Positions 1 through 64,000 of a stretch of DNA of 64,000 nucleotides are shown here, in pieces. The position numbers and the translations under genes are program-made. The DNA comes from Acidimicrobiales bacterium (GTDB taxonomy: Bacteria > Actinomycetota > Acidimicrobiia > Acidimicrobiales > SZUA-35). The stretch spans positions 28,075 through 92,074 of the forward strand of contig JBLINY010000005.1 in assembly GCA_047638695.1 (NCBI GenBank), in the 5' to 3' direction. The notes under the pieces were generated by a model that was given only the letters and a program-made list of their open reading frames with translations, was not told where the DNA came from and made no database searches. Each line of letters opens with the position of its first letter. Position 1 is the stretch's first letter.

Positions 1-1
1 C

Positions 2-283
2 GTCGCCGAGCTCATCGGCGCCGCCACCGGCAACGTCGCTGCCATGTATGGCCTGAACAACGGACTCATCGCAGCGGGTCGGGACGCCGACCTGGTAATC
101 ATCGACGCCCCCGAGGGCGGCACGAAAGACTCGGCTCTCGCAGCGATGAAGAATGGCGACGTGTGCGCCATCGGGGCCGTCATTACTGACGGTGAGCCCC
201 GGTTCGTTGGCCGCAGCCGCAACACACCTCCGACGACCCGGCCAGTGACGGTCAGCCACTCGACCGTCTTGCACCAGTTCTAG
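2..283 (+). CDS. C-terminal fragment of an amidohydrolase-superfamily protein (5' end lies outside the window)
   Basis: The frame is open from the window edge (VAELIGAATGNVAAMYGLNNGLIAAGRDADLVIIDAP...). The G-x-x-ADLVIID pattern near the C-terminus is typical of metal-dependent amidohydrolases. Stop TAG at 281-283. Confidence 0.45.
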   Translation, partial: VAELIGAATGNVAAMYGLNNGLIAAGRDADLVIIDAPEGGTKDSALAAMKNGDVCAIGAVITDGEPRFVGRSRNTPPTTRPVTVSHSTVLHQF

Positions 284-307
284 TTCTCGTCTCAGGGCTG
301 TACTCAG

Positions 308-373
308 GTGAGTGAGTGAGTGAGTGAGTGAGTGAGTGAGTGAGTGAGTGAGTGAGTGAGTGAGTGAGTGAGT
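308..373. repeat. (GTGA)n tetranucleotide microsatellite, 16 full units plus GT
   Basis: Counted directly: perfect 4-nt periodicity from 308 to 373. It lies between the stop of the amidohydrolase fragment (283) and the stop of the ATPase pseudogene ORF (374-376). Confidence 0.97.
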
Positions 374-2034
374 CTATTGGCGCTGCGGTGCGAGGCCTGC
401 AGGAACTGAGAATCGCAGAACTCGAGACAAGAACCCGGCACGGACGCGGGCTACCTCAGGTGCGAGTGCAAGAAAAAGGCCAGGAAGGCCGATGCTGAAC
501 GTTCCGATAAGGGTGAGCTGGCGGGGCAAGAATGGGAACGGCGAGCCGATGACACTGATCAGTATGGTTAGCAGGACGGCATAGACCTCTTTGGTGACGA
601 ACAGATTGGCGACTCGTTCGACGTTGTTGATTACCTTGCGGCCTTCGTTCACGACGATGGGAAGTGTGGCGAAGGCGTCATCGGTGAGTACAAGATCGGC
701 GACAGATCTTGTCGTAGCGCTACCTGAACCCATCGCGATGCCAACGTCGGCATCTTTGAGCGCGAGCCCGTCGTTCACGCCGTCGCCGGTCATCGCCACG
801 ACATGGCCTCGTTGTTGCAACGCTTTGACCATCTGCTGCCTTTGGCGCGGCGGCACTCGACCGAAAACTGTTCCTGCCGTCAGTGACGCGCCGAGCAGCT
901 CTAGCGAGTCACTCAGCTCGCGGGCGTCGACCGGTGATCCAATTACCTGAAGGCCGGCGCGTTCGGCAATTGCAGCAACGGTGTCGTGGTTGTCTCCGGA
1001 AATGAGCTTGATGGTGACATCCTGATCGGCGAAATACCTCAGGGTGTCGGCCGCGTCGGCCCGGATTTTGTCCTCGAGTTCGATGATGGCCAATGTCTCG
1101 AGTCCGATGAGAAAGGTTCGATCACCTGAGTCGTCCAGCCCGGAGACGATCCGACAACTGCGGCGATAGCCGACATGGCGGCATTCGGCGCTTCGTCGGC
1201 AGCGGCCATCGCAGCCAGTGTTTCGTGCACGTCCGGTTCAGACCTGCCCGACAGTGAGTGCGTTGTTCCATAGGTGATGGCACCGGTTGTGATCGTGCCG
1301 GTCTTGTCGAGACAGAGAACATCAACGCGAGCCAACAGTTCGACGGTGGAGAGTTGGCTTGCCAGGGCGTTCCGTCGAGTCAATTCCAAGGTGCCGGCGA
1401 CAAACGCCAGACTCGTGAGCAGCACCAGCCCATCCGGCACCATGGCAACAGCCGCCGATGCCGACTGAGTCGTACGCATACGGCCGACTCCGGCGACGAC
1501 AAAGCTGCCCGAAAGCGCAGTGTCGCCGGAGTCTTTGGGCATCGGAAGTGATTCGCCTGTCAGCTGTGATTCATCGAGCAGAAGCCCCGTGGCGGCGATG
1601 ACCTTGCCGTCCACAGGTAGCTGGCCGCCGGTGTGAAAAAGGACGACATCGTCCATCACGATTTGTTCGATGTCGATCGTGATCTGAGAACCAGCTCTGA
1701 TGACCGTGGCCTCGGGTTCGGTAAGCACTTGAAGTCTGGCCAGTTCCCGCCGCGCCTTTACCTCCTGGGTGATGCCGAGGACGCTATTGGAGAACACCAC
1801 TCCCAGGAAGAGTCCGTCCTTCCAGTGGCCCGAGATGATGACGAGGACGAACAGAACGATCATGATCGCGTTGATCGGTGTGAGGACATTCGCCCGGACG
1901 ACCTGAGCCAGAGTTCGGCCTGGCGGGTCAGGGGCCGCGTTGACCTGCCCCGCCGCTTTGCGCTGCTTAACCTCGTGGTCGGTCAGTCCGAGGTCATCAT
2001 CGAGAGCACGGTCAGGGTCGTTCAGCGGCGCTGG
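374..2034 (-). pseudogene. Degraded P-type (E1-E2, CtpE-like) cation-transporting ATPase
   Basis: TGES and the DKTGTIT phosphorylation motif lie in ORF 1039..1863. The hinge motif MTGDGVNDGLALKDADVGIAMG lies in ORF 374..1093, which is in another frame, so the 1039-1093 overlap marks a frameshift. The N-terminal GLTDHEVKQRKAAGQVN...VVRANVLTPINAI reads on to 2034 with no ATG, GTG or TTG. Total capacity is about 550 codons versus about 800 for this family. Segments between TGES and the PDGL helix and between PFSSDSR and the hinge appear to be missing. Confidence 0.7.
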
Positions 2035-2079
2035 ATTTCAGATGCGGCGAACCCGGCGGGTGTTTGCAACACTCGCGTT

Positions 2080-3372
2080 ATGGGGATCGACTACGCATCA
2101 TTGATGAAGCGTGACCAGGTGCACGCGTCTCTGCTCACCGACCCGGAGGCGTTCGCAGAGGAAATGGAGCGCATCTTTGTCCAGGGTTGGGCGTTCGTGG
2201 CTCACGAGTCGGAGATACGTGAGCCGGGAGATTGGGTTACGGCCGAGCTCGGCACCGAGGCGGTGATCGCGGTGCGTGATCACGATGGCGGCGTCAACAT
2301 CTTGGCCAATCGATGCGCACATCGGGGCACCGCCCTCTGTTGGGAACACAAAGGCAACGATTCCTCGCTTCGGTGTACCTACCACGCGTGGAACTTTGAT
2401 CTCGACGGCTCGGTCAAGGCCATCCCGTTCCCCAGTGGCTACGAAGATCCCTTGGCCTCGGTCAACCGAGACGAGTTCGCGCTCGATCGAGCCGGCCAAG
2501 TCGAGTCTTACCGCGGGTTTGTGTTCGCAAATCTGTCCGGCACGGCCGGACCGCTGAAAAACCATTTGGGACCGGCCGGCTTTGCATTGATCGACCGCCT
2601 TTGCGAGCTGAGTCCCACTGGCGAAATCGACTTGTCGGCTGGATGGGTTCGGCATCGGGTCCAGTCCAACTGGAAGCTGTGGCCCGAAAGCGATAGCGAC
2701 GGCTATCACGTGGGCTTTGTCCACGCCTCGATGGCCAGCACGACCGACAGTTATTACGACGATGTAGCCATCGGGGGTGACGCTGTGTCCAGCTCTCGTG
2801 CCGTCGACTGGGGGAAGGGCCACATCGAACTCGATTTTCGGCCTAGCTACAAAGCCGAACTGGCGTGGTTGGGGACGACAAGAGACAAGGTGTCCGGCTA
2901 TTGCGAAGCTCTAGAGGCTCGAGTCGGGGAGCCGAGAGCTGCTGAATTGCTGTGGAACGGTCCACCGCACGCGTTCCTGTTTCCAAATCTGTTCCTCGGC
3001 GAAATGGTTGTTGCCGTCGTCGATCCTGTGGCCCCTCGTGAGATGGTGCACCGACACACCGCGGTCCAATTCGAGGGCGTCGAGGAGTCCTTCAACCGGC
3101 GTTTGCTGAGGCAAACCGAGGCCGCGGTTGGGCCAGCATCGTTCATTACCAGTGATGATGCCATCACTGCCGAGCGGATTCAGACCGGTGTAGGCGGAAC
3201 TCGCTCCAGTTGGGCTGGAGACGATCGCGGCTGGATCGATCTGAGTCGGGGTCTACACCGTGAAGTCGTCGACGCCGATGGCACCCGTTCTGGTGATCTC
3301 TCTGACGAGACCACGAACCGTGGCTTCTGGCGCCGATACGCAGAGGTGATGGCAGAACGGGCCCCCGTGTGA
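2080..3372 (+). CDS. Rieske [2Fe-2S] ring-hydroxylating oxygenase, alpha subunit
   Basis: Rieske motif CAHRG...CTYHAW and the mononuclear-iron region DGYHVGFVH. The start is taken at ATG 2080 (MGIDYASL...), because the upstream part of ORF 1633..3372 is antisense to the ATPase remnant. Confidence 0.85.
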   Translation: MGIDYASLMKRDQVHASLLTDPEAFAEEMERIFVQGWAFVAHESEIREPGDWVTAELGTEAVIAVRDHDGGVNILANRCAHRGTALCWEHKGNDSSLRCTYHAWNFDLDGSVKAIPFPSGYEDPLASVNRDEFALDRAGQVESYRGFVFANLSGTAGPLKNHLGPAGFALIDRLCELSPTGEIDLSAGWVRHRVQSNWKLWPESDSDGYHVGFVHASMASTTDSYYDDVAIGGDAVSSSRAVDWGKGHIELDFRPSYKAELAWLGTTRDKVSGYCEALEARVGEPRAAELLWNGPPHAFLFPNLFLGEMVVAVVDPVAPREMVHRHTAVQFEGVEESFNRRLLRQTEAAVGPASFITSDDAITAERIQTGVGGTRSSWAGDDRGWIDLSRGLHREVVDADGTRSGDLSDETTNRGFWRRYAEVMAERAPV

Positions 3373-3914
3373 TGACGCTTCTGCCCTCAGACGAGGTGTT
3401 GGCCTTTCTCATCACCGAGGCCCGCTACGCCGACGAGTCAGCGCTTGATGAATGGGAGGCGCTGCTCACTGACGATTTTCACTACTGGGTGCCAAACGGA
3501 CCAATGCAGGGTGACCCGGCCAAGCAGCTCAGCTACATCAACGACAATCGTGCCCGCACTGCCACTCGTATTCGTCAGTTGAAGACGGGAAAGCGTTTGG
3601 CCCAGCTACCGCCGTCGCCGATGCGGCGGGTGCTCTCGAACATCGAGGTTCGAGAGATCATCGGATCAACAGCTGACGGATCGACAGCTGACGGATCAAC
3701 AGCTGACGGGTCGGCGGCGGGGGATGAACAGGTAGTCGAGGCCAACGTCGTGTTGTACGAAGTCGCCGCACAGTCGACCGGTGAGTTGAGAATCTGGCCT
3801 AGCCGGGTTCGCTACCGTCTTCGCCGAGTGGGCGGTGAACTCCGCTTGGCCGCCAAGTGGGTTGAGTTGGTGACCGCCGAGCTCGGTCAGCGAAATCTGA
3901 CGTTTCTGATCTGA
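3369..3914 (+). CDS. Ring-hydroxylating dioxygenase beta (small) subunit, NTF2/SnoaL-like
   Basis: 181 aa. The start (GTG 3369 or ATG 3372) overlaps the alpha-subunit stop. The pattern EARYADESALDEWEALLTDDFHYWVP...YINDNRARTATRIRQL is typical of beta subunits. Confidence 0.8.
   Translation: MMTLLPSDEVLAFLITEARYADESALDEWEALLTDDFHYWVPNGPMQGDPAKQLSYINDNRARTATRIRQLKTGKRLAQLPPSPMRRVLSNIEVREIIGSTADGSTADGSTADGSAAGDEQVVEANVVLYEVAAQSTGELRIWPSRVRYRLRRVGGELRLAAKWVELVTAELGQRNLTFLI
3663..3707 (+). repeat. In-frame 15-nt tandem repeat x3 (GSTAD)3 inside the beta-subunit gene
   Basis: ggatcaacagctgac / ggatcgacagctgac / ggatcaacagctgac, read directly from the sequence. Confidence 0.95.
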
Positions 3915-3960
3915 GCACCAGGCGTACCCCGGCCACCAAGCTCATGGTCGCTCGTTCCGG

Positions 3961-4512
3961 TTAGCTCCGGTCGGTTGAGTTGATGTAACGGTTGACCGCA
4001 GCTGCCCATCGTCGTTGGATCGTTTCCGGTGTTGACCCGAGGGTTCCCGAGCGTTCTTGATGATGGAGCCCGACGAGCAGGGCTATGAGCCCGATGGCGG
4101 TATCGGCGACCTGTTGAGAACGGCGTTCGGCTCCGATGAGCAGTACGACTTCGACTGTGAAGAGCCGAAGGATCTCCGAAGCGATGGCGAGCTGGGCCTC
4201 ACTTGGTGCGAAGTCGTCAAAGGGTCGCGAGTACATAAGGGCGATCAGGCGCGGGTGCCGGGCGCTGAAAGCTTGGTGAGCCCGGCAGAGCGCGAGCACG
4301 CGCGCCCCGGGAACATCGGAGAGGACGCTGCTGGACAAAGGATGGCTAATGGCCACCACGGGTGCCGAAACCCACAATCTCGCGGCAGCAGACGGGTCAA
4401 CCCTGATCGCTGTGGCTGAGGTCATCAAACCCGGACGGCATCTCGCCGTTGCTCGGGCCGAGGTCTTCAACAACTCCCTCGACGGCACCCGATGTCTGAC
4501 CGGATTGTTCAC
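3961..4512 (-). pseudogene. TetR/AcrR-family regulator remnant: C-terminal ligand domain only, no recognisable N-terminal HTH
   Basis: The C-terminal ~110 aa (CRAHQAFSARHPRLIALMYSRPFDDFAPSEAQLAIA...AIGLIALLVGLHHQERSG...) look like a TetR C-terminal (WHG-like) domain. The N-terminal 70 aa have no HTH character and lie antisense to a thioesterase-like fragment. Confidence 0.4.
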
Positions 4513-4552
4513 CGCCGTCGGTGTCGCTGTAGCGCCGAGGTCTACCGAGTGA
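4349..4552 (+). pseudogene. PaaI/hotdog-fold thioesterase C-terminal fragment
   Basis: DGSTLIAVAEVIKPGRHLAVARAEVFNNSLDGTRCLTGLFTAV matches the usual C-terminal strand pattern of PaaI-type thioesterases (G-x-L-x-A-x-A-x-V-x-x-x-GR-x-x-A-x-A-x-A-x-V). I found no matching N-terminal half in any frame upstream. Confidence 0.35.
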
Positions 4553-6197
4553 GCCAGCCGTGGGCCTGTGGCTTGCGCCCGGCTTTCGGATCGAGCCGGG
4601 CGTGGACGATGGCGGGTCCGTTCAGAGCGGCTGCATCGTCGAGTGCTTTCCGCAGATCGGCCGGATCCTCCACGTAAAAGCTCCCGGCCCCGAACGCTTC
4701 GGCGATCTTCTCGTAGCGGGCCGTTGGCAAATACATGTTGGGAGGCGGCGGGGCATCATCGGGGAGCTCAGACTCTCCGCCGCCGATGCCGTTGTTGTTC
4801 AGGATGACCACGATCACCGGGAGCTGATATCGGCAGATCGTTTCCATCTCCATGCCGCTGAACCCGAAGGCCGAATCACCCTGGACAGTCACGACCCGCT
4901 GGCCTGGATTGCAGACCGCAGCAGCGATGGCGAAACCGAGGCCGATCCCCATCGTGCCGTAGCTGCCGGCGTCGAGTCGGTGCCGAGGGTTGACGTTGGG
5001 CATCTGGGTGCGCCCGATGTCCATCGTGTTGGCACCTTCGCCGACGATGATGTCATCTGGTTCGAGCCACTCGGCAATGTCGCGGAAGGCCCGGTAGTAG
5101 TTCATCGGAGACGAATCGTCGGCTTGCATGCTGGCGACGGCCTCTTCATTGGCCGCGATCTTCTCGGCGATGGATCGGCGCCAAGGCGTATCGGCCGCAT
5201 AGCTCCATGGATCGTCGGCCAGTTCGGCATTGAACTGGCCCATGATGGCCCGGCCATCACCAACCAGCGCCACCTCTGCAGGGACGTTGTGGCCTATCTG
5301 CTCGGGATGAGAGTCGAGCTGAAGGACCTTCACGTTGGGGTTGAACCGTGGCGTACTGCCGAAGTGCATGATCCAGTTGAGGCGAGCCCCGGCAAGCAGA
5401 ATGACGTCAGCCTCTTCCAGTGCAAGAGATCGAGCGGCGCCGACAGATAACGGATGGTCGTCGGGAACCACGCCCTTTCCCATGGGTGAAGCGAGGAACG
5501 GGAGGTCGGTCCGGTCGACGAACTGACGAACTTCGTCCTCGGCCCGAGCCCACGCCATGCCCTTGCCGACAATAAGCAGCGGCTTCTCGGCTCCCTTGAG
5601 AACCTCGATCGCTCGCCGTACTGAGTCCGGTTCGGCATGGGTCCGGGGCGCTTCGCCGACCACGGCAGCAGTGCCGATCGTTGACTCATCCACTCTGCCA
5701 TCGATCACATCAGCCGGCATGTCGAGGTAGACGGGCCCGGGCCGCCCGAACAGCGAGGTACGGATGGCCTGCTCGACGTAGTACGGAATGCGATCGTGAG
5801 ACTCGACCCGGTGGGCGTACTTGCACCAGGGCTTGACCGCAGCCACCTGGTCTTCCTCCTGGAAGGCAGCCATGCCGTTCTGATCCGTCGGAGATGACCC
5901 GCCAATCAAGATCATCGGCCACAGGTTCTCCTTGGCGTTGGCCAAGCCAGAGAGAGCGTGAATGACACCCGGACCGGAAACCACGAGGCAACCTTGGGCC
6001 CGACCAGTCAGGTAGCCGGCTGCTTGAGCGGCATAGGAAGCAGACTGCTCGTTGCGCATGCCAATGAACGTGATGCCTTCCTTCTGCATGGCGACGGCGA
6101 TTGGCACAACAGGAAAGCCGACGATGCCGAACACGTAGTCGACGCCCTGCTGTTTGAGGTTGCGGGCCAGAATCCTGGCTCCGGAAATGTCAGTCAC
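4542..6197 (-). CDS. ThDP-dependent 2-hydroxyacyl-CoA lyase / oxalyl-CoA decarboxylase family enzyme (HACL1-like)
   Basis: GIVGFPV...IGMRNEQSASYAAQAAGYLTG...CLVVSGPGVIHALSGLANA...LIGGSS...FQEEDQ...GRPGPVYLDMPADV. ThDP motif GDSAFGFSGMEMET...VILNNNG. From memory the N-terminus resembles human HACL1 more closely than O. formigenes Oxc. Confidence 0.85.
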   Translation of the reverse strand: MTDISGARILARNLKQQGVDYVFGIVGFPVVPIAVAMQKEGITFIGMRNEQSASYAAQAAGYLTGRAQGCLVVSGPGVIHALSGLANAKENLWPMILIGGSSPTDQNGMAAFQEEDQVAAVKPWCKYAHRVESHDRIPYYVEQAIRTSLFGRPGPVYLDMPADVIDGRVDESTIGTAAVVGEAPRTHAEPDSVRRAIEVLKGAEKPLLIVGKGMAWARAEDEVRQFVDRTDLPFLASPMGKGVVPDDHPLSVGAARSLALEEADVILLAGARLNWIMHFGSTPRFNPNVKVLQLDSHPEQIGHNVPAEVALVGDGRAIMGQFNAELADDPWSYAADTPWRRSIAEKIAANEEAVASMQADDSSPMNYYRAFRDIAEWLEPDDIIVGEGANTMDIGRTQMPNVNPRHRLDAGSYGTMGIGLGFAIAAAVCNPGQRVVTVQGDSAFGFSGMEMETICRYQLPVIVVILNNNGIGGGESELPDDAPPPPNMYLPTARYEKIAEAFGAGSFYVEDPADLRKALDDAAALNGPAIVHARLDPKAGRKPQAHGWLTR

Positions 6198-6261
6198 TGG
6201 ATGCTTCTCCTGGATGTAGTCCGTCGTCTCCGACTCGTTCGATCGTTACGTTCCCGAGGGT

Positions 6262-7452
6262 TCAGTTGCTACGGATCACGGCTCGGTCTCGCAGTTCGGC
6301 CAGAGCATCGGGATCCAGTCCGAGATCGGTAGCAAGCACTTCGTTTGTGTGGGCACCCAGTGCCGGGGCGACCTCGAGGTCGACCTCACTGGCCGAGAGG
6401 CGCGGCGCCCACCCCAGCATCGGAACCTCGCCGTGTTCGGGGTGTTGAATCGTCTTCACGAAACCGCGCTCGACGAGATGCGGATCGGTGAGTACCTCGG
6501 CGGTGTCGAGCACCGGGCCACCGGGGACACCGGCTGCTTCCAGCTGCTCGGCGATCTCATGCTTTGAGTGTCGGATTGTCCACTGGCTGATTTCGGCTTT
6601 GAGCTCAGCGGTATTGGCGACTCTCGCTTCATTGGTGGCGAACCGTGGGTCCTCCGTCAACTCGCTTCGGCCCATGGCGGTGCAGAGGGCCACGAACATC
6701 TTTGGCGTGACCGCCATGATCATGGCGAAGTCATTCGGGCCGCCCCCGGCCGTCGGGTACAGGTTGTTGACGGCGAAGGCACCGTTCCCGTTTCGTGGCG
6801 CCGGGTTCTCGCCCCAACCAGGGGCCATCGAGATCCGGGTTCGCATGTAGTAGGTCATCGCCTCTTGCATGGAAATCTCGATCCGCTGGCCTTCACCCGT
6901 CCGGAGTTTCTGGACGTACGCGGCAACAATCGCCAACGCAAGCTGGACACCGGTGCCGGAGTCGCCGGTGGTCGGACCGGGTAACAGGGGCTCGCCGTCG
7001 GGGTAGCCGGTGGCCGACAGGGCCCCGGCTGCAGCCTGGGCCACACCGTCAAAGCACTTCCGGTCTGCGTAGGGCCCGGAGAGGCCGAAGCCCTTGACCG
7101 AGGCGTAGATGACCCCGGGGCTGACCTGTTTGATCACGTCGTACCCAATGTCGAGCTTCTCCACCACCCCCGGTCCATAGTTCTCCACGAACACGTCGAA
7201 CTGTGGGGCAAGCTGCAGCAACAGGTCGCGGCCGTCGGCCGTGGCCAGATCGATGGCGACGCTCCGCTTGTTGCAGTTCCAGTAGAAGAAGTAGTCCCTG
7301 GGCATGTCGGCGACCCCGCGGGCCGGATCGCCTGATCTAGGTGGCTCGATCTTCACCACGTCAGCGCCGAACCAGGCCAGTGCCTGTGTCGCTGCTGGGC
7401 CCGCCTCGTACTGAGTCAGGTCCAGAATTCGCAATCCATCGAGTGCCGGCAT
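6262..7452 (-). CDS. Family III (CaiB/BaiF, Frc-like) CoA-transferase
   Basis: N-terminal signature LDGLRILDLTQYEAGPAATQALAWFGADVVKIEPP. 396 aa. It lies directly upstream of the HACL-like gene on the same strand. Confidence 0.85.
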   Translation of the reverse strand: MPALDGLRILDLTQYEAGPAATQALAWFGADVVKIEPPRSGDPARGVADMPRDYFFYWNCNKRSVAIDLATADGRDLLLQLAPQFDVFVENYGPGVVEKLDIGYDVIKQVSPGVIYASVKGFGLSGPYADRKCFDGVAQAAAGALSATGYPDGEPLLPGPTTGDSGTGVQLALAIVAAYVQKLRTGEGQRIEISMQEAMTYYMRTRISMAPGWGENPAPRNGNGAFAVNNLYPTAGGGPNDFAMIMAVTPKMFVALCTAMGRSELTEDPRFATNEARVANTAELKAEISQWTIRHSKHEIAEQLEAAGVPGGPVLDTAEVLTDPHLVERGFVKTIQHPEHGEVPMLGWAPRLSASEVDLEVAPALGAHTNEVLATDLGLDPDALAELRDRAVIRSN

Positions 7453-7529
7453 CGGTCTCCCTTGTTCCCGTGGACCCTATGCGTTCGACCGAGTGCGTGC
7501 TGAGGGCCGAGTCAAGGCTGTGGGCGCGG

Positions 7530-8675
7530 TCACCGAACCGATCCCGCGTCCCGCAGCTGAGCGATCTCGTCAGCCCCGTAGCCGGCGTTGGCCAGAACAT
7601 CATCAGTGTCGGCCCCGGGATGGGCCGGCGGTCCCGATACAGCCGACGGCGTACGGTCGAAGCGCGGCGCGGGAGCCGGCTGCCGCACACCAGCAACATC
7701 GACGAACGTGTCGCGCTGTGTGTTCTGCGGGTGCTCATATGCCTCGGGAATCGTCAGCACCGGAGCGAAACAGACATCGGTTCCGTCCATGATCTCGCAC
7801 CATTCGGCTCGAGTCCGAGTGATGAAGATCTCGGCCATTTCCGCCCGACGTTCGGGCCAGCCGCCCTTGTAGCGCTGCGCGTCCCATTCGGGCCCCTCGC
7901 GGTCGGTCAGGCGAAGAAGTTCCGCGTAGAACTGAGGCTCGATCGAGCCGACCGAGATGTATTCGCCGTCGGCGCACTTGTACACCCCGTAGTAATGAGA
8001 GGCTCCGTCCAGCTGATTCTCGCCGCGAGGTCGTAGGGCGCCCTGATGTTGGGCACCGTGCATGGACGTCATCAACATGGCGGCACCGTCGACCATGGCG
8101 GCATCCACCGTCTGGCCCTGTCCCGACCGTTGGGCCTCGACCAGCGCGCCGAGGACTCCCATTGCCAGGAGCATCCCTCCACCCCCGAAGTCGCCGATGA
8201 GGTTGAGTGGCACGGTCGGTGGCTCATCGGGAGAGGTGCCGATATGGGCCAGACACCCGGCGAGAGCGATGTAGTTGATGTCGTGACCGGCCATCTGGGC
8301 ATAGGGGCCCTCCTGTCCCCAACCAGTCATGCGGCCGTAGACCAGACGGCTGTTTCGGGCCAAACAAACGTCGGGGCCAAGGCCCAGTCGTTCCATCACC
8401 CCGGGGCGGAAACCTTCGATGAGGGCGTCGGCTTCCCCGGCCAGGCGAAGGACGATCTCGATGCCGGAGGGAGACTTGAGATCAACTCCTATCGAACGAC
8501 GACCACGATCGAGCGGGCTGATGGGAGGTTCATCGGGAAACTCCTCAGGCACGTTCGAAGCCCGATCGATTCTGATCACGTCCGCCCCCATGTCGGACAA
8601 CACCATCCCGCAAAAGGGAGCAGGGCCAATCCCTTGGAGCTCGACGACGGTCATACCGGACAAAGGACCACTCAT
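7530..8675 (-). CDS. mcr: Alpha-methylacyl-CoA racemase-like family III CoA-transferase
   Basis: MSGPLSGMTVVELQGIGPAPFCGMVLSDMGADVIRIDR...GWGQEGPYAQMAGHDINYIALAG...LNLIGDFGGGGM...IEPQFYAELL follows the recalled M. tuberculosis Mcr sequence closely along its length. Confidence 0.8.
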   Translation of the reverse strand: MSGPLSGMTVVELQGIGPAPFCGMVLSDMGADVIRIDRASNVPEEFPDEPPISPLDRGRRSIGVDLKSPSGIEIVLRLAGEADALIEGFRPGVMERLGLGPDVCLARNSRLVYGRMTGWGQEGPYAQMAGHDINYIALAGCLAHIGTSPDEPPTVPLNLIGDFGGGGMLLAMGVLGALVEAQRSGQGQTVDAAMVDGAAMLMTSMHGAQHQGALRPRGENQLDGASHYYGVYKCADGEYISVGSIEPQFYAELLRLTDREGPEWDAQRYKGGWPERRAEMAEIFITRTRAEWCEIMDGTDVCFAPVLTIPEAYEHPQNTQRDTFVDVAGVRQPAPAPRFDRTPSAVSGPPAHPGADTDDVLANAGYGADEIAQLRDAGSVR

Positions 8676-8773
8676 GGAAGAAACCTAGGGAGCAGAGTTA
8701 TCCCCGGCAAGCCCGTCGGCTCGATCTTCGTCAGAACTGGGCCGCCGACCAGGGTGAACTAGCGTCGGCTTTG

Positions 8774-10999
8774 ATGCTGCGGCTGGCGATTGACACCGGG
8801 GGGACATTCACTGACTGCGTGCTGCAGGACGACGAGACCGGGGCCAGCTGGTTTTGGAAAACTCTGAGCACCCCAGCCGAACCGGAACAGGCGTTGCTCG
8901 ACGGGATTGACGGGCTGCAAACGCTCCGGGCTTTCGAATCGGCGGACCTTCGGTCCGTCTTGTTGGCGACGACGATCGCTACCAACGCCATTCTCGAGCG
9001 GAAGGGGGCCCGGACTGCTCTGGTGACAACGGCCGGCTTCCGCGATGTGCTGCTCATGGGCCGAGCCAAGCGATACGACACGTTTGACCTCCATCTCTCC
9101 AAGCCCGAGCCGCTCGTGCCTCGGAGGAGAGTGCTGGAAGTGGCGGAGCGAGTCGGCCCCGACGGCGAGGTCGTGGATGAGTTGACCTCTGCCGAGGTCG
9201 ATGCCCTGGTTGCACGGCTCGGGAACCTCGCCGCCGCCGACGACGACGGCGCCGAGCCGGATTCCGTCGCCGTCTGCCTTCTTCACTCGTATGTGAATCC
9301 GCTCCACGAGCAGATGATCGGTAGGGCAATCACCGCCTGGCGACCAGATTTGCCCGTGTCGCTGTCCTCGGAGGTTTCGCCGAAGTACCGCGAGTACGAA
9401 CGCATGAGCACCACTGTGGCCAACGCCTACGTGGCCCCCGGTGCCGGCCAGTTTCTCGATCGCCTCGAGGCCGCACTCGACGGACGCGGGTTCTCGGGTG
9501 ACCTCTACGTGATGCAGTCGAATGGTGGCCTGCTCTCGACGGCTTTGAGCCGCCAGTTTCCCGTAAACATGATCGAGTCCGGGCCTGCAGCCGGCGTGCT
9601 GCTGGCCGCCGATATCGGCCGTCGGGAAGGGATCGATCGGGTCCTGAGCTTCGACATGGGTGGCACCACGGCCAAGCTTGGTGCTGTTGAGGACGGTGAG
9701 CCGGCCATTGGAACGACCTTTGAGGTCGACGCGGTGAATCAGCGGCCGGGAAGTGGGCTTCCGTTGAACATCGCGGCGGTTGAACTGGTCGAGATCGGCG
9801 CCGGAGGTGGCAGTATCGCCAGCGTTGATCTTGGTCTGATCCGCGTCGGGCCGGAGAGCGCAGGGGCCGAACCCGGCCCGGTCTGCTACGGCCGAGGTGG
9901 GCAGCAGGTCACGATCTCCGATGCCAACTTGGTTCTCGGCTATCTCGACCCTGATCGTTTCGCTGGAGGTCGAATGAGCCTCGACGTCGACGCTGCTCGA
10001 GCCGCCGTCCAGTCCCAGATCGCCGAGCCTCTTGGCCTCACTGTGCTCGAGGCCGCGTGGGGTGTTCACACTGTTGCCAATGCCACCATGGAGCGGGCCA
10101 TGCGCTCGATGTCGATCGACCGAGGACGCGATCCTCGTGATTATGCTCTTGTCGCTTTTGGGGGCGCTGGCCCCATTCATGCCTGTCGTCTCGCTCGGGC
10201 ACTCGGGGTGCGCCGCGTGATCGTTCCCAACGGGGCCGGGGTGGGATCGGCCCTCGGCATGCTCGAGGCAGAGCCACAGGTGATGGTGTCGCTGACCAAC
10301 CCGATGCTGCTGACGCCCGAAGCCACGACTGATGCATCCGTCGCTGAGTGCTTTGAGCGGCTGGAACGCAACGCTTCGGAGGCTTCTGGCGCGTCGGAGA
10401 GCAGCGAGATGCGGCGCCATGCCTACCTTCGCTACGCCGGCCAGGGTTATGAGCTGAGAGTCGAGCTTCCCGAAGGCCCGATCGGATCGGGGTACACCGC
10501 AGCGGTCACCTCCCGTTTCCATCGGGTCTACGAGGACGAGTACGGCTATTCGGAACCGGAGTCGACGGTGGAGGCCATCGACTGGTCCCTCATGGTCACA
10601 CTGGCCGGGGCGACCGAGCGCCCGAAAGCGGTCGTTGATCTCGACGCGGGGATGCAACAACCGGCTCGAGGTTCCGCTTCCCAGGCCAGCGTTCCCGTTC
10701 CGGCGGCAGTACGCAAAGCCTCGTTCCCTGATGGCACCGGCAGTTCTGCATCTGTCGTCGACTGTCCGTTCTACGAACGGTCTGGGCTGGACGCTGGTTC
10801 GACCGTTGTAGGTCCGGCCGTGATCGCCGACCCTGAGGCGACCATCCTCATTCCTCCCGGCGATCAGGCCTGCCTCGACGAGGCCGGCCACATCACTATT
10901 GAAATCCAGGCGGTCGGGATCCAGCCCGTCGAGATCGAAGCCGTCGAGATCGAAGCCGTCGAGATCGAGAGTGCGGCCGAGCGAGGTGGTAGTACGTGA
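8774..10999 (+). CDS. Hydantoinase/oxoprolinase family, A (beta) subunit
   Basis: The N-terminal [16 protein letters not shown] is the canonical HyuA start. About 740 aa. The stop overlaps the start of the B subunit (GTGA). ATG 8774 is preferred over TTG 8771. Confidence 0.85.
10925..10969 (+). repeat. In-frame 15-nt tandem repeat x3 (VEIEA)n in the 3' tail of the hydantoinase A gene
   Basis: cccgtcgagatcgaa / gccgtcgagatcgaa / gccgtcgagatcgag. The protein tail reads [18 protein letters not shown]. Confidence 0.95.
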
Positions 11000-12648
11000 G
11001 TGCGGAGATCGATCCCATTACCCTCAGCGTCCTTTGGAATTCGCTCATTGCGGTGGCGGAGGACATGGGGCGAACCCTCCGACGCACTGCTTACTCCGCC
11101 GCCGTGCGTGAGGGTGACGATTTTTCAACCGGTCTGTTCGATGCTCAGGGCCGGCTCATCGCCCAGGGCAACTTTTCGCCCGGTCACTTGGGTGCCATGC
11201 CGTACGTGGTTCAGCATGTGCTCGATCATTTCCCGGTCGAATCGTTGGGACCGGGCGACGCCATCCTGTTGAATGATTCGCGACTCGGTTCTGGTCACTA
11301 CCCCGATTGCTTCCTGACTTCGCCTCTGTTTGCCAACGGCGAGCTCATCGGGTTTGCCGTGAACTGTGCTCACCACGTCGACATGGGTGGAGCTGTGGCT
11401 GGTTCGCAGATCGTTGACGTGAGTGAGTCATTTCAAGAGGGCCTGCGCATACTCCCGGTGCAGATTGCTGATGGAGAAGGGCTTCGAGAGGATGTGCTTC
11501 GCCTGATCTTGGGCAACGTCCGGCTACCGGAGGTGGTCCGGGGCGACCTGATGGCTCAGCGCAACACCAACACGGTGGCGGCGAGACGCTTGGCCGCACT
11601 CTTCGAAAAGTACGGCCGGACGACGATAGAAGCCGGGGTGGAGGCAATCCTCGAGCGCTCCGAGGCCCGGATGCGGGAGCTGATCTCCGACTTGCCTGAC
11701 GGCTGTTACAAGTACGAGGATGCGCTTGACGAGGGTCCGAACGGCGAACCGATCCGATTCCGAGTCGCGGTCACTATCGCTGGTGACGAGATCGAACTCG
11801 ACTGGTCTGAGTCCGACGATCAGGTGGCGGCCGGAATCAACTCCTACATCAACTACACCCGGGCTTACTCAACATTCGCCGTCAAAGTCTTCACCGACCC
11901 TCATCTGCCGCACAACCACGGCGCCAATCGCCCGATCAAGGTCGTGGCTCGCGAGGGTTCGTTCTTCAATCCGACCTTTCCCGCACCCAGCAGTGGCCGG
12001 GCGGCAATTCAGATCAGGCTCTTCGAGGTTGTCCGGGGGGCCCTAGCTGATCTGGTGCCGGACCGAGCCATGGCATCGTTCTCACATTGGAGCAACCCAG
12101 TCATCGGCGGGCAGGATGCTGCCGGTCAACAGTTCATCTTTTACGACCTCATCTATGGCGGGTACGGCGGGCAAGCATCGAAGGACGGCGAGGAAGCGCT
12201 CACGCCCGTGTTCAACGCCGCCAACATTCCCGTCGAGGTGCACGAGCACCAGAGCCCCATCCGAGTTTTGCGGATGGGACTCATCGCCGACTCCGGTGGC
12301 GCCGGACGTCAACGAGGTGGCTGCGGCCTGCGGAAAGATGTCGAGTTACTTGCTCCAACCGGTCGTGTGTCGTTGTCGGGAGACCGTCATCGGTTTGCGC
12401 CACCCGGGGCCAAGGGCGGTCGGCCAGGCCAGGTTGGGCGCACGATTCTCAACCCCGATGGGGAGGCTCGAGTGCTGGGTTCGAAGGCGATGGTCGAGAT
12501 GTCTGAGGGAGACGTCCTCAGCATTCAGCTTTCGGGAGCCGGTGGCTTTGGACCGCCCGGGGAACGCGACCCAGCAGCGGTACGGAGCGACGTTGCTGAC
12601 GGCTACATCTCGGCCGAAGCGGCCGAACGCGATTACGAAGTCCCATGA
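10996..12648 (+). CDS. Hydantoinase B/oxoprolinase family subunit
   Basis: EIDPITLSVLWNSLIAVAEDMGRTLRRTAYSAAVREGDDFSTGLFDAQGRLIAQG is a typical HyuB N-terminus. 550 aa. Translationally coupled to the A subunit. Confidence 0.85.
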   Translation: MSAEIDPITLSVLWNSLIAVAEDMGRTLRRTAYSAAVREGDDFSTGLFDAQGRLIAQGNFSPGHLGAMPYVVQHVLDHFPVESLGPGDAILLNDSRLGSGHYPDCFLTSPLFANGELIGFAVNCAHHVDMGGAVAGSQIVDVSESFQEGLRILPVQIADGEGLREDVLRLILGNVRLPEVVRGDLMAQRNTNTVAARRLAALFEKYGRTTIEAGVEAILERSEARMRELISDLPDGCYKYEDALDEGPNGEPIRFRVAVTIAGDEIELDWSESDDQVAAGINSYINYTRAYSTFAVKVFTDPHLPHNHGANRPIKVVAREGSFFNPTFPAPSSGRAAIQIRLFEVVRGALADLVPDRAMASFSHWSNPVIGGQDAAGQQFIFYDLIYGGYGGQASKDGEEALTPVFNAANIPVEVHEHQSPIRVLRMGLIADSGGAGRQRGGCGLRKDVELLAPTGRVSLSGDRHRFAPPGAKGGRPGQVGRTILNPDGEARVLGSKAMVEMSEGDVLSIQLSGAGGFGPPGERDPAAVRSDVADGYISAEAAERDYEVP

Positions 12649-12750
12649 AAGCAAACAGCAGGAGCAGATCGATCTAGTCGCTGACGCAAGACCTTGCGAC
12701 AGCCGGCCGAGTTCGGACCCTTCGGAGACCCGCTCGGTTAGGTTGCAGAT

Positions 12751-13758
12751 ATGAGTGCGATCATCGAGATGGAGGGCCTGCGCAAGATCTACTCCCGTCG
12801 CGGAGGCGAAGATGTTGTCGCTGTCGAGGGGCTTAATCTCAGCCTGGGAGTGCCGGGCACGGTGCATGGATTCTTGGGACCCAACGGGTCGGGAAAGACC
12901 ACCACCATTCGTTGCACCTTGGCACTGATTAGTCCGTCGGGCGGCGAGGTCCGTGTTTTCGGACTCGATGCTCGGACTGGTCTGCACAAGGTGATTAACC
13001 GCATCGGTGCCATCGTCGAAAACCCAAAGATGTTCCCGAACTTCTCGGGCCGAAGGAACCTGGCGCTCTTGGCCGATCTGGCGGGACTGCCCAAGTCCGA
13101 GGTGGATCGGGTGCTCGAGGTGGTTGGTCTCAGTGACCGCGACGGCGACACTTTTGCCTCGTACTCGTTGGGCATGAAACAGCGGCTGGCTATCGGGGCC
13201 GCGCTGCTCAAGAACCCCGATCTGTTGATTTTGGACGAACCAGCAAACGGCCTCGACCCCGCGGGTATCGCCGAGATGCGTGTACTCATCCGCCAAATTG
13301 CCGAAAGCGGCAAGGCGGTCATCGTGTCGAGCCATCAACTGGCCGAGATCGAGCAAGTCTGCGACGACGTGACGATCATCAACCACGGTCGCTTGGTAGA
13401 GACCGGAACGCTCGACTACATACGCAGCTTTGCCGGCGCTGACAAAGTGGTGGTGACTATCGACGAGCGCGACGAGGCCCTAGCGGCCCTGAACGCCGGT
13501 GGCATTCCGGCCCGGCCCCGGCCTGACGCCAGCGAAATTGTGGTCGACATATCGCCCGATCGCACGGCTGAGGTCACCAAGACTCTGGCCGACCAGGGCC
13601 GCTACCTGCGCGGTCTTCGGTCCGAGTCGGCCACGCTGGAACAGGCGTTTCTCAACCTCACCAACGAGTCGGCTCCTCCACCTTCGGGTCCACCCATTGG
13701 TGCCGCCCCACCCCCAGGCCCACCGACGGCCGTAGCTGCGACGGAGGTGAACCAGTGA
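12751..13758 (+). CDS. ABC transporter ATP-binding protein (ABC-2 exporter type) with a Pro-rich tail
   Basis: Walker A GPNGSGKTT, signature YSLGMKQR, Walker B LLILDEP. The stop overlaps the permease start. Confidence 0.85.
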   Translation: MSAIIEMEGLRKIYSRRGGEDVVAVEGLNLSLGVPGTVHGFLGPNGSGKTTTIRCTLALISPSGGEVRVFGLDARTGLHKVINRIGAIVENPKMFPNFSGRRNLALLADLAGLPKSEVDRVLEVVGLSDRDGDTFASYSLGMKQRLAIGAALLKNPDLLILDEPANGLDPAGIAEMRVLIRQIAESGKAVIVSSHQLAEIEQVCDDVTIINHGRLVETGTLDYIRSFAGADKVVVTIDERDEALAALNAGGIPARPRPDASEIVVDISPDRTAEVTKTLADQGRYLRGLRSESATLEQAFLNLTNESAPPPSGPPIGAAPPPGPPTAVAATEVNQ

Positions 13759-14573
13759 GCCGCCTGCTGACAGCCGAATGGAAGCGACTGTGGGCCCGCC
13801 GCATGACGCGTTTCTTCCCTGCAGCGATCGTGGTGCTGCTGATCGGCGGCATCGTGATCGCCTACTTCGTCATCGAGAACGACGAACAAAACGTGCCTAA
13901 CTTTGTCGCCGACATCGCAGGTGGAATCGAAGCGCCCGACGTCTTGGGTCCCTTGTCTGCGCTGCTACCGATCATGGCCTACGTCATCGGAGCGTCCTCC
14001 ATCGGCGCTGATTCCAAGACGGGCATGTTGGAACAGTTGCTGACTTGGGAACCGCGACGACTCCGCCTACTTGCAGCTCGGGTGATCGCAGGCGGCCTGG
14101 GCGTGGCGGTGATAGCCGCAGTCTTGGCAGCTCTGATGGTGGCGCTGCTCTACGGGCTGGCGGCAACCGCAGGCACCACCAACGGCACTAGCGGAGAGTT
14201 CTGGACGAATACGGCAATGGCGGTGCTGCGCACCGGCGTTGCGTCCGGGTTGTTTGCCATATTCGGGATCGCCATAACCCTGTTGGTCGATAGCTCGGTG
14301 GGTTCGATTGTCGGCTTCCTGATCTATTCGTTCATTATCGAGAACGTGATCGGAGCCTTCTTGCCCAAAGTTGCGGTCTACACGCTTATTACCAATGCCG
14401 ATGCCTTCGGAGGCGGCAGGCCGGTGCAGCGAGTCGATGGCAGTGTCTTCAGCGACAACTTCGACTTGATTGATGCGCACAGCTATCTCACGGCTGGGCT
14501 GATACTGCTTGTCGCCGTCGCGGTCGGCGTGATGGTTGCCGGCGGCGTCTTCCGCGTGCGAGACATCGACTGA
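13755..14573 (+). CDS. ABC-2 type transporter permease
   Basis: 272 aa with multiple hydrophobic spans. GTGA overlap with the ATPase gene. Confidence 0.6.
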   Translation: MSRLLTAEWKRLWARRMTRFFPAAIVVLLIGGIVIAYFVIENDEQNVPNFVADIAGGIEAPDVLGPLSALLPIMAYVIGASSIGADSKTGMLEQLLTWEPRRLRLLAARVIAGGLGVAVIAAVLAALMVALLYGLAATAGTTNGTSGEFWTNTAMAVLRTGVASGLFAIFGIAITLLVDSSVGSIVGFLIYSFIIENVIGAFLPKVAVYTLITNADAFGGGRPVQRVDGSVFSDNFDLIDAHSYLTAGLILLVAVAVGVMVAGGVFRVRDID

Positions 14574-14599
14574 GCCCGCCTGTCCCATACGATCGGGAC

Positions 14600-15070
14600 A
14601 TGACCCCTTCTCTTCATGTCGACATTGCGCACCTCGATTGGATCGTTGGTTCGTGGGCGGGTGGGGGATCGGGTCGGTATCCCACCATCGAGTCATTCGA
14701 CTATGTGGAGCAGGTCGAGTTCGGCCACGTGGGCAAGCCGTTTCTTTCGTACGTGCAGCGCACGAAACATGCCGAGACCGGTCTGCCCCTGCATGCTGAA
14801 GCGGGCTATATCCGGCCCGTGGGGAGAGACCGGGCCGAACTGGTCGTCTCCCAGCCCAGCGGCATCAGCGAGGTTCACGAGGGCGTCATAGACGGGCAGA
14901 CGATCAGCTTCCGTTCGGTCTCGGTCGTCACCACAGCAACGGCGAAGGACGTAACCGAGGTCCACCGCACGATCACCGTCGACGGTGACACGTTGAGCTA
15001 CACGGTCGCTATGGGGGCGGTGGGCCTCGAACGGCAACACCACCTGGCAGCGACGCTGCAGCGAGGCTGA
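14600..15070 (+). CDS. Nitrobindin / FABP-like (UPF0678) heme-binding beta-barrel protein
   Basis: LDWIVGSWAGGGSGRYPTIESFDYVEQVEFGHVGKPFLSYVQRT...LHAEAGY...SQPSGISEV...TAKDVTEVHRTITVDGDTLSY parallels the recalled Rv2717c-type sequence. Confidence 0.7.
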   Translation: MTPSLHVDIAHLDWIVGSWAGGGSGRYPTIESFDYVEQVEFGHVGKPFLSYVQRTKHAETGLPLHAEAGYIRPVGRDRAELVVSQPSGISEVHEGVIDGQTISFRSVSVVTTATAKDVTEVHRTITVDGDTLSYTVAMGAVGLERQHHLAATLQRG

Positions 15071-15130
15071 CCTGAAGGTTGGGACCTCGCTCGAGATCGA
15101 GAGCCCGCAGAACGCGGCGCCTAGTCTTCG

Positions 15131-15679
15131 ATGGTGAACGAAGGCGAGCGTCCCGCGCTGCGACGATTGATCGTGGCAGCGGCAGTCGTCATGTTCGGCG
15201 TATGGGCCGGATTCTTGGCGCTGGCCGAACCGAAGTTGCCCGACTTCGAGGCGTCGGGTGAACCCCAAGAGCTGCCTACCGAAGGCTCGTTTCCATCCAT
15301 CTCCACCATTGAGTTTGGGCAGATCCTGGTTGGCGCGCGGGGGCAGCCAGTCGTCGTGAACGTCTGGGCATCGTGGTGCGCGCCCTGTCGTACGGAGATG
15401 CCGCTCTTGCAGGATGCGGCGATCGCCTTCGCTGGGGAGGCAGTCATTTTCGGTGTCGCTTCGAACGACGACCCGGGCGAGTCCATGAGGTTCCTCGAAG
15501 AGCTCGGCGCTACCTATCCGAACGTGTTCGATGCCACCGGCGAGATCCGGGTTGCATTGGGACTCACCGCCTATCCAACGACCTACGTATTCGGTGCCGA
15601 TGGAACCCTTCGAGCGCGCGTGAACGGTGGGATCTCCGAACAGCGCCTGGCAGGGCTCATCGAGGATGCGCTCGAATGA
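15131..15679 (+). CDS. TlpA/ResA-like membrane-anchored thiol-disulfide oxidoreductase
   Basis: N-terminal TM segment. Thioredoxin motif VVVNVWASWCAPCRTEMP (CxxC). Confidence 0.8.
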   Translation: MVNEGERPALRRLIVAAAVVMFGVWAGFLALAEPKLPDFEASGEPQELPTEGSFPSISTIEFGQILVGARGQPVVVNVWASWCAPCRTEMPLLQDAAIAFAGEAVIFGVASNDDPGESMRFLEELGATYPNVFDATGEIRVALGLTAYPTTYVFGADGTLRARVNGGISEQRLAGLIEDALE

Positions 15680-16377
15680 TCGATTACGGCCTGCTGGTCA
15701 GCATGATCATCGGATTCGGCATTCCATCGCTTCTTGGATCGTGGTGGCCGGTGTCGGGCAGGGACGGACCAGTCGGGTTTTTCGATGTCGCCGTGATGCC
15801 GGCGTTCGCCGGTGTCGCCGTCGGGCGGCTCGCGACGCTTGCCTTGGACGACCCGAGCTCGATCGGGAGCATCTCGGACCTACTGATTATCCGCAGCGGG
15901 GTCGAGTTCTGGCCGGGCGTCGCAGCAGGAATCGTCGCAGTACTAGTCGGCGCGCACCGAGGTCTGGTCGAGCCGCACAAGCGGCTGGCGGAGCTGACCC
16001 CCCTAGCGATGATCGGCTACGCCGGCTTCGAAGCGGCCTGCATATTTCGCGATGGTTGTTTCGGACCTGAGAGCGCCATCGGTCTTCGTCCGCCTGGTGT
16101 GGCCACGACAATGCTGCCGGTGGGCTGGCTCATGGCCGCCGCCATCGGTGTCGCCACCCTTGGCGTGAACGCACTCGTGCGTGGCGACCGCCCACCGTTG
16201 GTTGCCGCCGTCGCCTCTGTCATGGCCGTTGCGTCGGTTCGCAGTGTCGGTTCTATTTGGCTACCTCATGTGGGCGACGGGCTAACCCGGCAACATCTCA
16301 GTTCCATCGCAGTCGCTCTGGCGTCGCTTGCCGTTGCCTGCATCGTGTTAGCCAGGCGGCGGATGGCCGGTCCCTGA
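15676..16377 (+). CDS. Polytopic membrane protein, distant Lgt-like (uncertain)
   Basis: The start ATG 15676 overlaps the TlpA stop (ATGA). It is hydrophobic throughout. The segments LLIIRSGVEFWPGVAAGIV and FRDGCFGPES weakly recall Lgt motifs. The 15373-15675 part of the track ORF lies inside the tlpA gene and was discarded. Confidence 0.45.
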   Translation: MIDYGLLVSMIIGFGIPSLLGSWWPVSGRDGPVGFFDVAVMPAFAGVAVGRLATLALDDPSSIGSISDLLIIRSGVEFWPGVAAGIVAVLVGAHRGLVEPHKRLAELTPLAMIGYAGFEAACIFRDGCFGPESAIGLRPPGVATTMLPVGWLMAAAIGVATLGVNALVRGDRPPLVAAVASVMAVASVRSVGSIWLPHVGDGLTRQHLSSIAVALASLAVACIVLARRRMAGP

Positions 16378-16412
16378 TCTCACCCGGGTGAATGACGGTG
16401 GGGGTGACGCTG

Positions 16413-16994
16413 TCAATCGGTGCTGAACGGCGGGTACTCGTCGGTGAGCAGAAGGGCGTAGGCGCTGAAGCGGTTCGAGACCCGAAATGACTTGATGACC
16501 CATCGCCGAAGGCCAACCGGCCACGTTCCGGTGAAGAGCACGGCGAAGAACGAGAGCAAATAGGCCAGGATCCCAACGATGCCGATGGCGACGGCGAAGA
16601 GGAGAGCCGGAATCATCCAGAGGACTCGAAGCCCGACGGTGAGTCGGTCGCGGTCCTCGAGCACAGGAGCATATGAAGCGCTCGTGGGTGTGTTGTCCGG
16701 GTCGACGGCTGCGGTGGTGAACTCGAACGACGGGTACGCCTCATGGAGAAATCCCGCGTAGGCCTCGACCCGTAGGCCGTAACGCAGGATCATGACCTGG
16801 AGGTCGGCGAGGCCCGATGGGAGGCTGCCGGTGAACAGGATCGCGAACCATGAGATCACCGCGACCACCCCTGCGAGCGACTCGAGGGCGTTGAGCAGAA
16901 TAAGGTGTGGGATCGCCAGGAACCACTGGACTAGGGGTCGCCAGTTGGCGATCCTTTCCGGTGTCTCGGCGTCGAAGGTCGCTTGATAGGTCAT
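16413..16994 (-). CDS. DUF4389-like membrane protein
   Basis: Two copies of the pattern W-x-x-L-x-x-W-F-L-A-I-P-H...I-S-W-F-A-I-L-F-T-G-x-x-P-x-G-L. The second copy reads FFAVLFTGTWPVGL. Confidence 0.6.
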   Translation of the reverse strand: MTYQATFDAETPERIANWRPLVQWFLAIPHLILLNALESLAGVVAVISWFAILFTGSLPSGLADLQVMILRYGLRVEAYAGFLHEAYPSFEFTTAAVDPDNTPTSASYAPVLEDRDRLTVGLRVLWMIPALLFAVAIGIVGILAYLLSFFAVLFTGTWPVGLRRWVIKSFRVSNRFSAYALLLTDEYPPFSTD

Positions 16995-17069
16995 CGAGAT
17001 AGTTCGCGTTTCTTGTCCATAATTCCCCTTGTTGTTGCGGCGAACCGATCGCCGATCTCTGGCCGCCGA

Positions 17070-17516
17070 TCAACCCCCGCCGAGGTCGACGCTGTAGCTC
17101 TCGTAGACCAGGTCGGCTCCAGCCTGACGGTGCCGAGCCACGGCCATCAGAGTCTCCAGTACGTGCGTGCGGACGTGATCGGAGTTGCCTTGCTCTTTTG
17201 CCACAGCAATCGTGGCCGCGACTTGTCGCTGCAGCACAGGATGTTCGTCCCGAACCTGCACAACTGTTCGGGCCAACCGTGGTGAGGCATTTTCGACCTC
17301 GACCAATAAGCCGTGGTCGGCTTCAACCTCTTCAACGTGCTGATCGAGGGCAATTCGTAAGCCCTCGAGGGCTTGGAGCAACTCTGCCTGCCAACCGGGC
17401 TCCTTGATTGGTCCCGCTGCGGCCACTTCGACTTGGGAAACAGCTGACTTCAGCTCTACCCGTAGGGCTTTCGCCGCTCGCAACGCTGATGAGGTCTCTT
17501 GTTCGGTTTCTGTCAT
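17070..17516 (-). CDS. Hypothetical helical protein
   Basis: 148-aa ORF with typical codon use. All-helical character and a C-terminal ADLVYESYSVDLGGG. No family assigned with confidence. Confidence 0.45.
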   Translation of the reverse strand: MTETEQETSSALRAAKALRVELKSAVSQVEVAAAGPIKEPGWQAELLQALEGLRIALDQHVEEVEADHGLLVEVENASPRLARTVVQVRDEHPVLQRQVAATIAVAKEQGNSDHVRTHVLETLMAVARHRQAGADLVYESYSVDLGGG

Positions 17517-17617
17517 CGATCCTCCGATCTCGCGTCAGCGTGGTCGGTGGGCAAAGGAAGCGGTAGGGACCAAGGTCACCAGTGTCCTTTCACCTGACTG
17601 TTGGTCGTGCTTCCCGA

Positions 17618-17657
17618 CCTCACCTCACCTCACCTCACCTCACCTCACCTCAGCTCA
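17618..17657. repeat. (CCTCA)7 pentanucleotide microsatellite plus one imperfect unit
   Basis: Seven perfect units at 17618-17652, then gctca. It abuts the stop codon (17655-17657) of the fused CoA-transferase pseudogene and lies about 100 nt upstream of the 17070..17516 gene. Confidence 0.97.
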
Positions 17658-20080
17658 GTGCAGGGCGCCGGCATCTCGGTAGCCGGCGATTTCGGAACTG
17701 GTCAAGCACAGAAGATCCCGTAGGACGTGTTCGGTGTGCTCACCCAGACAAGGTGCGGCTGACCGTTGGATCGAAGGAGTCTCCGACAGGATCGAGCCAG
17801 TTCCGTCGTACAAGACTGGGCCAACCTCGCCATGATCCAACACTGAGTAGTACCCCCGGTGTTGCAGCTGCGGGTCGTCGAGCAGGTCTGTCGACCATGC
17901 GACGACTGCGGCGGGGACTCCGCTGGTGGCGAGGCGTTCTGCCAGCGCGAATGGCTCCCTGGAAGTCGACCAATGGCGGAGAGCGTCTTCAATTTCCTTC
18001 TTCTGCTCCGCTCTGGCTGAGACTTGGTCCCAGGCTGTGTCGTCCCACTGGCTGAGAAGTGGTGCGACGGCGGAAACGAGTGCCCGCCACTGCTGCGGGG
18101 TCTCACAGGTCACTGTGACAAAGCGGTCGTGAGCGGCTGTTGGCAGCAAGGTATGAGGACACGCGTGCGCTCGGACATCGCCTTGGGGCTCGGTGTCTCG
18201 ACCGTTGATCTGGTAGTCGAGCAGCAGCGGTTCGGCGAAGTGCATCGCCGCTTCCACTTGGGACAGATCGATGTACTGGCCAGTCCCCGTACGACGCCGG
18301 TGCAGCAGCGCCGCTGCCAGGGCCGAGATTCCGAAGCGGGGCGCGCAGAAGTCTGTGTAGGCACCCCAAGGCCCGGCGGGAGGACGATCGGGCCAACCGG
18401 TGGCCGTATAGAGCGGGGTGACCGCAACCCCTTGGCTCCCGAACCCGCCGTACCGTTGCTCGGGGCCGTCTTGGCCGCGGAGGCAGGTCGAGAGCATCAC
18501 CAGGTCCGGGTGGTCTTGGCTGACCGTGTCGTAGTCGAGCCCAAACTTCGCCATGTTCCCGGGAGTGAAAGATTCGACTACGACATCGGACCAGTCGATC
18601 AGACGTCGAGCCAGCTCGCGGCCGGCGTCGTTGGAGAGATCGCAGGCTAAGCCGACCTTGGAAGTGTTCACGAAGGCAAAGAACTGCGACCGATTCAGGC
18701 CGGGAGTGCCATCGGCGAAGGGGCCGATCTGGCGCAACATGTCCGGCTTCGCTTCCGATTCGAGGTGAACCGTGGTTGCACCCTGATCAGCCAACGCCCG
18801 AGCAATAAGAGGCCCGACGCCGACCCAGGCGAAGTCGGCAACCTTCAGACCATCGAAAACGCCATCGCTTTGACTCGCATCCGGGAGAACCGAACCCGGC
18901 TGTCGAGGTGGCCACGGACGTTCCCGGAGATCCCCATCGGCATCCAGCCTCGGTGCAGGCCCAAGCTCAGTCAGCGGTGTAGCGGACATTTTGGCGAAGG
19001 CGCCGGCACGGCGAATGCCGTCGACGTCGTGGAAGTACTTGCGATACTCGAGCTGGCGGTCGTCGAGCACGTCCCGCGCTGTGTAGATCGGAGCGCACAA
19101 TGTGCGCGCCTGCAGGCCGTGGTCGAAGACCTCCCGCTTCGATCGTGTTGCAACAAAGCGGGCGATCGTGTCGAACATTCGTTGGATGGCCTCGACCGAG
19201 GTCGTCCCGTCCGCAAGCTCGCGTTTCCAGTGGCGCCACTCATGGTCAACCTGGTCGGACGGGACCATGTCTTCGCGTTCGGCCCAGGCCATCAGCTCAT
19301 GGCTTGTTCGTTCTCCCATCTCGGGCAGCAGGAAACTGATTTGGGCCCAGCCGTCCGCCACAACAGCTTCACCGGCAGTCCCGGCCAGTACTCGCGGGGC
19401 TCGGATCTCGTGTCACACGTACCGGGCAGATTCTCGCCGAAGACGGTTGCCCACGGCGACGCGTGCATCGTCGCCAACACGGTCGCCGCCTGTGCGGACG
19501 TGTCGATGGATTGGCCCCGTCCAGTGACATCGCGCGCAAACAGCGCGATGCAGATGTCGGCCGCTGCTTGGCCACCGCCGTGACACGAGGCCTGGGGGTA
19601 GCCGACAGAGAGATGGGGCATGTCAGGATCGCCCTGCAATGACAGCAACCCGGCGGCGGCCTCAATGCTGAGTTCGTCGGCGGCCCAATTCGCCTTGGGG
19701 CCATCCAGCCCGTACGGCGTCACCGATGCCCATATCAGTCCGACAGACACGTCGGGCGTAATACCCTAGCCGTCGACGGCATCACCGTTGTCGATTAGAA
19801 CGTCTGCACCGGCAATGAGCGCGGCGAGGGCCGCCCGATCATCGGCATCGTCCCGGTCTATGACCACCGACTTCTTGCCTCTGCCAACGGCCATCCAGGT
19901 CAGCGATGTTTCGGGGCCGTCGTGTCGATCGTTTATGAACGGACCAAGCCGACGCGCCGGCGCCCCACCCGGTGGCTCGATCTTGACGACGTCGGCCCCG
20001 AGCTCGGCAAGGATCCGGCCCGCGAGGTCCCCCCATCGCGCTGTGAGGTCTACAACTCGGGTTCCGAACAGCGCTGACAA
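17655..20080 (-). pseudogene. Fused tandem (two-domain) family III CoA-transferase, disrupted by an in-frame TAG and a frameshift
   Basis: ORFs 19766..20080 and 19292..19750 are in the same frame. They are separated only by TAG at 19766-19768 (...LIDNGDAVDG*GITPDVSVGLIWASVTPYGLDGP), inside a conserved CoA-transferase segment. ORF 17655..19361 continues the first domain in another frame (junction near LWRTADGWAQISF) and carries a complete second CoA-transferase domain (GLKVADFAWVGVGPLIARALADQGATTVHLE...). Confidence 0.7.
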
Positions 20081-20093
20081 CTCGTGCTGCCGA

Positions 20094-20990
20094 TTACTCG
20101 TCGCTCGTACGAGTAGAGAACAGCTCGGCTTTGGCCGCGGCCAATTCGGCGACGGTCCAGCGATCCTTACTCTTGCGAATGCGGTTTTCGCGCTTCCAGC
20201 CCTGCATCAACTGGACCTGATCTCCACCGCACACAAACGTCTCGCCCGTGATGTCGGCGGCGTCATCAGTGCACAGATAGGCGACCCAAGGTGAGACATT
20301 GTCGGGGTCGTTCACATCGAAGTCGCCCTCATTGGCCGTCAACTGATCAGCTCCGAACGTGTTCACGGTCATACGGGTCCGAGCTCGGGGATTGATGGTG
20401 TTGACCCGTACCCCATACCGCTTGAGCTCGCGGGCCACGGTGATACCCAACCCAGCGATCCCGGCCTTGGCTGCCGCATAGTTGGGCTGGCCAGGATTGC
20501 CGAAGAGGCCGGCCTCCGAGGCGGTGTACACGATGCTTGCCGTGACCGGTTCCCCGTTCAGCTTCGATTGTTCCCGCCAGTATGCGGCCGCCCATCGTGT
20601 CGGGACGAAGTGACCTTTCAAGTGCACCCGGACAACGCTGTCCCACTCCGCCTCGCTCATGTTGAAGACGATGCGGTCCCGCACGAAGCCGGCGTTGCAC
20701 ACCAAAAAATCGAGACGACCATAGGTTTCCACCGCTTGGTTGATCATGTTCTGGGCGCCCTCCCAGTCGGCGACATCGTCGAAGTTCGCAACCGCGTTTG
20801 CGCCCATCCCCACGATGTCTGCGGCCGTCTCGCTCGCCGCCCGATCATCAGATCCGGCGCCGTCCCATTCGCCGCCGAGATCGTTGACCACGACTGACGC
20901 GCCCTCGCTCGCCATCAACAACGCATGGCTACGGCCGAGCCCTCGGCCAGCTCCCGTGATGATCCCAACCTTGCCATCAAGCATGCCCAT
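20094..20990 (-). CDS. SDR-family oxidoreductase (hydroxyacyl-CoA dehydrogenase-like)
   Basis: GKVGIITGAGRGLGRSHALLMASEGASVVVNDLGG glycine-rich NAD(P) motif, then NAG and YAAAKAG (YxxxK). Confidence 0.85.
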   Translation of the reverse strand: MGMLDGKVGIITGAGRGLGRSHALLMASEGASVVVNDLGGEWDGAGSDDRAASETAADIVGMGANAVANFDDVADWEGAQNMINQAVETYGRLDFLVCNAGFVRDRIVFNMSEAEWDSVVRVHLKGHFVPTRWAAAYWREQSKLNGEPVTASIVYTASEAGLFGNPGQPNYAAAKAGIAGLGITVARELKRYGVRVNTINPRARTRMTVNTFGADQLTANEGDFDVNDPDNVSPWVAYLCTDDAADITGETFVCGGDQVQLMQGWKRENRIRKSKDRWTVAELAAAKAELFSTRTSDE

Positions 20991-21086
20991 GTCCGGCTCC
21001 TGTTCGCCTAGATGTGCCCTTATCTTGGATCATCGGAGTGGACGAGGCCAACGAAGGCAGTGCCCACTTCGCCGATGCCGTCTCGA

Positions 21087-22274
21087 TCAGCTCCGGTGCC
21101 TTGTTTCGGCGACATCGTCGGCGAGAAGCACGCCTTGCTCGTGTAGTGCGTCGACTTCTGTTCCGCTGACCCCGAGCCAGTCGTGGAGCGCGTCGTAGTT
21201 GTGTTCGCCCCGGTGTGCCGCCACGCCACGCACGCCGGCTTCTGCACTAGAGAATCGATACGGGGTGTTCGTGACTTGGCGATGCCCGCCTTCGCGGTCG
21301 TCGACCTCGGTCAGAACCTGGCGGGCCTCGACCGAGGCCTGCTTGTCGAGTACCTCGCGATGGGTGAAGACATTGCCCCAGGCCAGATTGACCTCGTTCA
21401 GTTTGGCGATCAGTGACGGACGGTCCGGGAAAGAGAGCAGGTAGCCCTCGATCGCCTCGCGACGCATCCGGATCTTCGTGGCTAGATCGGTGCCTTCAGG
21501 TGTGGGGTCGGCCAGGCCGGCCTTGGTATTGAGGACACGCCAGTACCATTTTTCATCGCCGGCCAAGATGATCGGTCCGCCCGTGGCGTTGAATACGACA
21601 CCACCAGCCTTCGGGATACCGACCTCGTCGATCGCTGCGTGTAGATAGTCATCGGTGAACAGCAGCGCGTTGATCATCGCCATGTCGATGTGCTGACCAT
21701 CACCCGTGCGTTCGGCATGGTGCAGCGCAGAGAGAATGCCGATGAGACCGTGCATGCCGGTAGAGGTGTCGGCGACGGATAGGGCTACATCCACCGGTCT
21801 CTCGGCCCCGGAAACGTACTGTTGACGTTCCAGTAGGCCCATCTCAGCATGGATGATCGGCGCATAGCTGGCCCGTTCCCGTTCTGGACCTTCCTGGCCG
21901 AATCCAGAGATCGACAGCATTACGAGTTTCGGATTCACCGCTTTCAGGTCGTCCCAGCCGACGTTGAAGCCAGCCATCACTCCCGGTCGGAAGTTCTCGG
22001 CAACGACGTCGGCCTCAGCCGCCAGTCGCCTCACCAACGCCTGGCCATCAGGCTGCGTGAGATCGACGCAAATCGACCGCTTGCCCACATTCTGCTGGGT
22101 GTAATACCCCGAGATCCCCCCGATTCGGCGCCCGATGGTGCGTGTCATGTCGCCCTCAGGGGGTTCAACCTTCAGCACGTCGGCGCCAAGATCGGCCATG
22201 ATGCGAGTTGCGAAGGGACCGGCGAGCACGCGGGTGAAATCGAGGACCTTGACGCCGTCGAGCGGAAATGTCAT
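21087..22274 (-). CDS. Family III CoA-transferase
   Basis: The start is taken at ATG 22274 (MTFPLDGVKVLDFTRVLAGPFATRIMADLGADVLKVEPP), 4 nt after the upstream stop. The longer track ORF start at 22343 would overlap the CMD gene. Confidence 0.85.
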   Translation of the reverse strand: MTFPLDGVKVLDFTRVLAGPFATRIMADLGADVLKVEPPEGDMTRTIGRRIGGISGYYTQQNVGKRSICVDLTQPDGQALVRRLAAEADVVAENFRPGVMAGFNVGWDDLKAVNPKLVMLSISGFGQEGPERERASYAPIIHAEMGLLERQQYVSGAERPVDVALSVADTSTGMHGLIGILSALHHAERTGDGQHIDMAMINALLFTDDYLHAAIDEVGIPKAGGVVFNATGGPIILAGDEKWYWRVLNTKAGLADPTPEGTDLATKIRMRREAIEGYLLSFPDRPSLIAKLNEVNLAWGNVFTHREVLDKQASVEARQVLTEVDDREGGHRQVTNTPYRFSSAEAGVRGVAAHRGEHNYDALHDWLGVSGTEVDALHEQGVLLADDVAETRHRS

Positions 22275-22278
22275 CGCC

Positions 22279-22851
22279 TCAGACCTCTTCGCTCTGAGGC
22301 GGAGTGGGCCAACCGGGGACCCCGTCATCAAGTTGGACTCCACAGGAGTTCAACACACCGCTGACGACCCGGTAGCAGCCAGCAGCCATGACCAGATGCA
22401 GCATGTCAGCATCGCTGAAGATTGCCGCCGCTGCGTTCCACGTCTCGTCGCCGACGCAGTCGTCGGCGTAAAGCTCGTCAACAACTTGCAGTACGACTCG
22501 TTCCTCGTCGGTCCACGAATGCTGGATCAGTGGGCGGGTGACGGCGTAGATCTCGGCCTCTGTCAGGCCTGCGTCGCGCCCAAACAGCGTGTGTTGGCCG
22601 AACTCGTAGACAGCCTGGCAGTTCCAACCCATCCGCAGAACGGCTAGCTCGACGTTGCGTCGAGACAAGCCGCCTTCGAAGAGCACCGCCTGGGCAAACG
22701 GGCCGAAGGCGCGGTTGAGCGGCTTATTGCGGGCCAGTGTGGCCGACACGTTCACCGCGTTCACCGGCGAGTCCTGTTGACGCTCCCGAATCTTTTCTGC
22801 CAGGTCTTCTCGAGGCTGGATACGCGGTGCCTTGGGTCGGGCGAAATGCAT
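22279..22851 (-). CDS. Carboxymuconolactone decarboxylase (AhpD-like) family protein
   Basis: RRNVELAVLRMGWNCQAVYEFGQHTLFGRDAGLTEAEI...DEERVVLQVVDEL fits the CMD-domain pattern. Confidence 0.65.
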   Translation of the reverse strand: MHFARPKAPRIQPREDLAEKIRERQQDSPVNAVNVSATLARNKPLNRAFGPFAQAVLFEGGLSRRNVELAVLRMGWNCQAVYEFGQHTLFGRDAGLTEAEIYAVTRPLIQHSWTDEERVVLQVVDELYADDCVGDETWNAAAAIFSDADMLHLVMAAGCYRVVSGVLNSCGVQLDDGVPGWPTPPQSEEV

Positions 22852-22979
22852 GGGGATCTCCGAACGGGTCTCTGTGCTGGTGGGCGGTGGTCGACTCCTG
22901 TACTAGCTCCCATTGGGCTTGAGCACCTCTCCGTCTACGAAGTTTCGCCTTCATGGAAAGGACTCACCCTTCGCCCCGG

Positions 22980-23756
22980 TTAATCCCAATGCAGTCCACC
23001 GTCCACATTCCAGGACTGGCCAGTCACATTGCGCGCCGCTTCGGATGCCAGATAGACGGCCAGCGAAGCAATGTCCTCTGGATCATTGGCACGCCGCAAC
23101 GGTATTGACCGCACGGCTCGAGCCTCGGCGTCCTCCCTGCTGCCTCCAAGTCGGTCGACGAGCTCGTCGATCACTTGATCGAACAGAGCCGTCCGGGTGA
23201 CTCCGGGGCAGATTGCGTTCACGTTGATCCCAAAGCGGGCGAGCTGCTGGGCACTGATCCGGGTCATGGCGATCACCGACCCCTTGGTTCCGGCATATGC
23301 CACATTCGATGTGCCTCGGTACCCCTTACCGGCGATGGAGGCAATGTTGATGATGCGTCCGCCGGTCCCGGCGTCTCGCATAGCGGTCGCCGCCGCCTGC
23401 ATCAGAAAGAACAGGCCCCGGTTGTTCACGGAGTTGATGTGATCCCAATCGTTCTCCGTCACGTCGAAGAATCCGAGGCTTTTGGTCACCCCGGCATTGT
23501 TCACCAGCACGTCGAGGCGACCGTGGGTGGCGACGACCTGTTCGATCAGACCGGCGGTTTCGCTGACACGAGCCACGTCGCCAACCGTGAACGATGCCTG
23601 CGGACCAAGGCGTTCCATGGCCGCCCGGCCGCCGGGCTCGTCGATGTCGGTGCCAACAACCGTGGCTCCTGCCTCGGAAAAGGCTTCGGCAATGGAGGTG
23701 CCCATGCCCGCCGCGATTCCGGTGATGAGTGCGATTTGTCCGTCGAGTTCTCCCAT
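22980..23756 (-). CDS. SDR-family oxidoreductase (FabG-like)
   Basis: ALITGIAAGMGTSIAEAF, NNAG, YAGTKGSV (YxxxK). 258 aa. Confidence 0.85.
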   Translation of the reverse strand: MGELDGQIALITGIAAGMGTSIAEAFSEAGATVVGTDIDEPGGRAAMERLGPQASFTVGDVARVSETAGLIEQVVATHGRLDVLVNNAGVTKSLGFFDVTENDWDHINSVNNRGLFFLMQAAATAMRDAGTGGRIINIASIAGKGYRGTSNVAYAGTKGSVIAMTRISAQQLARFGINVNAICPGVTRTALFDQVIDELVDRLGGSREDAEARAVRSIPLRRANDPEDIASLAVYLASEAARNVTGQSWNVDGGLHWD

Positions 23757-23819
23757 CGCCGAACCCTAGATGGTCCTAGATGCCGGCATCGGCTGAGGTG
23801 ACTGAAGCTGGCTTCGGCA

Positions 23820-25046
23820 ATGATGAGCGCTGTGCAAGGAATCTTTGAAGGTCTGCGAGTGCTCGACTTCACCCAGGTACTGGCGGGCCCGACCGCAACT
23901 CGCTTGATGGTCGAAATGGGAGCCGAGGTCATCAAGGTTGAGATGACCCCGGCAGGCGATATGGGGCGGAGCCTGCCCCAGGTCCGTGACGGACGCTCCG
24001 GCTATCACGTGCAGCAAAACCGTGGAAAGCGGTCGATCTGTGTCGACCTGAAAGACCCTCGAGGGCAGCAGCTGGTACTGGACCTGTTGCCGCAGGTCGA
24101 TGTGATGATCCAGAACTTCGCCAACGGTGTGATCGAGCGTCTCGGATTTGGCTACGACGTTGTGTCGGTTATCAACCCTCGCCTCATCGTTTGCAACATG
24201 AGTGCCTTTGGTCGCACGGGACCCCTCAAGGATCATCCAGGCTACGACCCCATCGCTCAGGCCTATGGCGGGATACTTCACATGCTCGGATACGAGGATC
24301 GGCCGCCCGTGCTAGCCGGAATCTCTCCGGGTGACGTGCTCACGGGGGTCCATTCTTTTGGTGGCGTTGCGGCCGCGTTGTATCATCGGGAGCGCACCGG
24401 TCGAGGCCAAGAGGTCAGCGTTTCGCTACTCGACGCCTACGTCACAACTCACGAGGTCAACTGGCAGTCGTGGTCGGTCTCCAACGGTGTCGAACCCATC
24501 CGGCGGGGCAACGTTCATCCAGTGGTCGGCGGTGTAGGGGTCTTCGCTGTTGGTGACGGCGGGTATGTGGTGTTGGCCGCGGTGAACGATCAACAGTGGC
24601 GATCGACCTGTGAGGTCATGGGTCGGCCCGAGCTGGCGGCCGACGTCAGGTTCGAGACCAGCGCAGGGCGTTGTGAAAACCGTGACGCCATCAATCAGGA
24701 GGTCTCGCAATGGCTTTCCGCCCAACCCGATCGGGACGCAGTGATCGCCAAACTCGAGGCCCGGCGGGTTCCGACTGCCCCCGTGCTCACCTTGGCTGAG
24801 GCCGCTACTCATCCGCACTTGGTTGAGTCAGGGGCCATCCGCTGGGTCGACGACGATGTGCTTGGGCCGGTTCTCGTGCCCGGGATGCCCATCAAGTTCT
24901 CGGAATCCCCCGAAATGCTGTCCCTGGCCGCCCAACAGCTTGGCCAGGACAACGAGTACGTGACCTGCGACATTGGTGGTCGATCGCCGGCCCAGTATCA
25001 ATCACTCATCGAAGCCGGTGTCCTCGTGCACGACCAGGCAACCTGA
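23820..25046 (+). CDS. Family III CoA-transferase
   Basis: FEGLRVLDFTQVLAGPTATRLMVEMGAEVIKVE signature. 408 aa. Confidence 0.85.
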   Translation: MMSAVQGIFEGLRVLDFTQVLAGPTATRLMVEMGAEVIKVEMTPAGDMGRSLPQVRDGRSGYHVQQNRGKRSICVDLKDPRGQQLVLDLLPQVDVMIQNFANGVIERLGFGYDVVSVINPRLIVCNMSAFGRTGPLKDHPGYDPIAQAYGGILHMLGYEDRPPVLAGISPGDVLTGVHSFGGVAAALYHRERTGRGQEVSVSLLDAYVTTHEVNWQSWSVSNGVEPIRRGNVHPVVGGVGVFAVGDGGYVVLAAVNDQQWRSTCEVMGRPELAADVRFETSAGRCENRDAINQEVSQWLSAQPDRDAVIAKLEARRVPTAPVLTLAEAATHPHLVESGAIRWVDDDVLGPVLVPGMPIKFSESPEMLSLAAQQLGQDNEYVTCDIGGRSPAQYQSLIEAGVLVHDQAT

Positions 25047-25077
25047 GCCCGGGGCCAATCTCGCGGCCGATAGATGT

Positions 25078-25986
25078 CTATTCGGCCAGCGAGACCGTGA
25101 TCGTTGTGCCCTTACCCGGAGACGAGTCGATGGAGAAGTCGGCGTTGATCTCTGCGCTGCGTTCCTGCATGATCGATAGCCCGTAATGGTCCGACGTCAC
25201 CATGGTTGGGTCGAAGCCGGTGCCGTTGTCATGAATTGAAAGCGTGACTGCCGGTTCAGCAACCAGCCGGACGTCGACCACGGAGGCATCGGAATGGCGG
25301 CCCACATTGTTCAACGCCTCCCGAGCGATACGGCAGAGGGTGAGCGAATGCTCGACCGTAATGAACGTGGGTTGAAGAAGTGCTCGAATAGTGAGATCGC
25401 TCAGCGCGCTGCACCTGGCGACGATCGGAGTGAGTCTTTCCGCTAAGTCAACGATGGACTCGGTTGGCAGCTGGACGTGCTGCATCAGACTTCGTGTCTC
25501 TTCTCGCGCTATAGAAGCGAGGCCGTCGATCTTCTCGATCAGCGCTCGGTCCCGTGAGGTGAGATCCGCACTTCCTAGCGCCATCTCGGTGAGAAGGGCG
25601 AGGCTCCAAAGCGTGTTGCTCACCGTGTCGTGGAGATCGCGCCCGAGTTGTCTGCGCTCTCGTGAAGTCGATTGCCGGTAAGCCGCGGCCGCGCTCTGCT
25701 GGGCCACCACAGCGGCGGCCGAGCGCACACTTGTAATCGCAAGCTCAAGGCACGCGTCGAGGTCGCGAGTTGCGGCGGTATCGATACCACCCTCCGGCGG
25801 TAGCACACCTGATGTGGACAAGTCATCGATGATGTTTCTGAGATCGATGACGGCTGGCACAGCTGCGCTTCCGTGCGGCGACGAGTCTGCGAGGTTCAAA
25901 TCTTCGGTGGCTGTCAATCTCGGCCCCCCTGGCCGTGCTTCTGTTTGTATCGGTCCAGAGAACCGCCGCCCGCGAGTTGATTGCAC
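25078..25986 (-). CDS. Soluble NarL-partner type sensor histidine kinase (HisKA_3 + HATPase_c), no TM segment seen
   Basis: H-box RRQLGRDLHDTVSN, N-box REALNNVGRH, G1 DNGTGF, G2 SSPGKGTTI. GTG start at 25986. About 100 aa of N-terminal sequence has no assigned domain. Confidence 0.8.
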   Translation of the reverse strand: MQSTRGRRFSGPIQTEARPGGPRLTATEDLNLADSSPHGSAAVPAVIDLRNIIDDLSTSGVLPPEGGIDTAATRDLDACLELAITSVRSAAAVVAQQSAAAAYRQSTSRERRQLGRDLHDTVSNTLWSLALLTEMALGSADLTSRDRALIEKIDGLASIAREETRSLMQHVQLPTESIVDLAERLTPIVARCSALSDLTIRALLQPTFITVEHSLTLCRIAREALNNVGRHSDASVVDVRLVAEPAVTLSIHDNGTGFDPTMVTSDHYGLSIMQERSAEINADFSIDSSPGKGTTITVSLAE

Positions 25987-26108
25987 TTACTGCAACAGGA
26001 TGCTAGCTGAATCACCATCATGCATCAGTGATGCAGGGACCTAGGTGACGCAGAAGTGCCTAGGGTGCGGTAGCAGTTGGGGTGCTGCTCTTCCCATCTC
26101 ACGTGGCT

Positions 26109-26501
26109 CTAACTGGGAGTGTCGGGGAAAGACTCTCGACCACTTGCTACTAACCGGATGGCATCGCGTAGTTCGTCGAGCGAGGTTCCCTTGGCGACGA
26201 AACCGCTACATCCAGCCTTGCGAGCCGCATCATGACCCGCTCGTTCAGCGCCGCTCATCAGCAGAACGCGAGTGCGACTCGTTTCGGCTGCAGTTTTGGC
26301 GGCCTCGGTGCCGCGCCGAGTGCCCAAGCGAAAGTCGACCAACAGGACGTCGATCTCAAGTTCGTCAAGGCGACCCTCGAGTGGTTCCAAGCCGGTTGCC
26401 GTCTCGACGACCTCTATGTCCAGGGTTGCTGATAACCCAAGCGACAAGCTGTCCAGGAGCATGGCGTGATCATCGACGATGGCGACTCGGATGGGAATCA
26501 T
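26109..26501 (-). CDS. Stand-alone receiver-domain response regulator (no output domain)
   Basis: The start is taken at ATG 26501 (MIPIRVAIVDDH...). Acidic pair DD, phosphoacceptor context VLLVDFRL, LLMSG and FVAKG. It stops after about 130 aa, and the 120-nt gap before the kinase gene is too short to encode an HTH. Confidence 0.8.
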   Translation of the reverse strand: MIPIRVAIVDDHAMLLDSLSLGLSATLDIEVVETATGLEPLEGRLDELEIDVLLVDFRLGTRRGTEAAKTAAETSRTRVLLMSGAERAGHDAARKAGCSGFVAKGTSLDELRDAIRLVASGRESFPDTPS

Positions 26502-26734
26502 GGTGACCTTCGTCTTGCGGCGACAACAAACGAGAGTACCTGAGGCTCTCATGTCACGTAGGGCACCAAACTCGAACCCTGGAAATTGGCGGTCCACCAC
26601 CTGGCAACACCTTCAGCGCCTAACTCATCGACCTGTTGGTGCCGAGACTCGTCAAAATGGGCAGAGGCGACGCGACCGGACGGACTCGGAGGTCTGGCCG
26701 TGATCAGTCGTCACGCCTCTGACTCGGAGACCGC

Positions 26735-28168
26735 ATGATCGGCTCGGTCGTTGATGCTCTTCTGCTGCTCGTCGGCCTGGCGATCCTGGGTGGTGCTTTG
26801 GCGCATGCTCTTCTGATCCCCGCAGCGGTGATCGATCTTCGGCGATCGAAGGCCCGCGACCGGCATCGGCTCTGGCGGCGAGTACTCGCCTCTCCGTCGG
26901 CGCCGAGGGTGTCGGTGTTGGTTCCCGTATTCAATGAGGAGGCGACGATTCTCGAGTCGCTACAAGGAATTCGCTCGTTGACGTACCAGAACCTTGAAAT
27001 TGTCGTGGTCAACGACGGCTCCACAGATGCCACCGAGACGACGCTGATCGAAGGTCTGGACCTTGTCGAAGTCCGCTCAGAGTACGAAGAGCCATTCGAG
27101 ACCGAGACCGTCGTCCGCTTGTATCGATCCCGAACCGATCAGCGGTTGGTCGTGGCCCAGAAGCTCAACGGCGGCAAGGCAGATGCCCTCAACGCCGCTC
27201 TCAATCTGGCTTCCGGTTCGCTGGTCTGTGCCATCGATGGAGAGACGACCGTCTCACCTGACGCCCTTCAGAAACTGGTCGTGTCCTTTGTCGACCGGTC
27301 CGATGTCGTCGCCGCAGGGGGGTCGCTTCGTCTTTCGAATAGTAGCCTCGAGCCGGGATTGACCGGTCTGCGTGCTGTTTTTCCGCGAAGCCTCTGGGCC
27401 GCGTGTCAGGCGGTCGAGTACGCCCGAGCCGGTCTGATCAGCATGCCGGCATGGAATCAACTCGGTGGGAACCTGATCACCACGGGCGCGTTCGGCGTCT
27501 TCCGGCGATCCCGGATTATCGAGGCGGGCGGGTATCTCGACGGTTCAATTGGGGAAGACGCCGAGTTGATCGTGAGGCTCCGGCGCCTTGGTTACGAGAA
27601 CGGGCATTTGGCCCGAGTCGTCTTCATCGCCGACCCGGTCGCGTGGACAGATGCGCCCGAGCGATTGTCTGAGCTGCGGCGCCAGCGAAACCGTTGGTAT
27701 CGGGGTTTGTTGGAGGTCCTGACGCGGCATCGGGGGATGATCTTTCGGCCAAGATATCGCTCAGCAGGCCTCCTCGCCCTGCCCTACTTGCTGCTGGTGG
27801 AGGCGTTGGCACCGATCATTGAGGCATTCGGGCTCGTCGTGCTGGCAACGGCGGTTTTCGCTGGTCTGGTGTCGGCGGAACAGCTTGCCTTCATGGCCGC
27901 GGTGTACAGCCTCGGTCTTCTCGTCTCGATAGCGGCACTGCTTCTGGACGACGTCGCCTTCGGTACCCCAAAGAGCCTTGCCGGCCGGCTCAGGATGGTG
28001 GTGGTTGCAACCATCGAACACCTGGTCTTTCGTCCGCTCACTGTTTGGTGGCGTCTCGATGGATTGCATGATTGGCTACGTGGTCGCGGCGACTGGGGAA
28101 CACAGGTCCGCCGAGGTATGGGGCCGAAAACGGAGTTGCCCCCAGCACTGCCCAAGATTCGCGTCTAG
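26735..28168 (+). CDS. Processive family-2 glycosyltransferase (PgaC/IcaA/cellulose-synthase-like beta-glycan synthase)
   Basis: N-terminal TM, VSVLVPVFNEE, VVVNDGSTD, GGKADALN, CAIDGET, GEDAEL and QRNRWYRG (QxxRW), followed by C-terminal TM helices. SD GGAGA lies upstream of ATG 26735. Confidence 0.85.
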   Translation: MIGSVVDALLLLVGLAILGGALAHALLIPAAVIDLRRSKARDRHRLWRRVLASPSAPRVSVLVPVFNEEATILESLQGIRSLTYQNLEIVVVNDGSTDATETTLIEGLDLVEVRSEYEEPFETETVVRLYRSRTDQRLVVAQKLNGGKADALNAALNLASGSLVCAIDGETTVSPDALQKLVVSFVDRSDVVAAGGSLRLSNSSLEPGLTGLRAVFPRSLWAACQAVEYARAGLISMPAWNQLGGNLITTGAFGVFRRSRIIEAGGYLDGSIGEDAELIVRLRRLGYENGHLARVVFIADPVAWTDAPERLSELRRQRNRWYRGLLEVLTRHRGMIFRPRYRSAGLLALPYLLLVEALAPIIEAFGLVVLATAVFAGLVSAEQLAFMAAVYSLGLLVSIAALLLDDVAFGTPKSLAGRLRMVVVATIEHLVFRPLTVWWRLDGLHDWLRGRGDWGTQVRRGMGPKTELPPALPKIRV

Positions 28169-28238
28169 CCAAATTGGTAGACCGGCCCGTCATTCGGTCC
28201 GAGCCGAGCATCGGTCCATCACAGTGAGTTGTCGAGTT

Positions 28239-28263
28239 GTCGCTGCAACGAATCTGCAGCGAC
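28239..28263 (+). other. 9-bp perfect stem-loop immediately 5' of a strong SD
   Basis: GTCGCTGCA-acgaatc-TGCAGCGAC, followed directly by GGAGGAG (28264-28270) and ATG 28275. It could be a terminator for the GT2 gene or a translational element. Confidence 0.3.
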
Positions 28264-28274
28264 GGAGGAGTGAG

Positions 28275-28535
28275 ATGGACACGAACGCCACAGGAGAATC
28301 TGACATGTCGAAGGAGTCAAGGCGAGCCCTGCATGCGTACATCAGTCCCGACGCACACACGCTCTGGCATGACTTCGGTCGAGATCAGGGTGTGAGCGTC
28401 AGCGCGGTGCTGGAGGTGTTTGCCGCCGAACTGGCCCTTGATGGGCCTACATCGACGGAGCCGATGCATGATCGTCTTCAATCTGTCGTTGCCACGGCAC
28501 GGGGACTGGACTACCGACGGCGACGGCTTGTCTGA
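28275..28535 (+). CDS. Small hypothetical protein (86 aa)
   Basis: Strong SD GGAGGAG 4 nt upstream of ATG 28275. Coding-like composition. No family recognised. The track ORF 27978..28535 begins inside the GT2 gene. Confidence 0.55.
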   Translation: MDTNATGESDMSKESRRALHAYISPDAHTLWHDFGRDQGVSVSAVLEVFAAELALDGPTSTEPMHDRLQSVVATARGLDYRRRRLV

Positions 28536-28607
28536 GTCCCGGATGAGTGTGGCGGCAGGAATCCGGCGAATGTTTGTATCAAAACCTACGTAGTAAATGG
28601 TCATCTT

Positions 28608-28625
28608 CCTATCAAATTTGATAGG
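28608..28625. promoter_or_regulatory. Perfect 18-bp palindrome CCTATCAAATTTGATAGG (operator-like, copy 1)
   Basis: Read directly from an AT-rich intergenic region. It ends 51 nt upstream of the 28676 start codon. Confidence 0.45.
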
Positions 28626-28645
28626 TAAGCGAAGACTGTAGCACC

Positions 28646-28662
28646 CCTATCAATTTAGATAG
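28646..28662. promoter_or_regulatory. Operator-like motif copy 2, CCTATCAATTTAGATAG
   Basis: Same CCTATC-N6-GATAG architecture, 14 nt upstream of the 28676 start. Confidence 0.4.
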
Positions 28663-28675
28663 TCATGTCTACTAA

Positions 28676-29338
28676 GTGATGAAAGATGTGCGATGGCGCA
28701 CGAATATCATCCTTGTGGAAGCATCACCGATACGCGTAATCCTTTGTGAGTCACGTCGGGTAATTGGGGAGGCGCTAGGTGAGCATCTGACAAGAACCGA
28801 AGGCCTCTACTGTCTCGGCATAGCCAAGAGCTACTTCGCTGCCCGCCGAGCCCTCGCCGGCGTATCGGCCGATGTGGTGCTGGTGGGGCTGAACTTTCAT
28901 GAAGAGGAAGTTCGCTCACTTATCGGTGAATGTGCGCCTGGGCGGGTCGTCTTTCTGGCCAATCAAGTAACACAGTCGATGGTTGCTCTTCAGGCCGAAT
29001 ACCCAACATTTACCGTCGTGTCGGCGGCGGCATCACTGGCTGACCTCGTCGAAAATCTGCGCGGCGAGCCGGGAGTCGATCTTCTTGGCGATGCCGTGCC
29101 GACCGGGCACCTATCGCCCCGTGAGTCCCAGACGCTGAGTCTGCTGGTTCAGGGGATGAGCCCGACAGACATCTCTGAACATCTGTACGTCTCGATTCAT
29201 ACGGTCCGCTTTCATATCAGGGCACTACTGGCCAAGTTGGACGTGAGTAGTCAGGCCGCGGCGATCGTGGCCGGAATCGAGCAAGGACTCGTGTCGCCCC
29301 CGGCACTTACGTCCCACGTTCACGCCGGGGTCGCCTGA
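28676..29338 (+). CDS. LuxR/GerE-HTH regulator with a degenerate (pseudo-)receiver domain
   Basis: C-terminal LSPRESQTLSLLVQGMSPTDISEHLYVSIHTVRFHIRALLAKLDV is a LuxR-type HTH. The N-terminal receiver-like fold has CES where the DD pair should be and VVLVGLNF where the phospho-Asp should be. Confidence 0.75.
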   Translation: MMKDVRWRTNIILVEASPIRVILCESRRVIGEALGEHLTRTEGLYCLGIAKSYFAARRALAGVSADVVLVGLNFHEEEVRSLIGECAPGRVVFLANQVTQSMVALQAEYPTFTVVSAAASLADLVENLRGEPGVDLLGDAVPTGHLSPRESQTLSLLVQGMSPTDISEHLYVSIHTVRFHIRALLAKLDVSSQAAAIVAGIEQGLVSPPALTSHVHAGVA

Positions 29339-29507
29339 GGTAGGCCGAGATCGGTACCGCTGCTGCGATCTGCACCCGCTGCCGCGACCAGCACGACCGG
29401 TGGCCGTCTCGCGCCAACCCATCGCTATTTCACGAACAAGTCCCGAGGACGAACAACCTCCCAAAATTGGTAAGTGTCACCGACAGGGGTTGACCTGCGC
29501 AACTACG

Positions 29508-30230
29508 GTGCATTCCTTGACCACGAGTCAGCACGTTTCCCGGGTATCGCTCGTCGACGACCATCGCTTGTTTGCCGAGGCGCTAACTCTGGCCCTTGAA
29601 CTTTCAAGTGATCTTCGAGTCACGAGCAACTCCATCGATGCTCCGACCGGCTTCGATGCCATCGTCCAAACCCAGCCGGATGTGGCAGTTGTCGACTACC
29701 GGCTCAAGGGGTCCGACACAGGAGTTGACCTCGCCCGGCGCATTCGGGCGGCCGAGGGCCGGGAATCGGCCTGGTTGGCGCGGCTGCCCATCGTCTTGTT
29801 GACCGGGTTCCCTACCCCCGGCGTTCTGCGAACAGCGGCCACGCTTGACGGCGTAAGCGTGCTGTCGAAGGACTCGCCGATTGTCGACATCGTGGCGGCG
29901 CTGCGGGCCGTTCTCGTCGGTACGGCGCTAACTGCCATGCCGGAGCAGAATTCGTTCGGTCTGACGCGCGGTGAACTGGAGGTACTCGAGTTCCTGTCGA
30001 CGGGTTTGAACGCCAGCGAGATTTCTCGAACGCTTTGCGTGACGATTCATGCCGTCCGAGCTCGGATAAAGACGACCCTCAAGAAGCTCGACGTCAACAG
30101 CCAGCTTGAGGCAGTTGCGATAGCCACCCGACGTGGAATCGTTGTCCCGCCACAGAGTGACCAGAGGTCCAAGGGCGTCGGTCAGCTTCACCACACTTCC
30201 CAGCTGATCCCGGATCATTCTGCCGTTTGA
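29508..30230 (+). CDS. NarL/FixJ-family response regulator (REC + LuxR HTH)
   Basis: VSLVDDHRLF (DD), VAVVDYRL (phospho-Asp), LLTG, LSKD. HTH LTRGELEVLEFLSTGLNASEISRTLCVTIHAVRARIKTTLKKLDV. The start is uncertain: GTG 29508, TTG 29490 or GTG 29400. Confidence 0.8.
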   Translation: MHSLTTSQHVSRVSLVDDHRLFAEALTLALELSSDLRVTSNSIDAPTGFDAIVQTQPDVAVVDYRLKGSDTGVDLARRIRAAEGRESAWLARLPIVLLTGFPTPGVLRTAATLDGVSVLSKDSPIVDIVAALRAVLVGTALTAMPEQNSFGLTRGELEVLEFLSTGLNASEISRTLCVTIHAVRARIKTTLKKLDVNSQLEAVAIATRRGIVVPPQSDQRSKGVGQLHHTSQLIPDHSAV

Positions 30231-30242
30231 CCGCCGCGCTCA

Positions 30243-30259
30243 CCTATCTATTTAGACAG
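30243..30259. promoter_or_regulatory. Operator-like motif copy 3, CCTATCTATTTAGACAG
   Basis: Same half-site spacing. It ends 51 nt upstream of the in-frame ATG 30310 of the next ORF, the same distance as copy 1 from its gene. Confidence 0.4.
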
Positions 30260-30264
30260 AATGC

Positions 30265-30744
30265 GTGTCATTGCCTGCGAGATGGTGGGCTCACTTCCGA
30301 ACGAGCCCTATGGACAGAGAGCGCCTCGCGTCGATTCTGAATAGCGGCCGTGAGTTGGCAGTTATCCGTCTATTCTGCAACCTGTTGGTGCTGTCATCGC
30401 CGTTTGTTGCCTTCGGCATAGTTTGGTGGCTGAGACCAGTTCTTCAATCGGTGTCCTCCGACTCATCATCGTCTCCCGACATCATGATGCTCTGCCTATT
30501 TCTTGGAATTCCTACAGCTCTGGCGTTGCGGCGATGGCGGATGCTGCTGATTACTAGCACGCGGCTCGATAATAGTCAGAGGCTCAACACGATGGCAGAG
30601 AGCACCTCGGTGGTCGCCGGCTCGACCAGGTCGGCTGTTTCTGCAGCTCGGCAGATCACCCCGGTCTCAACGACGATCGTGCTTCACTGCACTTCCCGTC
30701 CGGTCCGACGCTCGACGCGTTGTCATCGACGTCCGGTTGCCTGA
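30265..30744 (+). CDS. Hypothetical small membrane protein (start may be ATG 30310)
   Basis: Two hydrophobic spans (LFCNLLVLSSPFVAFGIVWWL and MMLCLFLGIPTALAL). Visibly lower GC than the surroundings. No homology recognised. Confidence 0.3.
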   Translation: MSLPARWWAHFRTSPMDRERLASILNSGRELAVIRLFCNLLVLSSPFVAFGIVWWLRPVLQSVSSDSSSSPDIMMLCLFLGIPTALALRRWRMLLITSTRLDNSQRLNTMAESTSVVAGSTRSAVSAARQITPVSTTIVLHCTSRPVRRSTRCHRRPVA

Positions 30745-30818
30745 GAGCATCCCTGCCGGTTTGACTAGTTCAACAGCGAACCCGTCAAACGCGCCGAGGC
30801 TGTACCGATCCGGAGACC

Positions 30819-31445
30819 ATGACCTTCACACCCGGCATCAGTTCGATCACGGGTCGCATCAACTCCATTGAGCAGAAAATCGCTCAGCTCGAACAGCGGG
30901 GCCGTACGAATGGCCTTGAGCCACTCGGCTTTGGGATGATGCTCGACAATCAAGTCGCGGCGAACGCTCAGGTCACAACGTTGGGTGGTGTGTTCGATAG
31001 TGCAGGCTTGACACCCGCGACTCAACGAGCGCCCGGCCAGTACGGTCGACTCCAGCCCCCGGCAGCACTCGTGGCCTTCGGCAACGGGCAGGTGCCGGCG
31101 GCAGCCCTCGAGCCCGTCGGCGATACGGGCCACCGTCTATGGGCTCCTGCAGCCAACGGCCTGACTCGTCTCATAGCCAATGCCGAAGCGGCCGGAGTGA
31201 CGATTGGGATCACCGACAGCTACCGACCGCTTGGTGTTCAAGAGCGACTGGCGAAAGAGAAGGGTCTCTACAGCCAGGGAGGGCTGGCAGCCACACCAGG
31301 GACCTCAAACCACGGTTGGGGACTGGCGACAGATCTCGACTTGGATGCCGACGCCCTTGCGTGGATGCGAGAGAACGGACAGCGGTACGGGTTTGTCGAA
31401 GACGTGCCACGCGAGTCGTGGCATTGGACCTACCGGCCCGACTGA
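30819..31445 (+). CDS. Peptidase M15 (VanY / D-Ala-D-Ala carboxypeptidase-like) cell-wall hydrolase
   Basis: ITDSYRPLGVQERL...ATPGTSNHGWGLATDL...AWMRENGQRYGFVEDVPRESWHW contains the H-x6-D ... H zinc-ligand pattern of M15 peptidases. The N-terminal ~60 aa are coiled-coil-like. Confidence 0.75.
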   Translation: MTFTPGISSITGRINSIEQKIAQLEQRGRTNGLEPLGFGMMLDNQVAANAQVTTLGGVFDSAGLTPATQRAPGQYGRLQPPAALVAFGNGQVPAAALEPVGDTGHRLWAPAANGLTRLIANAEAAGVTIGITDSYRPLGVQERLAKEKGLYSQGGLAATPGTSNHGWGLATDLDLDADALAWMRENGQRYGFVEDVPRESWHWTYRPD

Positions 31446-31481
31446 CTGAGCCTGAACTGTCTGACTGACTGAACTGAACTC

Positions 31482-31715
31482 TCAGGTTTTCTTCGGCGGC
31501 CTCGGAAGCTGAGCGGTGCCAGACGAAGCCGGGCGGGCCGCTGCATCGCGGTTGGCTTGGCTGATCTCGGCCGCCACTTCGTCTCGATGCACCGAGACCT
31601 CGCGCGGTGCTCGAATGCCGAGACGAACCTGGTCGCCGCGAATCTCAATGACGGTCACAATGATGTCAGAGCTGATCACAATCGATTGGTTGGGACGTCG
31701 ACTGAGTACGAGCAT
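31482..31715 (-). CDS. csrA: Carbon storage regulator CsrA
   Basis: MLVLSRRPNQSIVISSDIIVTVIEIRGDQVRLGIRAPREVSVHRDEV is the canonical CsrA fold sequence. The start ATG 31715 overlaps the fliW stop (ATGA). It has a 25-aa basic/Pro-rich tail. Confidence 0.9.
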   Translation of the reverse strand: MLVLSRRPNQSIVISSDIIVTVIEIRGDQVRLGIRAPREVSVHRDEVAAEISQANRDAAARPASSGTAQLPRPPKKT

Positions 31716-32197
31716 CAGGCCACCACCAAGGGTTCCTTGGTGGTGTAGTCGCCGGTGTTGAGAACGATCTGGCGCCCACATCGAGACTTGTTGTTCACGA
31801 TGATCGGCCCCAGAAGGTTGGCGGTGACGTCGGTGAGGTCATCGCCGTCATAGTTGGTCGTGAGGAGGAGGTAGACCGCAGATTCTGTTGGATCGTCGAG
31901 ACCGATCTCGGCGAGGACATCATCGGGGACATCCAGCTCGTAGTCGGGGAAGAACGACCACGGATGCATGGCTAGGAAGGCAGTCTCGGCATCTTCGACG
32001 CTCTGGATCCAGAAGTAGTCGTCATCGATCTCGATCACGGCGTAGCTACGCCCCTCAGGAAAGCCGAGAATGCCCGGCCCGAGGTCGTAAATTTGCTCGT
32101 CGTCTAGGTCGAGCTCCCCCAACCGTGTCGAACTAACTTTCACCTTGGTGAGCCTACTCCCGGATGACCTGTCGGTCTGGGTTCTTCGGCTACTCAT
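31715..32197 (-). CDS. fliW: Flagellar assembly factor FliW
   Basis: LGELDLDDEQIYDLGPGILGFPEGRSYAVIEIDDDYFWIQSVEDAETAFLAMHPWSFFPDYELDVPDD...ANLLGPIIVNNKSRCGRQIVL is a typical FliW. The start is uncertain: ATG 32197, or the GTG at VKVSS. Confidence 0.85.
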   Translation of the reverse strand: MSSRRTQTDRSSGSRLTKVKVSSTRLGELDLDDEQIYDLGPGILGFPEGRSYAVIEIDDDYFWIQSVEDAETAFLAMHPWSFFPDYELDVPDDVLAEIGLDDPTESAVYLLLTTNYDGDDLTDVTANLLGPIIVNNKSRCGRQIVLNTGDYTTKEPLVVA

Positions 32198-32528
32198 CGT
32201 CGCCGATCGGCAGCGGTATACCGTAGTCCTGGGCATCCGCTGGCTGGTCGGTCGGCGAGACCTCATCAGCTGGCTGAGGCTTGGCACTCGGCATCAGGCT
32301 GCGTACCACTCGGGTGAGAACTGACGCACCGACGACGCAGGCGAGAACAACGATAACGAAATGGGCGATAGCCAACTCGTACTGTTCCCGACCGGTGGCA
32401 GCGGCGAGCAACGAGTTGCGGCCGAGGAAGAGACCGAGGAGTAGCGCCAGGCCGAGAACACCGCCGTCCAGCCGGGTCGAGGACCCGGCTGCGACCAGCT
32501 CGACCCGCGACGTCGGCTGGTCAGCCAT
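32190..32528 (-). CDS. Small two-TM membrane protein with an acidic C-tail, in the position normally held by flhG
   Basis: The start is taken at ATG 32528 (MADQPTSRVELVAAG...), overlapping the flhF-like stop by 8 nt. Hydrophobic spans GVLGLALLLGLFLG and HFVIVVLACVVGASVL. No homology recognised. Confidence 0.5.
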   Translation of the reverse strand: MADQPTSRVELVAAGSSTRLDGGVLGLALLLGLFLGRNSLLAAATGREQYELAIAHFVIVVLACVVGASVLTRVVRSLMPSAKPQPADEVSPTDQPADAQDYGIPLPIGDDE

Positions 32529-33702
32529 GTCCGGCGTTGGTCGACATGGCGAGGAGCAGTCCGGCATCGACGGAACGGCCGCCGACGCTGGCTACCGGCA
32601 CGCCGCAGTCGAGGAGGTCGAGCAAGTAGACGGGATCGGCTTGGTAGGACAAGTCGATCACGACATCGCCTCCGAAGCGTTGCATGATCGAGAAGATTCT
32701 TGTCGGCGGCAGCACGTCGTCGATCGCTAGCCGCATCACATTGGAACCGGCGAGTTGCGCCACCTCGATGCAGCGACGGGCCTGAGCCACGAAGGACGAA
32801 TCGATGACGACGATGCCTTTCCGATCGGATGCCTTCCAAAGAGCCAGGCGGTCGTTCAACTCTTCGCTCGATCGAGCCAGTTGCCAAGGAAGGACATCCA
32901 CCTCGTGATCGCGGCATCCGCTGACGACCACAAGAGAGCGCGGCGCGGTTGTTTCGTTGTGTTCCAGCCGGTCAGCTACCGACAGAGCCGAACTCAGACC
33001 GCCGATGATCGTGATGATCTGACTCGTGGAATCGATGGTGGGGAGCGATCTATCGAACGAGTCCAATTGAGCCCAGAATTCCTCGGGGTGTGCTGTTGCT
33101 GTCGGTTCCTTCAGTGTTGGTGCTGTCGGTTCCTCCAGTGTTGGTGCTGTCGGTTCCTCCAGTGTTGGTGCTGTCGGTTCCTCCAGTGTTGACGCTGTCG
33201 GTTCCTCCAGTGTTGCAGCTGCTACCCCGATCACGGTCGTAGCTATTGGCTCAGACAGGGTGGCATCTTCCTCGAGTTCGTCGTCCAGGATCTGGGCGAA
33301 GCTCTTCTGCGGCTCGGTCGCCCGACCTTTGGAGGGAGGGCGGCTCAGTTCGATGCGTTCCTGCACGCTGATCGCCTCGGCTCGTTCCAACAGCCCATTC
33401 GGAATTCTCCGCCTTGGAGATGGCGAACGGTCGATCTCTTCGACGAATGTGGGCTCGGGCGGCGAGTCGTCAAGGTCGGCGGCTACGTCGGGCATCGCGA
33501 TGACGTAGCGTTCGTCAACCTTTGCAGACGCCCCGTCGGGAGCGGCAACGACCTCGAAGCTCTCGGTCGTGAAGAAGCCACCGAGGCCGCCGGAACGGAT
33601 TTTGTTGGCCTCGAGAATTGAGGCATCCGACCCCAATTCCCTTCGGACCTGTTCCAGAAGGGCGCTGAGTTCGGGACCGGTATAACGACGTTGATCAGTC
33701 AT
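32521..33702 (-). CDS. flhF: FlhF-like protein with a degenerate SRP-GTPase domain
   Basis: The N-terminus YTGPELSALLEQVRRELGSDASILEANKIRSGG...FEVVAA matches the FlhF B-domain pattern, and the gene follows flhA. The C-terminal domain is colinear with the FlhF G-domain but has IIGGLSSALS for GxxGxGKT, SGCRD for DTYR and VIDSSF for DTAG. Confidence 0.7.
   Translation of the reverse strand: MTDQRRYTGPELSALLEQVRRELGSDASILEANKIRSGGLGGFFTTESFEVVAAPDGASAKVDERYVIAMPDVAADLDDSPPEPTFVEEIDRSPSPRRRIPNGLLERAEAISVQERIELSRPPSKGRATEPQKSFAQILDDELEEDATLSEPIATTVIGVAAATLEEPTASTLEEPTAPTLEEPTAPTLEEPTAPTLKEPTATAHPEEFWAQLDSFDRSLPTIDSTSQIITIIGGLSSALSVADRLEHNETTAPRSLVVVSGCRDHEVDVLPWQLARSSEELNDRLALWKASDRKGIVVIDSSFVAQARRCIEVAQLAGSNVMRLAIDDVLPPTRIFSIMQRFGGDVVIDLSYQADPVYLLDLLDCGVPVASVGGRSVDAGLLLAMSTNAGHG
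33097..33216 (-). repeat. In-frame 24-nt tandem repeat x5 encoding (LEEPTAPT)n in the flhF-like linker
   Basis: The unit tgctgtcggttcctccagtgttgg repeats five times with 1-3 mismatches in the outer copies. The protein reads TLEEPTASTLEEPTAPTLEEPTAPTLEEPTAPTLKEPTATA. Confidence 0.95.
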
Positions 33703-33708
33703 GGTTCA

Positions 33709-35766
33709 TCATCCTGTAGGGGGTAGAGCGGACGGTTGGATCTCAACCAGGCCTTGCGTCTCCACCTGCACTTGGGGCCCGAGCTCTTCGATCGAGAGCA
33801 CCGGCGCCATAACTTCGGTGAGAGCGAGCAGGTGGCGAAGTGGGCGGCGAAGTGTGCGAGACGTGAGGATCACCGGAGCAAGACCACGCTGCTCGACCTG
33901 GGCGACCTTCGTTCTGAAGGCGTGAATTACGCCCTGAACATCGTTTGGTTCGAGTTGGAAGTCGGTTCCGTTGACACCGTCGCGAAGGCTTGTCATGAGT
34001 TTGTGTTCCAGCATCGGGTCGATGGTGAGTACCGGGAGCACCCCGTTGGCCGTTGCGTTTCCCGCTGATATCGACGGGCCCAACGCCACCCGGACCGACT
34101 CGGTGAGCTCCCGCACGTCGCGTGTGAGGCGTGCCCGTTCGCTCACGACGTCGATGATTCGGACGATGTCACGGATCGGTACCTGTTCGGACAACAACTC
34201 CTGGAGGACACGTTGGAGTTCGGCGATTGTGAGGTCGCTGGCGATCAGTTCCTCGACGACAGCGGGGTCGGTCTGGCGAACGAGGTCGATCAGCTCCTTC
34301 ACTTCCTGGCGGCTGAGCAGATCGGGAGCGTTGCTGCGGACGACTTCGGCAAGGTGCGTCGTGAGAACCGATGACCGGTCGATGATGGTTGCGTCCTGAC
34401 CTTCGGCCAGAAACCGCTGTTCCTCGGGAATCCACTTTGCCGGGAGCCCGAAGACCGGCTCGTTCTCGATCGGCCCGGGCAAGCTGTCGAGCGACTCGCT
34501 GATCACAAGCACGTGACCGGCGGGGGCTCGACCTCGGCCCATCTCGACACCGTGGACCATGATCGCGTACTCGCCGGGGAGCAGATCCATGTTGTCTCTG
34601 GTGTGCACCGCCGGAATGATCAGTCCGAGTTCTAGAGCCAACTTGCGACGCAAGGCACGGACTCGGTCGAGCAGGTCTCCACCGACGGCGGTATCGACAA
34701 GATCCACCATGTCGATCGCCAGTTCCAGACCGAGCGGTTCGGGGCGAATTTCGCCGGCGAGAAGCTGCGGGTCGTCCGGATCGATGTGGACTTCGTCGTC
34801 AAGGGCTTGCACGAGGGGCTGTGCGGCTGCGGCGATCTGCAGGCGCCGTGAGATGACGAGCATCGAACCGCCGACCGTGATGAAGGGAAGGAAGGGAAGC
34901 CCGGGGGCGAGGGCAAGGCCGGCGATCGCCATGCCGCCGAAGCGCAGAGCCTTGTGTTGGGCGCCGATCTGCGCCGCGATGTCAGAACCGAGATCGGAAC
35001 CACCGGTGGCGCGGGTGACGATGATGCCACTGGCGATAGAGATCAGAAGTGCCGGGATCTGGCTCACCAGCCCATCGCCGATAGTCAAGGTCGAGAAGTT
35101 GTTGACCGCTTCAGAGACTCCCATACCTTGTTCGACAACACCGATGACCATGCCGCCGAGCAGGTTGATTACCGTGATGAGCACGCCAGCGATGGCGTCG
35201 CCCTTCACGAATTTCGAAGCACCGTCCATCGCTCCGTAGAAATCCGCTTCCTGGCTGATTTCTTCGCGTCGGTTGCGAGCGGTCTCTTCGTCGATGAGGC
35301 CGGCTCCGAGGTCGGCATCGATAGCCATCTGCTTACCTGGCATGGCATCGAGGGTGAAACGAGCCCCGACCTCGGCCACACGCGAGGCGCCGTTGGTTAT
35401 GACGACGAACTGAATGATCACGAGGATCAGAAAGACGACGAGTCCGACCACGATCGAGCCGCCAACGACAAAGGACCCGAACGATGTGATCACGCTGCCC
35501 GCTGACCCCGTTGTCAGGATGAGGCGGGTCGAACTCACGTTCAAGGCCAGCCGAAAGAGGGTGGCGACAAGAAGGAGCGACGGAAACGATGCCATATCGA
35601 GCGAGCGCGTCGACAGGATTGTGGTGAGGAGCAGCGTCACCGCGAGCGCCAGGTTGACGGCTAGCAGTAGGTCGAGCACGACCCCGGGAAGCGGGATGAT
35701 CATCAAGGCAACAATGCCGATGACTAGTGCGGAGAGCAGCCCTCCACCAATACCTTTACTGGTCAC
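33709..35766 (-). CDS. flhA: Flagellar export apparatus protein FlhA
   Basis: 685 aa. N-terminal polytopic region with FPSLLLVATLFRLALNVSSTRLIL and DAMPGKQMAIDADL. C-terminal cytoplasmic domain. Confidence 0.95.
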   Translation of the reverse strand: MTSKGIGGGLLSALVIGIVALMIIPLPGVVLDLLLAVNLALAVTLLLTTILSTRSLDMASFPSLLLVATLFRLALNVSSTRLILTTGSAGSVITSFGSFVVGGSIVVGLVVFLILVIIQFVVITNGASRVAEVGARFTLDAMPGKQMAIDADLGAGLIDEETARNRREEISQEADFYGAMDGASKFVKGDAIAGVLITVINLLGGMVIGVVEQGMGVSEAVNNFSTLTIGDGLVSQIPALLISIASGIIVTRATGGSDLGSDIAAQIGAQHKALRFGGMAIAGLALAPGLPFLPFITVGGSMLVISRRLQIAAAAQPLVQALDDEVHIDPDDPQLLAGEIRPEPLGLELAIDMVDLVDTAVGGDLLDRVRALRRKLALELGLIIPAVHTRDNMDLLPGEYAIMVHGVEMGRGRAPAGHVLVISESLDSLPGPIENEPVFGLPAKWIPEEQRFLAEGQDATIIDRSSVLTTHLAEVVRSNAPDLLSRQEVKELIDLVRQTDPAVVEELIASDLTIAELQRVLQELLSEQVPIRDIVRIIDVVSERARLTRDVRELTESVRVALGPSISAGNATANGVLPVLTIDPMLEHKLMTSLRDGVNGTDFQLEPNDVQGVIHAFRTKVAQVEQRGLAPVILTSRTLRRPLRHLLALTEVMAPVLSIEELGPQVQVETQGLVEIQPSALPPTG

Positions 35767-35839
35767 AAGACCCCGGTTGCAGGTCGGCCATCCATGGCAA
35801 ACGATGCGACCTTCCTGGTCGCCAAAAGCTTCGGATCAC

Positions 35840-37018
35840 TTACGCCCTCGTAGTAGAGCGGGTCGGCGAATCTTGACGTCGGTTTCGGTTCGGGGAGCCG
35901 GGTGGATCGACATCATCTCGAATTGGCACCTTCGAGCTGGGAATGGTCACACGGTGCACGATCGAGTCGTCAACGCCGCGAGGACGAAGGACGAACGCCA
36001 GGACGATGGCGACGGCCTCGAAGAAGTCTTCCGGTATCGACTGTCCGACTTCGGCAATGGCATGAAGAGCTCGGGCGAGGGGAGGGGCTTCCACGATCGG
36101 AACTTGATCAATTCGAGCCCGTTCTCGAATGCGAAGGGCGAGCTCCTCTGTCCCCTTGGCCACAACAACCGGGGCCTTTCCGTCGTTGCTATAGGCGAGG
36201 GCAACCGCGTAGTGCTGCGGGTTGACGACGACGACGCTGGCGTCTTTGACGGCGGTCAACATCTGGTTCCTAGTCAGCTTGGCGTGGGCGCTGCGACGGC
36301 GGCCCTTAACCGAGGGGTCACCATCGGTGTTGCGATGCTCCTCTTTGACTTCATGCAGCGACATCTTTAGCTTTCGCATCGACTGCCATCGCTGGAAGGC
36401 GTAGTCGGCCATGCCGATCACCGCGCCGACCAATGCGCCAAGACGCAGCACCAAGACGAGCTGTCCCACCAGTAGCTCGGTTGAGATTCCGAGACTCAAC
36501 CCGCTGGCGAGCAGGTGATCACGGGCTGCGGCAAAGAGGGTGGTTGCGACCAGCACACCGAGAACTGCGAGACGCAGCACTGCTTTGGCCGTCTCGACGA
36601 CGCTTTGAACGGAGAAGATCCGTTTGAAACCAGCTTTCGGCGAGACCCGCTCCCATTTGGGCTTGAGCGGATGGCCGGTGATGACCAGCCCACCCTGAGC
36701 CGCCATGCCGATGATCGCCGTTGCCACGACGAAGCCAAACAACGGTAGCAAGCCCAGCACAGCATCGCGGACGACGTCCGACGTGCCCGACAGAACTGGC
36801 CCAGTCTCGCCCGATGCTGAGAGCTCAATGAGGCGCGCCGTTCCTGTGCCCGTCTGGCGCAGCAGCCTGGTGAGAATCGGGGGCAGGATGAAGCTCGCCA
36901 GCAACAACGTGATCCACTGGACTAGATCGACCGAGCGCGGAATCTGACCCTTCTTGCGGGCATCGTTGAGACGCTTCGGAGTTGGTTTCTCGGTCTTCTG
37001 GCTGCTGTCGTTTGCCAC
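35840..37018 (-). CDS. flhB: Flagellar export switch protein FlhB
   Basis: MANDSSQKTEKPTPKRLNDARKKGQIPRS is the canonical start. The autocleavage site reads NPQH (VVVNPQHYAVAL) rather than NPTH. There is a C-terminal extension of about 40 aa. Confidence 0.9.
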   Translation of the reverse strand: MANDSSQKTEKPTPKRLNDARKKGQIPRSVDLVQWITLLLASFILPPILTRLLRQTGTGTARLIELSASGETGPVLSGTSDVVRDAVLGLLPLFGFVVATAIIGMAAQGGLVITGHPLKPKWERVSPKAGFKRIFSVQSVVETAKAVLRLAVLGVLVATTLFAAARDHLLASGLSLGISTELLVGQLVLVLRLGALVGAVIGMADYAFQRWQSMRKLKMSLHEVKEEHRNTDGDPSVKGRRRSAHAKLTRNQMLTAVKDASVVVVNPQHYAVALAYSNDGKAPVVVAKGTEELALRIRERARIDQVPIVEAPPLARALHAIAEVGQSIPEDFFEAVAIVLAFVLRPRGVDDSIVHRVTIPSSKVPIRDDVDPPGSPNRNRRQDSPTRSTTRA

Positions 37019-37019
37019 G

Positions 37020-37784
37020 TCAACCGCCGATCAGTCCCGAGCCGGAGCGGAGCCCGACCTCGAGCAGATTCGAGGTGGCGTTGGCCAAGAGTGGAAGACC
37101 TACACCGAGGGCGAAGAAGAGCACCAGGGACTTGACGCCGAAGCCGATGGCCATGATGTTCATCTTCGGTGCGGCCCGAGTGGCGAGGGCCAGGGCCATC
37201 TCGGTCAGAACCAGGGTAGCTAGGACGGGGAAGCCGACTTCAAGGGCGGCGATGAGCAGTTGACTGGCGCCCTCGACGAGCGCCGGGCCGAGTAGCTCGC
37301 TGTTAACACCCCCAAGCGGTGCAGCTTCGTAGCTGCGCAGCACGCCTCTCATAACGAGAACGTGGCCATCGACCGCGACCAATAGAGCGAGGCTGACCAT
37401 CTGATACAGCCGGCCAACCGGTGCCGTTTGCGACTGGGTTGTCGGATCGTAGAGCGCGCCGGCGCTGAGCCCGGCGCTGAGATCGATGATTGATCCCGCC
37501 AGCTGGAAGGCAGCCATCAGTAGCTGAACAAAGAACCCGAATACCAGCCCGACGACTATTTGGGAGGCAATGGCCATGACAAGAGAAGGGATCTCGATCG
37601 GGATCGTCGCGGTATCGGCGGGACCGCCAGCCACCAGAATGCCCACGGCGACCGCAAGCCCAAGCCGAATCCTGGCCGGCACCATGCCTGCGTTGAACGG
37701 CGGGGCCACCGTGAGGGTGGCCATCGTCCGAGTTGCAACCAACAGAAGGGTCACGAGTGACTCGGTGGCGACATCGAGCTGCAT
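37020..37784 (-). CDS. fliR: Flagellar export protein FliR
   Basis: 254-aa polytopic protein between fliQ and flhB. Confidence 0.85.
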   Translation of the reverse strand: MQLDVATESLVTLLLVATRTMATLTVAPPFNAGMVPARIRLGLAVAVGILVAGGPADTATIPIEIPSLVMAIASQIVVGLVFGFFVQLLMAAFQLAGSIIDLSAGLSAGALYDPTTQSQTAPVGRLYQMVSLALLVAVDGHVLVMRGVLRSYEAAPLGGVNSELLGPALVEGASQLLIAALEVGFPVLATLVLTEMALALATRAAPKMNIMAIGFGVKSLVLFFALGVGLPLLANATSNLLEVGLRSGSGLIGG

Positions 37785-37801
37785 CGAGGGGGCTTAGATA
37801 C

Positions 37802-38071
37802 TCAGCTGATCAGGCTGGGAAGACTCAGAATCAAGGTCCGCGTATAGGTGACCATCTCCTGAACCATCCAAGGTCCGGTGAGAATCAGAACCACACCGAT
37901 GGCAGCGAACTTCGGGACGAAGGCCAATGTTGGTTCCTGGATCTGCGTGACCGATTGCAGGAGACCGACGAGCACGCCGACGACAATGGAGGTGATGAGG
38001 ATCGGTGCGGCCAGACGGGCCGCAATCCACATTGCACCTGTGACGATCTGCATGACATCTGCTTGGGACAT
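37802..38071 (-). CDS. fliQ: Flagellar export protein FliQ
   Basis: 89 aa. AAPILITSIVVGVLVGLLQSVTQIQEPTLAFVPK is the conserved FliQ core. Confidence 0.9.
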   Translation of the reverse strand: MSQADVMQIVTGAMWIAARLAAPILITSIVVGVLVGLLQSVTQIQEPTLAFVPKFAAIGVVLILTGPWMVQEMVTYTRTLILSLPSLIS

Positions 38072-38081
38072 GAACTTCCTC

Positions 38082-38930
38082 TCAGAGGTAACTGGCTAAA
38101 AGTGCTTCGATGATGAGCGACCATCCGCCAACGAGGACGAACAAGAGCAGCTTGAACGGAAGCGACACAAAGACCGGCGGGAGCATCATCATTCCGAGCG
38201 ACATCAAGACGCTGGCCACGACGAGGTCGATGATCAGGAAGGGAATGAAGATGACGAATCCCATCAGGAACGCTGTTTTCAGTTCCGACAGGATGAAGGC
38301 GGGGATAATGGTGGTCATTCCGACATCGTCGATCGAGTCCGGTCGGCCAGCAGGCGTCGCGTCCATCATCAACTCGAGTTCGGCACTCCGGGTATTGGCG
38401 AGCATGAACGTCTTCATTGGTCCGGTCGCTACCTCGTAGGCCTCCCCCTGTTCCATCTGGCCGTCGAGGTAGGGCTGAAGGGCGTCGTCGTTGATCGCAC
38501 TCAGGGTCGGGCCCATAACAAACAGCGAGAGAAACAGCGCCAGACCCACGATCACTTGGTTCGGTGGTACGCCCTGGAGACCGAGAGCGTTCCGCGTGAG
38601 GGAAAGCACAACGGCGATCCGGGTGAAGCTGGTAAGCATGATCACCAGCGAAGGAGCCAACGACAACAGCGATAGTCCAACGATGAGCAGCACTGACTGG
38701 CTCGGTTCGTCTCCCGTCACCGAGCCAATGTCGATGGTCAGGCCGTCGGTTGCCGACTCGGGGGATTCCTGAGCATTGGCGCTCGAGTTGGGGATGGGAA
38801 TTGTAGGGGGCTCCGGAAAGCCGGGTTCGGTCTGGGCGCTTGCAGCGCTACCGAGAAAGGCGATGAGCATGAGAGCCAGTACGAAACTGCGCCGCACAAG
38901 CGTCATCAATTGAACCTGAACTAAAGACAT
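38082..38930 (-). CDS. fliP: Flagellar export protein FliP
   Basis: Signal-like N-terminus. LTSFTRIAVVLSLTRNALGLQGVPPNQVIVGLALFLSLFVMGP is the conserved FliP core. Confidence 0.9.
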   Translation of the reverse strand: MSLVQVQLMTLVRRSFVLALMLIAFLGSAASAQTEPGFPEPPTIPIPNSSANAQESPESATDGLTIDIGSVTGDEPSQSVLLIVGLSLLSLAPSLVIMLTSFTRIAVVLSLTRNALGLQGVPPNQVIVGLALFLSLFVMGPTLSAINDDALQPYLDGQMEQGEAYEVATGPMKTFMLANTRSAELELMMDATPAGRPDSIDDVGMTTIIPAFILSELKTAFLMGFVIFIPFLIIDLVVASVLMSLGMMMLPPVFVSLPFKLLLFVLVGGWSLIIEALLASYL

Positions 38931-38951
38931 CGAGGCCTCAGGCCTCGGGAA

Positions 38952-39401
38952 TCAAGACTGTCTGACGGTCTTTTCCCGAAGGGCGTCTAGGACACTCATC
39001 CGTGCTGAACGGGGCTGTTGAGCCCATGGGAGGCGCGTCCTTGCGCCTCGATGGTCTTGCACAAGCGGCCCGGTCGGGCCGGCTTCTGCAGACGGGGGGT
39101 CCCCGTCATTTTCGTCGATTTCCTGATCGTCTTCCTCGAGCCAGAGGTCGTCGCCCTGGGCGAGGAGCTCGACTCGGTTGTCGCTGACGCCAACGAGTAA
39201 GTGGCGTTCACCGCTTCGTATCAGAGCGACGCTGGTGTTGCGGCCGAGTTGTCGTCGATCGAGTACCACGAGCGGGGTCGACTCTCCGCCTCGGTTACCC
39301 CGAAGCAGCGCTCCCAACCGGCCCGAACTTGCCCGAGCGAAGGCCCAGAGCATCACGCCCACGATGGCGAAGGAAGCAGTGATCCGCAGCGCAGTCAACA
39401 T
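38952..39401 (-). CDS. fliO: FliO/FliZ-like flagellar export protein
   Basis: Single N-terminal TM, then VVLDRRQLGRNTSVALIRSGERHLLVGVSDNRVELL. It lies between fliN and fliP. Confidence 0.6.
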   Translation of the reverse strand: MLTALRITASFAIVGVMLWAFARASSGRLGALLRGNRGGESTPLVVLDRRQLGRNTSVALIRSGERHLLVGVSDNRVELLAQGDDLWLEEDDQEIDENDGDPPSAEAGPTGPLVQDHRGARTRLPWAQQPRSARMSVLDALREKTVRQS

Positions 39402-40141
39402 GGCGTATCCGATGCGTCGATGATCTCGATAATTCGGACCGCGTACTCGTCGTCGACGACGACGACTTCGCCTCGGCCGAAGAGAAGGCCGTTCACCCGA
39501 ATATCCACCGGGGTGCCAGCTGGCCGGTCGAGCTCGACGACCGACCCGACGGCAAGGTTCAGCACGTGGGCCAGCGTTAACGATTGCCGGCCAAGCTCGA
39601 CCGTGACCTCCAGTAGGACATCTCGCAACCTGGTGAGATCTGCGTGTGGCGCCCTGGGTGGTGCGGTCGCCGCTCGAGCCCGACCAAGATCGGGTGCGTC
39701 TGCCGACATGGGGGCGGCCTCAAGATCGTCTTTCGCCAGGCCAGCAGCAGCGTCGCCGGTGTCTCGCCGATCCCATGACACCACGACGGCTCCCTCGACT
39801 TCGCCGGCCGACATCACGGTCATGATGTCAGCGTTCGGACCTCCAGGAGCTCTGAGCTCCCGAACCGAGTCGGCGACAACGGGGTCTTGGGCAATCAGTT
39901 CAGGGTGGGCCTCTTGAACGACTGCGACGAGGGTCTGAAGGGCCTCGACATCACGTTCGGTGGCAACGGCCACGATAAGGGAGGTGATTTCTTCGGCCTC
40001 GGCCGCGGGCACCATGGTGACCGACATCACCGGACCCTCTGGCGCCGCCGTCTCGGACTCTGGAACGAGCTGGAGCTGATGGCCGGCAAAAGCCTGGTCC
40101 AGGCTGCCCGGCATCTCATTTGTGGATTGGCTAGTGGTCAT
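39395..40141 (-). CDS. fliN: Flagellar motor switch protein FliN with a ~150-aa N-terminal extension
   Basis: C-terminal SpoA/FliN domain LLEVTVELGRQSLTLAHVLNLAVGSVVELDRPAGTPVDIRVNGLLFGRGEVVVVDDEYAVRIIEI. Confidence 0.85.
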   Translation of the reverse strand: MTTSQSTNEMPGSLDQAFAGHQLQLVPESETAAPEGPVMSVTMVPAAEAEEITSLIVAVATERDVEALQTLVAVVQEAHPELIAQDPVVADSVRELRAPGGPNADIMTVMSAGEVEGAVVVSWDRRDTGDAAAGLAKDDLEAAPMSADAPDLGRARAATAPPRAPHADLTRLRDVLLEVTVELGRQSLTLAHVLNLAVGSVVELDRPAGTPVDIRVNGLLFGRGEVVVVDDEYAVRIIEIIDASDTPC

Positions 40142-41085
40142 TGCGTGATCGCCCTTCCCATCGAGCCCTCGAGGGGATTGTCAACGTCGATGGTGTCGAC
40201 GATCTCGGCTACTAATTGTTGGCCTGCCCGCCCGAGCCGGACGATGAAGAGGTTCACTGTTCCCACCGAAGCAATGGCTGGGGAGTCAACGGCAACTCTT
40301 GTCTTGATGACATCACCCTCTTGGAGTTCGACAACCTCACCGGCCGTGAGATTGATTTGGCCCAGGTTCACTACAAAGGGGACCGGTACGGAGTTGAGGG
40401 CAACCGCGGCGTCGTCGTTGATGCTGTCGGGTACCACGACGGCGGTTCTTCGACCTGCGAGCCGGGCATCGACGGTGTCGGAGAATTTCTGAAGCGCCCA
40501 CAGCTGGAAGCCCAGGATGATTAGCCCGCCACCGCCGGGTCCTTGTACAACGAACTCGAGCCCGAGCCGGGCATCGGTTTCTTCGTCTCGCCCGCCAAAG
40601 ACGCCGCCTTCCTTGTCGTGGGTCGCGGCAACCGCACCCTCGATGAGGAGTGTGGTGGCTGCTGCTTCCAGAAAGGTGGTAGTGACGAGATCGAGCACTC
40701 GTTCTTCCACCGAGGTCAACTCACGGGGTTTGCCGGCGGGCATCGTCGAGCCGCCGAGCAGGCCGGTCACGAGCGTCAGGCCGAGCGAGAGCTCGGTCAG
40801 GATCGAGCAGGCCGGCTCAGTGTCGATGAGCGCAGAGGATGAGTCATACCCATCGGGCTCCTCAGTCAATGGTTGTCCGGGCTCGGCTTCGATCAGACGG
40901 GTTTCCTCGACAGTAAAGCCCGGCAACCAGTCGGCCAGCTTGGTCCCCATGTCCAGCGCGATCTGATGTGTGGCCTCCTTGTACAGGCTTGCTTTTTCGC
41001 TCGTCAGATTCGCCGATTCGCCAAAGGAATGAGGGCGGACCTCGTAGGTACTATGGACTGTTGACGACCTGTCTGTTCGGCTCAC
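40138..41085 (-). CDS. fliM: Flagellar motor switch protein FliM
   Basis: 315 aa, with its stop overlapping the fliN start. C-terminal SpoA-like VPFVVNLGQINLTAGEVVELQEGDVIKT. No LSQxEIDxLL peptide at the N-terminus. Confidence 0.75.
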   Translation of the reverse strand: MSRTDRSSTVHSTYEVRPHSFGESANLTSEKASLYKEATHQIALDMGTKLADWLPGFTVEETRLIEAEPGQPLTEEPDGYDSSSALIDTEPACSILTELSLGLTLVTGLLGGSTMPAGKPRELTSVEERVLDLVTTTFLEAAATTLLIEGAVAATHDKEGGVFGGRDEETDARLGLEFVVQGPGGGGLIILGFQLWALQKFSDTVDARLAGRRTAVVVPDSINDDAAVALNSVPVPFVVNLGQINLTAGEVVELQEGDVIKTRVAVDSPAIASVGTVNLFIVRLGRAGQQLVAEIVDTIDVDNPLEGSMGRAITQ

Positions 41086-41231
41086 CCGAACGAGTCTCGG
41101 GCCGTGTTCGGGGGACTATAAGAGAAGGTCGTCGATCTCGAGTCCGGCCCCGTTTTGGCCAGTGGTGGAGCGACCCTATTCAGGTTGATAGTTGGTGCGC
41201 TGGTTCGTTATGTCAGGTCGGTGTGAACCGA

Positions 41232-42248
41232 ATGGCGATCATGCTCCGCACCAAGACACCATCCAAACAAGGCAACGAAGCCACCCCTCGAACCTCGCCC
41301 GCAAGCGCAAAATCGACGGTGGCCCTCACCCCCGAGGAGGAGGCCATCGTCGAGAAGAACCTTCCGTTGGTCAACCACATCGTCGGCCGAGTCACCGAGT
41401 TCTTTCCGGCCAGCGACAACGAGGACGATCTGATCCAGGCAGGCGTCATCGGTCTGATCGAAGCGACTCGACGGTTCGATCCCGATTTGGGCTTCGCCTA
41501 CTCGACGTTCGTCGGCCGCCGGATCGAGGGTGCCGTGCGCGACCATCTCCGCAACATGGACTGGGTACCCCGTTCGGTCCGCAGAAAAGAACGTCTTCTC
41601 CACCAGACCGAAGCCGAACTGACGGCTTCACTTGGTAGAGCTCCGACTGACGCCGAGCTGTGTTCCGCCATGGAGATTGAACGAGTGCAGTTGCACAAAC
41701 TGCGGGCCGACATGGATAGGACGCGGCTCGAGTACATCTTCGAATGGGGTCGGCCTTCGGACGGCAACAGCCGAGAGGCCGAACTGCCCGAGCTCGTAGC
41801 CGAGCGAGGTCCGGGCACCGATGACCTCGAGCACACCGAGTTGATGAGTTATCTGCGAGAAGGCCTCGAGCTGTTGCCGCCGCGACATCGCACGGTGATC
41901 GTTGGACACTTTCTCGAGGGCCGTTCGATGACCGAATTGGGAGAATTTCTGGGAGTTACTCAATCGCGTGCGTCTCAGCTCAAGTCCGATGCTCTGGAGA
42001 TGCTGCGACAGGGCCTCGAGGCGAGCTGGGCCAACGAAGGCGGCGACGACGCCGGCCGCTCTACTGAAAATCTCGACAATCCCAGTAAAAGGGCGGTCAA
42101 AGGGGTAGCAGGCGACAACCTCCGAAGCAACGAAAACACCGACCGTCCGGAACCCAGCAAGCGACAGCAGGCGTACAACGAGGCGTTGACTTCAGCATCA
42201 ACGTGGCAGGACCGGCTCGAGCGAGGCCACGTGGTAGCTGCTATCTAA
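41232..42248 (+). CDS. fliA: Flagellar sigma factor FliA/WhiG (sigma-28 family) with terminal extensions
   Basis: Region 2 DDLIQAGVIGLIEATRRFDPDLGFAYSTFVGRRIEGAVRDHLR. Region 4 HRTVIVGHFLEGRSMTELGEFLGVTQSRASQLKSDAL. The start is taken at ATG 41232, because the upstream part of the track ORF is antisense to fliM. About 70 aa follow region 4. Confidence 0.85.
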   Translation: MAIMLRTKTPSKQGNEATPRTSPASAKSTVALTPEEEAIVEKNLPLVNHIVGRVTEFFPASDNEDDLIQAGVIGLIEATRRFDPDLGFAYSTFVGRRIEGAVRDHLRNMDWVPRSVRRKERLLHQTEAELTASLGRAPTDAELCSAMEIERVQLHKLRADMDRTRLEYIFEWGRPSDGNSREAELPELVAERGPGTDDLEHTELMSYLREGLELLPPRHRTVIVGHFLEGRSMTELGEFLGVTQSRASQLKSDALEMLRQGLEASWANEGGDDAGRSTENLDNPSKRAVKGVAGDNLRSNENTDRPEPSKRQQAYNEALTSASTWQDRLERGHVVAAI

Positions 42249-42289
42249 GTTGACTAACGCTGAGAGCGAGTCTGCCGAGACTCAACGGC

Positions 42290-42796
42290 ATGAGCACAAG
42301 CAGCAGGATTTCGGCCACTCTCGAGAAAGAGCTTGCTTCCATCATGTGGGATTATCAGGCAGCGCTCCGTCGTATCGAGACGCTGCTCGAGGCCCACTTG
42401 CTCTTCAGTCGTTCAGGGGCCGAGCATCGGCTCGCGACGGTTGCCGACATCATCGATGAGACGGCGACGATGGTCGGGGTTATCGACCTGCGCCGCGAGG
42501 TCGCTATGTGTCGGCTCGTCGAACCCGGAGAATCCGGGGCCACAATGTCAGATCTGGTCGAGATGTTGTCGGAGCCCTGGTCGACGGTGTTTGCTGACCA
42601 CCAGCGGACGATGACGCAGACGGTCGACCGGCTTCAAACATTGGTCAGTCAAAACCGAGCTTCGATGGATGCCACAATCAACCTGATTGCCCAGCTGATC
42701 GAGGAACCGGGAAACGTCCGGGATGGTGGCTATGACCAATCGGGTCAAGTGCTGCGCGCCTCAACGCAGTCGGTGTTCTTCGACGGTCTGGCGTGA
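42290..42796 (+). CDS. Hypothetical helical protein in the flgN/flgM position (FlgN-like chaperone candidate)
   Basis: 168-aa helical ORF directly upstream of flgK-flgL, as flgN is in Bacillus-type clusters. No diagnostic motif was recognised. Confidence 0.4.
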   Translation: MSTSSRISATLEKELASIMWDYQAALRRIETLLEAHLLFSRSGAEHRLATVADIIDETATMVGVIDLRREVAMCRLVEPGESGATMSDLVEMLSEPWSTVFADHQRTMTQTVDRLQTLVSQNRASMDATINLIAQLIEEPGNVRDGGYDQSGQVLRASTQSVFFDGLA

Positions 42797-42808
42797 TGGC
42801 GGCGAACC

Positions 42809-44203
42809 ATGGGTGACTTTTCAGCCCTCAATGCCGCGGTCACTGGCCTTTATGCTCACCGACAGCGCATTGATGTAATCAGCCAGAACATCGCGAACAT
42901 AGACACACCCGGTTATCACCGACAGGTCACTCACCTCCAGCCGATCGATACCAAAAAACCCGGCTTGTTCAGTGGCACTGGCGGCCAGCACGGCGGGGTC
43001 GACGCTACGGTTGCCCGTCGTTGGGACCAGTTGCTAGACACCAATGCCAAGGAGCAGCGACAGCGAGTCGGAAGCCTCGATACGCAGCTGACGACCATGG
43101 CAGGTCTCGAGGGTGAGATCGGGTTGCTGGGCGGCGGAGGCCTGTCCGATCGATTGGCCCAGCTTTGGGGCAGCTTCGACGACTTGGCAAACGACCCGGC
43201 GAACATGGCCGTGCGCAGCGTCGTGATCGGCAACGCCGACGGCGTTGCCTCCTCGCTCAATCACGACGCGAACATCATCGATACAACGCAACGGGCGGTC
43301 CTTGGCGAAGCGGAACTCCGAGTGCGCGAGGTCAACCGTCTCGCCAGCCAGATCGCTGAGCTCGATCGGGCCATCGTGTCGGCCGGCACCGGGAGCAGTT
43401 CAAGCCATGGGTTGCTTGACCGTCGAGACACCATGGCATCGCAGCTAATCGATCTTGTTGATGCCCAGATTTCGCATCAGGCCAACGGTCAGATCAGGTT
43501 GACGGTCGATGGCCACAATCTGGTTGCTGACGGTATTGCCAACGGACTTGTCGTCACGACGAGTCCTGATCCGGAGCTCGCAAGCCTTGGTTACGAGCAG
43601 CTTTCGATCAGCTCCGATTCCGGGCGGGTTCTGACGCTGCGGGGCGGCGAGTTGCACGGGACACTCCAGTTGGCGAACCATCTCATACCCGAGCAGCGTC
43701 GATCCCTGGACCTGGTCGCCGAGGAACTTGTTACAACCGTGAATGCTCTGCACCAGGCTGGCTACGGGCTCGACGGCTCGACCGGCAACGTCTTCTTCGA
43801 CCCTGCCGGGGTGCGAGCAGGCAACGTCGCCGTTTCGGCCGATCTTGCCGCCAATCCCGACCGACTGGCGGCTTCGGACGGGTCGGGGTCGCTCGACAAC
43901 AAAGTGGCCTCATCGATCGCCGCGCTGTCAACGGCCCAGACAGGTCCGTCGGCGCTGCACGCCGAACTCCTGACCGACTTGGGGAACGAGGTCCGAACGC
44001 TCCGGGGGCGCACCGAGACAGCGAGCCGCGCATCGGAGCACGCCGAGATGATGCGTCAGTCTGCAGTCGGGGTGAGCCTCGATGAGGAACTGGCCGACCT
44101 GGTTTCGGCTCAACGGGCCTACGAAGCCTCGTCACGGATGATTTCTACCATTGACGAGATGCTCGACGTCCTGATCAATCGCACCGGCCTTGTTGGTCGT
44201 TGA
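42809..44203 (+). CDS. flgK: Hook-associated protein 1 FlgK
   Basis: N-terminal ALNAAVTGLYAHRQRIDVISQNIANIDTPGY and C-terminal LVSAQRAYEASSRMISTIDEMLDVLIN. Confidence 0.9.
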   Translation: MGDFSALNAAVTGLYAHRQRIDVISQNIANIDTPGYHRQVTHLQPIDTKKPGLFSGTGGQHGGVDATVARRWDQLLDTNAKEQRQRVGSLDTQLTTMAGLEGEIGLLGGGGLSDRLAQLWGSFDDLANDPANMAVRSVVIGNADGVASSLNHDANIIDTTQRAVLGEAELRVREVNRLASQIAELDRAIVSAGTGSSSSHGLLDRRDTMASQLIDLVDAQISHQANGQIRLTVDGHNLVADGIANGLVVTTSPDPELASLGYEQLSISSDSGRVLTLRGGELHGTLQLANHLIPEQRRSLDLVAEELVTTVNALHQAGYGLDGSTGNVFFDPAGVRAGNVAVSADLAANPDRLAASDGSGSLDNKVASSIAALSTAQTGPSALHAELLTDLGNEVRTLRGRTETASRASEHAEMMRQSAVGVSLDEELADLVSAQRAYEASSRMISTIDEMLDVLINRTGLVGR

Positions 44204-44227
44204 TACCTCTCTTGAAAGCAGGTTGCA

Positions 44228-45127
44228 ATGCAGCGCGTAACGAACCTCGGTAGCTCCAACGCCATGCGTGAGTGGATCGCCTCATCGGGGCGACGGCTCG
44301 CAGAGAGCCAGGAGGACATTGGTTCTGGTGTTCATTTCGATCGGTCTTCAGAGGCTCCAGCCGCCGCGGCCACCGTGTTGAGAAACGAACGGACCGTGGG
44401 GCGGCTCGGACAGCTCGAGCGCAACATCGATGACGCGAAATTGTGGCTGCAGACCTCGGACACGATCATGAACGACGTGGTCGCGTCGTTGACCAGAGCC
44501 CGTACCTTGATGGTTCAGGGAGCCAACGAAGTGAACTCGCCGGAGGCGCGAGGCGCAATTGCGGCCGACATCAGGTCGATTCGCGACGAGATGCTCTCGC
44601 TGGCGAACTCCACTGTGAACGGTCGGCCAATTTTTGCCGGCACGGCCAATATCCCGCAGTCCTATGACGCCGCCGGCAACTACCTCGGAGACGACGGCGC
44701 TGTTCTACGCTCGGTTACCACCACCGACTCGTTCTCAGTGGCAGCAACCGGCCCGTCGGTCTTCGGTGACAATAATCCGGCCGACCCGCTCAACGGCTCC
44801 CTTTTTGAGCGCCTCGAAGCAGCAGCGGCTGCAGTCGATGCTGGCGATGTGGCCCAAGTTCGCCAGAGCATCGAGTCAGCAGACTCGTCCATGAGCACGG
44901 TGCAATCGCAGATCGGCCGCCTCGGCGGCCTGTCGAACCGGTTGGAAGAGGTCGCCTCGCGGAATCAAGTCGGCCAAATCGACCTGAAGTCGCAGATCAG
45001 CCAACTCCAAGACGTCGATATGGCCGATGCCATTCTTCGACTTCGGTCGGCCGAGTCGAGCTATGAGGCAACGCTCTCGAGCGTCAGCCGCAGCCTGAGT
45101 CGCTCGCTGCTCGACTTCCTGAGCTGA
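44228..45127 (+). CDS. flgL: Hook-associated protein 3 FlgL
   Basis: Flagellin-like termini (MQRVTNLGSSNAM... and ...AILRLRSAESSYEATLSSVSRSLSRSLLDFL). It follows flgK. Confidence 0.8.
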   Translation: MQRVTNLGSSNAMREWIASSGRRLAESQEDIGSGVHFDRSSEAPAAAATVLRNERTVGRLGQLERNIDDAKLWLQTSDTIMNDVVASLTRARTLMVQGANEVNSPEARGAIAADIRSIRDEMLSLANSTVNGRPIFAGTANIPQSYDAAGNYLGDDGAVLRSVTTTDSFSVAATGPSVFGDNNPADPLNGSLFERLEAAAAAVDAGDVAQVRQSIESADSSMSTVQSQIGRLGGLSNRLEEVASRNQVGQIDLKSQISQLQDVDMADAILRLRSAESSYEATLSSVSRSLSRSLLDFLS

Positions 45128-45237
45128 GTCTCGATCAGCCCTCACGATTCCTAGCCGCGACCCGAGACTCTCCAATCACGGTCCATGTGCGGTCAACGAC
45201 TGCACGGCGGTGGAGCGTGCGAGCGGGAGGAATGCAC

Positions 45238-45519
45238 ATGATCATCGTCACTCGACTGAATGGCGAGCGTTTTGGCGTAAACGCGGACCATTTGGAGCGA
45301 GTCGAGGAGATGCCGGACACCGTCCTAACTCTTCTCGACGGACGTAAGTACATCGTTCAGGAGTCGCTCGACCTGGTCATCGACCTGGTCGTCCGTTATC
45401 GGGCCGACATTCTTCGGATCTCCTACAGATCAACCGACATCAGGAATGGCGATGAATCGTCGCTCCGGCTGGTCGAGCGGAACAAAACCATCATCGGTTC
45501 TGGCGAAGGTGAGCGGTAA
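45238..45519 (+). CDS. flbD: Flagellar protein FlbD
   Basis: MIIVTRLNGERFGVNADHLERVEEMPDTVLTLLDGRKYIVQESLDLVIDLV is a canonical FlbD. SD GGGAGGA lies 7 nt upstream of ATG 45238. The stop overlaps the motA start (TAATG). Confidence 0.8.
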   Translation: MIIVTRLNGERFGVNADHLERVEEMPDTVLTLLDGRKYIVQESLDLVIDLVVRYRADILRISYRSTDIRNGDESSLRLVERNKTIIGSGEGER

Positions 45520-46310
45520 TGGATCCGGCAACCATCATCGGTCTGCTCTTGGCGTTGGGAGCCGTGTTTGGCGCCCTCTTCATGGGTGGGCTCAATCCGA
45601 TCGGCATTTTCCTCGCCGATATTCCCTCGATCATCCTGGTTTTTGGCGGCACGATCGGTGTCACCATGGCCAGCGGCACCATGCCGGCCGCCATCAACGC
45701 AATCAAGGTGTTGATCAAGGCCTTCACCGGAGGCGCGGTCGAAGACCCAGGGGACAATGTGCGTCTCCTCGTCGAGTTCGCCGACGTGGCTCGGCGAGAA
45801 GGCCTGCTCGCGCTCGAGCCGCGGCTGGAGGAGATCGACGACCCGTTCTTTCGCAAGGGAATGGAAATGGCGGTCGACGGAACCGACCCAGAAGCGTTGA
45901 GAGAGCAGCTAGAGATCGACCTCGACAAGACACGGGAACGTCACACCCAAGGTGCCAAGTTTTTCGTGACGGCGGCTGGCTACGCGCCGGCGATGGGCAT
46001 GATCGGAACGGTCATTGGTCTGGTCGACATGTTGGGCAATCTCGATGATCCGTCGTCGTTGGGCCCGTCGATGGCTGTGGCCTTTCTCACCACTCTTTGG
46101 GGTGCGTTTTTGGCCAACTTCCTATTCAGCCCCATAGCGAACAAGTTGAAGAAGATGTCAAGTGATGAGCTGGCTGCGAGAGAGATCGTGTTGGAAGGGA
46201 TTCTGGCCGTACAGGCGGGCAGCAACCCACGCGCCATCGCCGGCATGCTCGGCTCGTTCTTGCCTCCGGCGGCGAGAGAAGGCCTGAGCGAGGATCAGAA
46301 GAGTGCCTAG
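45519..46310 (+). CDS. motA: Flagellar stator protein MotA
   Basis: 263 aa with four TM segments. The C-terminal AVAFLTTLWGAFLANFLFSPIANKL is typical of the MotA/TolQ/ExbB family. Confidence 0.9.
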   Translation: MDPATIIGLLLALGAVFGALFMGGLNPIGIFLADIPSIILVFGGTIGVTMASGTMPAAINAIKVLIKAFTGGAVEDPGDNVRLLVEFADVARREGLLALEPRLEEIDDPFFRKGMEMAVDGTDPEALREQLEIDLDKTRERHTQGAKFFVTAAGYAPAMGMIGTVIGLVDMLGNLDDPSSLGPSMAVAFLTTLWGAFLANFLFSPIANKLKKMSSDELAAREIVLEGILAVQAGSNPRAIAGMLGSFLPPAAREGLSEDQKSA

Positions 46311-47229
46311 AAAGGCCGTCGAGGAGGACGATGGACCAGACAAGTCATGGATGGAGAGCTACGCCGACGCCATGACCCTCCTGCTGGCCTTCTTCATCAT
46401 GATGTTTGCCTTTGCCCTGGTCGACGAGACGAAGTTTCACGATTTCAAAGTTGGCATGGTCACCGCACTCGGAGTGTCTGACCCGGTGAACGAGAAGGCC
46501 GACAGCTTGCTCGAGTCTGGGAACGGGATCGCCTTGACGGTCGGCCTCTCAACGGTACCGAGCCAGGAAGTTCGCAACCAGGTCAAACAGACAGAGGGTG
46601 AACTCGAGGACTCCGGAACGATTTCGGAGTCGAATATCGAGGAGATACGTGAGCTTCTCGAGAACAAGTTCGAACAGCTAGGAGCGGGCGAGTTTGTGAA
46701 CGTCGATATCGACGAGCGCGGACTGGTCATCCGTTACGACGGCCGAGTGCTGTTCCGCAGCGGTGCGGCCGATCTCGGTATCGAAAGCGATGCCATCTTG
46801 GCCGCATCAGCTGAGGTGCTGGAATTGGTCGACAACCCGGTTGATATCGAAGGACACACTGATGATCGACCGACCGGTGGAGTCTGGATCTCCAACTGGG
46901 AGTTGTCGTCGGCTCGTAGCGCTGCCGTGGTCCGCTGGCTGATCGACTTTGGCAGTATTGGCCCACGCCGACTTGCTGCGGTCGGCGTCGCCGACACTCG
47001 CCCGGTTGTCTCGAACGACACCGAAGAGAACCGCTCCCAGAACCGACGGGTCGAGGTGGTCATCCGCGTGGACGGGTTACTGGAGAGCGACATCGATGTG
47101 ATCAACCCCCTCGGTGACGCACTTGGTGAAGATCTCTACGACGCCCCGTTTTATCTGACGCCGGTACCCGCACCCGAGGAAGCGAACAACAACGTGCTCG
47201 GCTTTGAAGCGGGCTTTGGACAGGAGTGA
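46303..47229 (+). CDS. motB: Flagellar stator protein MotB (OmpA-like peptidoglycan anchor)
   Basis: SWMESYADAMTLLLAFFIMMFAF carries the conserved Asp-containing TM. OmpA-like IEGHTDDRP...NWELSSARSAAVVRWL...NRRVEVVI. Confidence 0.85.
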   Translation: MPRKAVEEDDGPDKSWMESYADAMTLLLAFFIMMFAFALVDETKFHDFKVGMVTALGVSDPVNEKADSLLESGNGIALTVGLSTVPSQEVRNQVKQTEGELEDSGTISESNIEEIRELLENKFEQLGAGEFVNVDIDERGLVIRYDGRVLFRSGAADLGIESDAILAASAEVLELVDNPVDIEGHTDDRPTGGVWISNWELSSARSAAVVRWLIDFGSIGPRRLAAVGVADTRPVVSNDTEENRSQNRRVEVVIRVDGLLESDIDVINPLGDALGEDLYDAPFYLTPVPAPEEANNNVLGFEAGFGQE

Positions 47230-47232
47230 CAC

Positions 47233-47703
47233 ATGGCAAAGAAGAAGGATGATGGCGATGAGGAAGCTGAGGAAGGTGGCGGCAAGAAGGGTCTGATGAT
47301 TAAGGCCGGTGGCGGCGTGCTCGCTCTCGGGCTCGTCTACAACTTCGTACTGAAGCCGGCCCCACCGCCTGACGCCATGGCGATGGTTGATGTCGCTCCG
47401 ATAGAGGGCGAGATAATCGAACTTCCAGAAATGGTGATCAACCTCAAAGATGACGAGGTCAGCTACGTCCGCGTCGGCGTGGCATTGATCCTTGAAGAGG
47501 GGACCCTCGCTGCCGATTTCGAGGCCGAGTCGGCCATAGCGAAGGACGTCATTCTCGACGATCTGTCGTCCCGGGGAGCAGCCGAACTACGTACGGCCGA
47601 AGGCAAACAGGTGGTCAAAGCGGACATCTCGGAAAAGGTTCGCGAGGCCTACGACGACGCCAAGGTCGTCCGTGTCCTCTTCACCATCTTGGTGATGCAG
47701 TGA
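47233..47703 (+). CDS. fliL: Flagellar basal-body-associated protein FliL
   Basis: N-terminal Lys/Glu-rich region plus a TM, then EMVINLKDDEVSYVRVGVALILE...VVRVLFTILVMQ. This is the FliL pattern. Confidence 0.7.
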   Translation: MAKKKDDGDEEAEEGGGKKGLMIKAGGGVLALGLVYNFVLKPAPPPDAMAMVDVAPIEGEIIELPEMVINLKDDEVSYVRVGVALILEEGTLAADFEAESAIAKDVILDDLSSRGAAELRTAEGKQVVKADISEKVREAYDDAKVVRVLFTILVMQ

Positions 47704-47743
47704 GCGTACGGATCCAATGACCAGCCGTCGCCGATCGAAAAAA

Positions 47744-47772
47744 CCCCGAGCCAGCTCTACTACTGCTCGGGG
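47744..47772 (+). terminator. Stem-loop after fliL (8-bp stem, no U-tract)
   Basis: CCCCGAGC-13 nt-GCTCGGGG, preceded by an A-run. It could act as an intrinsic terminator without a U-tract. Confidence 0.3.
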
Positions 47773-47851
47773 TAGGTGACGAAGCTCTGAGACACGACGG
47801 CTTGCTGTCGTCTCCCGGACACGGACTGTCCAGGGGAAGAAGTAGAAGACC

Positions 47852-47881
47852 CGTCTCCCACGGAAGGAACCTCGAGAGACA
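47852..47881 (+). promoter_or_regulatory. Conserved flagellin leader, copy 1 (candidate CsrA site over the SD)
   Basis: cgtctcccacGGAaGGAacctcgagagaca is identical to 48844-48873. Two GGA motifs overlap the SD. Confidence 0.4.
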
Positions 47882-48682
47882 ATGCGTATTAACAACAACA
47901 TCATGGCGTTCAACGCCAACCGAAATCTGGGTAACAGCAACAATGCGCTGGGCAAGAGCCTGGAGAAGCTGAGTTCTGGTTATCGGATCAACCGTGCAGG
48001 CGATGATGCCGCTGGTTTGGTTATCAGTCAGAAGTTGCGGGCTGAGATTGGTGGTCTGAAGACCGCTTCTCGTAATGCCCAGGACGGCATCAGTTTCGTT
48101 CAGACCGCTGAAGGTGGTTTGGCTGAGGTTCACAACATGCTTGGCCGCATGCGTGACCTGTCCGTCCAGGCTGCCAACGACACCAACGATGCCGCCGCCC
48201 GAACTGCCATCGGCGCTGAAATCACGGCATTGAATGCGGAGATCACCCGGATCGGTGCTGACACCACGTTCGCTGGAAGTGCCGTGTTCGGTACTGCCGT
48301 GAACCTGCAGGTTGGTTCCGAAGGAACCGGCACCGCCGGTCAGATCACCATCGCGGCCACAGTCGCTCCAGCTGCAGTGGCCGGCACCGTCGACTCGGCG
48401 GTCAACGCCCGATTGATGATCGAGGCCGTCGATGCGTCGATCGCCACCATCTCAGCTTCTCGTGGTGCTCTTGGTGCCACCCAGAACCGGTTGGAGTCGA
48501 CGATCAACAACTTGCAGGTCACCACCGAGAACCTGTCGGCTTCGGAGTCCCGGATTCGGGACACTGACATGGCCGCAGAGATGGTCAACTTCACCAAGAA
48601 CCAGATCCTCCAGCAGGCCGGCACCGCGATGCTCGGCCAGGCCAACTCAGTACCACAGTCAGTTCTGAGTCTCCTCCAGTAG
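47882..48682 (+). CDS. fliC: Flagellin (short, D0/D1-only), copy 1
   Basis: MRINNNIMAFNANRNLGNSNNALGKSLEKLSSGYRINRAGDDAAGLVIS... and C-terminal NRLESTINNL...DTDMAAEMVNFTKNQILQQAGTAMLGQANSVPQSVLSLLQ. Confidence 0.95.
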   Translation: MRINNNIMAFNANRNLGNSNNALGKSLEKLSSGYRINRAGDDAAGLVISQKLRAEIGGLKTASRNAQDGISFVQTAEGGLAEVHNMLGRMRDLSVQAANDTNDAAARTAIGAEITALNAEITRIGADTTFAGSAVFGTAVNLQVGSEGTGTAGQITIAATVAPAAVAGTVDSAVNARLMIEAVDASIATISASRGALGATQNRLESTINNLQVTTENLSASESRIRDTDMAAEMVNFTKNQILQQAGTAMLGQANSVPQSVLSLLQ

Positions 48683-48695
48683 GCCAAATTCCTGA

Positions 48696-48721
48696 CCGCC
48701 ACGCCGGGCAAGGCGTGGTGG
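48696..48721 (+). terminator. Stem-loop just after flagellin copy 1
   Basis: CCACGCC-gggcaa-GGCGTGG, extendable with one G-U pair. It starts 14 nt after the stop. Confidence 0.4.
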
Positions 48722-48758
48722 CGACGGAGGCTCTCGTCTATTTCACCTGGGCATGACA

Positions 48759-48782
48759 GTCGAAGCCATGGACGGCTTCGAC
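48759..48782 (+). other. 9-bp perfect stem-loop between the two flagellin genes
   Basis: GTCGAAGCC-atggac-GGCTTCGAC. Confidence 0.4.
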
Positions 48783-48843
48783 CGTCGCCGCCCCTCTTGC
48801 CCTTTGGATCCGCTTCTGGATCCACCCCTAACAACAAAAGAAT

Positions 48844-48873
48844 CGTCTCCCACGGAAGGAACCTCGAGAGACA
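48844..48873 (+). promoter_or_regulatory. Conserved flagellin leader, copy 2 (candidate CsrA site over the SD)
   Basis: The 30 nt are identical to 47852-47881, at the same distance from the ATG. Confidence 0.4.
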
Positions 48874-49680
48874 ATGCGTATTAACAACAACATCATGGCG
48901 TTCAACGCCAACCGAAATCTGGGTAACAGCAACAATGCGCTGGGCAAGAGCCTGGAGAAGCTGAGTTCTGGTTATCGGATCAACCGTGCAGGCGATGATG
49001 CCGCTGGTTTGGTTATCAGTCAGAAGTTGCGGGCTGAGATTGGTGGTCTGAAGACCGCTTCTCGTAATGCTCAGGATGGCATCAGTTTCGTTCAGACCGC
49101 TGAAGGTGGTTTGGCTGAGGTTCACAACATGCTTGGCCGCATGCGTGATCTCGCGGTTCAGGGTGCCAACGACACCAACGATGCCGCGGCACGGACGGCC
49201 ATCTTCGAAGAGATGACTGCTCTCAACTCGGAGATCACCCGGATTGGTGCTGACACCACGTTCGCGGGAAGTGCCGTGTTCGGTGTCGCCGTGAACCTGC
49301 AGGTTGGTTCCGAAGGAACCGGTACCGCTGGTCAGATCACCATCGCGGCCACGGTCGCGCCAGCTGCAGTCGTCATTGGCGCAAGCATCGCCGATGCTGG
49401 CGAGGCTCGTGCCATCATCGAATTGACCGATACCGCGATCGCGACGATCTCGGCTGCTCGTGGTGCTCTTGGTGCCACCCAGAACCGGTTGGAGTCGACG
49501 ATCAACAACTTGCAGGTCACCACCGAGAACCTGTCGGCTTCGGAGTCCCGGATTCGGGACACTGACATGGCCGCTGAGATGGTGAACTTCACCAAGAATC
49601 AGATCCTCCAGCAGGCCGGTACCGCGATGCTCGGCCAGGCCAACTCAGTACCACAGTCAGTTCTGAGTCTCCTCCAGTAG
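48874..49680 (+). CDS. fliC: Flagellin (short, D0/D1-only), copy 2
   Basis: The first ~90 and last ~74 codons are near-identical to copy 1, with only a few synonymous differences. The centre is divergent. Confidence 0.95.
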   Translation: MRINNNIMAFNANRNLGNSNNALGKSLEKLSSGYRINRAGDDAAGLVISQKLRAEIGGLKTASRNAQDGISFVQTAEGGLAEVHNMLGRMRDLAVQGANDTNDAAARTAIFEEMTALNSEITRIGADTTFAGSAVFGVAVNLQVGSEGTGTAGQITIAATVAPAAVVIGASIADAGEARAIIELTDTAIATISAARGALGATQNRLESTINNLQVTTENLSASESRIRDTDMAAEMVNFTKNQILQQAGTAMLGQANSVPQSVLSLLQ

Positions 49681-49707
49681 CGGGCTTGTAATAAGGGAGG
49701 GACTCGA

Positions 49708-49744
49708 ACGAGCGGTCCCAGCGATCATTGCTGGGACCGCTCGT
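49708..49744 (+). terminator. Strong stem-loop (15-bp perfect stem, 7-nt loop) after flagellin copy 2
   Basis: ACGAGCGGTCCCAGC-gatcatt-GCTGGGACCGCTCGT. No U-tract follows. Confidence 0.55.
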
Positions 49745-49832
49745 GCTCAACTCCTGCGGTATTTCTACTGATCGACTGGCTGGCCTCCGAGACTTGGAAG
49801 TATCAGTCTCTTGAAGAGAGGACTTTGCAGAC

Positions 49833-51125
49833 ATGGCAAATATTGATGGCCTCTCGACAGGCCTCGACACGACAGCCATCATCGACGCGCTTCTGGCCGT
49901 CGAGCGGTTGCCGCAAGACCGGATCGTCGCTCGGCGGGCGAAGAGTCAAGCGGCGGCGACAGTGTTGGGCTCGCTCAAGACGAGCGTAGCCAACCTACGC
50001 AATAGCGCGGCTGATCTCCGACTCAGTTCCGGCTGGGAGAAACTTGTTGGCTCATCTTCATCAGAGACCGTGGCGGTGGAGGCTAGCTCTGGAGGTTTCA
50101 CCGGCTCTATCTCTTTCAGGGTCGATGCACTAGCGACCAGTCATGTCGTCTATTCAAACGATGTCTTTGAGACACTTGAGTCGCCTGCCGGTGCGACAAC
50201 CCTCGGCGAGCTGGTGGGCAGTATCAATGCCGACGCCGAGCTCGATTTCGTCGCTGTCGCCATTCAGACCGGCGAAGGGTTCCGGCTCCAGCTGGCGGCA
50301 AAGGAAGGTGGCGAGGGTTCGACCGTCGATCTCACCACTCCCTCGCTCGCCGGAATCGGATTTACGACCCTTACCGAAGGAGCGGATGCCCAGATCACGT
50401 TCGAAGGTTTGAATCCGTACAGCATCACCTCGAAATCGAACTCCTTCACCGATCTCATTCCCGGTGTGGTCGTCTCGGTTTCCGAAGTCAGTACGACACC
50501 GGTCACCGTGGCCGTTGGCCACGACTACGAGCAGATAGCCGACAGTGTCGAGGCCCTCGTCGCTCAGTTCAACGAATTGAAGACGACCATGGCAGCCTCC
50601 ACCCGCGTCGATCCGGGGCTGGCCAACCAGGTACCACTTGCCTTCAACAGCAACGTTCGCCGGTCAGAGCAGGCCCTCGTAAGCGCCTTTGTTAACCCGA
50701 TCAACGGCGCCGATTTATCGGCACCGAGCCAGGCCGGCATCACTCTGCAACGCGACGGCACCCTGGCGTTCGACCGCGACAAGTTCATCGAGGCGGCAAC
50801 GGCCGACAACGCGTCGGTCAGCCGGCTTTTCATTGCACCAGGCGCTGACGACGACCCGGGGATTCTCGACCGTTTGGTCGAGGCAGGCGACCTGGCGACT
50901 ACGTTCGGCACCGGCCTGTTGGCGACGGCTGAAGAGTACGAGAAGTCCCGAATAGAGGATTTTAGCGCGCAGATTGAAGCCTTTGAAGACCGCCTCATTC
51001 GAAAAGAAGAACAGCTAAGAAAGCTCTACTCGAATCTTGAAGTTGCCATCGGCAGCCTCAACAACCAATCGAACTGGCTGGCTGGCCAACTTTCTTCGCT
51101 CGCCGGCTCCGGAGGTGACTCGTGA
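49833..51125 (+). CDS. fliD: Filament cap protein FliD
   Basis: MANIDGLSTGLDTTAIIDALLAVERLPQDRI is a canonical FliD start. 430 aa. Confidence 0.85.
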   Translation: MANIDGLSTGLDTTAIIDALLAVERLPQDRIVARRAKSQAAATVLGSLKTSVANLRNSAADLRLSSGWEKLVGSSSSETVAVEASSGGFTGSISFRVDALATSHVVYSNDVFETLESPAGATTLGELVGSINADAELDFVAVAIQTGEGFRLQLAAKEGGEGSTVDLTTPSLAGIGFTTLTEGADAQITFEGLNPYSITSKSNSFTDLIPGVVVSVSEVSTTPVTVAVGHDYEQIADSVEALVAQFNELKTTMAASTRVDPGLANQVPLAFNSNVRRSEQALVSAFVNPINGADLSAPSQAGITLQRDGTLAFDRDKFIEAATADNASVSRLFIAPGADDDPGILDRLVEAGDLATTFGTGLLATAEEYEKSRIEDFSAQIEAFEDRLIRKEEQLRKLYSNLEVAIGSLNNQSNWLAGQLSSLAGSGGDS

Positions 51126-51535
51126 ATTCAAAACAGGCACAGCGTTACCGAGAGGACGGCATGGCCGTCACCCCACGACCACAGCTCGTCGTCAAGCTCT
51201 ATGAGCGACTGGCTTCTGACCTATTTCAGGCATCGAAGGCTGCAGGCAGCGGTGAAGTGGAAGCGGCGCACACTGCGTTGCTTCACGCTCAGGACATCGT
51301 CTTCGAGCTCACTCTCGCCCTCGATGTGGATGCCTGGGCAGGCGGCGCTGGTCTTCGTGACCTTTATCAACATCTGAGCGGCAGGCTTCTTGAAGCCAAT
51401 GTTCACAAGTCGAGGGAGATTATCGACGAGTGCTCCATGCTTATTGCTCCCCTGGTCGGAGCGTGGCAAGAGGCACTGCAGATCGTGCAGCAGAGCCGGG
51501 TCGCGAGCCCGGCATACGCGGCGGGCCAGGCGTAA
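51122..51535 (+). CDS. fliS: Flagellin chaperone FliS
   Basis: 137 aa. QAQRYREDGMAVTPRPQLVVKLYERL...LHAQDIVFELTLALD fits the FliS four-helix pattern. GTGA overlap with fliD. Confidence 0.8.
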   Translation: MNSKQAQRYREDGMAVTPRPQLVVKLYERLASDLFQASKAAGSGEVEAAHTALLHAQDIVFELTLALDVDAWAGGAGLRDLYQHLSGRLLEANVHKSREIIDECSMLIAPLVGAWQEALQIVQQSRVASPAYAAGQA

Positions 51536-51537
51536 AC

Positions 51538-51846
51538 GTGTCTGACCAAGATCATCATGGTGCGTGGGGCGAGGTCCTCGATCTGTTCGAGGCAGGCCTA
51601 GCCCATCATCGGTCGCTACGCGATGGAGTGAGTTTGGACGGTGCCGACAACCCATGGCCGCCTTCGGAGCTGCCGAGTGGACCGGTGCCGCCCCACCATG
51701 AGCCCCGAGCTCGACAACTCTTACGTCAGGCCGATCAGATTTCGGGCCAGCTGATGACACAAATGTCCGAGCTGGAGCCACCCCGACGCCCTCGAGCGGT
51801 GGCGCGGCCGGTGCCCAGCCATGCCAGGTGGACCGCTCGATTGTGA
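51538..51846 (+). CDS. Hypothetical protein in the fliT position
   Basis: GTG 51538 lies 2 nt after the fliS stop. 102 aa, Pro/Arg-rich second half, no motif recognised. Coding status is uncertain. Confidence 0.3.
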   Translation: MSDQDHHGAWGEVLDLFEAGLAHHRSLRDGVSLDGADNPWPPSELPSGPVPPHHEPRARQLLRQADQISGQLMTQMSELEPPRRPRAVARPVPSHARWTARL

Positions 51847-52001
51847 TCTCATCCTCCGAAATCGCTCGCTGACCTACTACAGCGACGGAAGAGGGCCGAG
51901 ACTCGGAGGGGAGCTAGGAAGCTCGATCAACATCGGCCCAGGGACGGGCACCACGATTAGCCAATTAGGCAATCGTTTCACCCCGTACCCCGGAGCCTTT
52001 C

Positions 52002-52346
52002 GTGATCATCGGAGACCTGACAACCCGAAGCCTGGCCCAAGCTCTTCGCGGGCTGGAATCCCAGCAACAGGCCCATGAACAGAATGTGGCCAATGTCGAG
52101 ACACCTGGCTACCTGGCCAAATCCGTAGAGTTCGAGGCCTCGCTCCGCCGAGCAATCGATTCTGGCCGACCCGAACATGCCGGAGTTTCTCAGTCGACTT
52201 CTACAGAACCGACACGGACCGACGGCAACAATGTGCGCCTCGACCGGGAGCTCACCGGTCTTGCCGAGAATGCGCTTCGCCAGCAGCTGGTCACAGCGGC
52301 GCTGAATGCGAACTTCCGGCTTACTCGGGCTGCGTTAGGTCGCTGA
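52002..52346 (+). CDS. flgB: Proximal rod protein FlgB
   Basis: LESQQQAHEQNVANVETPGY and the C-terminal LTGLAENALRQQL pattern. Confidence 0.85.
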   Translation: MIIGDLTTRSLAQALRGLESQQQAHEQNVANVETPGYLAKSVEFEASLRRAIDSGRPEHAGVSQSTSTEPTRTDGNNVRLDRELTGLAENALRQQLVTAALNANFRLTRAALGR

Positions 52347-52347
52347 C

Positions 52348-52752
52348 ATGCCCGGTCCCTTCCATTCACTGAGCATCGCCTCGTCTGGCATGAACGTGTA
52401 TCAGACATGGCTCGACGCCGTTGCCGACAATGTCGCCAACACCAACACTATTCGGGGCACCGACGAGGACGCCTACCAAGCGCGCTTCGTTATCGCCCAA
52501 TCTGAGGAGATCGATGGCCGGCCGGCGGGCGCCGCCGTCGCTGGGGCTGCCTTCGGTAGCGCTGAGGGTGTCCTCGTGTACGACCCGAGTCATCCGCTCG
52601 CCGACGACGAGGGCATGGTGCGGGCCCCCGACATGGACATGACCAATCAGATGACCAACATGCTTGCTGCCCAACGGGCCTACCAGGCAAACGTTGCGGC
52701 ATTCGAACGAGCGCGGGACGCCTACATGCGCGCCCTCGAGATCGGTACGTAG
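52348..52752 (+). CDS. flgC: Proximal rod protein FlgC
   Basis: [27 protein letters not shown] and C-terminal [28 protein letters not shown]. Confidence 0.9.
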
Positions 52753-52756
52753 AGCC

Positions 52757-53062
52757 ATGATCAACCCAGTCGCGGGCGTGAACGTCGCCGGATCTTCTGC
52801 CGCCGGGCGGGCCGCCACGCAGCGTGCCGCGGGCCAAGAAGAAGCAGGTTTCGGTGATTCCGTGGGCTCGATCCTGGAGAATCTCCAGGGGGCCGAGGCC
52901 AAGGCCGATGCGGCTGCACTTGGTGCAGCCACTGGTGATCTGAACTCGGTGAGCGACTACATGATCGCGGCGACTGAAGCGCAGCTCACCACAGAGGTCA
53001 CGGTTGCGGTTCGAAACCGAGCCCTTGAGTCGTTCAACGAGATCATGAGGATGCAGGTCTAA
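52757..53062 (+). CDS. fliE: Hook-basal body protein FliE
   Basis: 101 aa. [20 protein letters not shown]...[40 protein letters not shown]. The start is ATG 52757. Confidence 0.8.
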
Positions 53063-54672
53063 TGGCCGAGAATTCGCTCGAAGCTTTCACCGGTGCCAGC
53101 GTGTCGTCATTCCGACGCATGAGTCTGAATCAACGGGTCCTTCTCGGGGCCGTCTTTCTGGCCGTCGTCGGCGCCGTCTTCTTCATCAGCCGGCTCGGCG
53201 GCTCGACCTCCATGGGGGTGTTGTACTCGGGACTTGATCCCGATAGCGCAGCCGGCATCGTGGCGGAGCTAGAGAGTCAGGGCGTTCCCTACGAGCTCTC
53301 AGACTCCGGCCGAGTCATCAGAGTTCAGCGAACCGATGTCGCTGCAGTCCGGCTCGACATGAGCGCTGCCGGTCTGCCCGACTCGAACGATGGCTGGTCG
53401 ATTCTTGACGACCAGGGCATCACATCCTCTGAGTTCGATCAGCGCGTCGGGTACCAGCGAGCGATGGAGTCCGAACTGGCGTCAACTATCGCCGTCATTG
53501 ACGGAGTGGCACTAGCGAATGTTCACCTGGTCATTCCAGAACAAGACCTCTTCGTCGACGACGAGATCCATCCCTCTGCTTCGGTTCTCCTGCAAAAGGA
53601 CCCGGGGGCTCAGCTGACCGCAACTCAGATCCAGGCGATCGTGAATCTCGTTGCTTCCTCGATCGAAGGTCTGAGCGCCATCGACGTCACCGTCACCGAC
53701 GACGAGGGTCGTCTTCTCGCCGGCGGTGATGAAGATGGTGTGGCCGGGATGGAAGCGGACAATCAGACCCGGATGCGGCAAAGTTATGAGGCTGATATCG
53801 AGGACCAACTGACCCGCCTGTTGACGGCAGTCGTTGGCCCCGGTCGATCAGTGGTGACCGTGGCCGCCGATCTTGATTTCGACACCGTGCTCACCACCCA
53901 GGAACAGTTCAACGAGGCGACAGACGCCGCCAACCAGACACTTCCGCAAGCGGAAACAACCCGGCTGGAGCGGTACGGGGATGTGGCAGCCCCAGACCTC
54001 GGTGTCGTCGATATTGAGGCTGAAATTCTGGAGGGTCCTGACGCGACCACCGATGGGTCTGCCACATACCAGCTCGATGAGCGAGATGTCGTCTATGCGC
54101 TCAACTCAGTTGTCACCAGCACCGAGAGGGCGCCCGGAGCAATCCGCTCGCTTTCTGTTGCGGTGGTTATCGACGAGGAGCTCGTCCCGCCTGACCGCCT
54201 CGTCGAGATCGAAGGGATGATCGCAGCCGCAATCGGCTCCGACCCCGACAGAGGAGATGTTGTTGCGGTCAACCTGTTGCCGTTCGACATCTCCCTGGAA
54301 GAACAGGAGGCCGCCGCCGTGGAGGTCGCTGCTGCCCAGGAGGAAGCGGCGTCCTCGGGCGGCGATGGGCCTATGGCTTTGATCCGGCTCGGCGCGGCAA
54401 CAGTTATTGGCTTGTTCGTTCTGATCGGTGGCCTGTTCATGGTGCGCAAAGCCAGCCGTCGTGAGGTCATCGACAGCATCGATCTTGAATCGCTGTCGGC
54501 GGCAACGGGCGACGACCCCAATGCGACCGACGAGAACGGTGAGCCACTCCGTACACCCCAGTTAGGCGAGGCGACCGAAGAAGACCTGCTCGAGCTCGTC
54601 GCCAATCAGCCTGAAGACATCGCAGTAGTGCTCCGTCAGTGGTTGTCGCAACCGGAGGAGAACAACCAATGA
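53062..54672 (+). CDS. fliF: MS-ring protein FliF
   Basis: 536 aa. N-terminal TM, then LYSGLDPDSAAGIVAELESQGVPYEL, then a C-terminal TM and an acidic tail. TAATG overlap with fliE. Confidence 0.9.
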   Translation: MAENSLEAFTGASVSSFRRMSLNQRVLLGAVFLAVVGAVFFISRLGGSTSMGVLYSGLDPDSAAGIVAELESQGVPYELSDSGRVIRVQRTDVAAVRLDMSAAGLPDSNDGWSILDDQGITSSEFDQRVGYQRAMESELASTIAVIDGVALANVHLVIPEQDLFVDDEIHPSASVLLQKDPGAQLTATQIQAIVNLVASSIEGLSAIDVTVTDDEGRLLAGGDEDGVAGMEADNQTRMRQSYEADIEDQLTRLLTAVVGPGRSVVTVAADLDFDTVLTTQEQFNEATDAANQTLPQAETTRLERYGDVAAPDLGVVDIEAEILEGPDATTDGSATYQLDERDVVYALNSVVTSTERAPGAIRSLSVAVVIDEELVPPDRLVEIEGMIAAAIGSDPDRGDVVAVNLLPFDISLEEQEAAAVEVAAAQEEAASSGGDGPMALIRLGAATVIGLFVLIGGLFMVRKASRREVIDSIDLESLSAATGDDPNATDENGEPLRTPQLGEATEEDLLELVANQPEDIAVVLRQWLSQPEENNQ

Positions 54673-55688
54673 CCGACGTCGTCCCTCAAACCGAGTTCCC
54701 CGGCGCTCGAAAAGTCGCCATCCTGCTTCTTCGATTGGGAGTCGAGAAGGCGGGACCGCTGCTTTTCGGACTGAAGAAGCACGAGGTGGCGGCCGTAGCC
54801 CGCGAGCTGGCAAGCCTCGGCATGGTCGACGCCACCACGGGAGATGAGGTGCTGCAGGAGTTCATTACCGCTGCGGCGGGAGAACCACCGCTCCCCATAG
54901 GGGACCCGGAGCTCGCTCATCACTTCTTGGAGGAGGCCCTCGGGGAGCGGACAGCCCGCGAGATCCTTAGCCACATCGATAGCACCGCACCCACCGTTCC
55001 CTTTCAGTTCTTCGATCGGCTCGACCCCGCGATTGTGGCCTTGAACCTCAGCCCCGAACATCCACAGACGATTGCCATGGTCTTGTCAACGCTCAACGTC
55101 GAATACGCAGGGGCCGTGCTGGAGAAGCTGCCATCTGAGGTGGTGCCCGAGGTGGCCGTTCGACTGGGCTCGATAGAGAAGGTCTCGAGTGCAGCGGTCC
55201 GGGAGGTCGAGATAGCCATCGAGGAGCGTGTGCGACCAAGCATGGAGAATCGCTTCTTCTCGACAAGTGGCGGCGTCGATGCTCTCGTCAAGCTTCTCGG
55301 GAACCTTCCAAAGGAAATGGGCGAACAGATCCTGGCCGCGCTCGACGAACACGATGCTGAGTTGGGAGCAGAAGTTCGTGCGCAGATGTTCGTGTTCGAT
55401 GATCTGGCGCTGCTCGACGATCGTCAGATGCAGACGGTGCTTCGCTCGGTCGATTCAGCTGTCCTTCCACTCGCTCTGAAGGGCACCAGCTCGGTGGTGA
55501 GGGACAAGTTCCTCGGGAACTTGTCATCTCGGGCCAAGGAAAACCTGGTCGACGAAATGGAGCTGCTCGGGTCGGTGCGAATGGCCGATGTGGCCGAGGC
55601 CCAGGGCGCCATTCTGGCTTCCGTCCAGGAGCTCGAGGCCAGCGGTGAACTTGTAATCAATCGTGGTGGTGATGACTTTGTCTCCTAG
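54669..55688 (+). CDS. fliG: Rotor/switch protein FliG
   Basis: GARKVAILLLRLGVEKAGPLL...MFVFDDLALLDDRQMQTVLRSVD...ALKGTS. ATGA overlap with fliF. Confidence 0.9.
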   Translation: MTDVVPQTEFPGARKVAILLLRLGVEKAGPLLFGLKKHEVAAVARELASLGMVDATTGDEVLQEFITAAAGEPPLPIGDPELAHHFLEEALGERTAREILSHIDSTAPTVPFQFFDRLDPAIVALNLSPEHPQTIAMVLSTLNVEYAGAVLEKLPSEVVPEVAVRLGSIEKVSSAAVREVEIAIEERVRPSMENRFFSTSGGVDALVKLLGNLPKEMGEQILAALDEHDAELGAEVRAQMFVFDDLALLDDRQMQTVLRSVDSAVLPLALKGTSSVVRDKFLGNLSSRAKENLVDEMELLGSVRMADVAEAQGAILASVQELEASGELVINRGGDDFVS

Positions 55689-56301
55689 CTCGTCGGCCGT
55701 ACTACGCGGACCCGAACTGCTCGACCTCCCGGTTGTCACGCTGACCAATGACGTCGAGTCATCCGGACCCTGGCGGCCAGAGCCGACACCCGAGGTGCCG
55801 ACTTCTGAACAAAAGGCTGCGATTGAGGAAGCCGAGCGTCGCGCCTACGACCAAGGTCGTCGGGACGGCATCGCCGAACGTGACGCCGAGATCGGCGCCG
55901 GCATGGCATCGTGTCTCAACGCGCTGACGATCGCCGCCGATCAACTTCGATACGCCGAGCAGGAGTGGACAGAGTCGCTGGCCGACCGGTCGATTCCACT
56001 CGCCCTCGAGATAACCGGCCTTCTGCTCATGCGTGAGCTCGAGCTGTCGAGCGACCCCGGGCGGGATGCAATCATCCGATGCCTCGATCAGATTGCCCCC
56101 ACCGAGTCAGCCTGCATTGCGCTGAATCCGGATGATCTGAATTGCCTCAACTCGGTCGATGATCTGTTTGCCGGCCGTTCAATCGAGCTCGTAGCTGATG
56201 CGGACATGCCGTCTGGTAGCGCCCGAGCAAACTTCGACGGTGGGACCATCGACGCGGTGCTTGCTAAGGCTCTCGAGCGAGTGGCTGAGGTGCTGCAGTG
56301 A
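55669..56301 (+). CDS. fliH: Flagellar export ATPase regulator FliH
   Basis: It lies between fliG and fliI. Central EEAERRAYDQGRRDGIAERDAEI coiled region and a C-terminal FliH/YscL-like domain. The start is uncertain (55663-55669). Confidence 0.65.
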   Translation: MMTLSPSSSAVLRGPELLDLPVVTLTNDVESSGPWRPEPTPEVPTSEQKAAIEEAERRAYDQGRRDGIAERDAEIGAGMASCLNALTIAADQLRYAEQEWTESLADRSIPLALEITGLLLMRELELSSDPGRDAIIRCLDQIAPTESACIALNPDDLNCLNSVDDLFAGRSIELVADADMPSGSARANFDGGTIDAVLAKALERVAEVLQ

Positions 56302-57653
56302 CCACCCTTCAGCACGACGCTCTGGCCACTGCCGCCCGACCGCTGCGGCTGGGTCGCCTCGATCGAATCGTTGGCACTCACGCAGAAGTCACCGGTCTGT
56401 CGCTTGCCACCGGCGACATCGTCGATGTCGGCGACGGGAACATAACGCAGGCCGAGGTCGTCGCTGTTGATCGGAACCGGGCCACCGTTCTTCCGCTGGG
56501 TTCCTTCCATGGCCGACGAGTGGGCGAACCGGTTCGAGCATTGGGTTCGACCCTGATGGCTCCAACCGGGGCGGGTCTGATCGGTCGAGTACTCGACGGG
56601 CTCGGACGCCCCATCGATGACCGCGGCGAGCTGCTCGATAGCCAGCTGGTGCCGCTTCACAATGAGCCGCCCCCGCCGATGCACCGACCGCTTGTCACCG
56701 AGCCTCTGCAAACGGGTGTGCGCGCAATCGACGGTCTCCTCACCGTCGGCAAGGGACAGCGCCTTGGCATCATGGCCGGGTCGGGAGTCGGAAAATCGAG
56801 TCTGTTGTCGATGCTCCTCCGGGGAACCGACGCTGACGTGACCGTGTTGGCCCTGGTTGGTGAGCGAGGTCGTGAGGTCCGGGAGTTCATCGAACATGAC
56901 TTGGGGCCGGACGGTCTCGCGTCTTCGGTCGTCATCGTTGCCACCTCTGATCAACCGGCGCTGATTCGACGAAATGCGGCGTATCTCGCCACCAGGGTGG
57001 CCGAGGGTTTTCGTGATGAGGGCGCCGATGTTCTCCTTCTGATGGACAGCCTCACTCGCTTTGCTATGGCTCAGCGCGAGATCGGCCTCGCCGGTGGCGA
57101 GCTGCCGGCATCCCGGGGCTACCCGCCATCGGTCTTCAACCAGCTTCCACAGCTTTTGGAGCGGGCGGGAACCTCACCGACGGGTTCGATTACCGGGTTC
57201 TACACCGTCTTGGTCGAAGGCGATGACATGAATGATCCGGTTGGCGACACCAGCCGCGCCATTCTTGATGGTCATCTCGTCCTCAGTCGGAAGCTAGCGA
57301 ACAGCGGCCATTTCCCGAGCCTCGATGTATTGCAGTCCGCCTCTCGGGTGGCGGGCAAAGTCACCTCGGCCGAACACCAGGCGGCCGCCAATCAGTTCCG
57401 TCAGCATCTCGCCACCTACGAGGAAGCGCGGGATCTTATCGAGCTCGGGATGTATGCGCCCGGCGCCGATCTGGCCATCGACGAGGCCGTCCGCCTTCAC
57501 CCGGACGTCATCGACTTCACCCGTCAGCCCATAGACCAACTCGAACAGTTTGACGACACCTTGAGAGCTCTCGAGGTCGTGGTCGGCCGACCAGCGATGC
57601 CCAATCAGAACGACCCGACAGGCACGATCCCAGAAAGCAAGATGACCCGATGA
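56298..57653 (+). CDS. fliI: Flagellum-specific ATPase FliI
   Basis: Walker A GSGVGKSSLL, Walker B VLLLMDSLTR. 451 aa. Confidence 0.95.
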   Translation: MTTLQHDALATAARPLRLGRLDRIVGTHAEVTGLSLATGDIVDVGDGNITQAEVVAVDRNRATVLPLGSFHGRRVGEPVRALGSTLMAPTGAGLIGRVLDGLGRPIDDRGELLDSQLVPLHNEPPPPMHRPLVTEPLQTGVRAIDGLLTVGKGQRLGIMAGSGVGKSSLLSMLLRGTDADVTVLALVGERGREVREFIEHDLGPDGLASSVVIVATSDQPALIRRNAAYLATRVAEGFRDEGADVLLLMDSLTRFAMAQREIGLAGGELPASRGYPPSVFNQLPQLLERAGTSPTGSITGFYTVLVEGDDMNDPVGDTSRAILDGHLVLSRKLANSGHFPSLDVLQSASRVAGKVTSAEHQAAANQFRQHLATYEEARDLIELGMYAPGADLAIDEAVRLHPDVIDFTRQPIDQLEQFDDTLRALEVVVGRPAMPNQNDPTGTIPESKMTR

Positions 57654-58087
57654 CGCCTATCAAGCGAATGATGCGAATCGCCGAGTTGTGCGAGACGCAG
57701 GAACGCCACGCGCGCCATGAGTTGCTGGAAGCGACGCGCGAGACCGAACGTGCCGAGGCGGCGCTGGCAGCAGTGTTCGACCAATGCCGCCAGGTAGCCG
57801 AGGGGTCAGGCGATCTCTCTCTCACGTTCGGTCGAGCGTTGATCGAGTCCGGCTGGTTGACAGCCCGAGAACGTGAAGAATGCCTCGAACTGAGCCGCGA
57901 TATCACACAGGAGAAGCAGGAAGTCTGGGGCCATCGTCGCTCTCGCCTTGATGCGCTGGCCCGGCTGATCGAGCGTCTGCAGAAGAGCGAAGATCTGGAA
58001 GCGGCTCGCATAGTGGCCGCTGACATCGACGATCTTGTTGCCATGAGCGGTCGGCGGGAGCAGCTCGTCGAGGGGTTACAGTCATGA
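57650..58087 (+). CDS. fliJ: Export chaperone/stalk protein FliJ
   Basis: 145-aa coiled-coil protein directly after fliI, with ATGA overlaps on both sides. Confidence 0.6.
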   Translation: MTPIKRMMRIAELCETQERHARHELLEATRETERAEAALAAVFDQCRQVAEGSGDLSLTFGRALIESGWLTAREREECLELSRDITQEKQEVWGHRRSRLDALARLIERLQKSEDLEAARIVAADIDDLVAMSGRREQLVEGLQS

Positions 58088-58668
58088 ACGTTGGTTCGCT
58101 GACCCGACCTGATGCTGGCGCACGAATCGACGAGCTACGGAGCACCCTGCAGTCTCTCTCCCGGTCTCGGCCGACTGAGGGCCTGAACTTCTCCCGCGAA
58201 CTCGAAAGACACCGCGCAGATAGCCCGGTGGACTCGCGGGAGGTTGCACCTCCATCCGCTCAGTTGTCATCCGACAATCGCGTTTCGGCTGCACCCGAGG
58301 AGTGGCAGAAGCTCTTCGAGATCGCCGGCGTTGTGCACGGTGTTGATCAGGCTTTGCTCGAAGCTGTTGCGGAAGTCGAGTCGGGTTTTGATCCTGGCGC
58401 CGTAAGCCCTGCGGGGGCACAGGGGCTGATGCAATTCATGCCGGCGACCGCGGCTGAACTTGGTGTCAACCCGCTCGAACCGGCTTCTGCCATTGATGGG
58501 GCGGCTCGCATGTTGTCCCGCGATTGGAGCCGTTTCGGGAGCGTTGAGCTGGCCTTGGCGGCCTACAACGCCGGTGCAGGTGCGGTTAGTCGACACGGTG
58601 GAATCCCGCCGTACGCCGAGACTCAGCGTTATGTCGAGAAGGTCATGGCTGCATGGGGGAGAGGTTGA
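58084..58668 (+). CDS. SLT-domain lytic transglycosylase embedded in the flagellar operon
   Basis: LLEAVAEVESGFDPGAVSPAGAQGLMQFMP...LALAAYNAGAGAV carries the catalytic E-S, GLMQ and AYNAG motifs. No signal peptide or TM is visible in the first 80 aa. Confidence 0.8.
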   Translation: MNVGSLTRPDAGARIDELRSTLQSLSRSRPTEGLNFSRELERHRADSPVDSREVAPPSAQLSSDNRVSAAPEEWQKLFEIAGVVHGVDQALLEAVAEVESGFDPGAVSPAGAQGLMQFMPATAAELGVNPLEPASAIDGAARMLSRDWSRFGSVELALAAYNAGAGAVSRHGGIPPYAETQRYVEKVMAAWGRG

Positions 58669-60248
58669 TGAGTAGCCCCGCGGTTCAGATCCCTGGCAAG
58701 CCAGCCTCCGCGCAGTCGACGTTTAACCAGCACGCGACTTTTGGGTCGGCGAGGCCCGGCGACGCTCGTTCGGCCGATGTCGAGTCGAGCTTCGCCCCGA
58801 AGCTCTCTGTTGCTCGCCGATCGTTGGAAAGGTCAGCCAGAGACACAGCCAGAGACACAGCCCGGACTGCACCGGATGAGGACCGTGGCACGGTAAGGGA
58901 CGAGCGCGAAGCCAACCCGGCGCGAGATGCTGCCCATGCTGCCGGTCAGCCAAACAGCTCGCAGCCGAATCCAATCCAACAGCGTGTCTCCTCGGCTGAC
59001 CGAACAGACGGCGATGGCGAGGGCCCGGTGTCCGATTCCCGAGGACAGGAAGCGGTCGCCGAGGCTTCAGCACGTCCGATGGCCGGCCATCGGGGCCTCG
59101 CCATGACCGGAGAACTGGAGGCAATCACCGGTGATGGCACAGACCAGTTATCCGAGCACCCGAGCTCGGTGCCTGTTGCCGACAGACTCAGTGACAGCCA
59201 GGGTGAATCGCCTTCGCTTGCGGATACCTGGTCGACAACCGTTCGGTCTGGTGACGTCGCAAGGCTCGGGGTCGCCGCATCGGACGGTCCCGCTGCCTTG
59301 ACCAACCCGCTATCGACCTTGACGGTGGATGCACTCAATGGGGCCTCTAGCAAAGATGCACTTGGCCAACACGCGGCGAGCGAAGATGGCGCAGCCGAGG
59401 ATCTGAGCCCGACCGTCGGTCTGAAAGCGCCGGGGACCGAGGATTGGATACCCACAGACTCCACTGAGGTCTCTACCGCGGACTCCGATGCAGGGCCAGA
59501 TGCAGGGTTCGACGTCGGCGCGATCGATCAAGGTGGAGCGGACGGAACAACACCCGATGCGACGGGGCCCGGCCAAGACCGCGGTGCATCCGACACCGCC
59601 GACGACGGGGCGAATGAAGTTGTCGCCGGAGGCGAAGCCGAAGGTGACCCCCTGACGGCTGACTCGGCTCAAGCAACGCCTCGCACCGAGAACCCGACCA
59701 GGATCGATGCTGACGGCAACAGGCTGGCAGCGGTCAATGGCAAGGATCCTGTGGGGCCGACCCAGTCGGCCACCCCGACTCAGGCGCTGTCATCGGAAAA
59801 CCTCGACGCTGAAACCCGATCGGCACTGTGGCAACAGCTCGAAGGGGCGTTGGGTCGAGCCCGGGCTGGTCTTGATGGCAACGAGGTTCGCATTCGGCTG
59901 CGTCCAGCCGATCTGGGCGAGCTGCTCGTTCAAGTTCAGACTCGTGGCGAGCACGTCACCGTGCGATTGGTTGCAAGCTCCGAGGCGGCTCAACAAGCCC
60001 TTCTCCTGGATCGGCAGCGGCTGACGGCTGAATTGGTCAAAGCCGGTTTCAGCGACGGATTTGTGGACGTCAGCCAAGACGACCTCGCCGGTCGAGATCA
60101 ACGACAGGGCGATCAGGGTGGCTCATCGTCGAGCAACTCGCTGTTTCCCACCGGAGCCGTGGCCGAACTCGATTGGCGCACAGACCAACCGCTCGAGCGA
60201 CTGCCGACAAACGTCGGTCGCCAAAGCTCGGTCAACGTGACGCTCTGA
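58668..60248 (+). CDS. fliK: Hook-length control protein FliK
   Basis: Long acidic low-complexity N-terminal region. C-terminal Flg_hook domain EVRIRLRPADLGELLVQVQTRGEHVTVRLVASSEAAQQAL. ATG 58668 is preceded by GGGGGAGAGG. Confidence 0.75.
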   Translation: MSSPAVQIPGKPASAQSTFNQHATFGSARPGDARSADVESSFAPKLSVARRSLERSARDTARDTARTAPDEDRGTVRDEREANPARDAAHAAGQPNSSQPNPIQQRVSSADRTDGDGEGPVSDSRGQEAVAEASARPMAGHRGLAMTGELEAITGDGTDQLSEHPSSVPVADRLSDSQGESPSLADTWSTTVRSGDVARLGVAASDGPAALTNPLSTLTVDALNGASSKDALGQHAASEDGAAEDLSPTVGLKAPGTEDWIPTDSTEVSTADSDAGPDAGFDVGAIDQGGADGTTPDATGPGQDRGASDTADDGANEVVAGGEAEGDPLTADSAQATPRTENPTRIDADGNRLAAVNGKDPVGPTQSATPTQALSSENLDAETRSALWQQLEGALGRARAGLDGNEVRIRLRPADLGELLVQVQTRGEHVTVRLVASSEAAQQALLLDRQRLTAELVKAGFSDGFVDVSQDDLAGRDQRQGDQGGSSSSNSLFPTGAVAELDWRTDQPLERLPTNVGRQSSVNVTL

Positions 60249-60321
60249 CTCCCTTGCTCTCCTACCCCTGGCTCTCTGGCCACTCGACTTTCAAGACACA
60301 TTCGATCTCCAAAGGAACCTC

Positions 60322-60759
60322 ATGACACCCACCATTTCCAACAAAGTACAACCAAACAGCAGCCTGCGAGAGCTGGCCGCCCAGACATCGGTGTCCAATG
60401 CGCCCTCCAGCTCATTGGACAAAGACGCGTTTCTCAAACTGCTGGTTGCTCAGCTGCGATTCCAGGATCCGCTCAACCCGAGCGATCCAGCCGAGTTCAT
60501 GGCGACCACCGCTCAGTTCACCACCATCGAGAAGCTCGACGAGCTGACCAAGCAAGGTGCCAGCAACGCCATCGTCACCGGCCTCAGCATGGCTAGCTCG
60601 CTGGTTGGTCGCACCGTCGACTACCTCGACCCTGACGATGTGCGGCAATCGGGCGTCGTGTCCAGTGCCCAGGTGATTGATGGCCAGGTGAAGCTCGTGA
60701 CCGACAACGGCACCATCGAGATGGACGCCGTCGTCGGGATCGGCCGCACTTCGAGTTGA
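60322..60759 (+). CDS. flgD: Hook capping protein FlgD
   Basis: LDKDAFLKLLVAQLRFQDPLNPSDPAEFMATTAQFTTIEKL. Confidence 0.85.
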   Translation: MTPTISNKVQPNSSLRELAAQTSVSNAPSSSLDKDAFLKLLVAQLRFQDPLNPSDPAEFMATTAQFTTIEKLDELTKQGASNAIVTGLSMASSLVGRTVDYLDPDDVRQSGVVSSAQVIDGQVKLVTDNGTIEMDAVVGIGRTSS

Positions 60760-60841
60760 CAGTTCCACAGCAGCCAAGGCCGTTCGCGGCATCTCCAACG
60801 AAACAACTCAACGAACAACAAAAAGCGAGGAAAACGAAATC

Positions 60842-62080
60842 ATGATTCGTTCCATGTATGCAGCGGTATCGGGTTTGCGGGCCCACCAGACGATGATGGA
60901 CGTCGTTGGCAACAACATTGCCAACGTCAACACCAACGGCTTCAAGAAATCAAATGTCATCTTCCAAGACATCCTGAGCCAAACGATCAAGGGGGCAAGC
61001 GCTCCCAACGACATCGTTGGCGGCACCAACAGTGCACAAATCGGGCTCGGGGCCCAAGTCGGATCGGTCGCACAGAACTTCCTCCAGGGAGCTCTACAGA
61101 GCACCGGTCGTGACCTCGACCTGGCGATCCAGGGAGACGGATTCTTCAACCTCGAACAGGATGGGCAACAGCGCTACACCCGGTCTGGGGCCTTCTTCGT
61201 AGATGCGAATGGGAACCTGGTTGGGGGCGAGGGTGGATTCGTTCAGGGTTGGACCGCCGATGAGGACGGTGCCATCAATATCTCGGGCGAGGCCGGACGG
61301 ATACGGATTCCAGCGGGCGAACAAATTGCGCCGATTGTGACGTCGGAGATCAGGCTCGGTGGCAACCTGCCATCCGACTCCAACGTTGGAGATGTCCACA
61401 TCACAAGCCTGAACGTGTTCGATGCCCAGGGGGCTACAGCCGATCTGACACTCACCTTCACCAAAAGCGCCATCAACACTTGGCAGCTGAGCGCGACCCA
61501 CGGAGACCCTGCAACACCGGTCGCGATTGCGGATGGCACAATGTCGTTCGACGCTGGTGGTCAGCTCGTCGGCCCCGCCGACTTCGACGCCAATATCGCT
61601 GCGGGTGGAATTCCCGGACTGGGTGCCATCTCGATTGCTGTGGGAGGAGAGCGCGGCGGCCCGGTAACGCAGCTCGCAGCTCTCGGCTCCGTGGCCGCGA
61701 TCACTCAGAACGGTTCCGCTACCGGTCAGCTTTCGGGTGTGACCGTCGGGCAGGACGGTGTCATTACTGGCTCATACAGCAACGGTCAGGTCAAGGCCAT
61801 CGCCCAGGTCGGGGTGGCGTCGTTCGCCAACCCCGAAGGCCTCGAGCGGGTTACAGGAACGAAGTTCCTGGCTTCGGCCAACTCGGGCTTGGCCCAGCTC
61901 GGTACTGCGGGTTCAGGTGGTCGAGGGCAGGTGGCGCCCGGGTCGCTCGAGATGTCGAACGTTGACCTGGCTGAGGAGTTCACCAACCTCATTCGCACCC
62001 AGCGAGGCTTCCAGGCCAACTCGCGGGTGATCACAACGTCGGATGAGATGTTGCAGGAGATCGTGAATCTGAAGCGCTGA
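60842..62080 (+). CDS. flgE: Flagellar hook protein FlgE
   Basis: MIRSMYAAVSGLRAHQTMMDVVGNNIANVNTNGFK and C-terminal LEMSNVDLAEEFTNLIRTQRGFQANSRVITTSDEMLQEIVNLKR. Confidence 0.9.
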   Translation: MIRSMYAAVSGLRAHQTMMDVVGNNIANVNTNGFKKSNVIFQDILSQTIKGASAPNDIVGGTNSAQIGLGAQVGSVAQNFLQGALQSTGRDLDLAIQGDGFFNLEQDGQQRYTRSGAFFVDANGNLVGGEGGFVQGWTADEDGAINISGEAGRIRIPAGEQIAPIVTSEIRLGGNLPSDSNVGDVHITSLNVFDAQGATADLTLTFTKSAINTWQLSATHGDPATPVAIADGTMSFDAGGQLVGPADFDANIAAGGIPGLGAISIAVGGERGGPVTQLAALGSVAAITQNGSATGQLSGVTVGQDGVITGSYSNGQVKAIAQVGVASFANPEGLERVTGTKFLASANSGLAQLGTAGSGGRGQVAPGSLEMSNVDLAEEFTNLIRTQRGFQANSRVITTSDEMLQEIVNLKR

Positions 62081-62189
62081 TGTAGCTCAGCGTCGCCTCA
62101 TTTGGGGCGGCGCTCTCATACCCGGATTCAACGAGTCCGAAGCTCGAAGTCAAGCCCTTCCCTGTGGGCCGTGCCCCTGGAGTTCTCTC

Positions 62190-63695
62190 GTGACAGATCT
62201 CAACACCTCGCCGCCACCGTCGCCGACTCTCGATTCGCTGTTCGTCGAAGTCGAATCACTCCCGTCTCCTCCGGTGACGGTGTTGGAAGTAGTCAGGCGC
62301 TCCGACGACCCCGACGTTCAGCTTCCAGAGCTGGCGAAGCTCATCGAGTTCGACGTCGCGTTGGCCGTTCAGATCCTCCGAGTCGCCAACTCTGCGCTCT
62401 ACTCACCGGTGAGCGAGATCACCACGATCGAGCGGGCGCTCACCACACTTGGGTTGCGTTCGGTGCGGCTCTTGGCTTTGTCAGCATCGCTTCGGATGCT
62501 GATTCCAGATCAGGTTGACGCCTTCGACACCTCTGAGATCCGAAGACGCATGGTGATCAACGGAAGCCTGGCTCGTAAGTTCGCGGTGGCCATCGACCGG
62601 TCGCAACAAGATGAGGCGTTCGTTGCCGGCCTCCTGACCGGACTCGGTCCCGTGGTGCTGGCCAGCAAGGCACGGGAGATCTGCGATCAACTTGTCAGCG
62701 AAACGGGCAAATGGCCAAACATCGAGGCCCAGCGGGAGTTGCTTGGCTTTAGCTGTGATGACATCACGGCCAACTTGTTGCGGGATTGGGCCCTGCCAGC
62801 ATCTCTCTGCAGCGCGATTGAGGGACGAACCTCGCCCGCCCTGGAGGACGATTCAACGCTGCAGAGGTGCTTGCGGTTGAGCTTGTTGGCCGAGGATTTG
62901 CTGTGCGGCCCCGATCCCGGTTCCGCCCTCGGTGAACTGCACAAGGCCACTGAAGCCGAGTTGGGAATGTCGGCCGAGGAGACGAACGAGTGGCTGGTGG
63001 AGGCCGAACCATTAGTCGCCCAAGCTGCTGAATTGCTCCAGTTCCAATTTCCCCAGACTCAGGCCTACCCCGAGTTGCTCGTCGAGGCGACGCTTCGCAT
63101 GCAGCAACTCGCGCTCGAGGCTCATACGACGATTGTCGAAGGTTCCCGCGAACTCGAGGCAATGACGAAGCGCAATCAGCGGTTGAAACACGAGGCCTCG
63201 ACCGATGCGCTGACTCAGTTGGCCAACCGGGGACACTTCGATGAAGAGCTGGCGACCCAGTTGCTGGAGTCCCGCGCCTCCGTAGGCACGGGTGCCGTTG
63301 GTCTTCTGATCATCGATCTCGATCACTTCAAGGGGATCAACGACGCGTACGGCCACTCGGTCGGAGATGAACTACTCAGGTCCGTTGGTGATCTTCTTCG
63401 GAAACAACTGCGGGGCGACGATCTGCCCGCTCGATTCGGCGGCGATGAGTTCGTCGTTCTTCTGCCGCGAACCGACCTGGCAGAGCTCGAACTTGTGGCC
63501 AACCGGCTTCTTACTAATCTGCGGGCCATCGAATTCACCCTGCCAAGTGGTGAACCCTTGCAGTTCACCGTCAGCATGGGCGGCGCCCTTAGCGGCGAGG
63601 CCAAGAACGAAACGGCCACGACGTTGTTGCGTCGGGCAGACGAAAGGCTGTATCAGGCAAAGCGTCAGGGTCGTAACCAGCTGAGTTTGATCTGA
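62190..63695 (+). CDS. HDOD-domain / GGDEF-domain diguanylate cyclase with an I-site
   Basis: HDOD: LPELAKLIEFDVALAVQILRVANSALYSP...ALTTLGLRSV. GGDEF: DALTQLANRGHF...LLIIDLDHFKGINDAYGHSVGDELL...RGDDLPARFGGDEFVVLL, with RxxD five residues before GGDEF. Confidence 0.85.
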   Translation: MTDLNTSPPPSPTLDSLFVEVESLPSPPVTVLEVVRRSDDPDVQLPELAKLIEFDVALAVQILRVANSALYSPVSEITTIERALTTLGLRSVRLLALSASLRMLIPDQVDAFDTSEIRRRMVINGSLARKFAVAIDRSQQDEAFVAGLLTGLGPVVLASKAREICDQLVSETGKWPNIEAQRELLGFSCDDITANLLRDWALPASLCSAIEGRTSPALEDDSTLQRCLRLSLLAEDLLCGPDPGSALGELHKATEAELGMSAEETNEWLVEAEPLVAQAAELLQFQFPQTQAYPELLVEATLRMQQLALEAHTTIVEGSRELEAMTKRNQRLKHEASTDALTQLANRGHFDEELATQLLESRASVGTGAVGLLIIDLDHFKGINDAYGHSVGDELLRSVGDLLRKQLRGDDLPARFGGDEFVVLLPRTDLAELELVANRLLTNLRAIEFTLPSGEPLQFTVSMGGALSGEAKNETATTLLRRADERLYQAKRQGRNQLSLI

Positions 63696-63701
63696 GTGGC
63701 G

Positions 63702-64000
63702 ATGATTACCCGATCCGTCAACGCGATCGACGTCAGTACCCAGGATGACTTGCGCGACGCTGACCTACGTGGCGCCAACCTGCAGGGAGCCGATCTTGCT
63801 GGTCGGGACCTGAGCGGAGCCGATCTCTCCGGTGCCGACCTGTCCCGCGCCCGGCTGGCGGGCGCCAACCTTCGTTCTGCAACCCTGCGAAGCGCGGTGC
63901 TTGACGGCACTCAACTCTTGGGGACTGATCTCACCGAAGCGGACCTCACGGCGAGTTCGGCTCGAGGAGCAGTGTTCGGTCAATGCGATCTGACTGATGC
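63702..64000 (+). CDS. Pentapeptide-repeat protein (3' end outside the window)
   Basis: My own translation from ATG 63702: MITRSVNAIDVSTQDDLRDADLRGANLQGADLAGRDLSGADLSGADLSRARLAGANLRSATLRSAVLDGTQLLGTDLTEADL... The frame stays open to the window edge. It is absent from the ORF track because there is no stop. Confidence 0.75.
   Translation, partial: MITRSVNAIDVSTQDDLRDADLRGANLQGADLAGRDLSGADLSGADLSRARLAGANLRSATLRSAVLDGTQLLGTDLTEADLTASSARGAVFGQCDLTD

Follow-up and report, generated by a model that had tools for sequence, protein, structure and literature searches.

A probably species-private mosaic at the edge of a flagellar cluster contains a recurring pseudo-receiver LuxR/NarL regulator pair with a candidate link to the sigma-28 gene fliA

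The segment from 25078 to 31445 of the window, which is the whole 64,000-nucleotide stretch of DNA that was analyzed, was searched with Pfam and NCBIfam profiles and compared with 40 related draft genomes, five of them from the same genus. All compared genomes are draft MAGs, and the lack of an ortholog means here that none was found in those searched. The profiles confirmed each of the genes and domains listed in a preliminary description of this DNA, with all six gene calls and the stated domains present, and its outline of the anatomy was also borne out: the kinase and its neighbouring regulator form a divergent operon, the NarL regulator is an orphan, and one paralogue has a pseudo-receiver.

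The left part of the segment encodes a histidine kinase (25078..25986, minus strand), in which HisKA_3 (110-175) and HATPase_c (215-300) both score above the Pfam cut-offs, and the LHD (H-box), N-box and DNGTG motifs are visible. The protein has no hydrophobic segment and no recognisable sensor domain, and only about 100 amino acids precede the DHp (dimerisation/His-phosphotransfer) helix, which agrees with its earlier assignment as cytoplasmic. The gene caller of the collection places the start of this kinase 42 amino acids later. No ortholog was found in the 40 relatives, where the best match (32-36% identity) covers the kinase core only, and in a search of 5.8 billion proteins the only close match was a strain fragment with 91% identity. 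The kinase shares its operon with an upstream gene for a stand-alone NarL-family receiver of 130 amino acids (26109..26501, minus strand; Response_reg E 1.3e-12), for which ATG 26501 (MIPIRVAIVDDH) is a more likely start than GTG 26600. Its active site is intact, with DD, D, S and K all present, and full-length NarL-type regulators of two relatives (G022 and G009) share 41-44% identity with it in their receiver halves. It stops 5 residues past the receiver domain, and the 122 bp between it and the kinase contain no HTH remnant in any frame, which upholds its description as a receiver-only regulator; it has no ortholog in the 40 relatives either. HisKA_3 kinases can in principle serve NarL-family receivers. 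The kinase conforms to what is expected of a classical HisKA_3/NarL pair, but the adjacent regulator lacks the LuxR/GerE output domain. The sensor-less kinase and the truncated regulator would most simply form a self-contained pair.

Divergently from this operon runs the gene of a GT2 synthase (26735..28168, plus strand; Pfam and NCBIfam), which is an orphaned and fast-evolving type B paralogue. It has the QRNRW and GED (GEDAEL) motifs and transmembrane segments at both ends. It was rejected as an equivalog of the PgaC/IcaA poly-beta-1,6-GlcNAc synthase, because its score of 116 bits is far under the TIGR03937 equivalog cut-off of 422.3. The DxD motif, which is DAD in 14 of 14 homologs, reads DGE here (A169G/D170E), the F233-L238 segment is altered, and 13 private changes fall at positions invariant in the other copies; the terminal branch is 0.76 long, and those of the sisters are 0.095 and 0.18. 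In each of the 14 other loci the synthase is the last gene of a fixed operon, preceded directly, with overlapping genes, by those of a 650-aa protein and then a HEAT-repeat membrane protein. The 650-aa family has a degenerate GGDEF region, an FRxxD...R motif at the position of the GGDEF I-site and a phosphorylatable C-terminal receiver. Both partner genes are absent from the window, and their sole copies in this genome are on another contig (C65). The earlier remark that PgaB, PgaD and BcsB are missing is true, but the normal partners of this family are others, and it is these that are missing here. The data suggest that the window copy lost both partners kept by every other copy and then evolved fast, also in its DxD metal/UDP motif. 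Either decay or a change of function is under way, and the intact reading frame leaves decay unproven.

The conserved three-gene operon itself is undescribed. With synthase-dependent polysaccharide systems that have a c-di-GMP receptor, such as PgaCD, BcsAB, PelDEFG, Listeria PssCDE and E. coli NfrB (PMC8461298, PMC8669469, PMC7112194), it shares the hallmarks of a processive GT2 (QxxRW, GED and a membrane domain), the company, in the relatives, of a degenerate-GGDEF protein with an RxxD motif and, in G022, a diguanylate cyclase next door. Unlike those systems, this family has no PgaB, PgaD, BcsB, PilZ or MshEN, and its partners are the HEAT membrane protein and the 650-aa multi-receiver-like protein. 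For work on the polysaccharide, the right object is this operon and not the orphan synthase of the window.

The 86-aa protein encoded at 28275..28535 (plus strand) is preceded by GGAGGAG 5 nt ahead of its ATG, as had been noted from its perfect Shine-Dalgarno sequence. It is a paralogue of a conserved, family-wide 78-aa protein, with 51-58% identity to a copy of the relatives whose gene is flanked by a glutaredoxin gene and a gyrA/topoIV-A-like gene. Up to 6 copies of the family occur per genome, and the islet protein is probably a spare one. Sub-threshold hints of a ribbon-helix-helix fold were seen (PSK_trans_fac 18.9 bits with a cut-off of 28.3, ParD E 0.041, MazE7 E 0.059), and the AF2 model is all-helical (pLDDT 74) with no Foldseek match with E below 3. 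A role as an RHH antitoxin or regulator was rejected on these scores and on this model. The 144-aa frame with two hydrophobic helices at 30310..30744 (plus strand) is doubtful, with a weak and atypical codon-position profile (GC1 0.53, GC2 0.55, GC3 0.63), no Pfam or NCBIfam match and no homolog in the 40 relatives. The VanY/M15 peptidase gene (30819..31445, plus strand; VanY E 1.4e-11) is 55-61% identical to its counterparts in G002, G003 and G022, where it also adjoins csrA-fliW-flhF-flhA. The islet lies at the edge of the flagellar cluster, but VanY, the last gene of the segment, is a conserved edge gene of that cluster and does not belong to the islet.

The right part of the islet encodes two LuxR-type regulators. 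The first (28676..29338, plus strand) has a GerE domain (146-198, E 7.9e-13) and no Response_reg match, and its alignment with canonical relatives over residues 18-209 showed the replacements DD→ES, D→G, T→A and K→A. Its ortholog on a metagenome contig (L148) is 70% identical and likewise degenerate, with D→S where D→G is found here, and this supports the earlier view of a non-phosphorylatable receiver. Orthologs were found only on this contig and, in two copies, in G022, which is the one exception among the related genomes searched. The second gene (29508..30230, plus strand; probable start GTG 29508) encodes a canonical NarL-type response regulator, as previously described, with Response_reg and GerE domains and all active-site residues. 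No kinase gene adjoins it. Its ortholog is again the next gene after the pseudo-receiver gene in G022 (52% identity) and in L148, and the two genes are the only recurring pair of the islet, present in three genomes. The recognition helices of the two proteins are alike (SIHTVRFHI and TIHAVRARI). In another lineage, NarL orthologs (44-50% identity) always have a second LuxR-type regulator, a canonical one, ahead of them and lie in a non-flagellar context; others occur in genomes without fliM. Both observations weigh against a flagellar link of the pair. The pair is a real recurring unit, and it is the sole piece of the islet with comparative support.

The palindromes reported earlier at 28608, 28646 and 30243 are real. 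Two of them, CCTATCAAATTTGATAGG and CCTATCAATTTAGATAGT (28608..28663, centres 38 bp apart), lie just upstream of the pseudo-receiver gene, and the genome has no other perfect CTATC-N6-GATAG site; the third, CCTATCTATTTAGACAG (30243..30259), lies 50 nt before ATG 30310. Sites of the form CTATC-N6-GAYAG with only A or T in the spacer are restricted to the islet and occur nowhere else in the 5.15-Mb assembly. Paired CTAYC-N6-GRTAG palindromes precede the pseudo-receiver gene in all three genomes, in the form CTACC-N6-GGTAG in G022 and with a mixture of T and C at position 4 in L148. A NarL ortholog without a pseudo-receiver partner (G061) is still preceded, at 73 nt, by a GTACC-N6-GGTAC palindrome. 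These sites would be bound by NarL, alone or as a heterodimer with its non-phosphorylatable partner, as in BldM/WhiI, and the unit could in this way control, positively or negatively, its own operon.

The flanks of the islet are not syntenic: the genes beyond VanY differ in every genome compared, and the CoA-transferase of the left flank has its ortholog on another contig in G002, a genome of the same genus in 7 contigs. The genes of the islet do not co-occur in the relatives, and the system-level claim of a relay fails for this reason. We therefore consider it rather probable that the region from 25078 to 30744 is a species-private mosaic of variable DNA at a conserved flagellar cluster edge, made of four unrelated pieces and not of a single signalling-to-polysaccharide system.

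A further operator-like site, CCTATTCAGGTTGATAGT (41175..41192), is a near-copy of the islet palindromes and lies between the divergent genes fliM and fliA, 40 nt ahead of the start codon of the flagellar sigma-28 (FliA/WhiG-type) gene (41232..42248, plus strand; Sigma70_r2 and Sigma70_r4), which is a candidate target of the pair. G022 has an orthologous site, CCTACCCACGTGAGTAGT, in the same place, and it carries the half-site variant of that genome, so that position 4/4′ shifts from T/A to C/G in step with the operators of each genome; this covariation argument is weakened by the mixture of T and C in the L148 operators. In the comparison of the two genomes no block of the intergenic region is better conserved than the site, and neither G003 nor G013, both without the pair, has it. 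With a background of about 30-40 sites per genome at up to one mismatch, the expectation for a target of 150-190 bp is about 0.001. As the two fliA sites are orthologous in position, they are not independent. The pair occurs in only three genomes, and the flagellar link is testable in two of them. Control of the fliA promoter by the unit has roughly balanced chances, and the pair is best read as an autoregulated unit, with about even chances of a tie to motility.

A rival view takes the islet as inert debris, a rearrangement scar or acquired fragment whose genes, the LuxR pair included, are no longer important, with palindromes serving local autoregulation only and a fliA site that is coincidental or belongs to another factor. 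The position at a synteny break would fit it, as would the GC3 of the islet, which is slightly below that of the flanks (0.62-0.70 vs 0.71-0.74), and a metagenome scaffold which reads as a deletion of 25462-49363 in a related strain. A near-identical palindrome, CCTATTCAGGCTGATAGG, at an unrelated vapB-vapC promoter (contig C184) also indicates that such sequences can belong to other regulators. However, all reading frames of the islet are intact, and the pseudo-receiver protein is 70% identical to its L148 ortholog and shares its degenerate active site, which points to purifying selection. Three genomes retain the operator architecture, and the fliA site is conserved and tracks the genome-specific half-site, which makes this view unlikely.

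In G022 flgE is directly followed by a pseudo-receiver gene copy with its palindromes, and in both genomes the first gene of the pair has a copy at the flagellar cluster edge. In that genome the pair heads a same-strand cluster ending in the GT2 ortholog, for which we infer the join from contig C23 to C181 across an assembly break inside the duplicated gene. The GT2 ortholog is directly followed by an HDOD-GGDEF diguanylate cyclase gene (C181:8623-10086), whose product is 62% identical to the one encoded directly after flgE in the window (62190..63695, plus strand; Pfam); the adjacency of flgE and the GGDEF gene is also found in G003. In G022 the promoter of the pair probably also drives a long operon on one strand, ending in the complete polysaccharide operon and the diguanylate cyclase, and in the present genome this link between regulators and polysaccharide operon would have been broken by rearrangement. 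A connection of regulators, polysaccharide and motility is plausible, and it would run neither through the islet kinase nor to the window synthase.

The preliminary description had proposed a branched relay, in which the kinase phosphorylates the receiver-only regulator as a sink as well as NarL, and NarL with the pseudo-receiver protein controls the synthase. This could be suggested by the pairing of HisKA_3 kinases with NarL-family receivers when the local NarL has no adjacent kinase, by the location of all genes inside 5.2 kb, and by the G022 cluster from the pair to the GT2 ortholog. Against it, the kinase and the stand-alone receiver are private to the species, being missing even from the five same-genus relatives, and NarL orthologs occur without them; in G022 and L148 the pair lies beside other, unrelated kinase-like genes (GAF-HisKA_3 without an ATPase domain, and a GAF protein). 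The genome contains 13 HisKA_3 domains, so that NarL has 13 candidate kinases, the local one among them. The idea that the local regulators target the synthase is also weakened, as the 233-bp regulator|GT2 intergenic region contains no palindrome or other inverted repeat, and the synthase is diverged in its catalytic motif and lacks its normal partners, the 650-aa receiver protein and the HEAT protein, which are encoded elsewhere. The relay is thus quite improbable. The least probable reading is that the synthase now stands alone and is contacted directly by the free receiver, fed by the adjacent kinase. In its favour, the two transcription units are divergent neighbours, the free receiver would take the place of the conserved phosphorylatable receiver of the 650-aa partner, and the synthase frame is intact despite fast evolution. 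However, what evidence there is comes from genes that adjoin in one genome only, the free receiver is of the NarL type and that of the 650-aa protein scores best against OmpR/PhoB-type models, and the DAD→DGE change with the altered F233-L238 segment points more to relaxed constraint.

Returning to the mosaic with its recurring pair, three known systems resemble the pair in part. In Clostridioides difficile CmrRST, one locus that affects motility encodes a kinase together with a canonical and a pseudo-receiver regulator (PMC12548384, PMC12632262). There, too, the pseudo-receiver regulator has its canonical paralogue next door, and motility and the cell surface are what the phenotype affects, but the Cmr regulators are of the OmpR family, with a dedicated adjacent kinase and an upstream c-di-GMP riboswitch/phase-variable switch, none of which was seen in the islet. 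VisN and VisR of Sinorhizobium and Agrobacterium are adjacent LuxR-type proteins acting jointly atop the flagellar hierarchy (PMC4018554, PMC9812332). The islet pair is similar in having two adjacent LuxR-HTH genes in or beside the flagellar regulon and a proposed joint action on flagellar genes, in contrast to the LuxR-type ligand-binding domains of VisNR and their action via Rem and not a sigma-28 promoter. The pseudo-receiver protein was rejected as a VisR member, its NCBIfam VisR match (E 4e-4) being far under the cut-off.

In Streptomyces, the sigma-28-family factor WhiG directs whiI, and the atypical NarL/FixJ-family WhiI heterodimerises with the orphan NarL-type BldM (PMC4125116, PMC12871210). 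The islet pair is alike in combining a NarL/LuxR protein with a dead phosphorylation pocket and a NarL-type partner without an adjacent kinase, in its palindromic targets, and in the association with a sigma-28-family factor in an actinobacterial-type genome. It differs in that its genes are adjacent and probably co-transcribed, its canonical partner keeps a complete active site, and the putative link leads from the pair to the fliA promoter and not from sigma to whiI. The likeness is one of features, the best NCBIfam model in this comparison being MadR, far under its cut-off, and the heterodimer is putative, as suggested by the adjacent genes in three genomes and the similar recognition helices.

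To our knowledge, flagellar regulation in Actinomycetota-type bacteria is poorly understood. The kinase and this GT2 copy are private to one uncultured species, so effort on them can be spared. The dead-receiver and live NarL pair, with putative operators at its own and the sigma-28 promoters, is a concrete and cheaply testable flagellar candidate, with a tie to the WhiG-WhiI/BldM circuit, which is well studied in the non-motile Streptomyces. As a tentative proposal, the pair would be a heterodimeric autoregulated switch acting through CTAYC-N6-GRTAG operators at its own and the fliA promoters. In its complete form, that of G022, it would be co-transcribed with a diguanylate cyclase gene and a polysaccharide operon responsive to c-di-GMP, and it could serve flagellated Actinomycetota-like bacteria as a motile-versus-sessile master switch, the motility-side counterpart of the Streptomyces circuit.

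The ORF list together with Pfam and NCBIfam searches confirmed the gene calls made in the preliminary description. The minus strand carries the gene of a HisKA_3/HATPase_c kinase (25078-25986), which is without a membrane segment and whose dimerisation/His-phosphotransfer (DHp) helix is preceded by only about 100 residues, and that of a NarL-family receiver of 130 aa whose active site is intact (26109-26501; both domains assigned by Pfam and NCBIfam). A remnant HTH behind this stand-alone receiver was considered and rejected, as none was found in any frame. On the plus strand are a membrane GT2 synthase gene with GED and QRNRW motifs (26735-28168), which is PgaC/IcaA-like yet scored far under the NCBIfam equivalog cut-off, and an 86-aa ORF preceded by the Shine-Dalgarno sequence GGAGGAG (28275-28535). 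These are followed by the gene of a GerE/LuxR protein with a pseudo-receiver (psLuxR; 28676-29338) and that of a complete NarL-type regulator (29508-30230; Pfam, NCBIfam). The alignment of the N-terminal domain of psLuxR to receivers showed that the DD, D, T, and K positions are occupied by ES, G, A, and A. The region described earlier also covers a doubtful 144-aa two-helix ORF (30310-30744) and a VanY/M15 peptidase gene (30819-31445). The peptidase, a candidate flagellum-associated peptidoglycan-remodelling enzyme, has an N-terminal extension of about 100 aa, and its gene is conserved at the end of the flagellar cluster in three relatives (G002, G003, and G022).

The islet lies beside flagellar genes, which to the right of VanY follow in the order csrA, fliW, a small membrane gene, flhF, flhA, flhB … fliM | fliA … flagellins … flgE. 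Synteny with G002, G003, and G022 extends from VanY to flhB; beyond VanY, the genes are different in every genome. The ortholog of the left-flank CoA-transferase in G002, a genome of the same genus assembled in 7 contigs, is located on another contig. Hence, the islet lies at a synteny break on the edge of the flagellar cluster. The window comes from contig C5 of a metagenome-assembled genome of 258 contigs that is 93% complete, and its CoA-transferase|kinase junction was confirmed at 99.8% identity by an independent metagenome scaffold (L149, 1815 bp). In this scaffold, which matches window parts 24626-25461 and 49364-50311 with 97-99.8% identity, position 25461 within the kinase gene is fused directly to position 49364 within the second flagellin gene. 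The fusion point falls in a repeat formed by two tandem flagellin genes with near-identical stretches in common (47882-49680); G002 has three such genes. Either the scaffold represents a variant with a 23.9-kb deletion, in which the islet is missing together with half of the flagellar cluster, or its assembly is chimeric. With regard to horizontal transfer, the GC3 of the islet was just slightly below that of its flanks, and neither an integrase nor a tRNA gene was found within it.

The preliminary description proposed that the kinase serves two phospho-acceptors in a branched or sink-type relay controlling the synthase. The data showed that the co-occurrence of kinase, receiver, and NarL regulator by which such a relay would be defined does not hold across relatives. 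A kinase ortholog was absent from 40 relatives, including five genomes of the same genus, where the best matches were 32-36% identical and fell in the catalytic core. Among 5.8 billion proteins the sole close match was the strain fragment on L149, with the next best at 36-38%. In the own genome 13 HisKA_3 domains were counted, that of the local kinase among them. The nearest relatives of the stand-alone receiver were the receiver halves of full-length regulators (42-44%). The block is not conserved among relatives, in which kinase and receiver are without orthologs, and psLuxR recurs only in G022 and on a metagenome contig, L148. The 86-aa protein is a member of a small-protein family of high conservation (mean column identity 61%), and its gene is an extra paralogue of the 78-aa member of that family. 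The 78-aa protein (RKALHAYVSDDAH…GVSVSAILEAL…RRRRR), which is unannotated and 50-58% conserved family-wide (L042-L050), is encoded in the own genome at C74:22132-22344. In most relatives one copy has a glutaredoxin gene on one side and a gyrA/topoIV-A-like gene on the other; the number of copies per genome reaches six, in G013. An RHH assignment of the 86-aa protein was rejected, since the sequence hints were sub-threshold and the AF2 model was all-helical; a Foldseek search with this model returned no match.

Homologs of the GT2 synthase occur with 47-65% identity in most family genomes, often two in each; 14 loci were fetched (L017-L030) and their ORFs were clustered. In all 14 loci a gene for a protein of about 650 aa is followed by one for a HEAT-repeat protein of about 360 aa and then by GT2, and in G022 the HEAT gene overlaps the GT2 start. 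Examples of this operon, of which no description was found, are L017:4009-8503 and L018:6165-10638. The combination of the 650-aa protein, the HEAT-repeat membrane protein, and the processive GT2 occurs in two paralogous clades. The 650-aa family has a C-terminal phosphorylatable receiver and, upstream of it, a weak GGDEF-like region, in which the GG(D/E)EF motif is degenerate, whereas the position of a GGDEF I-site has kept the sequence FRxxD…R. An analogy to PelD, PssE, and YdaK suggests that the 650-aa protein may be a c-di-GMP receptor, and the operon looks like a c-di-GMP- and phosphorylation-controlled synthase with a new partner set.

No traces of the 650-aa or HEAT genes were found in the window. 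In the own genome they are present only on contig C65 (L023:5753-10239), beside the other GT2 paralogue, where the copy of the 650-aa gene is divided between two frames. In a maximum-likelihood tree the window GT2 was placed in the 'type B' clade with the homologs from G022 contig C181 and from G013 (support 97/98), on a terminal branch of 0.76 as compared with 0.095 and 0.18 for its sisters. It has 13 private substitutions at sites invariant in the other 14 proteins, most of which have 0-4 (L019 has 9); among these substitutions are DAD→DGE in the DxD motif and F233G/G236S/R237M/L238P. A scan of genome contigs with the GT2 protein recovered just generic GT2 N-termini from other phyla, which said nothing about synteny. 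Control of this gene by the proposed circuit was likewise not supported, as no palindrome or inverted repeat was found upstream of it. These data identify the window GT2 as an orphan whose constraint is relaxed or altered, rather than as the centre of a polysaccharide islet.

The part of the islet that recurs is the pair of regulators. In 87 family genomes psLuxR was found nowhere outside G022, and beyond them in one protein (70% identical) on the 4-kb contig L148, where it is followed by the beginning of a NarL ortholog. Contig C181 of G022 begins within the 3′ end of a psLuxR ortholog and continues on one strand, with gaps of at most 59 bp up to the GT2 end, with genes for a GAF-HisKA_3 protein lacking the ATPase domain, the NarL ortholog (52%), a receiver protein, a membrane HisKA kinase, the 650-aa and HEAT proteins, GT2 (65%), and an HDOD-GGDEF protein. 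The interpretation in the preliminary description is thus partly supported: its components exist, and one further genome again links the regulator pair with polysaccharide genes and the flagellar cluster, while the circuit proposed for them is unsupported. In another lineage (L169-L172 and L175-L177, including GCA_003704775.1) NarL orthologs (44-50%) are always preceded by a second LuxR-type regulator, which is canonical, with DD, D, T, and K all kept; this implies that the tandem predates the active-site loss of its first member. The context there is non-flagellar and fixed: alpha-amylase, the regulator pair, hydrolase, 2OG oxygenase, SDR, and a peptide ABC transporter. Neither GT2 nor pseudo-receiver nor flagellar genes adjoin the NarL orthologs (36-47%) of G061, G015, G052, G014, G024, and G011. 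The closest one outside the family genomes (54%; L173:510-3169) lies between a divergent Bac_transf priming sugar transferase and a small HPt protein, another polysaccharide-flavoured context of this regulator family.

Palindromes of the 5-N6-5 type were found upstream of the psLuxR gene in all three genomes that carry it. They are CCTATCAAATTTGATAGG and CCTATCAATTTAGATAGT in the window (centres 38 bp apart), CTACCCACCGTGGTAG and CTACCAATGGTGGTGA at the C168 copy and CCATCCACGGTGGTAG and CTACCAATTGTGGTAA at the C23 copy of G022, and CTATCCAAATTGAGTG, GTACCAATTTTAGTAG, and CTATCAATTCAGGTAG on L148. The palindromes noted earlier at 28608, 28646, and 30243 withstood a genome-wide pattern search, in which CTATC-N6-GATAG with an all-A/T spacer occurred only at these positions, the last as GACAG. 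Upstream of the partnerless NarL ortholog of G061, at a distance of 73 nt, a GTACC-N6-GGTAC palindrome is nevertheless present, which points to NarL as the protein that would bind the palindromes.

The own genome contains 33 sites with at most one mismatch to the palindrome. One of these, CCTATTCAGGTTGATAGT (41175), is found between the divergent genes fliM and fliA, whose intergenic region measures 147 bp, and ends up 40 nt upstream of the start codon of the sigma-28 gene. At the same place G022 carries the site in its own version, CCTACCCACGTGAGTAGT, which is one of 40 with at most one mismatch in 4.3 Mb (about 0.002 expected in the intergenic region) and the best conserved block of a region otherwise roughly 40% identical. 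At position 4 and its mirror the own genome has T/A and G022 has C/G, exactly as the psLuxR operators of these genomes differ. The site is absent from the fliA promoters of G003 and G013, which are without the pair, and the cluster of G002 is without fliA. There (L168, G002:C2:996000-1012000) flgN directly abuts fliM, and the best fliA-like gene, elsewhere in the genome, is only 36-39% identical. Caution is advised by the fact that the link rests on two genomes whose fliA sites are orthologous and so not independent, by the mixture of T and C at position 4 of the L148 operators, and by NarL orthologs in genomes without fliM. A further caution is a look-alike palindrome, CCTATCAGCCTGAATAGG, nearly identical to the reverse-complemented fliA-promoter site; it was rejected as a regulon member, being part of the promoter of a vapB-vapC pair (own genome, C184:1208-1864). 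A fourth site, CTAYY-N6-RRTAG at 47760 upstream of flagellin, was rejected, as it is located within a terminator-like hairpin and is not kept in G022. Three G022 matches added nothing to the regulon: a perfect palindrome on C183, which precedes a tRNA gene and a reading frame resembling an integrase start, one on C7 resembling part of a tRNA gene, and one on C49 preceding an MpaB-type oxygenase gene.

In the window an HDOD-GGDEF diguanylate cyclase gene (62190-63695) directly follows flgE, as it does in G003, so that a c-di-GMP source flanks the flagellar cluster. In G022 its ortholog lies directly behind GT2 instead, and at the end of contig C23 flgE is directly followed by two palindromes and a psLuxR copy. 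If C23 continues into C181, the whole regulator-polysaccharide block of G022 would be inserted between flgE and the cyclase.

The pair resembles several described systems. In WhiI/BldM a pseudo-receiver NarL/LuxR protein works with a NarL-type partner, and the sigma-28-family factor WhiG has whiI among its targets (PMC4125116, PMC12871210). In cmrRST a pseudo-receiver is encoded beside a canonical regulator (PMC12632262, PMC12548384), and VisNR are two adjacent LuxR-type flagellar regulators (PMC4018554). With WhiI/BldM the pair shares, on paper, its two kinds of protein, with cmrRST the adjoining genes, and with VisNR the adjacency of LuxR-type regulators, the flagellar role of the pair being putative; membership in any of these systems would be putative as well. 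A fuller, putative switch, in which the two proteins would form an autoregulated heterodimer with operators at their own and the fliA promoters, co-transcribed in G022 with a c-di-GMP-responsive polysaccharide operon, appears rather unlikely. Given the main reading, in which the islet is a patchwork and the regulator pair its recurring unit, a flagellar link of the pair has about an even chance.

Follow-up and report, generated by a model that had tools for sequence, protein, structure and literature searches.

The locus lies in a 64-kb window, by which we mean the whole stretch of DNA analysed, from an Acidimicrobiales bacterium. On the minus strand the genes are arranged in the order flhB (35840-37018), flhA (33709-35766), a 393-aa ORF (32521-33702, stop codon included), a small ORF of 112 aa (32190-32528), fliW (31715-32143) and csrA (31482-31715). 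ORF calls and Pfam searches reproduced the succession of flhA, FlhF-like gene, small membrane protein gene and fliW-csrA described in an earlier note on this DNA: FlhA (685 aa) matches FHIPEP with E=2.5e-239 and is 82% identical to FlhA of the Acidimicrobiales MAG OZ244139.1, and the products of the called genes fliW (142 aa) and csrA (77 aa) match Pfam FliW (E=2.8e-31) and CsrA (E=6.2e-23), respectively. The 393-aa ORF, referred to below as the FlhF-like gene, adjoins flhA directly with a gap of 6 nt before its start, and the JGI contig Ga0535667_0000465 carries an identical gene call. Our locus survey placed this gene immediately 3' of flhA here and in nearly all of 80 related loci.

Judged by profile comparison, the N-terminal head of the FlhF-like protein is homologous to the FliG-interaction domain (FID) of FlhF, which bears out the FlhF-type N-terminus claimed earlier. 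FlhF itself is represented by TIGR03499 and Pfam SRP54 (PF00448) and by the structures 2px0, 8R9R and 9en1 (the FID). Residues 5-82 match positions 4-56 of NCBIfam TIGR03499 (FlhF) with E=6.9e-10, and 72 of the 87 family members match the same model through their heads; the window protein, at 39.4 bits, scores below the curated family cut-off of 174 bits. The family profile aligns to canonical FlhF N-termini with an hhalign probability of 98.5% (E=1.6e-15, 41% consensus identity), and on TIGR03499 and hhalign together the FID is assigned to residues 5-55 (33538-33690, minus strand). The 53-aa FlhF head 9en1 came up in profile searches against PDB sequences as well, at E=0.19. When a canonical Clostridia FlhF was used as the tblastn query, the window was matched solely at 33286-33690 (E=5.7e-12). 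In FlhF, binding to FliG resides in the first ~60 aa (PMC11236974). The cognate FliG is encoded at 54639-55688 of the window.

The head is followed by a long, disordered linker rich in Pro, Glu and Ala. Inside it lies a conserved segment, LLERAEAISVQERI (residues 103-120; 33343-33396, minus strand), predicted with low confidence to be helical, in which L104, L105, E106, R107, S112 and R116 are invariant in an 11-sequence alignment. A second conserved predicted helix, FAQILDDELEE, lies at residues 135-148 (33259-33300, minus strand), and its F135 is kept in at least 90% of 87 sequences. Further downstream a 24-nt tandem repeat (33090-33215, minus strand; 5.2 copies, TRF score 217, 95% matches) encodes TLEEPTAP units of the linker; the 96%-identical relative P0001 is shorter by 8 aa, corresponding to one such unit. 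No trace of the FlhF N domain was detected in this part of the protein: hhalign produced no alignment between residues 95-226 and the canonical head-to-G-domain region, the helix at residues 103-120 does not resemble that domain in canonical FlhF, and where the N domain is expected there are isolated low-confidence predicted helices only. The middle region was considered as an N-domain remnant and rejected, since hhalign gave no signal.

The C-terminal part of the protein, residues ~206-389 (32536-33087, minus strand), is predicted to be a degenerate SRP-type G domain, designated here the pseudo-G domain (AF2 pLDDT 80-92 along the region; AlphaFold domain model with pLDDT 83.7 and pTM 0.81). 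Among 350,542 PDB chains searched with Foldseek, the best 11 matches of the model were all SRP-type GTPases (FtsY, SRP54 and FlhF; TMq 0.55-0.65, probability 1.0), including FtsY 2q9a (E=5.3e-4, TMq 0.64) and FlhF 2px0 (probability 1.0, TMq 0.56), and neither MinD nor ParA was found among the best 50. When a profile of just the C-domain, built from 87 sequences, was compared by hhalign with one of 59 canonical FlhF G domains, 119 columns fell in register (P=4.5e-4); the strands brought into line are β1, β2, that of the insertion box, β3, its Asp included, and β4. Its score of 30.7 exceeds those of column shuffles (11.0±1.6) and block shuffles (18.7±1.5) and was reached by none of 300 shuffles. 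These results agree with the colinearity of the C-terminal ~170 aa with the FlhF G domain read from the sequence in the earlier note, and its proposed structural comparison with FlhF likewise ended at SRP-type GTPases. The comparison with SRP54 and FlhF profiles divided: hhalign aligned the domains in register, and Pfam SRP54 matched neither the window protein nor any of its 87 relatives. With the C-domain by itself hhalign gives a probability of just 28-34%, so that fold, register and context have to be taken jointly as the basis for assigning homology to this domain; the full-length probability of 97% is driven by the N-terminal head and was for that reason not counted.

A different origin for this domain has to be weighed, namely that an unrelated Rossmann-like α/β domain took the place of the NG domain after the FliG-interaction domain. 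Such a replacement would fit the failure of Pfam and NCBIfam scans to find any domain in the C-terminal part of the protein or its 87 relatives, SRP54 and FlhF models included, as well as the low hhalign probability. Designed TIM-barrel and Rossmann proteins, which apart from the head 9en1 were all that PDB-sequence profile searches with the C-domain and with the full-length family turned up, were set aside as spurious matches to generic β-α units, and that such units could produce them also suits this explanation. It is nonetheless improbable, given that the closest structural neighbours are without exception SRP-type GTPases with FlhF among them, that the strands keep their register with a score far above both shuffled nulls, and that the order of domains and the position of the gene are those of FlhF. 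From sequence profiles and the predicted model taken together, we conclude that the C-domain has the SRP-GTPase G fold and is colinear with the G domain of FlhF.

The nucleotide-binding motifs of this fold have been lost. The G1 (P-loop) relic IITIIGGLSSAL (residues 229-240; 32983-33018, minus strand) aligns to VALVGPTGVGKTTT with a 2-residue deletion, hhalign setting IITIIGGLSS--ALS opposite VALVGPTGVGKTTTIS. G234 is present in 87/87 sequences, and column statistics show Lys, Ser or Thr at the GK[ST] positions in none; GxxGxGK[ST] occurs in 0 of 147 family proteins and a P-loop in 0 of 87 aligned representatives. In both models β1 (229-234) continues directly into α1 (236-249), so that a phosphate-binding loop is predicted to be missing. 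The G2 (DTYR) relic LVVVSGCRD (residues 257-265; 32908-32934, minus strand) was located by hhalign, which sets VVVSGcR opposite LITVDTYR, and by column statistics, and a 13-residue deletion after it removes the insertion-box helix in the hhalign alignment. At the G3 (DTAG) relic GIVVIDSS (residues 296-303; 32794-32817, minus strand), opposite LIFIDTAG, the Asp alone is left (hhalign, GIVVIDSSF opposite ELIFIDTAGRS); this residue, D301, is found in 77 of 87 sequences and replaced by Glu in 6 more. By column statistics the G4 (TKxD) motif is absent from its presumed position VVIDLSYQAD (residues 347-356; 32635-32664, minus strand), which is placed by secondary-structure order. The mapping of G1-G4 given earlier is thus supported by hhalign for G1-G3; for G4, VVIDLSYQ is paired with IIFTKLDE only because strands and helices correspond one to one in their succession, as the profile alignment ends just before it.

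In sum, alignment and model indicate the loss of G1, G2 and G4 and the survival of only the Asp of G3, and the FlhF-like protein is probably unable to bind nucleotide; sequence and model likewise speak against GTP-dependent homodimerisation and stimulation by FlhG. The earlier description of a FlhF homologue with degenerate GTPase motifs holds in that the SRP-GTPase fold is kept and the nucleotide-binding motifs are gone; neither an intact P-loop nor a non-SRP fold, either of which that note had named as decisive against it, was found. The prevalence of the G3/Walker-B-like D301 and the invariant Gly after β1 would be in keeping with a domain in which a switch persists through some non-canonical mode of binding a nucleotide or other phosphorylated ligand. 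We consider this very improbable, because one or two residues, none of them Lys, Ser or Thr, make up the loop after β1, because G2 and G4 are missing and the catalytic insertion-box helix is deleted, and because an activator of the FlhG type is absent.

In Bacillus-, Clostridia- and Vibrio-type clusters the gene after flhF encodes FlhG, a MinD-type ATPase. The KGGxGK[ST] motif is absent throughout the 64-kb window, and tblastn of the window with canonical FlhG returned nothing (best E=0.17). Searches for the deviant Walker A motif and by tblastn detected no FlhG within ±6 kb in 79 actinobacterial loci either; in the positive control, the Clostridia locus L075, both a FlhF with GPTGVGKTT and a FlhG with KGGVGKT were present. 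The missing FlhG reported in the earlier note is therefore seen both in the window and in its 79 related loci.

The genomic slot held by FlhG in those clusters is filled here by the small ORF (32190-32528, minus strand). Its ATG start at 32528 overlaps the stop of the FlhF-like gene by 8 nt, the overlap reading ATGGCTGA. The 112-aa product is hydrophobic at about residues 20-43 and again at about 50-75, and its tail is acidic, with 7 D/E and 0 K/R among its last 24 residues; the coupled two-TM protein described before was recovered in each of these features. No Pfam family was recognised for the two-TM protein when 41 members were scanned. The Actinobacterial holin-X family PF07332 was dismissed as a chance two-TM resemblance (24.2 bits, under the cut-off of 28.4; 1 of 41 homologues matching). 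A Rosetta-stone fusion of the two proteins was also sought and discarded: in the long family members nothing follows the pseudo-G domain, and the apparent long ORFs at related loci are alternative-frame ORFs typical of high-GC DNA. Gene coupling alone would also fit an unrelated flagellar membrane protein.

A two-TM homologue lies immediately 3' of the FlhF-like gene in ~67 of 73 evaluable loci (~92%) from three classes. The median distance of the nearest two-TM start codon from the upstream stop is -4 nt, and in most related loci the two genes overlap or abut. Six related loci lack the two-TM gene (L052 and L079 from Sanguibacter, and L064, L065, L066 and L080), which indicates that the partner is not obligatory. 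In only some related loci is the two-TM gene followed by fliW-csrA, and the surrounding genes vary. The survey of flhA neighbourhoods that the earlier note had proposed thus found the pair to be recurrent and FlhG to be missing beside it.

At 50% identity the family falls into 144 clusters, and GTDB species-representative genomes contain 318 loci, distributed over Acidimicrobiia, Nitriliruptoria and Actinomycetes; two UniRef clusters of the family already bear the automatic name FlhF. Complete genomes among the carriers include OZ244139.1, OZ245048.1 and that of Actinoplanes missouriensis. Among flagellated Actinomycetota the FlhF-like/two-TM pair is the rule and not a peculiarity of the source genome; selection has conserved it in hundreds of actinobacterial species, and the loss of the motifs extends to the whole family. 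Basal Actinomycetota (Thermoleophilia, Ca. Geothermincolia) have canonical FlhFs, and the degeneration may go back to one event at the base of the lineage without FlgFG. The architecture being kept across so many clusters and loci, the FlhF-like gene is not a decaying copy. The analysis of the source genome covers the 64-kb window, which would leave space for an intact flhF elsewhere of which this gene is a non-functional, decaying paralog, the outcome by which the earlier note thought its claim might fall. That explanation does not apply to a degenerate architecture spread over hundreds of species with invariant family-specific residues, whose gene sits in the canonical flhF slot, and we regard it as effectively refuted already, with a negligible chance of being correct. 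A survey of 69 flagellated actinobacterial genomes likewise found no FlhF in Acidimicrobiia, Nitriliruptoria and Actinomycetia (PMC10746217).

The FlhF-like protein resembles FlhF in its slot after flhA, its N-terminal FliG-interaction domain, its long disordered linker and a C-terminal SRP-GTPase fold that is colinear element by element. It differs in lacking G1, G2 and G4 and retaining only the Asp of G3, in a P-loop shortened by 2 residues, in the 13-residue deletion of the insertion-box helix, in the undetectable N domain, in a score of 39 bits against a 174-bit cut-off, and in having no FlhG partner. It is comparable in this respect to pseudo-GTPases and degenerate SIMIBI NTPases, in which the NTPase fold is retained as a scaffold after motif loss. 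For the two-TM protein, the best functional analogy is FipA, a DUF2802 membrane protein that interacts with FlhF in gamma-proteobacteria, is encoded beside the flhF operon and recruits or licenses FlhF at the membrane (PMC11620751). Both are small membrane proteins whose genes lie next to an flhF-type gene. FipA, however, has one TM segment, a cytoplasmic coiled coil and DUF2802, and strictly co-occurs with FlhF and FlhG (PMC11620751), whereas the two-TM protein has a second TM segment, ends in an acidic tail of low complexity and occurs without FlhG; the two are not homologous, and DUF2802 was detected in 0 of 41 members of the two-TM family at E<=0.01. The suggestion in the earlier note that the arrangement is an undescribed mode of control stands insofar as no account of a pseudo-GTPase FlhF was found in the searchable literature; it is qualified by the FipA precedent, by the family-wide occurrence of the arrangement and by the name FlhF already given in UniRef.

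In canonical systems FlhG resets the GTP-dependent dimerisation of FlhF and its association with the membrane or pole. We propose that the FlhF-like protein is a descendant of FlhF turned pseudo-GTPase, with a head that holds FliG and a two-TM partner serving as membrane anchor, and without a nucleotide switch; this is the reading we consider probable. By analogy with Shewanella FlhF, the head would bind FliG and deliver it to, or hold it at, the nascent MS ring. The co-translated two-TM partner would bind the pseudo-G domain, where the conserved residues W289, G319 and D328 are candidates for an interface, and attach it constitutively to a membrane site, replacing GTP-dependent dimerisation and membrane or pole association. 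No nucleotide switch would then be involved when the module licenses flagellar assembly or determines its position. We infer, in other words, a GTP- and FlhG-independent, FliG-recruiting scaffold anchored by its membrane partner.

It may instead be that the FlhF-like protein needs no partner and serves by itself as a FliG chaperone or assembly factor independent of nucleotide, the two-TM protein being an unrelated flagellar component, for instance an accessory of the export gate or the stator, that only happens to lie in the operon. The six related loci without the two-TM gene are in line with this, the two-TM family has no recognisable domain, and overlapping genes of unrelated function are common in flagellar operons. 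The two-TM gene nevertheless stays next to the FlhF-like gene in ~92% of evaluable loci and in three classes despite varying neighbours, and its start codon overlaps or abuts the upstream stop in most of them, for which reason we hold a solitary role to be rather unlikely, though the most serious of the alternatives. On the anchored-scaffold reading, a wider statement can be ventured tentatively: throughout Acidimicrobiia, Nitriliruptoria and Actinomycetes, the FlhF-FlhG switch may have been replaced by a switch-less module, in which the pseudo-GTPase grips FliG and the two-TM protein binds the dead G domain and gives it its membrane address.

The textbook switch that sets the place and number of flagella consists of FlhF and FlhG, and the share of FlhF function that needs GTP is still debated. 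A natural and widespread FlhF with the head and the shape of the G domain, and with neither nucleotide site nor FlhG, would be a ready-made separation-of-function variant. The finding also corrects the published view that FlhF was lost in Acidimicrobiia, Nitriliruptoria and Actinomycetia (PMC10746217), in that the gene was remodelled, not lost. It provides a likely role for two 'hypothetical' genes of most actinobacterial flagellar clusters, including those of the zoospore-forming Actinoplanes. Actinoplanes is genetically tractable. If the wider statement is true, neither GTP hydrolysis nor a MinD-type ATPase would take part in specifying where flagella are assembled, as in the polar tufts of actinomycete zoospores.

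A complete flagellar gene cluster occupies approximately 31.4-62 kb of the window (GC ~61%). Its minus strand carries, in order, fliM, fliN, fliO, fliP, fliQ, fliR, flhB (35840-37018), flhA (33709-35766), the gene for a 393-aa FlhF-like protein (32521-33702), a small ORF encoding a two-TM protein (32190-32528), fliW (31715-32143) and csrA (31482-31715); the plus-strand genes encode a sigma factor, FlgN, FlgK, FlgL, MotA, MotB, FliL, two flagellins, FliD, FliF, FliG, FliH, FliI, an SLT transglycosylase (58084-58668), FliK and FlgE. JGI metagenome contig Ga0535667_0000465 contains the same DNA with identical gene calls. The window's FlhA shares 82% identity with its counterpart in the Acidimicrobiales MAG OZ244139.1, indicating that the source is an Acidimicrobiia bacterium.

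Several genes around the cluster deserve mention. A VanY-family D-Ala-D-Ala carboxypeptidase gene (30819-31445, plus strand) is convergent with the adjoining csrA, and such a gene lies beside csrA in all three loci with gene tables, namely the window's own DNA, L002 (12072-12716) and the OZ244139.1 locus L003 (12942-13814); this enzyme and the cluster's own SLT transglycosylase may form a peptidoglycan-remodelling pair for a flagellum without FlgJ. Two LuxR/GerE-type regulators, one with a receiver domain, are encoded at the cluster end (28676-29338 and 29400-30230, both plus), and in L003 a similar response regulator is placed after the VanY gene. At the cluster edge, directly 3' of flgE, is a gene for an HDOD and GGDEF protein of the diguanylate cyclase type (62190-63695, plus). 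Two ORFs without Pfam match, of 186 aa (51221-51781, minus) and 188 aa (52366-52932, minus), lie between fliD and fliF on the opposite strand; they are either uncharacterised genes or spurious high-GC ORFs that cover small flagellar genes of the plus strand.

The FlhF-type N-terminus proposed in the earlier note is confirmed. Residues 5-82 match NCBIfam model TIGR03499 (E=6.9e-10, positions 4-56), and 72 of 87 family members match this model via the head only; with 39 bits in total, the protein falls short of the model's 174-bit cut-off. A profile of the family N-termini (n=83) aligns to one of canonical FlhF N-termini with a probability of 98.5% (E=1.6e-15, consensus identity 41%), and the sole tblastn match of a canonical Clostridia FlhF in the window is at 33286-33690. 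In Shewanella the FlhF head is a small structured domain, both required and sufficient for FliG binding, and head-bound FliG can bind FliF and not FliM/FliN (PMC11236974).

The C-terminal domain showed no HMM link to SRP54 or FlhF when the protein and its relatives were searched, and sequence-only tools therefore label the protein "hypothetical". AlphaFold2 predicts residues ~229-389 to be a six-stranded β-α domain (pLDDT 80-92; domain-only model, pLDDT 83.7 and pTM 0.81). When the domain-only model was compared with 350,542 PDB chains by Foldseek, the best 11 matches were all SRP-type GTPases, including FtsY 2q9a (E=5.3e-4, TM 0.64), 1okk_D (TM 0.65), crenarchaeal 5l3s_D and B. subtilis FlhF 2px0 (E=3.2e-3, TM 0.56, probability 1.0), and no MinD/ParA protein was among the top 50. 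The colinearity with the FlhF G domain noticed earlier was recovered by hhalign, in which the C-domain profile alone (n=87) aligns to canonical FlhF G domains (n=59) over 119 columns in register (P=4.5e-4); the score of 30.7, against 11.0±1.6 for column-shuffled and 18.7±1.5 for 8-column block-shuffled targets, was reached by 0 of 300 shuffles. Strands and helices match those of canonical FlhF one-to-one in order. The earlier motif mapping is reproduced by this alignment for G1 (IITIIGGLSS--ALS versus canonical VALVGPTGVGKTTTIS, with a two-residue deletion), G2 (VVVSGcR versus LITVDTYR, beyond which a 13-residue deletion removes the insertion-box helix) and G3 (GIVVIDSSF versus ELIFIDTAGRS), while G4 (VVIDLSYQ versus IIFTKLDE) is placed solely by the order of the elements. 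Both models have β1 (229-234) passing straight into α1 (236-249), so that the phosphate-binding loop is entirely missing. Because of its fold, register and context, and not of a significant HMM match, we regard the domain as homologous and, with high confidence, as a dead SRP-type G domain; sequence and models suggest that nucleotide binding has been lost.

Degenerate motifs could also mark a decaying paralog. The breadth of the family makes decay very unlikely: searched exhaustively with HMMER, the C-domain profile gave 144 clusters at 50% identity, 318 loci emerged when each GTDB species was surveyed through a single genome, and motif loss extends across the family. The FlhF-like protein thus belongs to a conserved family. 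An FlhF-type head opens nearly all of the 147 sequences in hand, none of which contains GxxGxGK[ST]; in an alignment of 87 representatives all have the Gly that follows β1, the P-loop columns hold no Lys, Ser or Thr, 77 retain the Asp of G3, and G2 and G4 are absent. The best 80 of the 318 loci come from Acidimicrobiia/Acidimicrobiales, Actinomycetes (Micromonospora, Kineococcus, Sanguibacter and Acidothermus) and Nitriliruptoria (Euzebya and Egibacteraceae); further members, from a third protein search, belong to Actinoplanes, Krasilnikovia, Catenuloplanes, Pilimelia, Couchioplanes and Planomonospora. Nearly all members are named "hypothetical protein" in databases, two UniRef clusters being named FlhF. 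The FlhF-like protein diverges much faster than the adjoining FlhA, with ~32% identity overall and 73% in the head against its L003 counterpart (10001-11794). Members vary between 342 and 766 aa in length via expansion of the disordered linker, which here contains a 24-nt tandem repeat (33090-33215; 5.2 copies, 95% matches) encoding TLEEPTAP units; a 96% identical protein encoded on a different metagenome contig is shorter by 8 aa, the exact length of one unit, and copy number is therefore polymorphic. A 1.8-kb contig binned as an uncultured Burkholderiales MAG (CAZCVW010000516.1), which may be a binning contaminant, encodes FlhA and then a protein with an FlhF-type head, matching the actinobacterial arrangement, and stops short of the C-domain.

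The downstream gene is as first described: its start, the ATG at 32528, gives an 8-nt overlap with the preceding stop (ATGGCTGA), its 112-aa product has two hydrophobic segments and an acidic tail (7 acidic and 0 basic among the last 24 residues), and fliW-csrA follow. An iterated HMM search placed homologues directly 3' of the FlhF-like gene, and in the same orientation, in ~67 of 73 loci extending far enough; the nearest start codon is at a median of -4 nt from the upstream stop, with 56 of 64 loci inside ±50 nt, figures biased toward small gaps by picking the nearest start. The gene is missing from two Sanguibacter loci (L052 and L079) and from four Acidimicrobiales and Actinomycetota MAG loci (L064, L065, L066 and L080) with the order fliR, flhB, FlhF-like, fliW, csrA and neither flhA nor the two-TM gene between (e.g. 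L064 4658-7771). Pfam has no model for the two-TM family; a holin identity was rejected, the match being sub-threshold and seen in only 1 of 41 members. The reported absence of FlhG holds for the window and related loci: a MinD-type deviant Walker A motif occurs neither within the 64 kb nor within ±6 kb at 79 actinobacterial loci, and tblastn with canonical FlhG or FlhF-NG found nothing in the window or 82 other loci. The positive control, a Clostridia locus and the sole non-actinobacterial one with full context, has canonical FlhF (GPTGVGKTT) followed by FlhG (KGGVGKT).

The earlier interpretation is thus largely supported as to anatomy and evolution, and the protein is very probably a pseudo-GTPase descended from FlhF, conserved together with a coupled membrane protein and without FlhG. 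Mechanistically, we tentatively propose a partner-anchored scaffold, to which we give somewhat less than an even chance. The head would recruit or hold FliG for MS-ring/C-ring nucleation, and the two-TM protein, with its termini probably in the cytoplasm, may dock on the dead G domain; this predicted interaction would provide a constitutive membrane address that takes over from GTP-dependent dimerisation and from release by FlhG. FipA is the nearest functional precedent: in gamma-proteobacteria it binds FlhF and licenses formation of the polar flagellum (PMC11620751); it is non-homologous, being a single-TM DUF2802 protein, whereas two TM segments are present here.

Full-text literature searches yielded nothing relevant on a pseudo-GTPase FlhF or on FlhF in Actinoplanes, and a 2025 review of FlhF-FlhG diversification mentions neither Actinobacteria nor degenerate FlhFs (PMC12826062). 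According to a phylogenomic survey of actinobacterial flagella, the classes without FlgFG, in its model Acidimicrobiia, Nitriliruptoria and Actinomycetia, are also without FlhF (PMC10746217). The FlhF-like family fills the flhF slot in exactly these three classes, where flhF seems not to have been lost but to have changed so far that BLAST and Pfam no longer recognise it.
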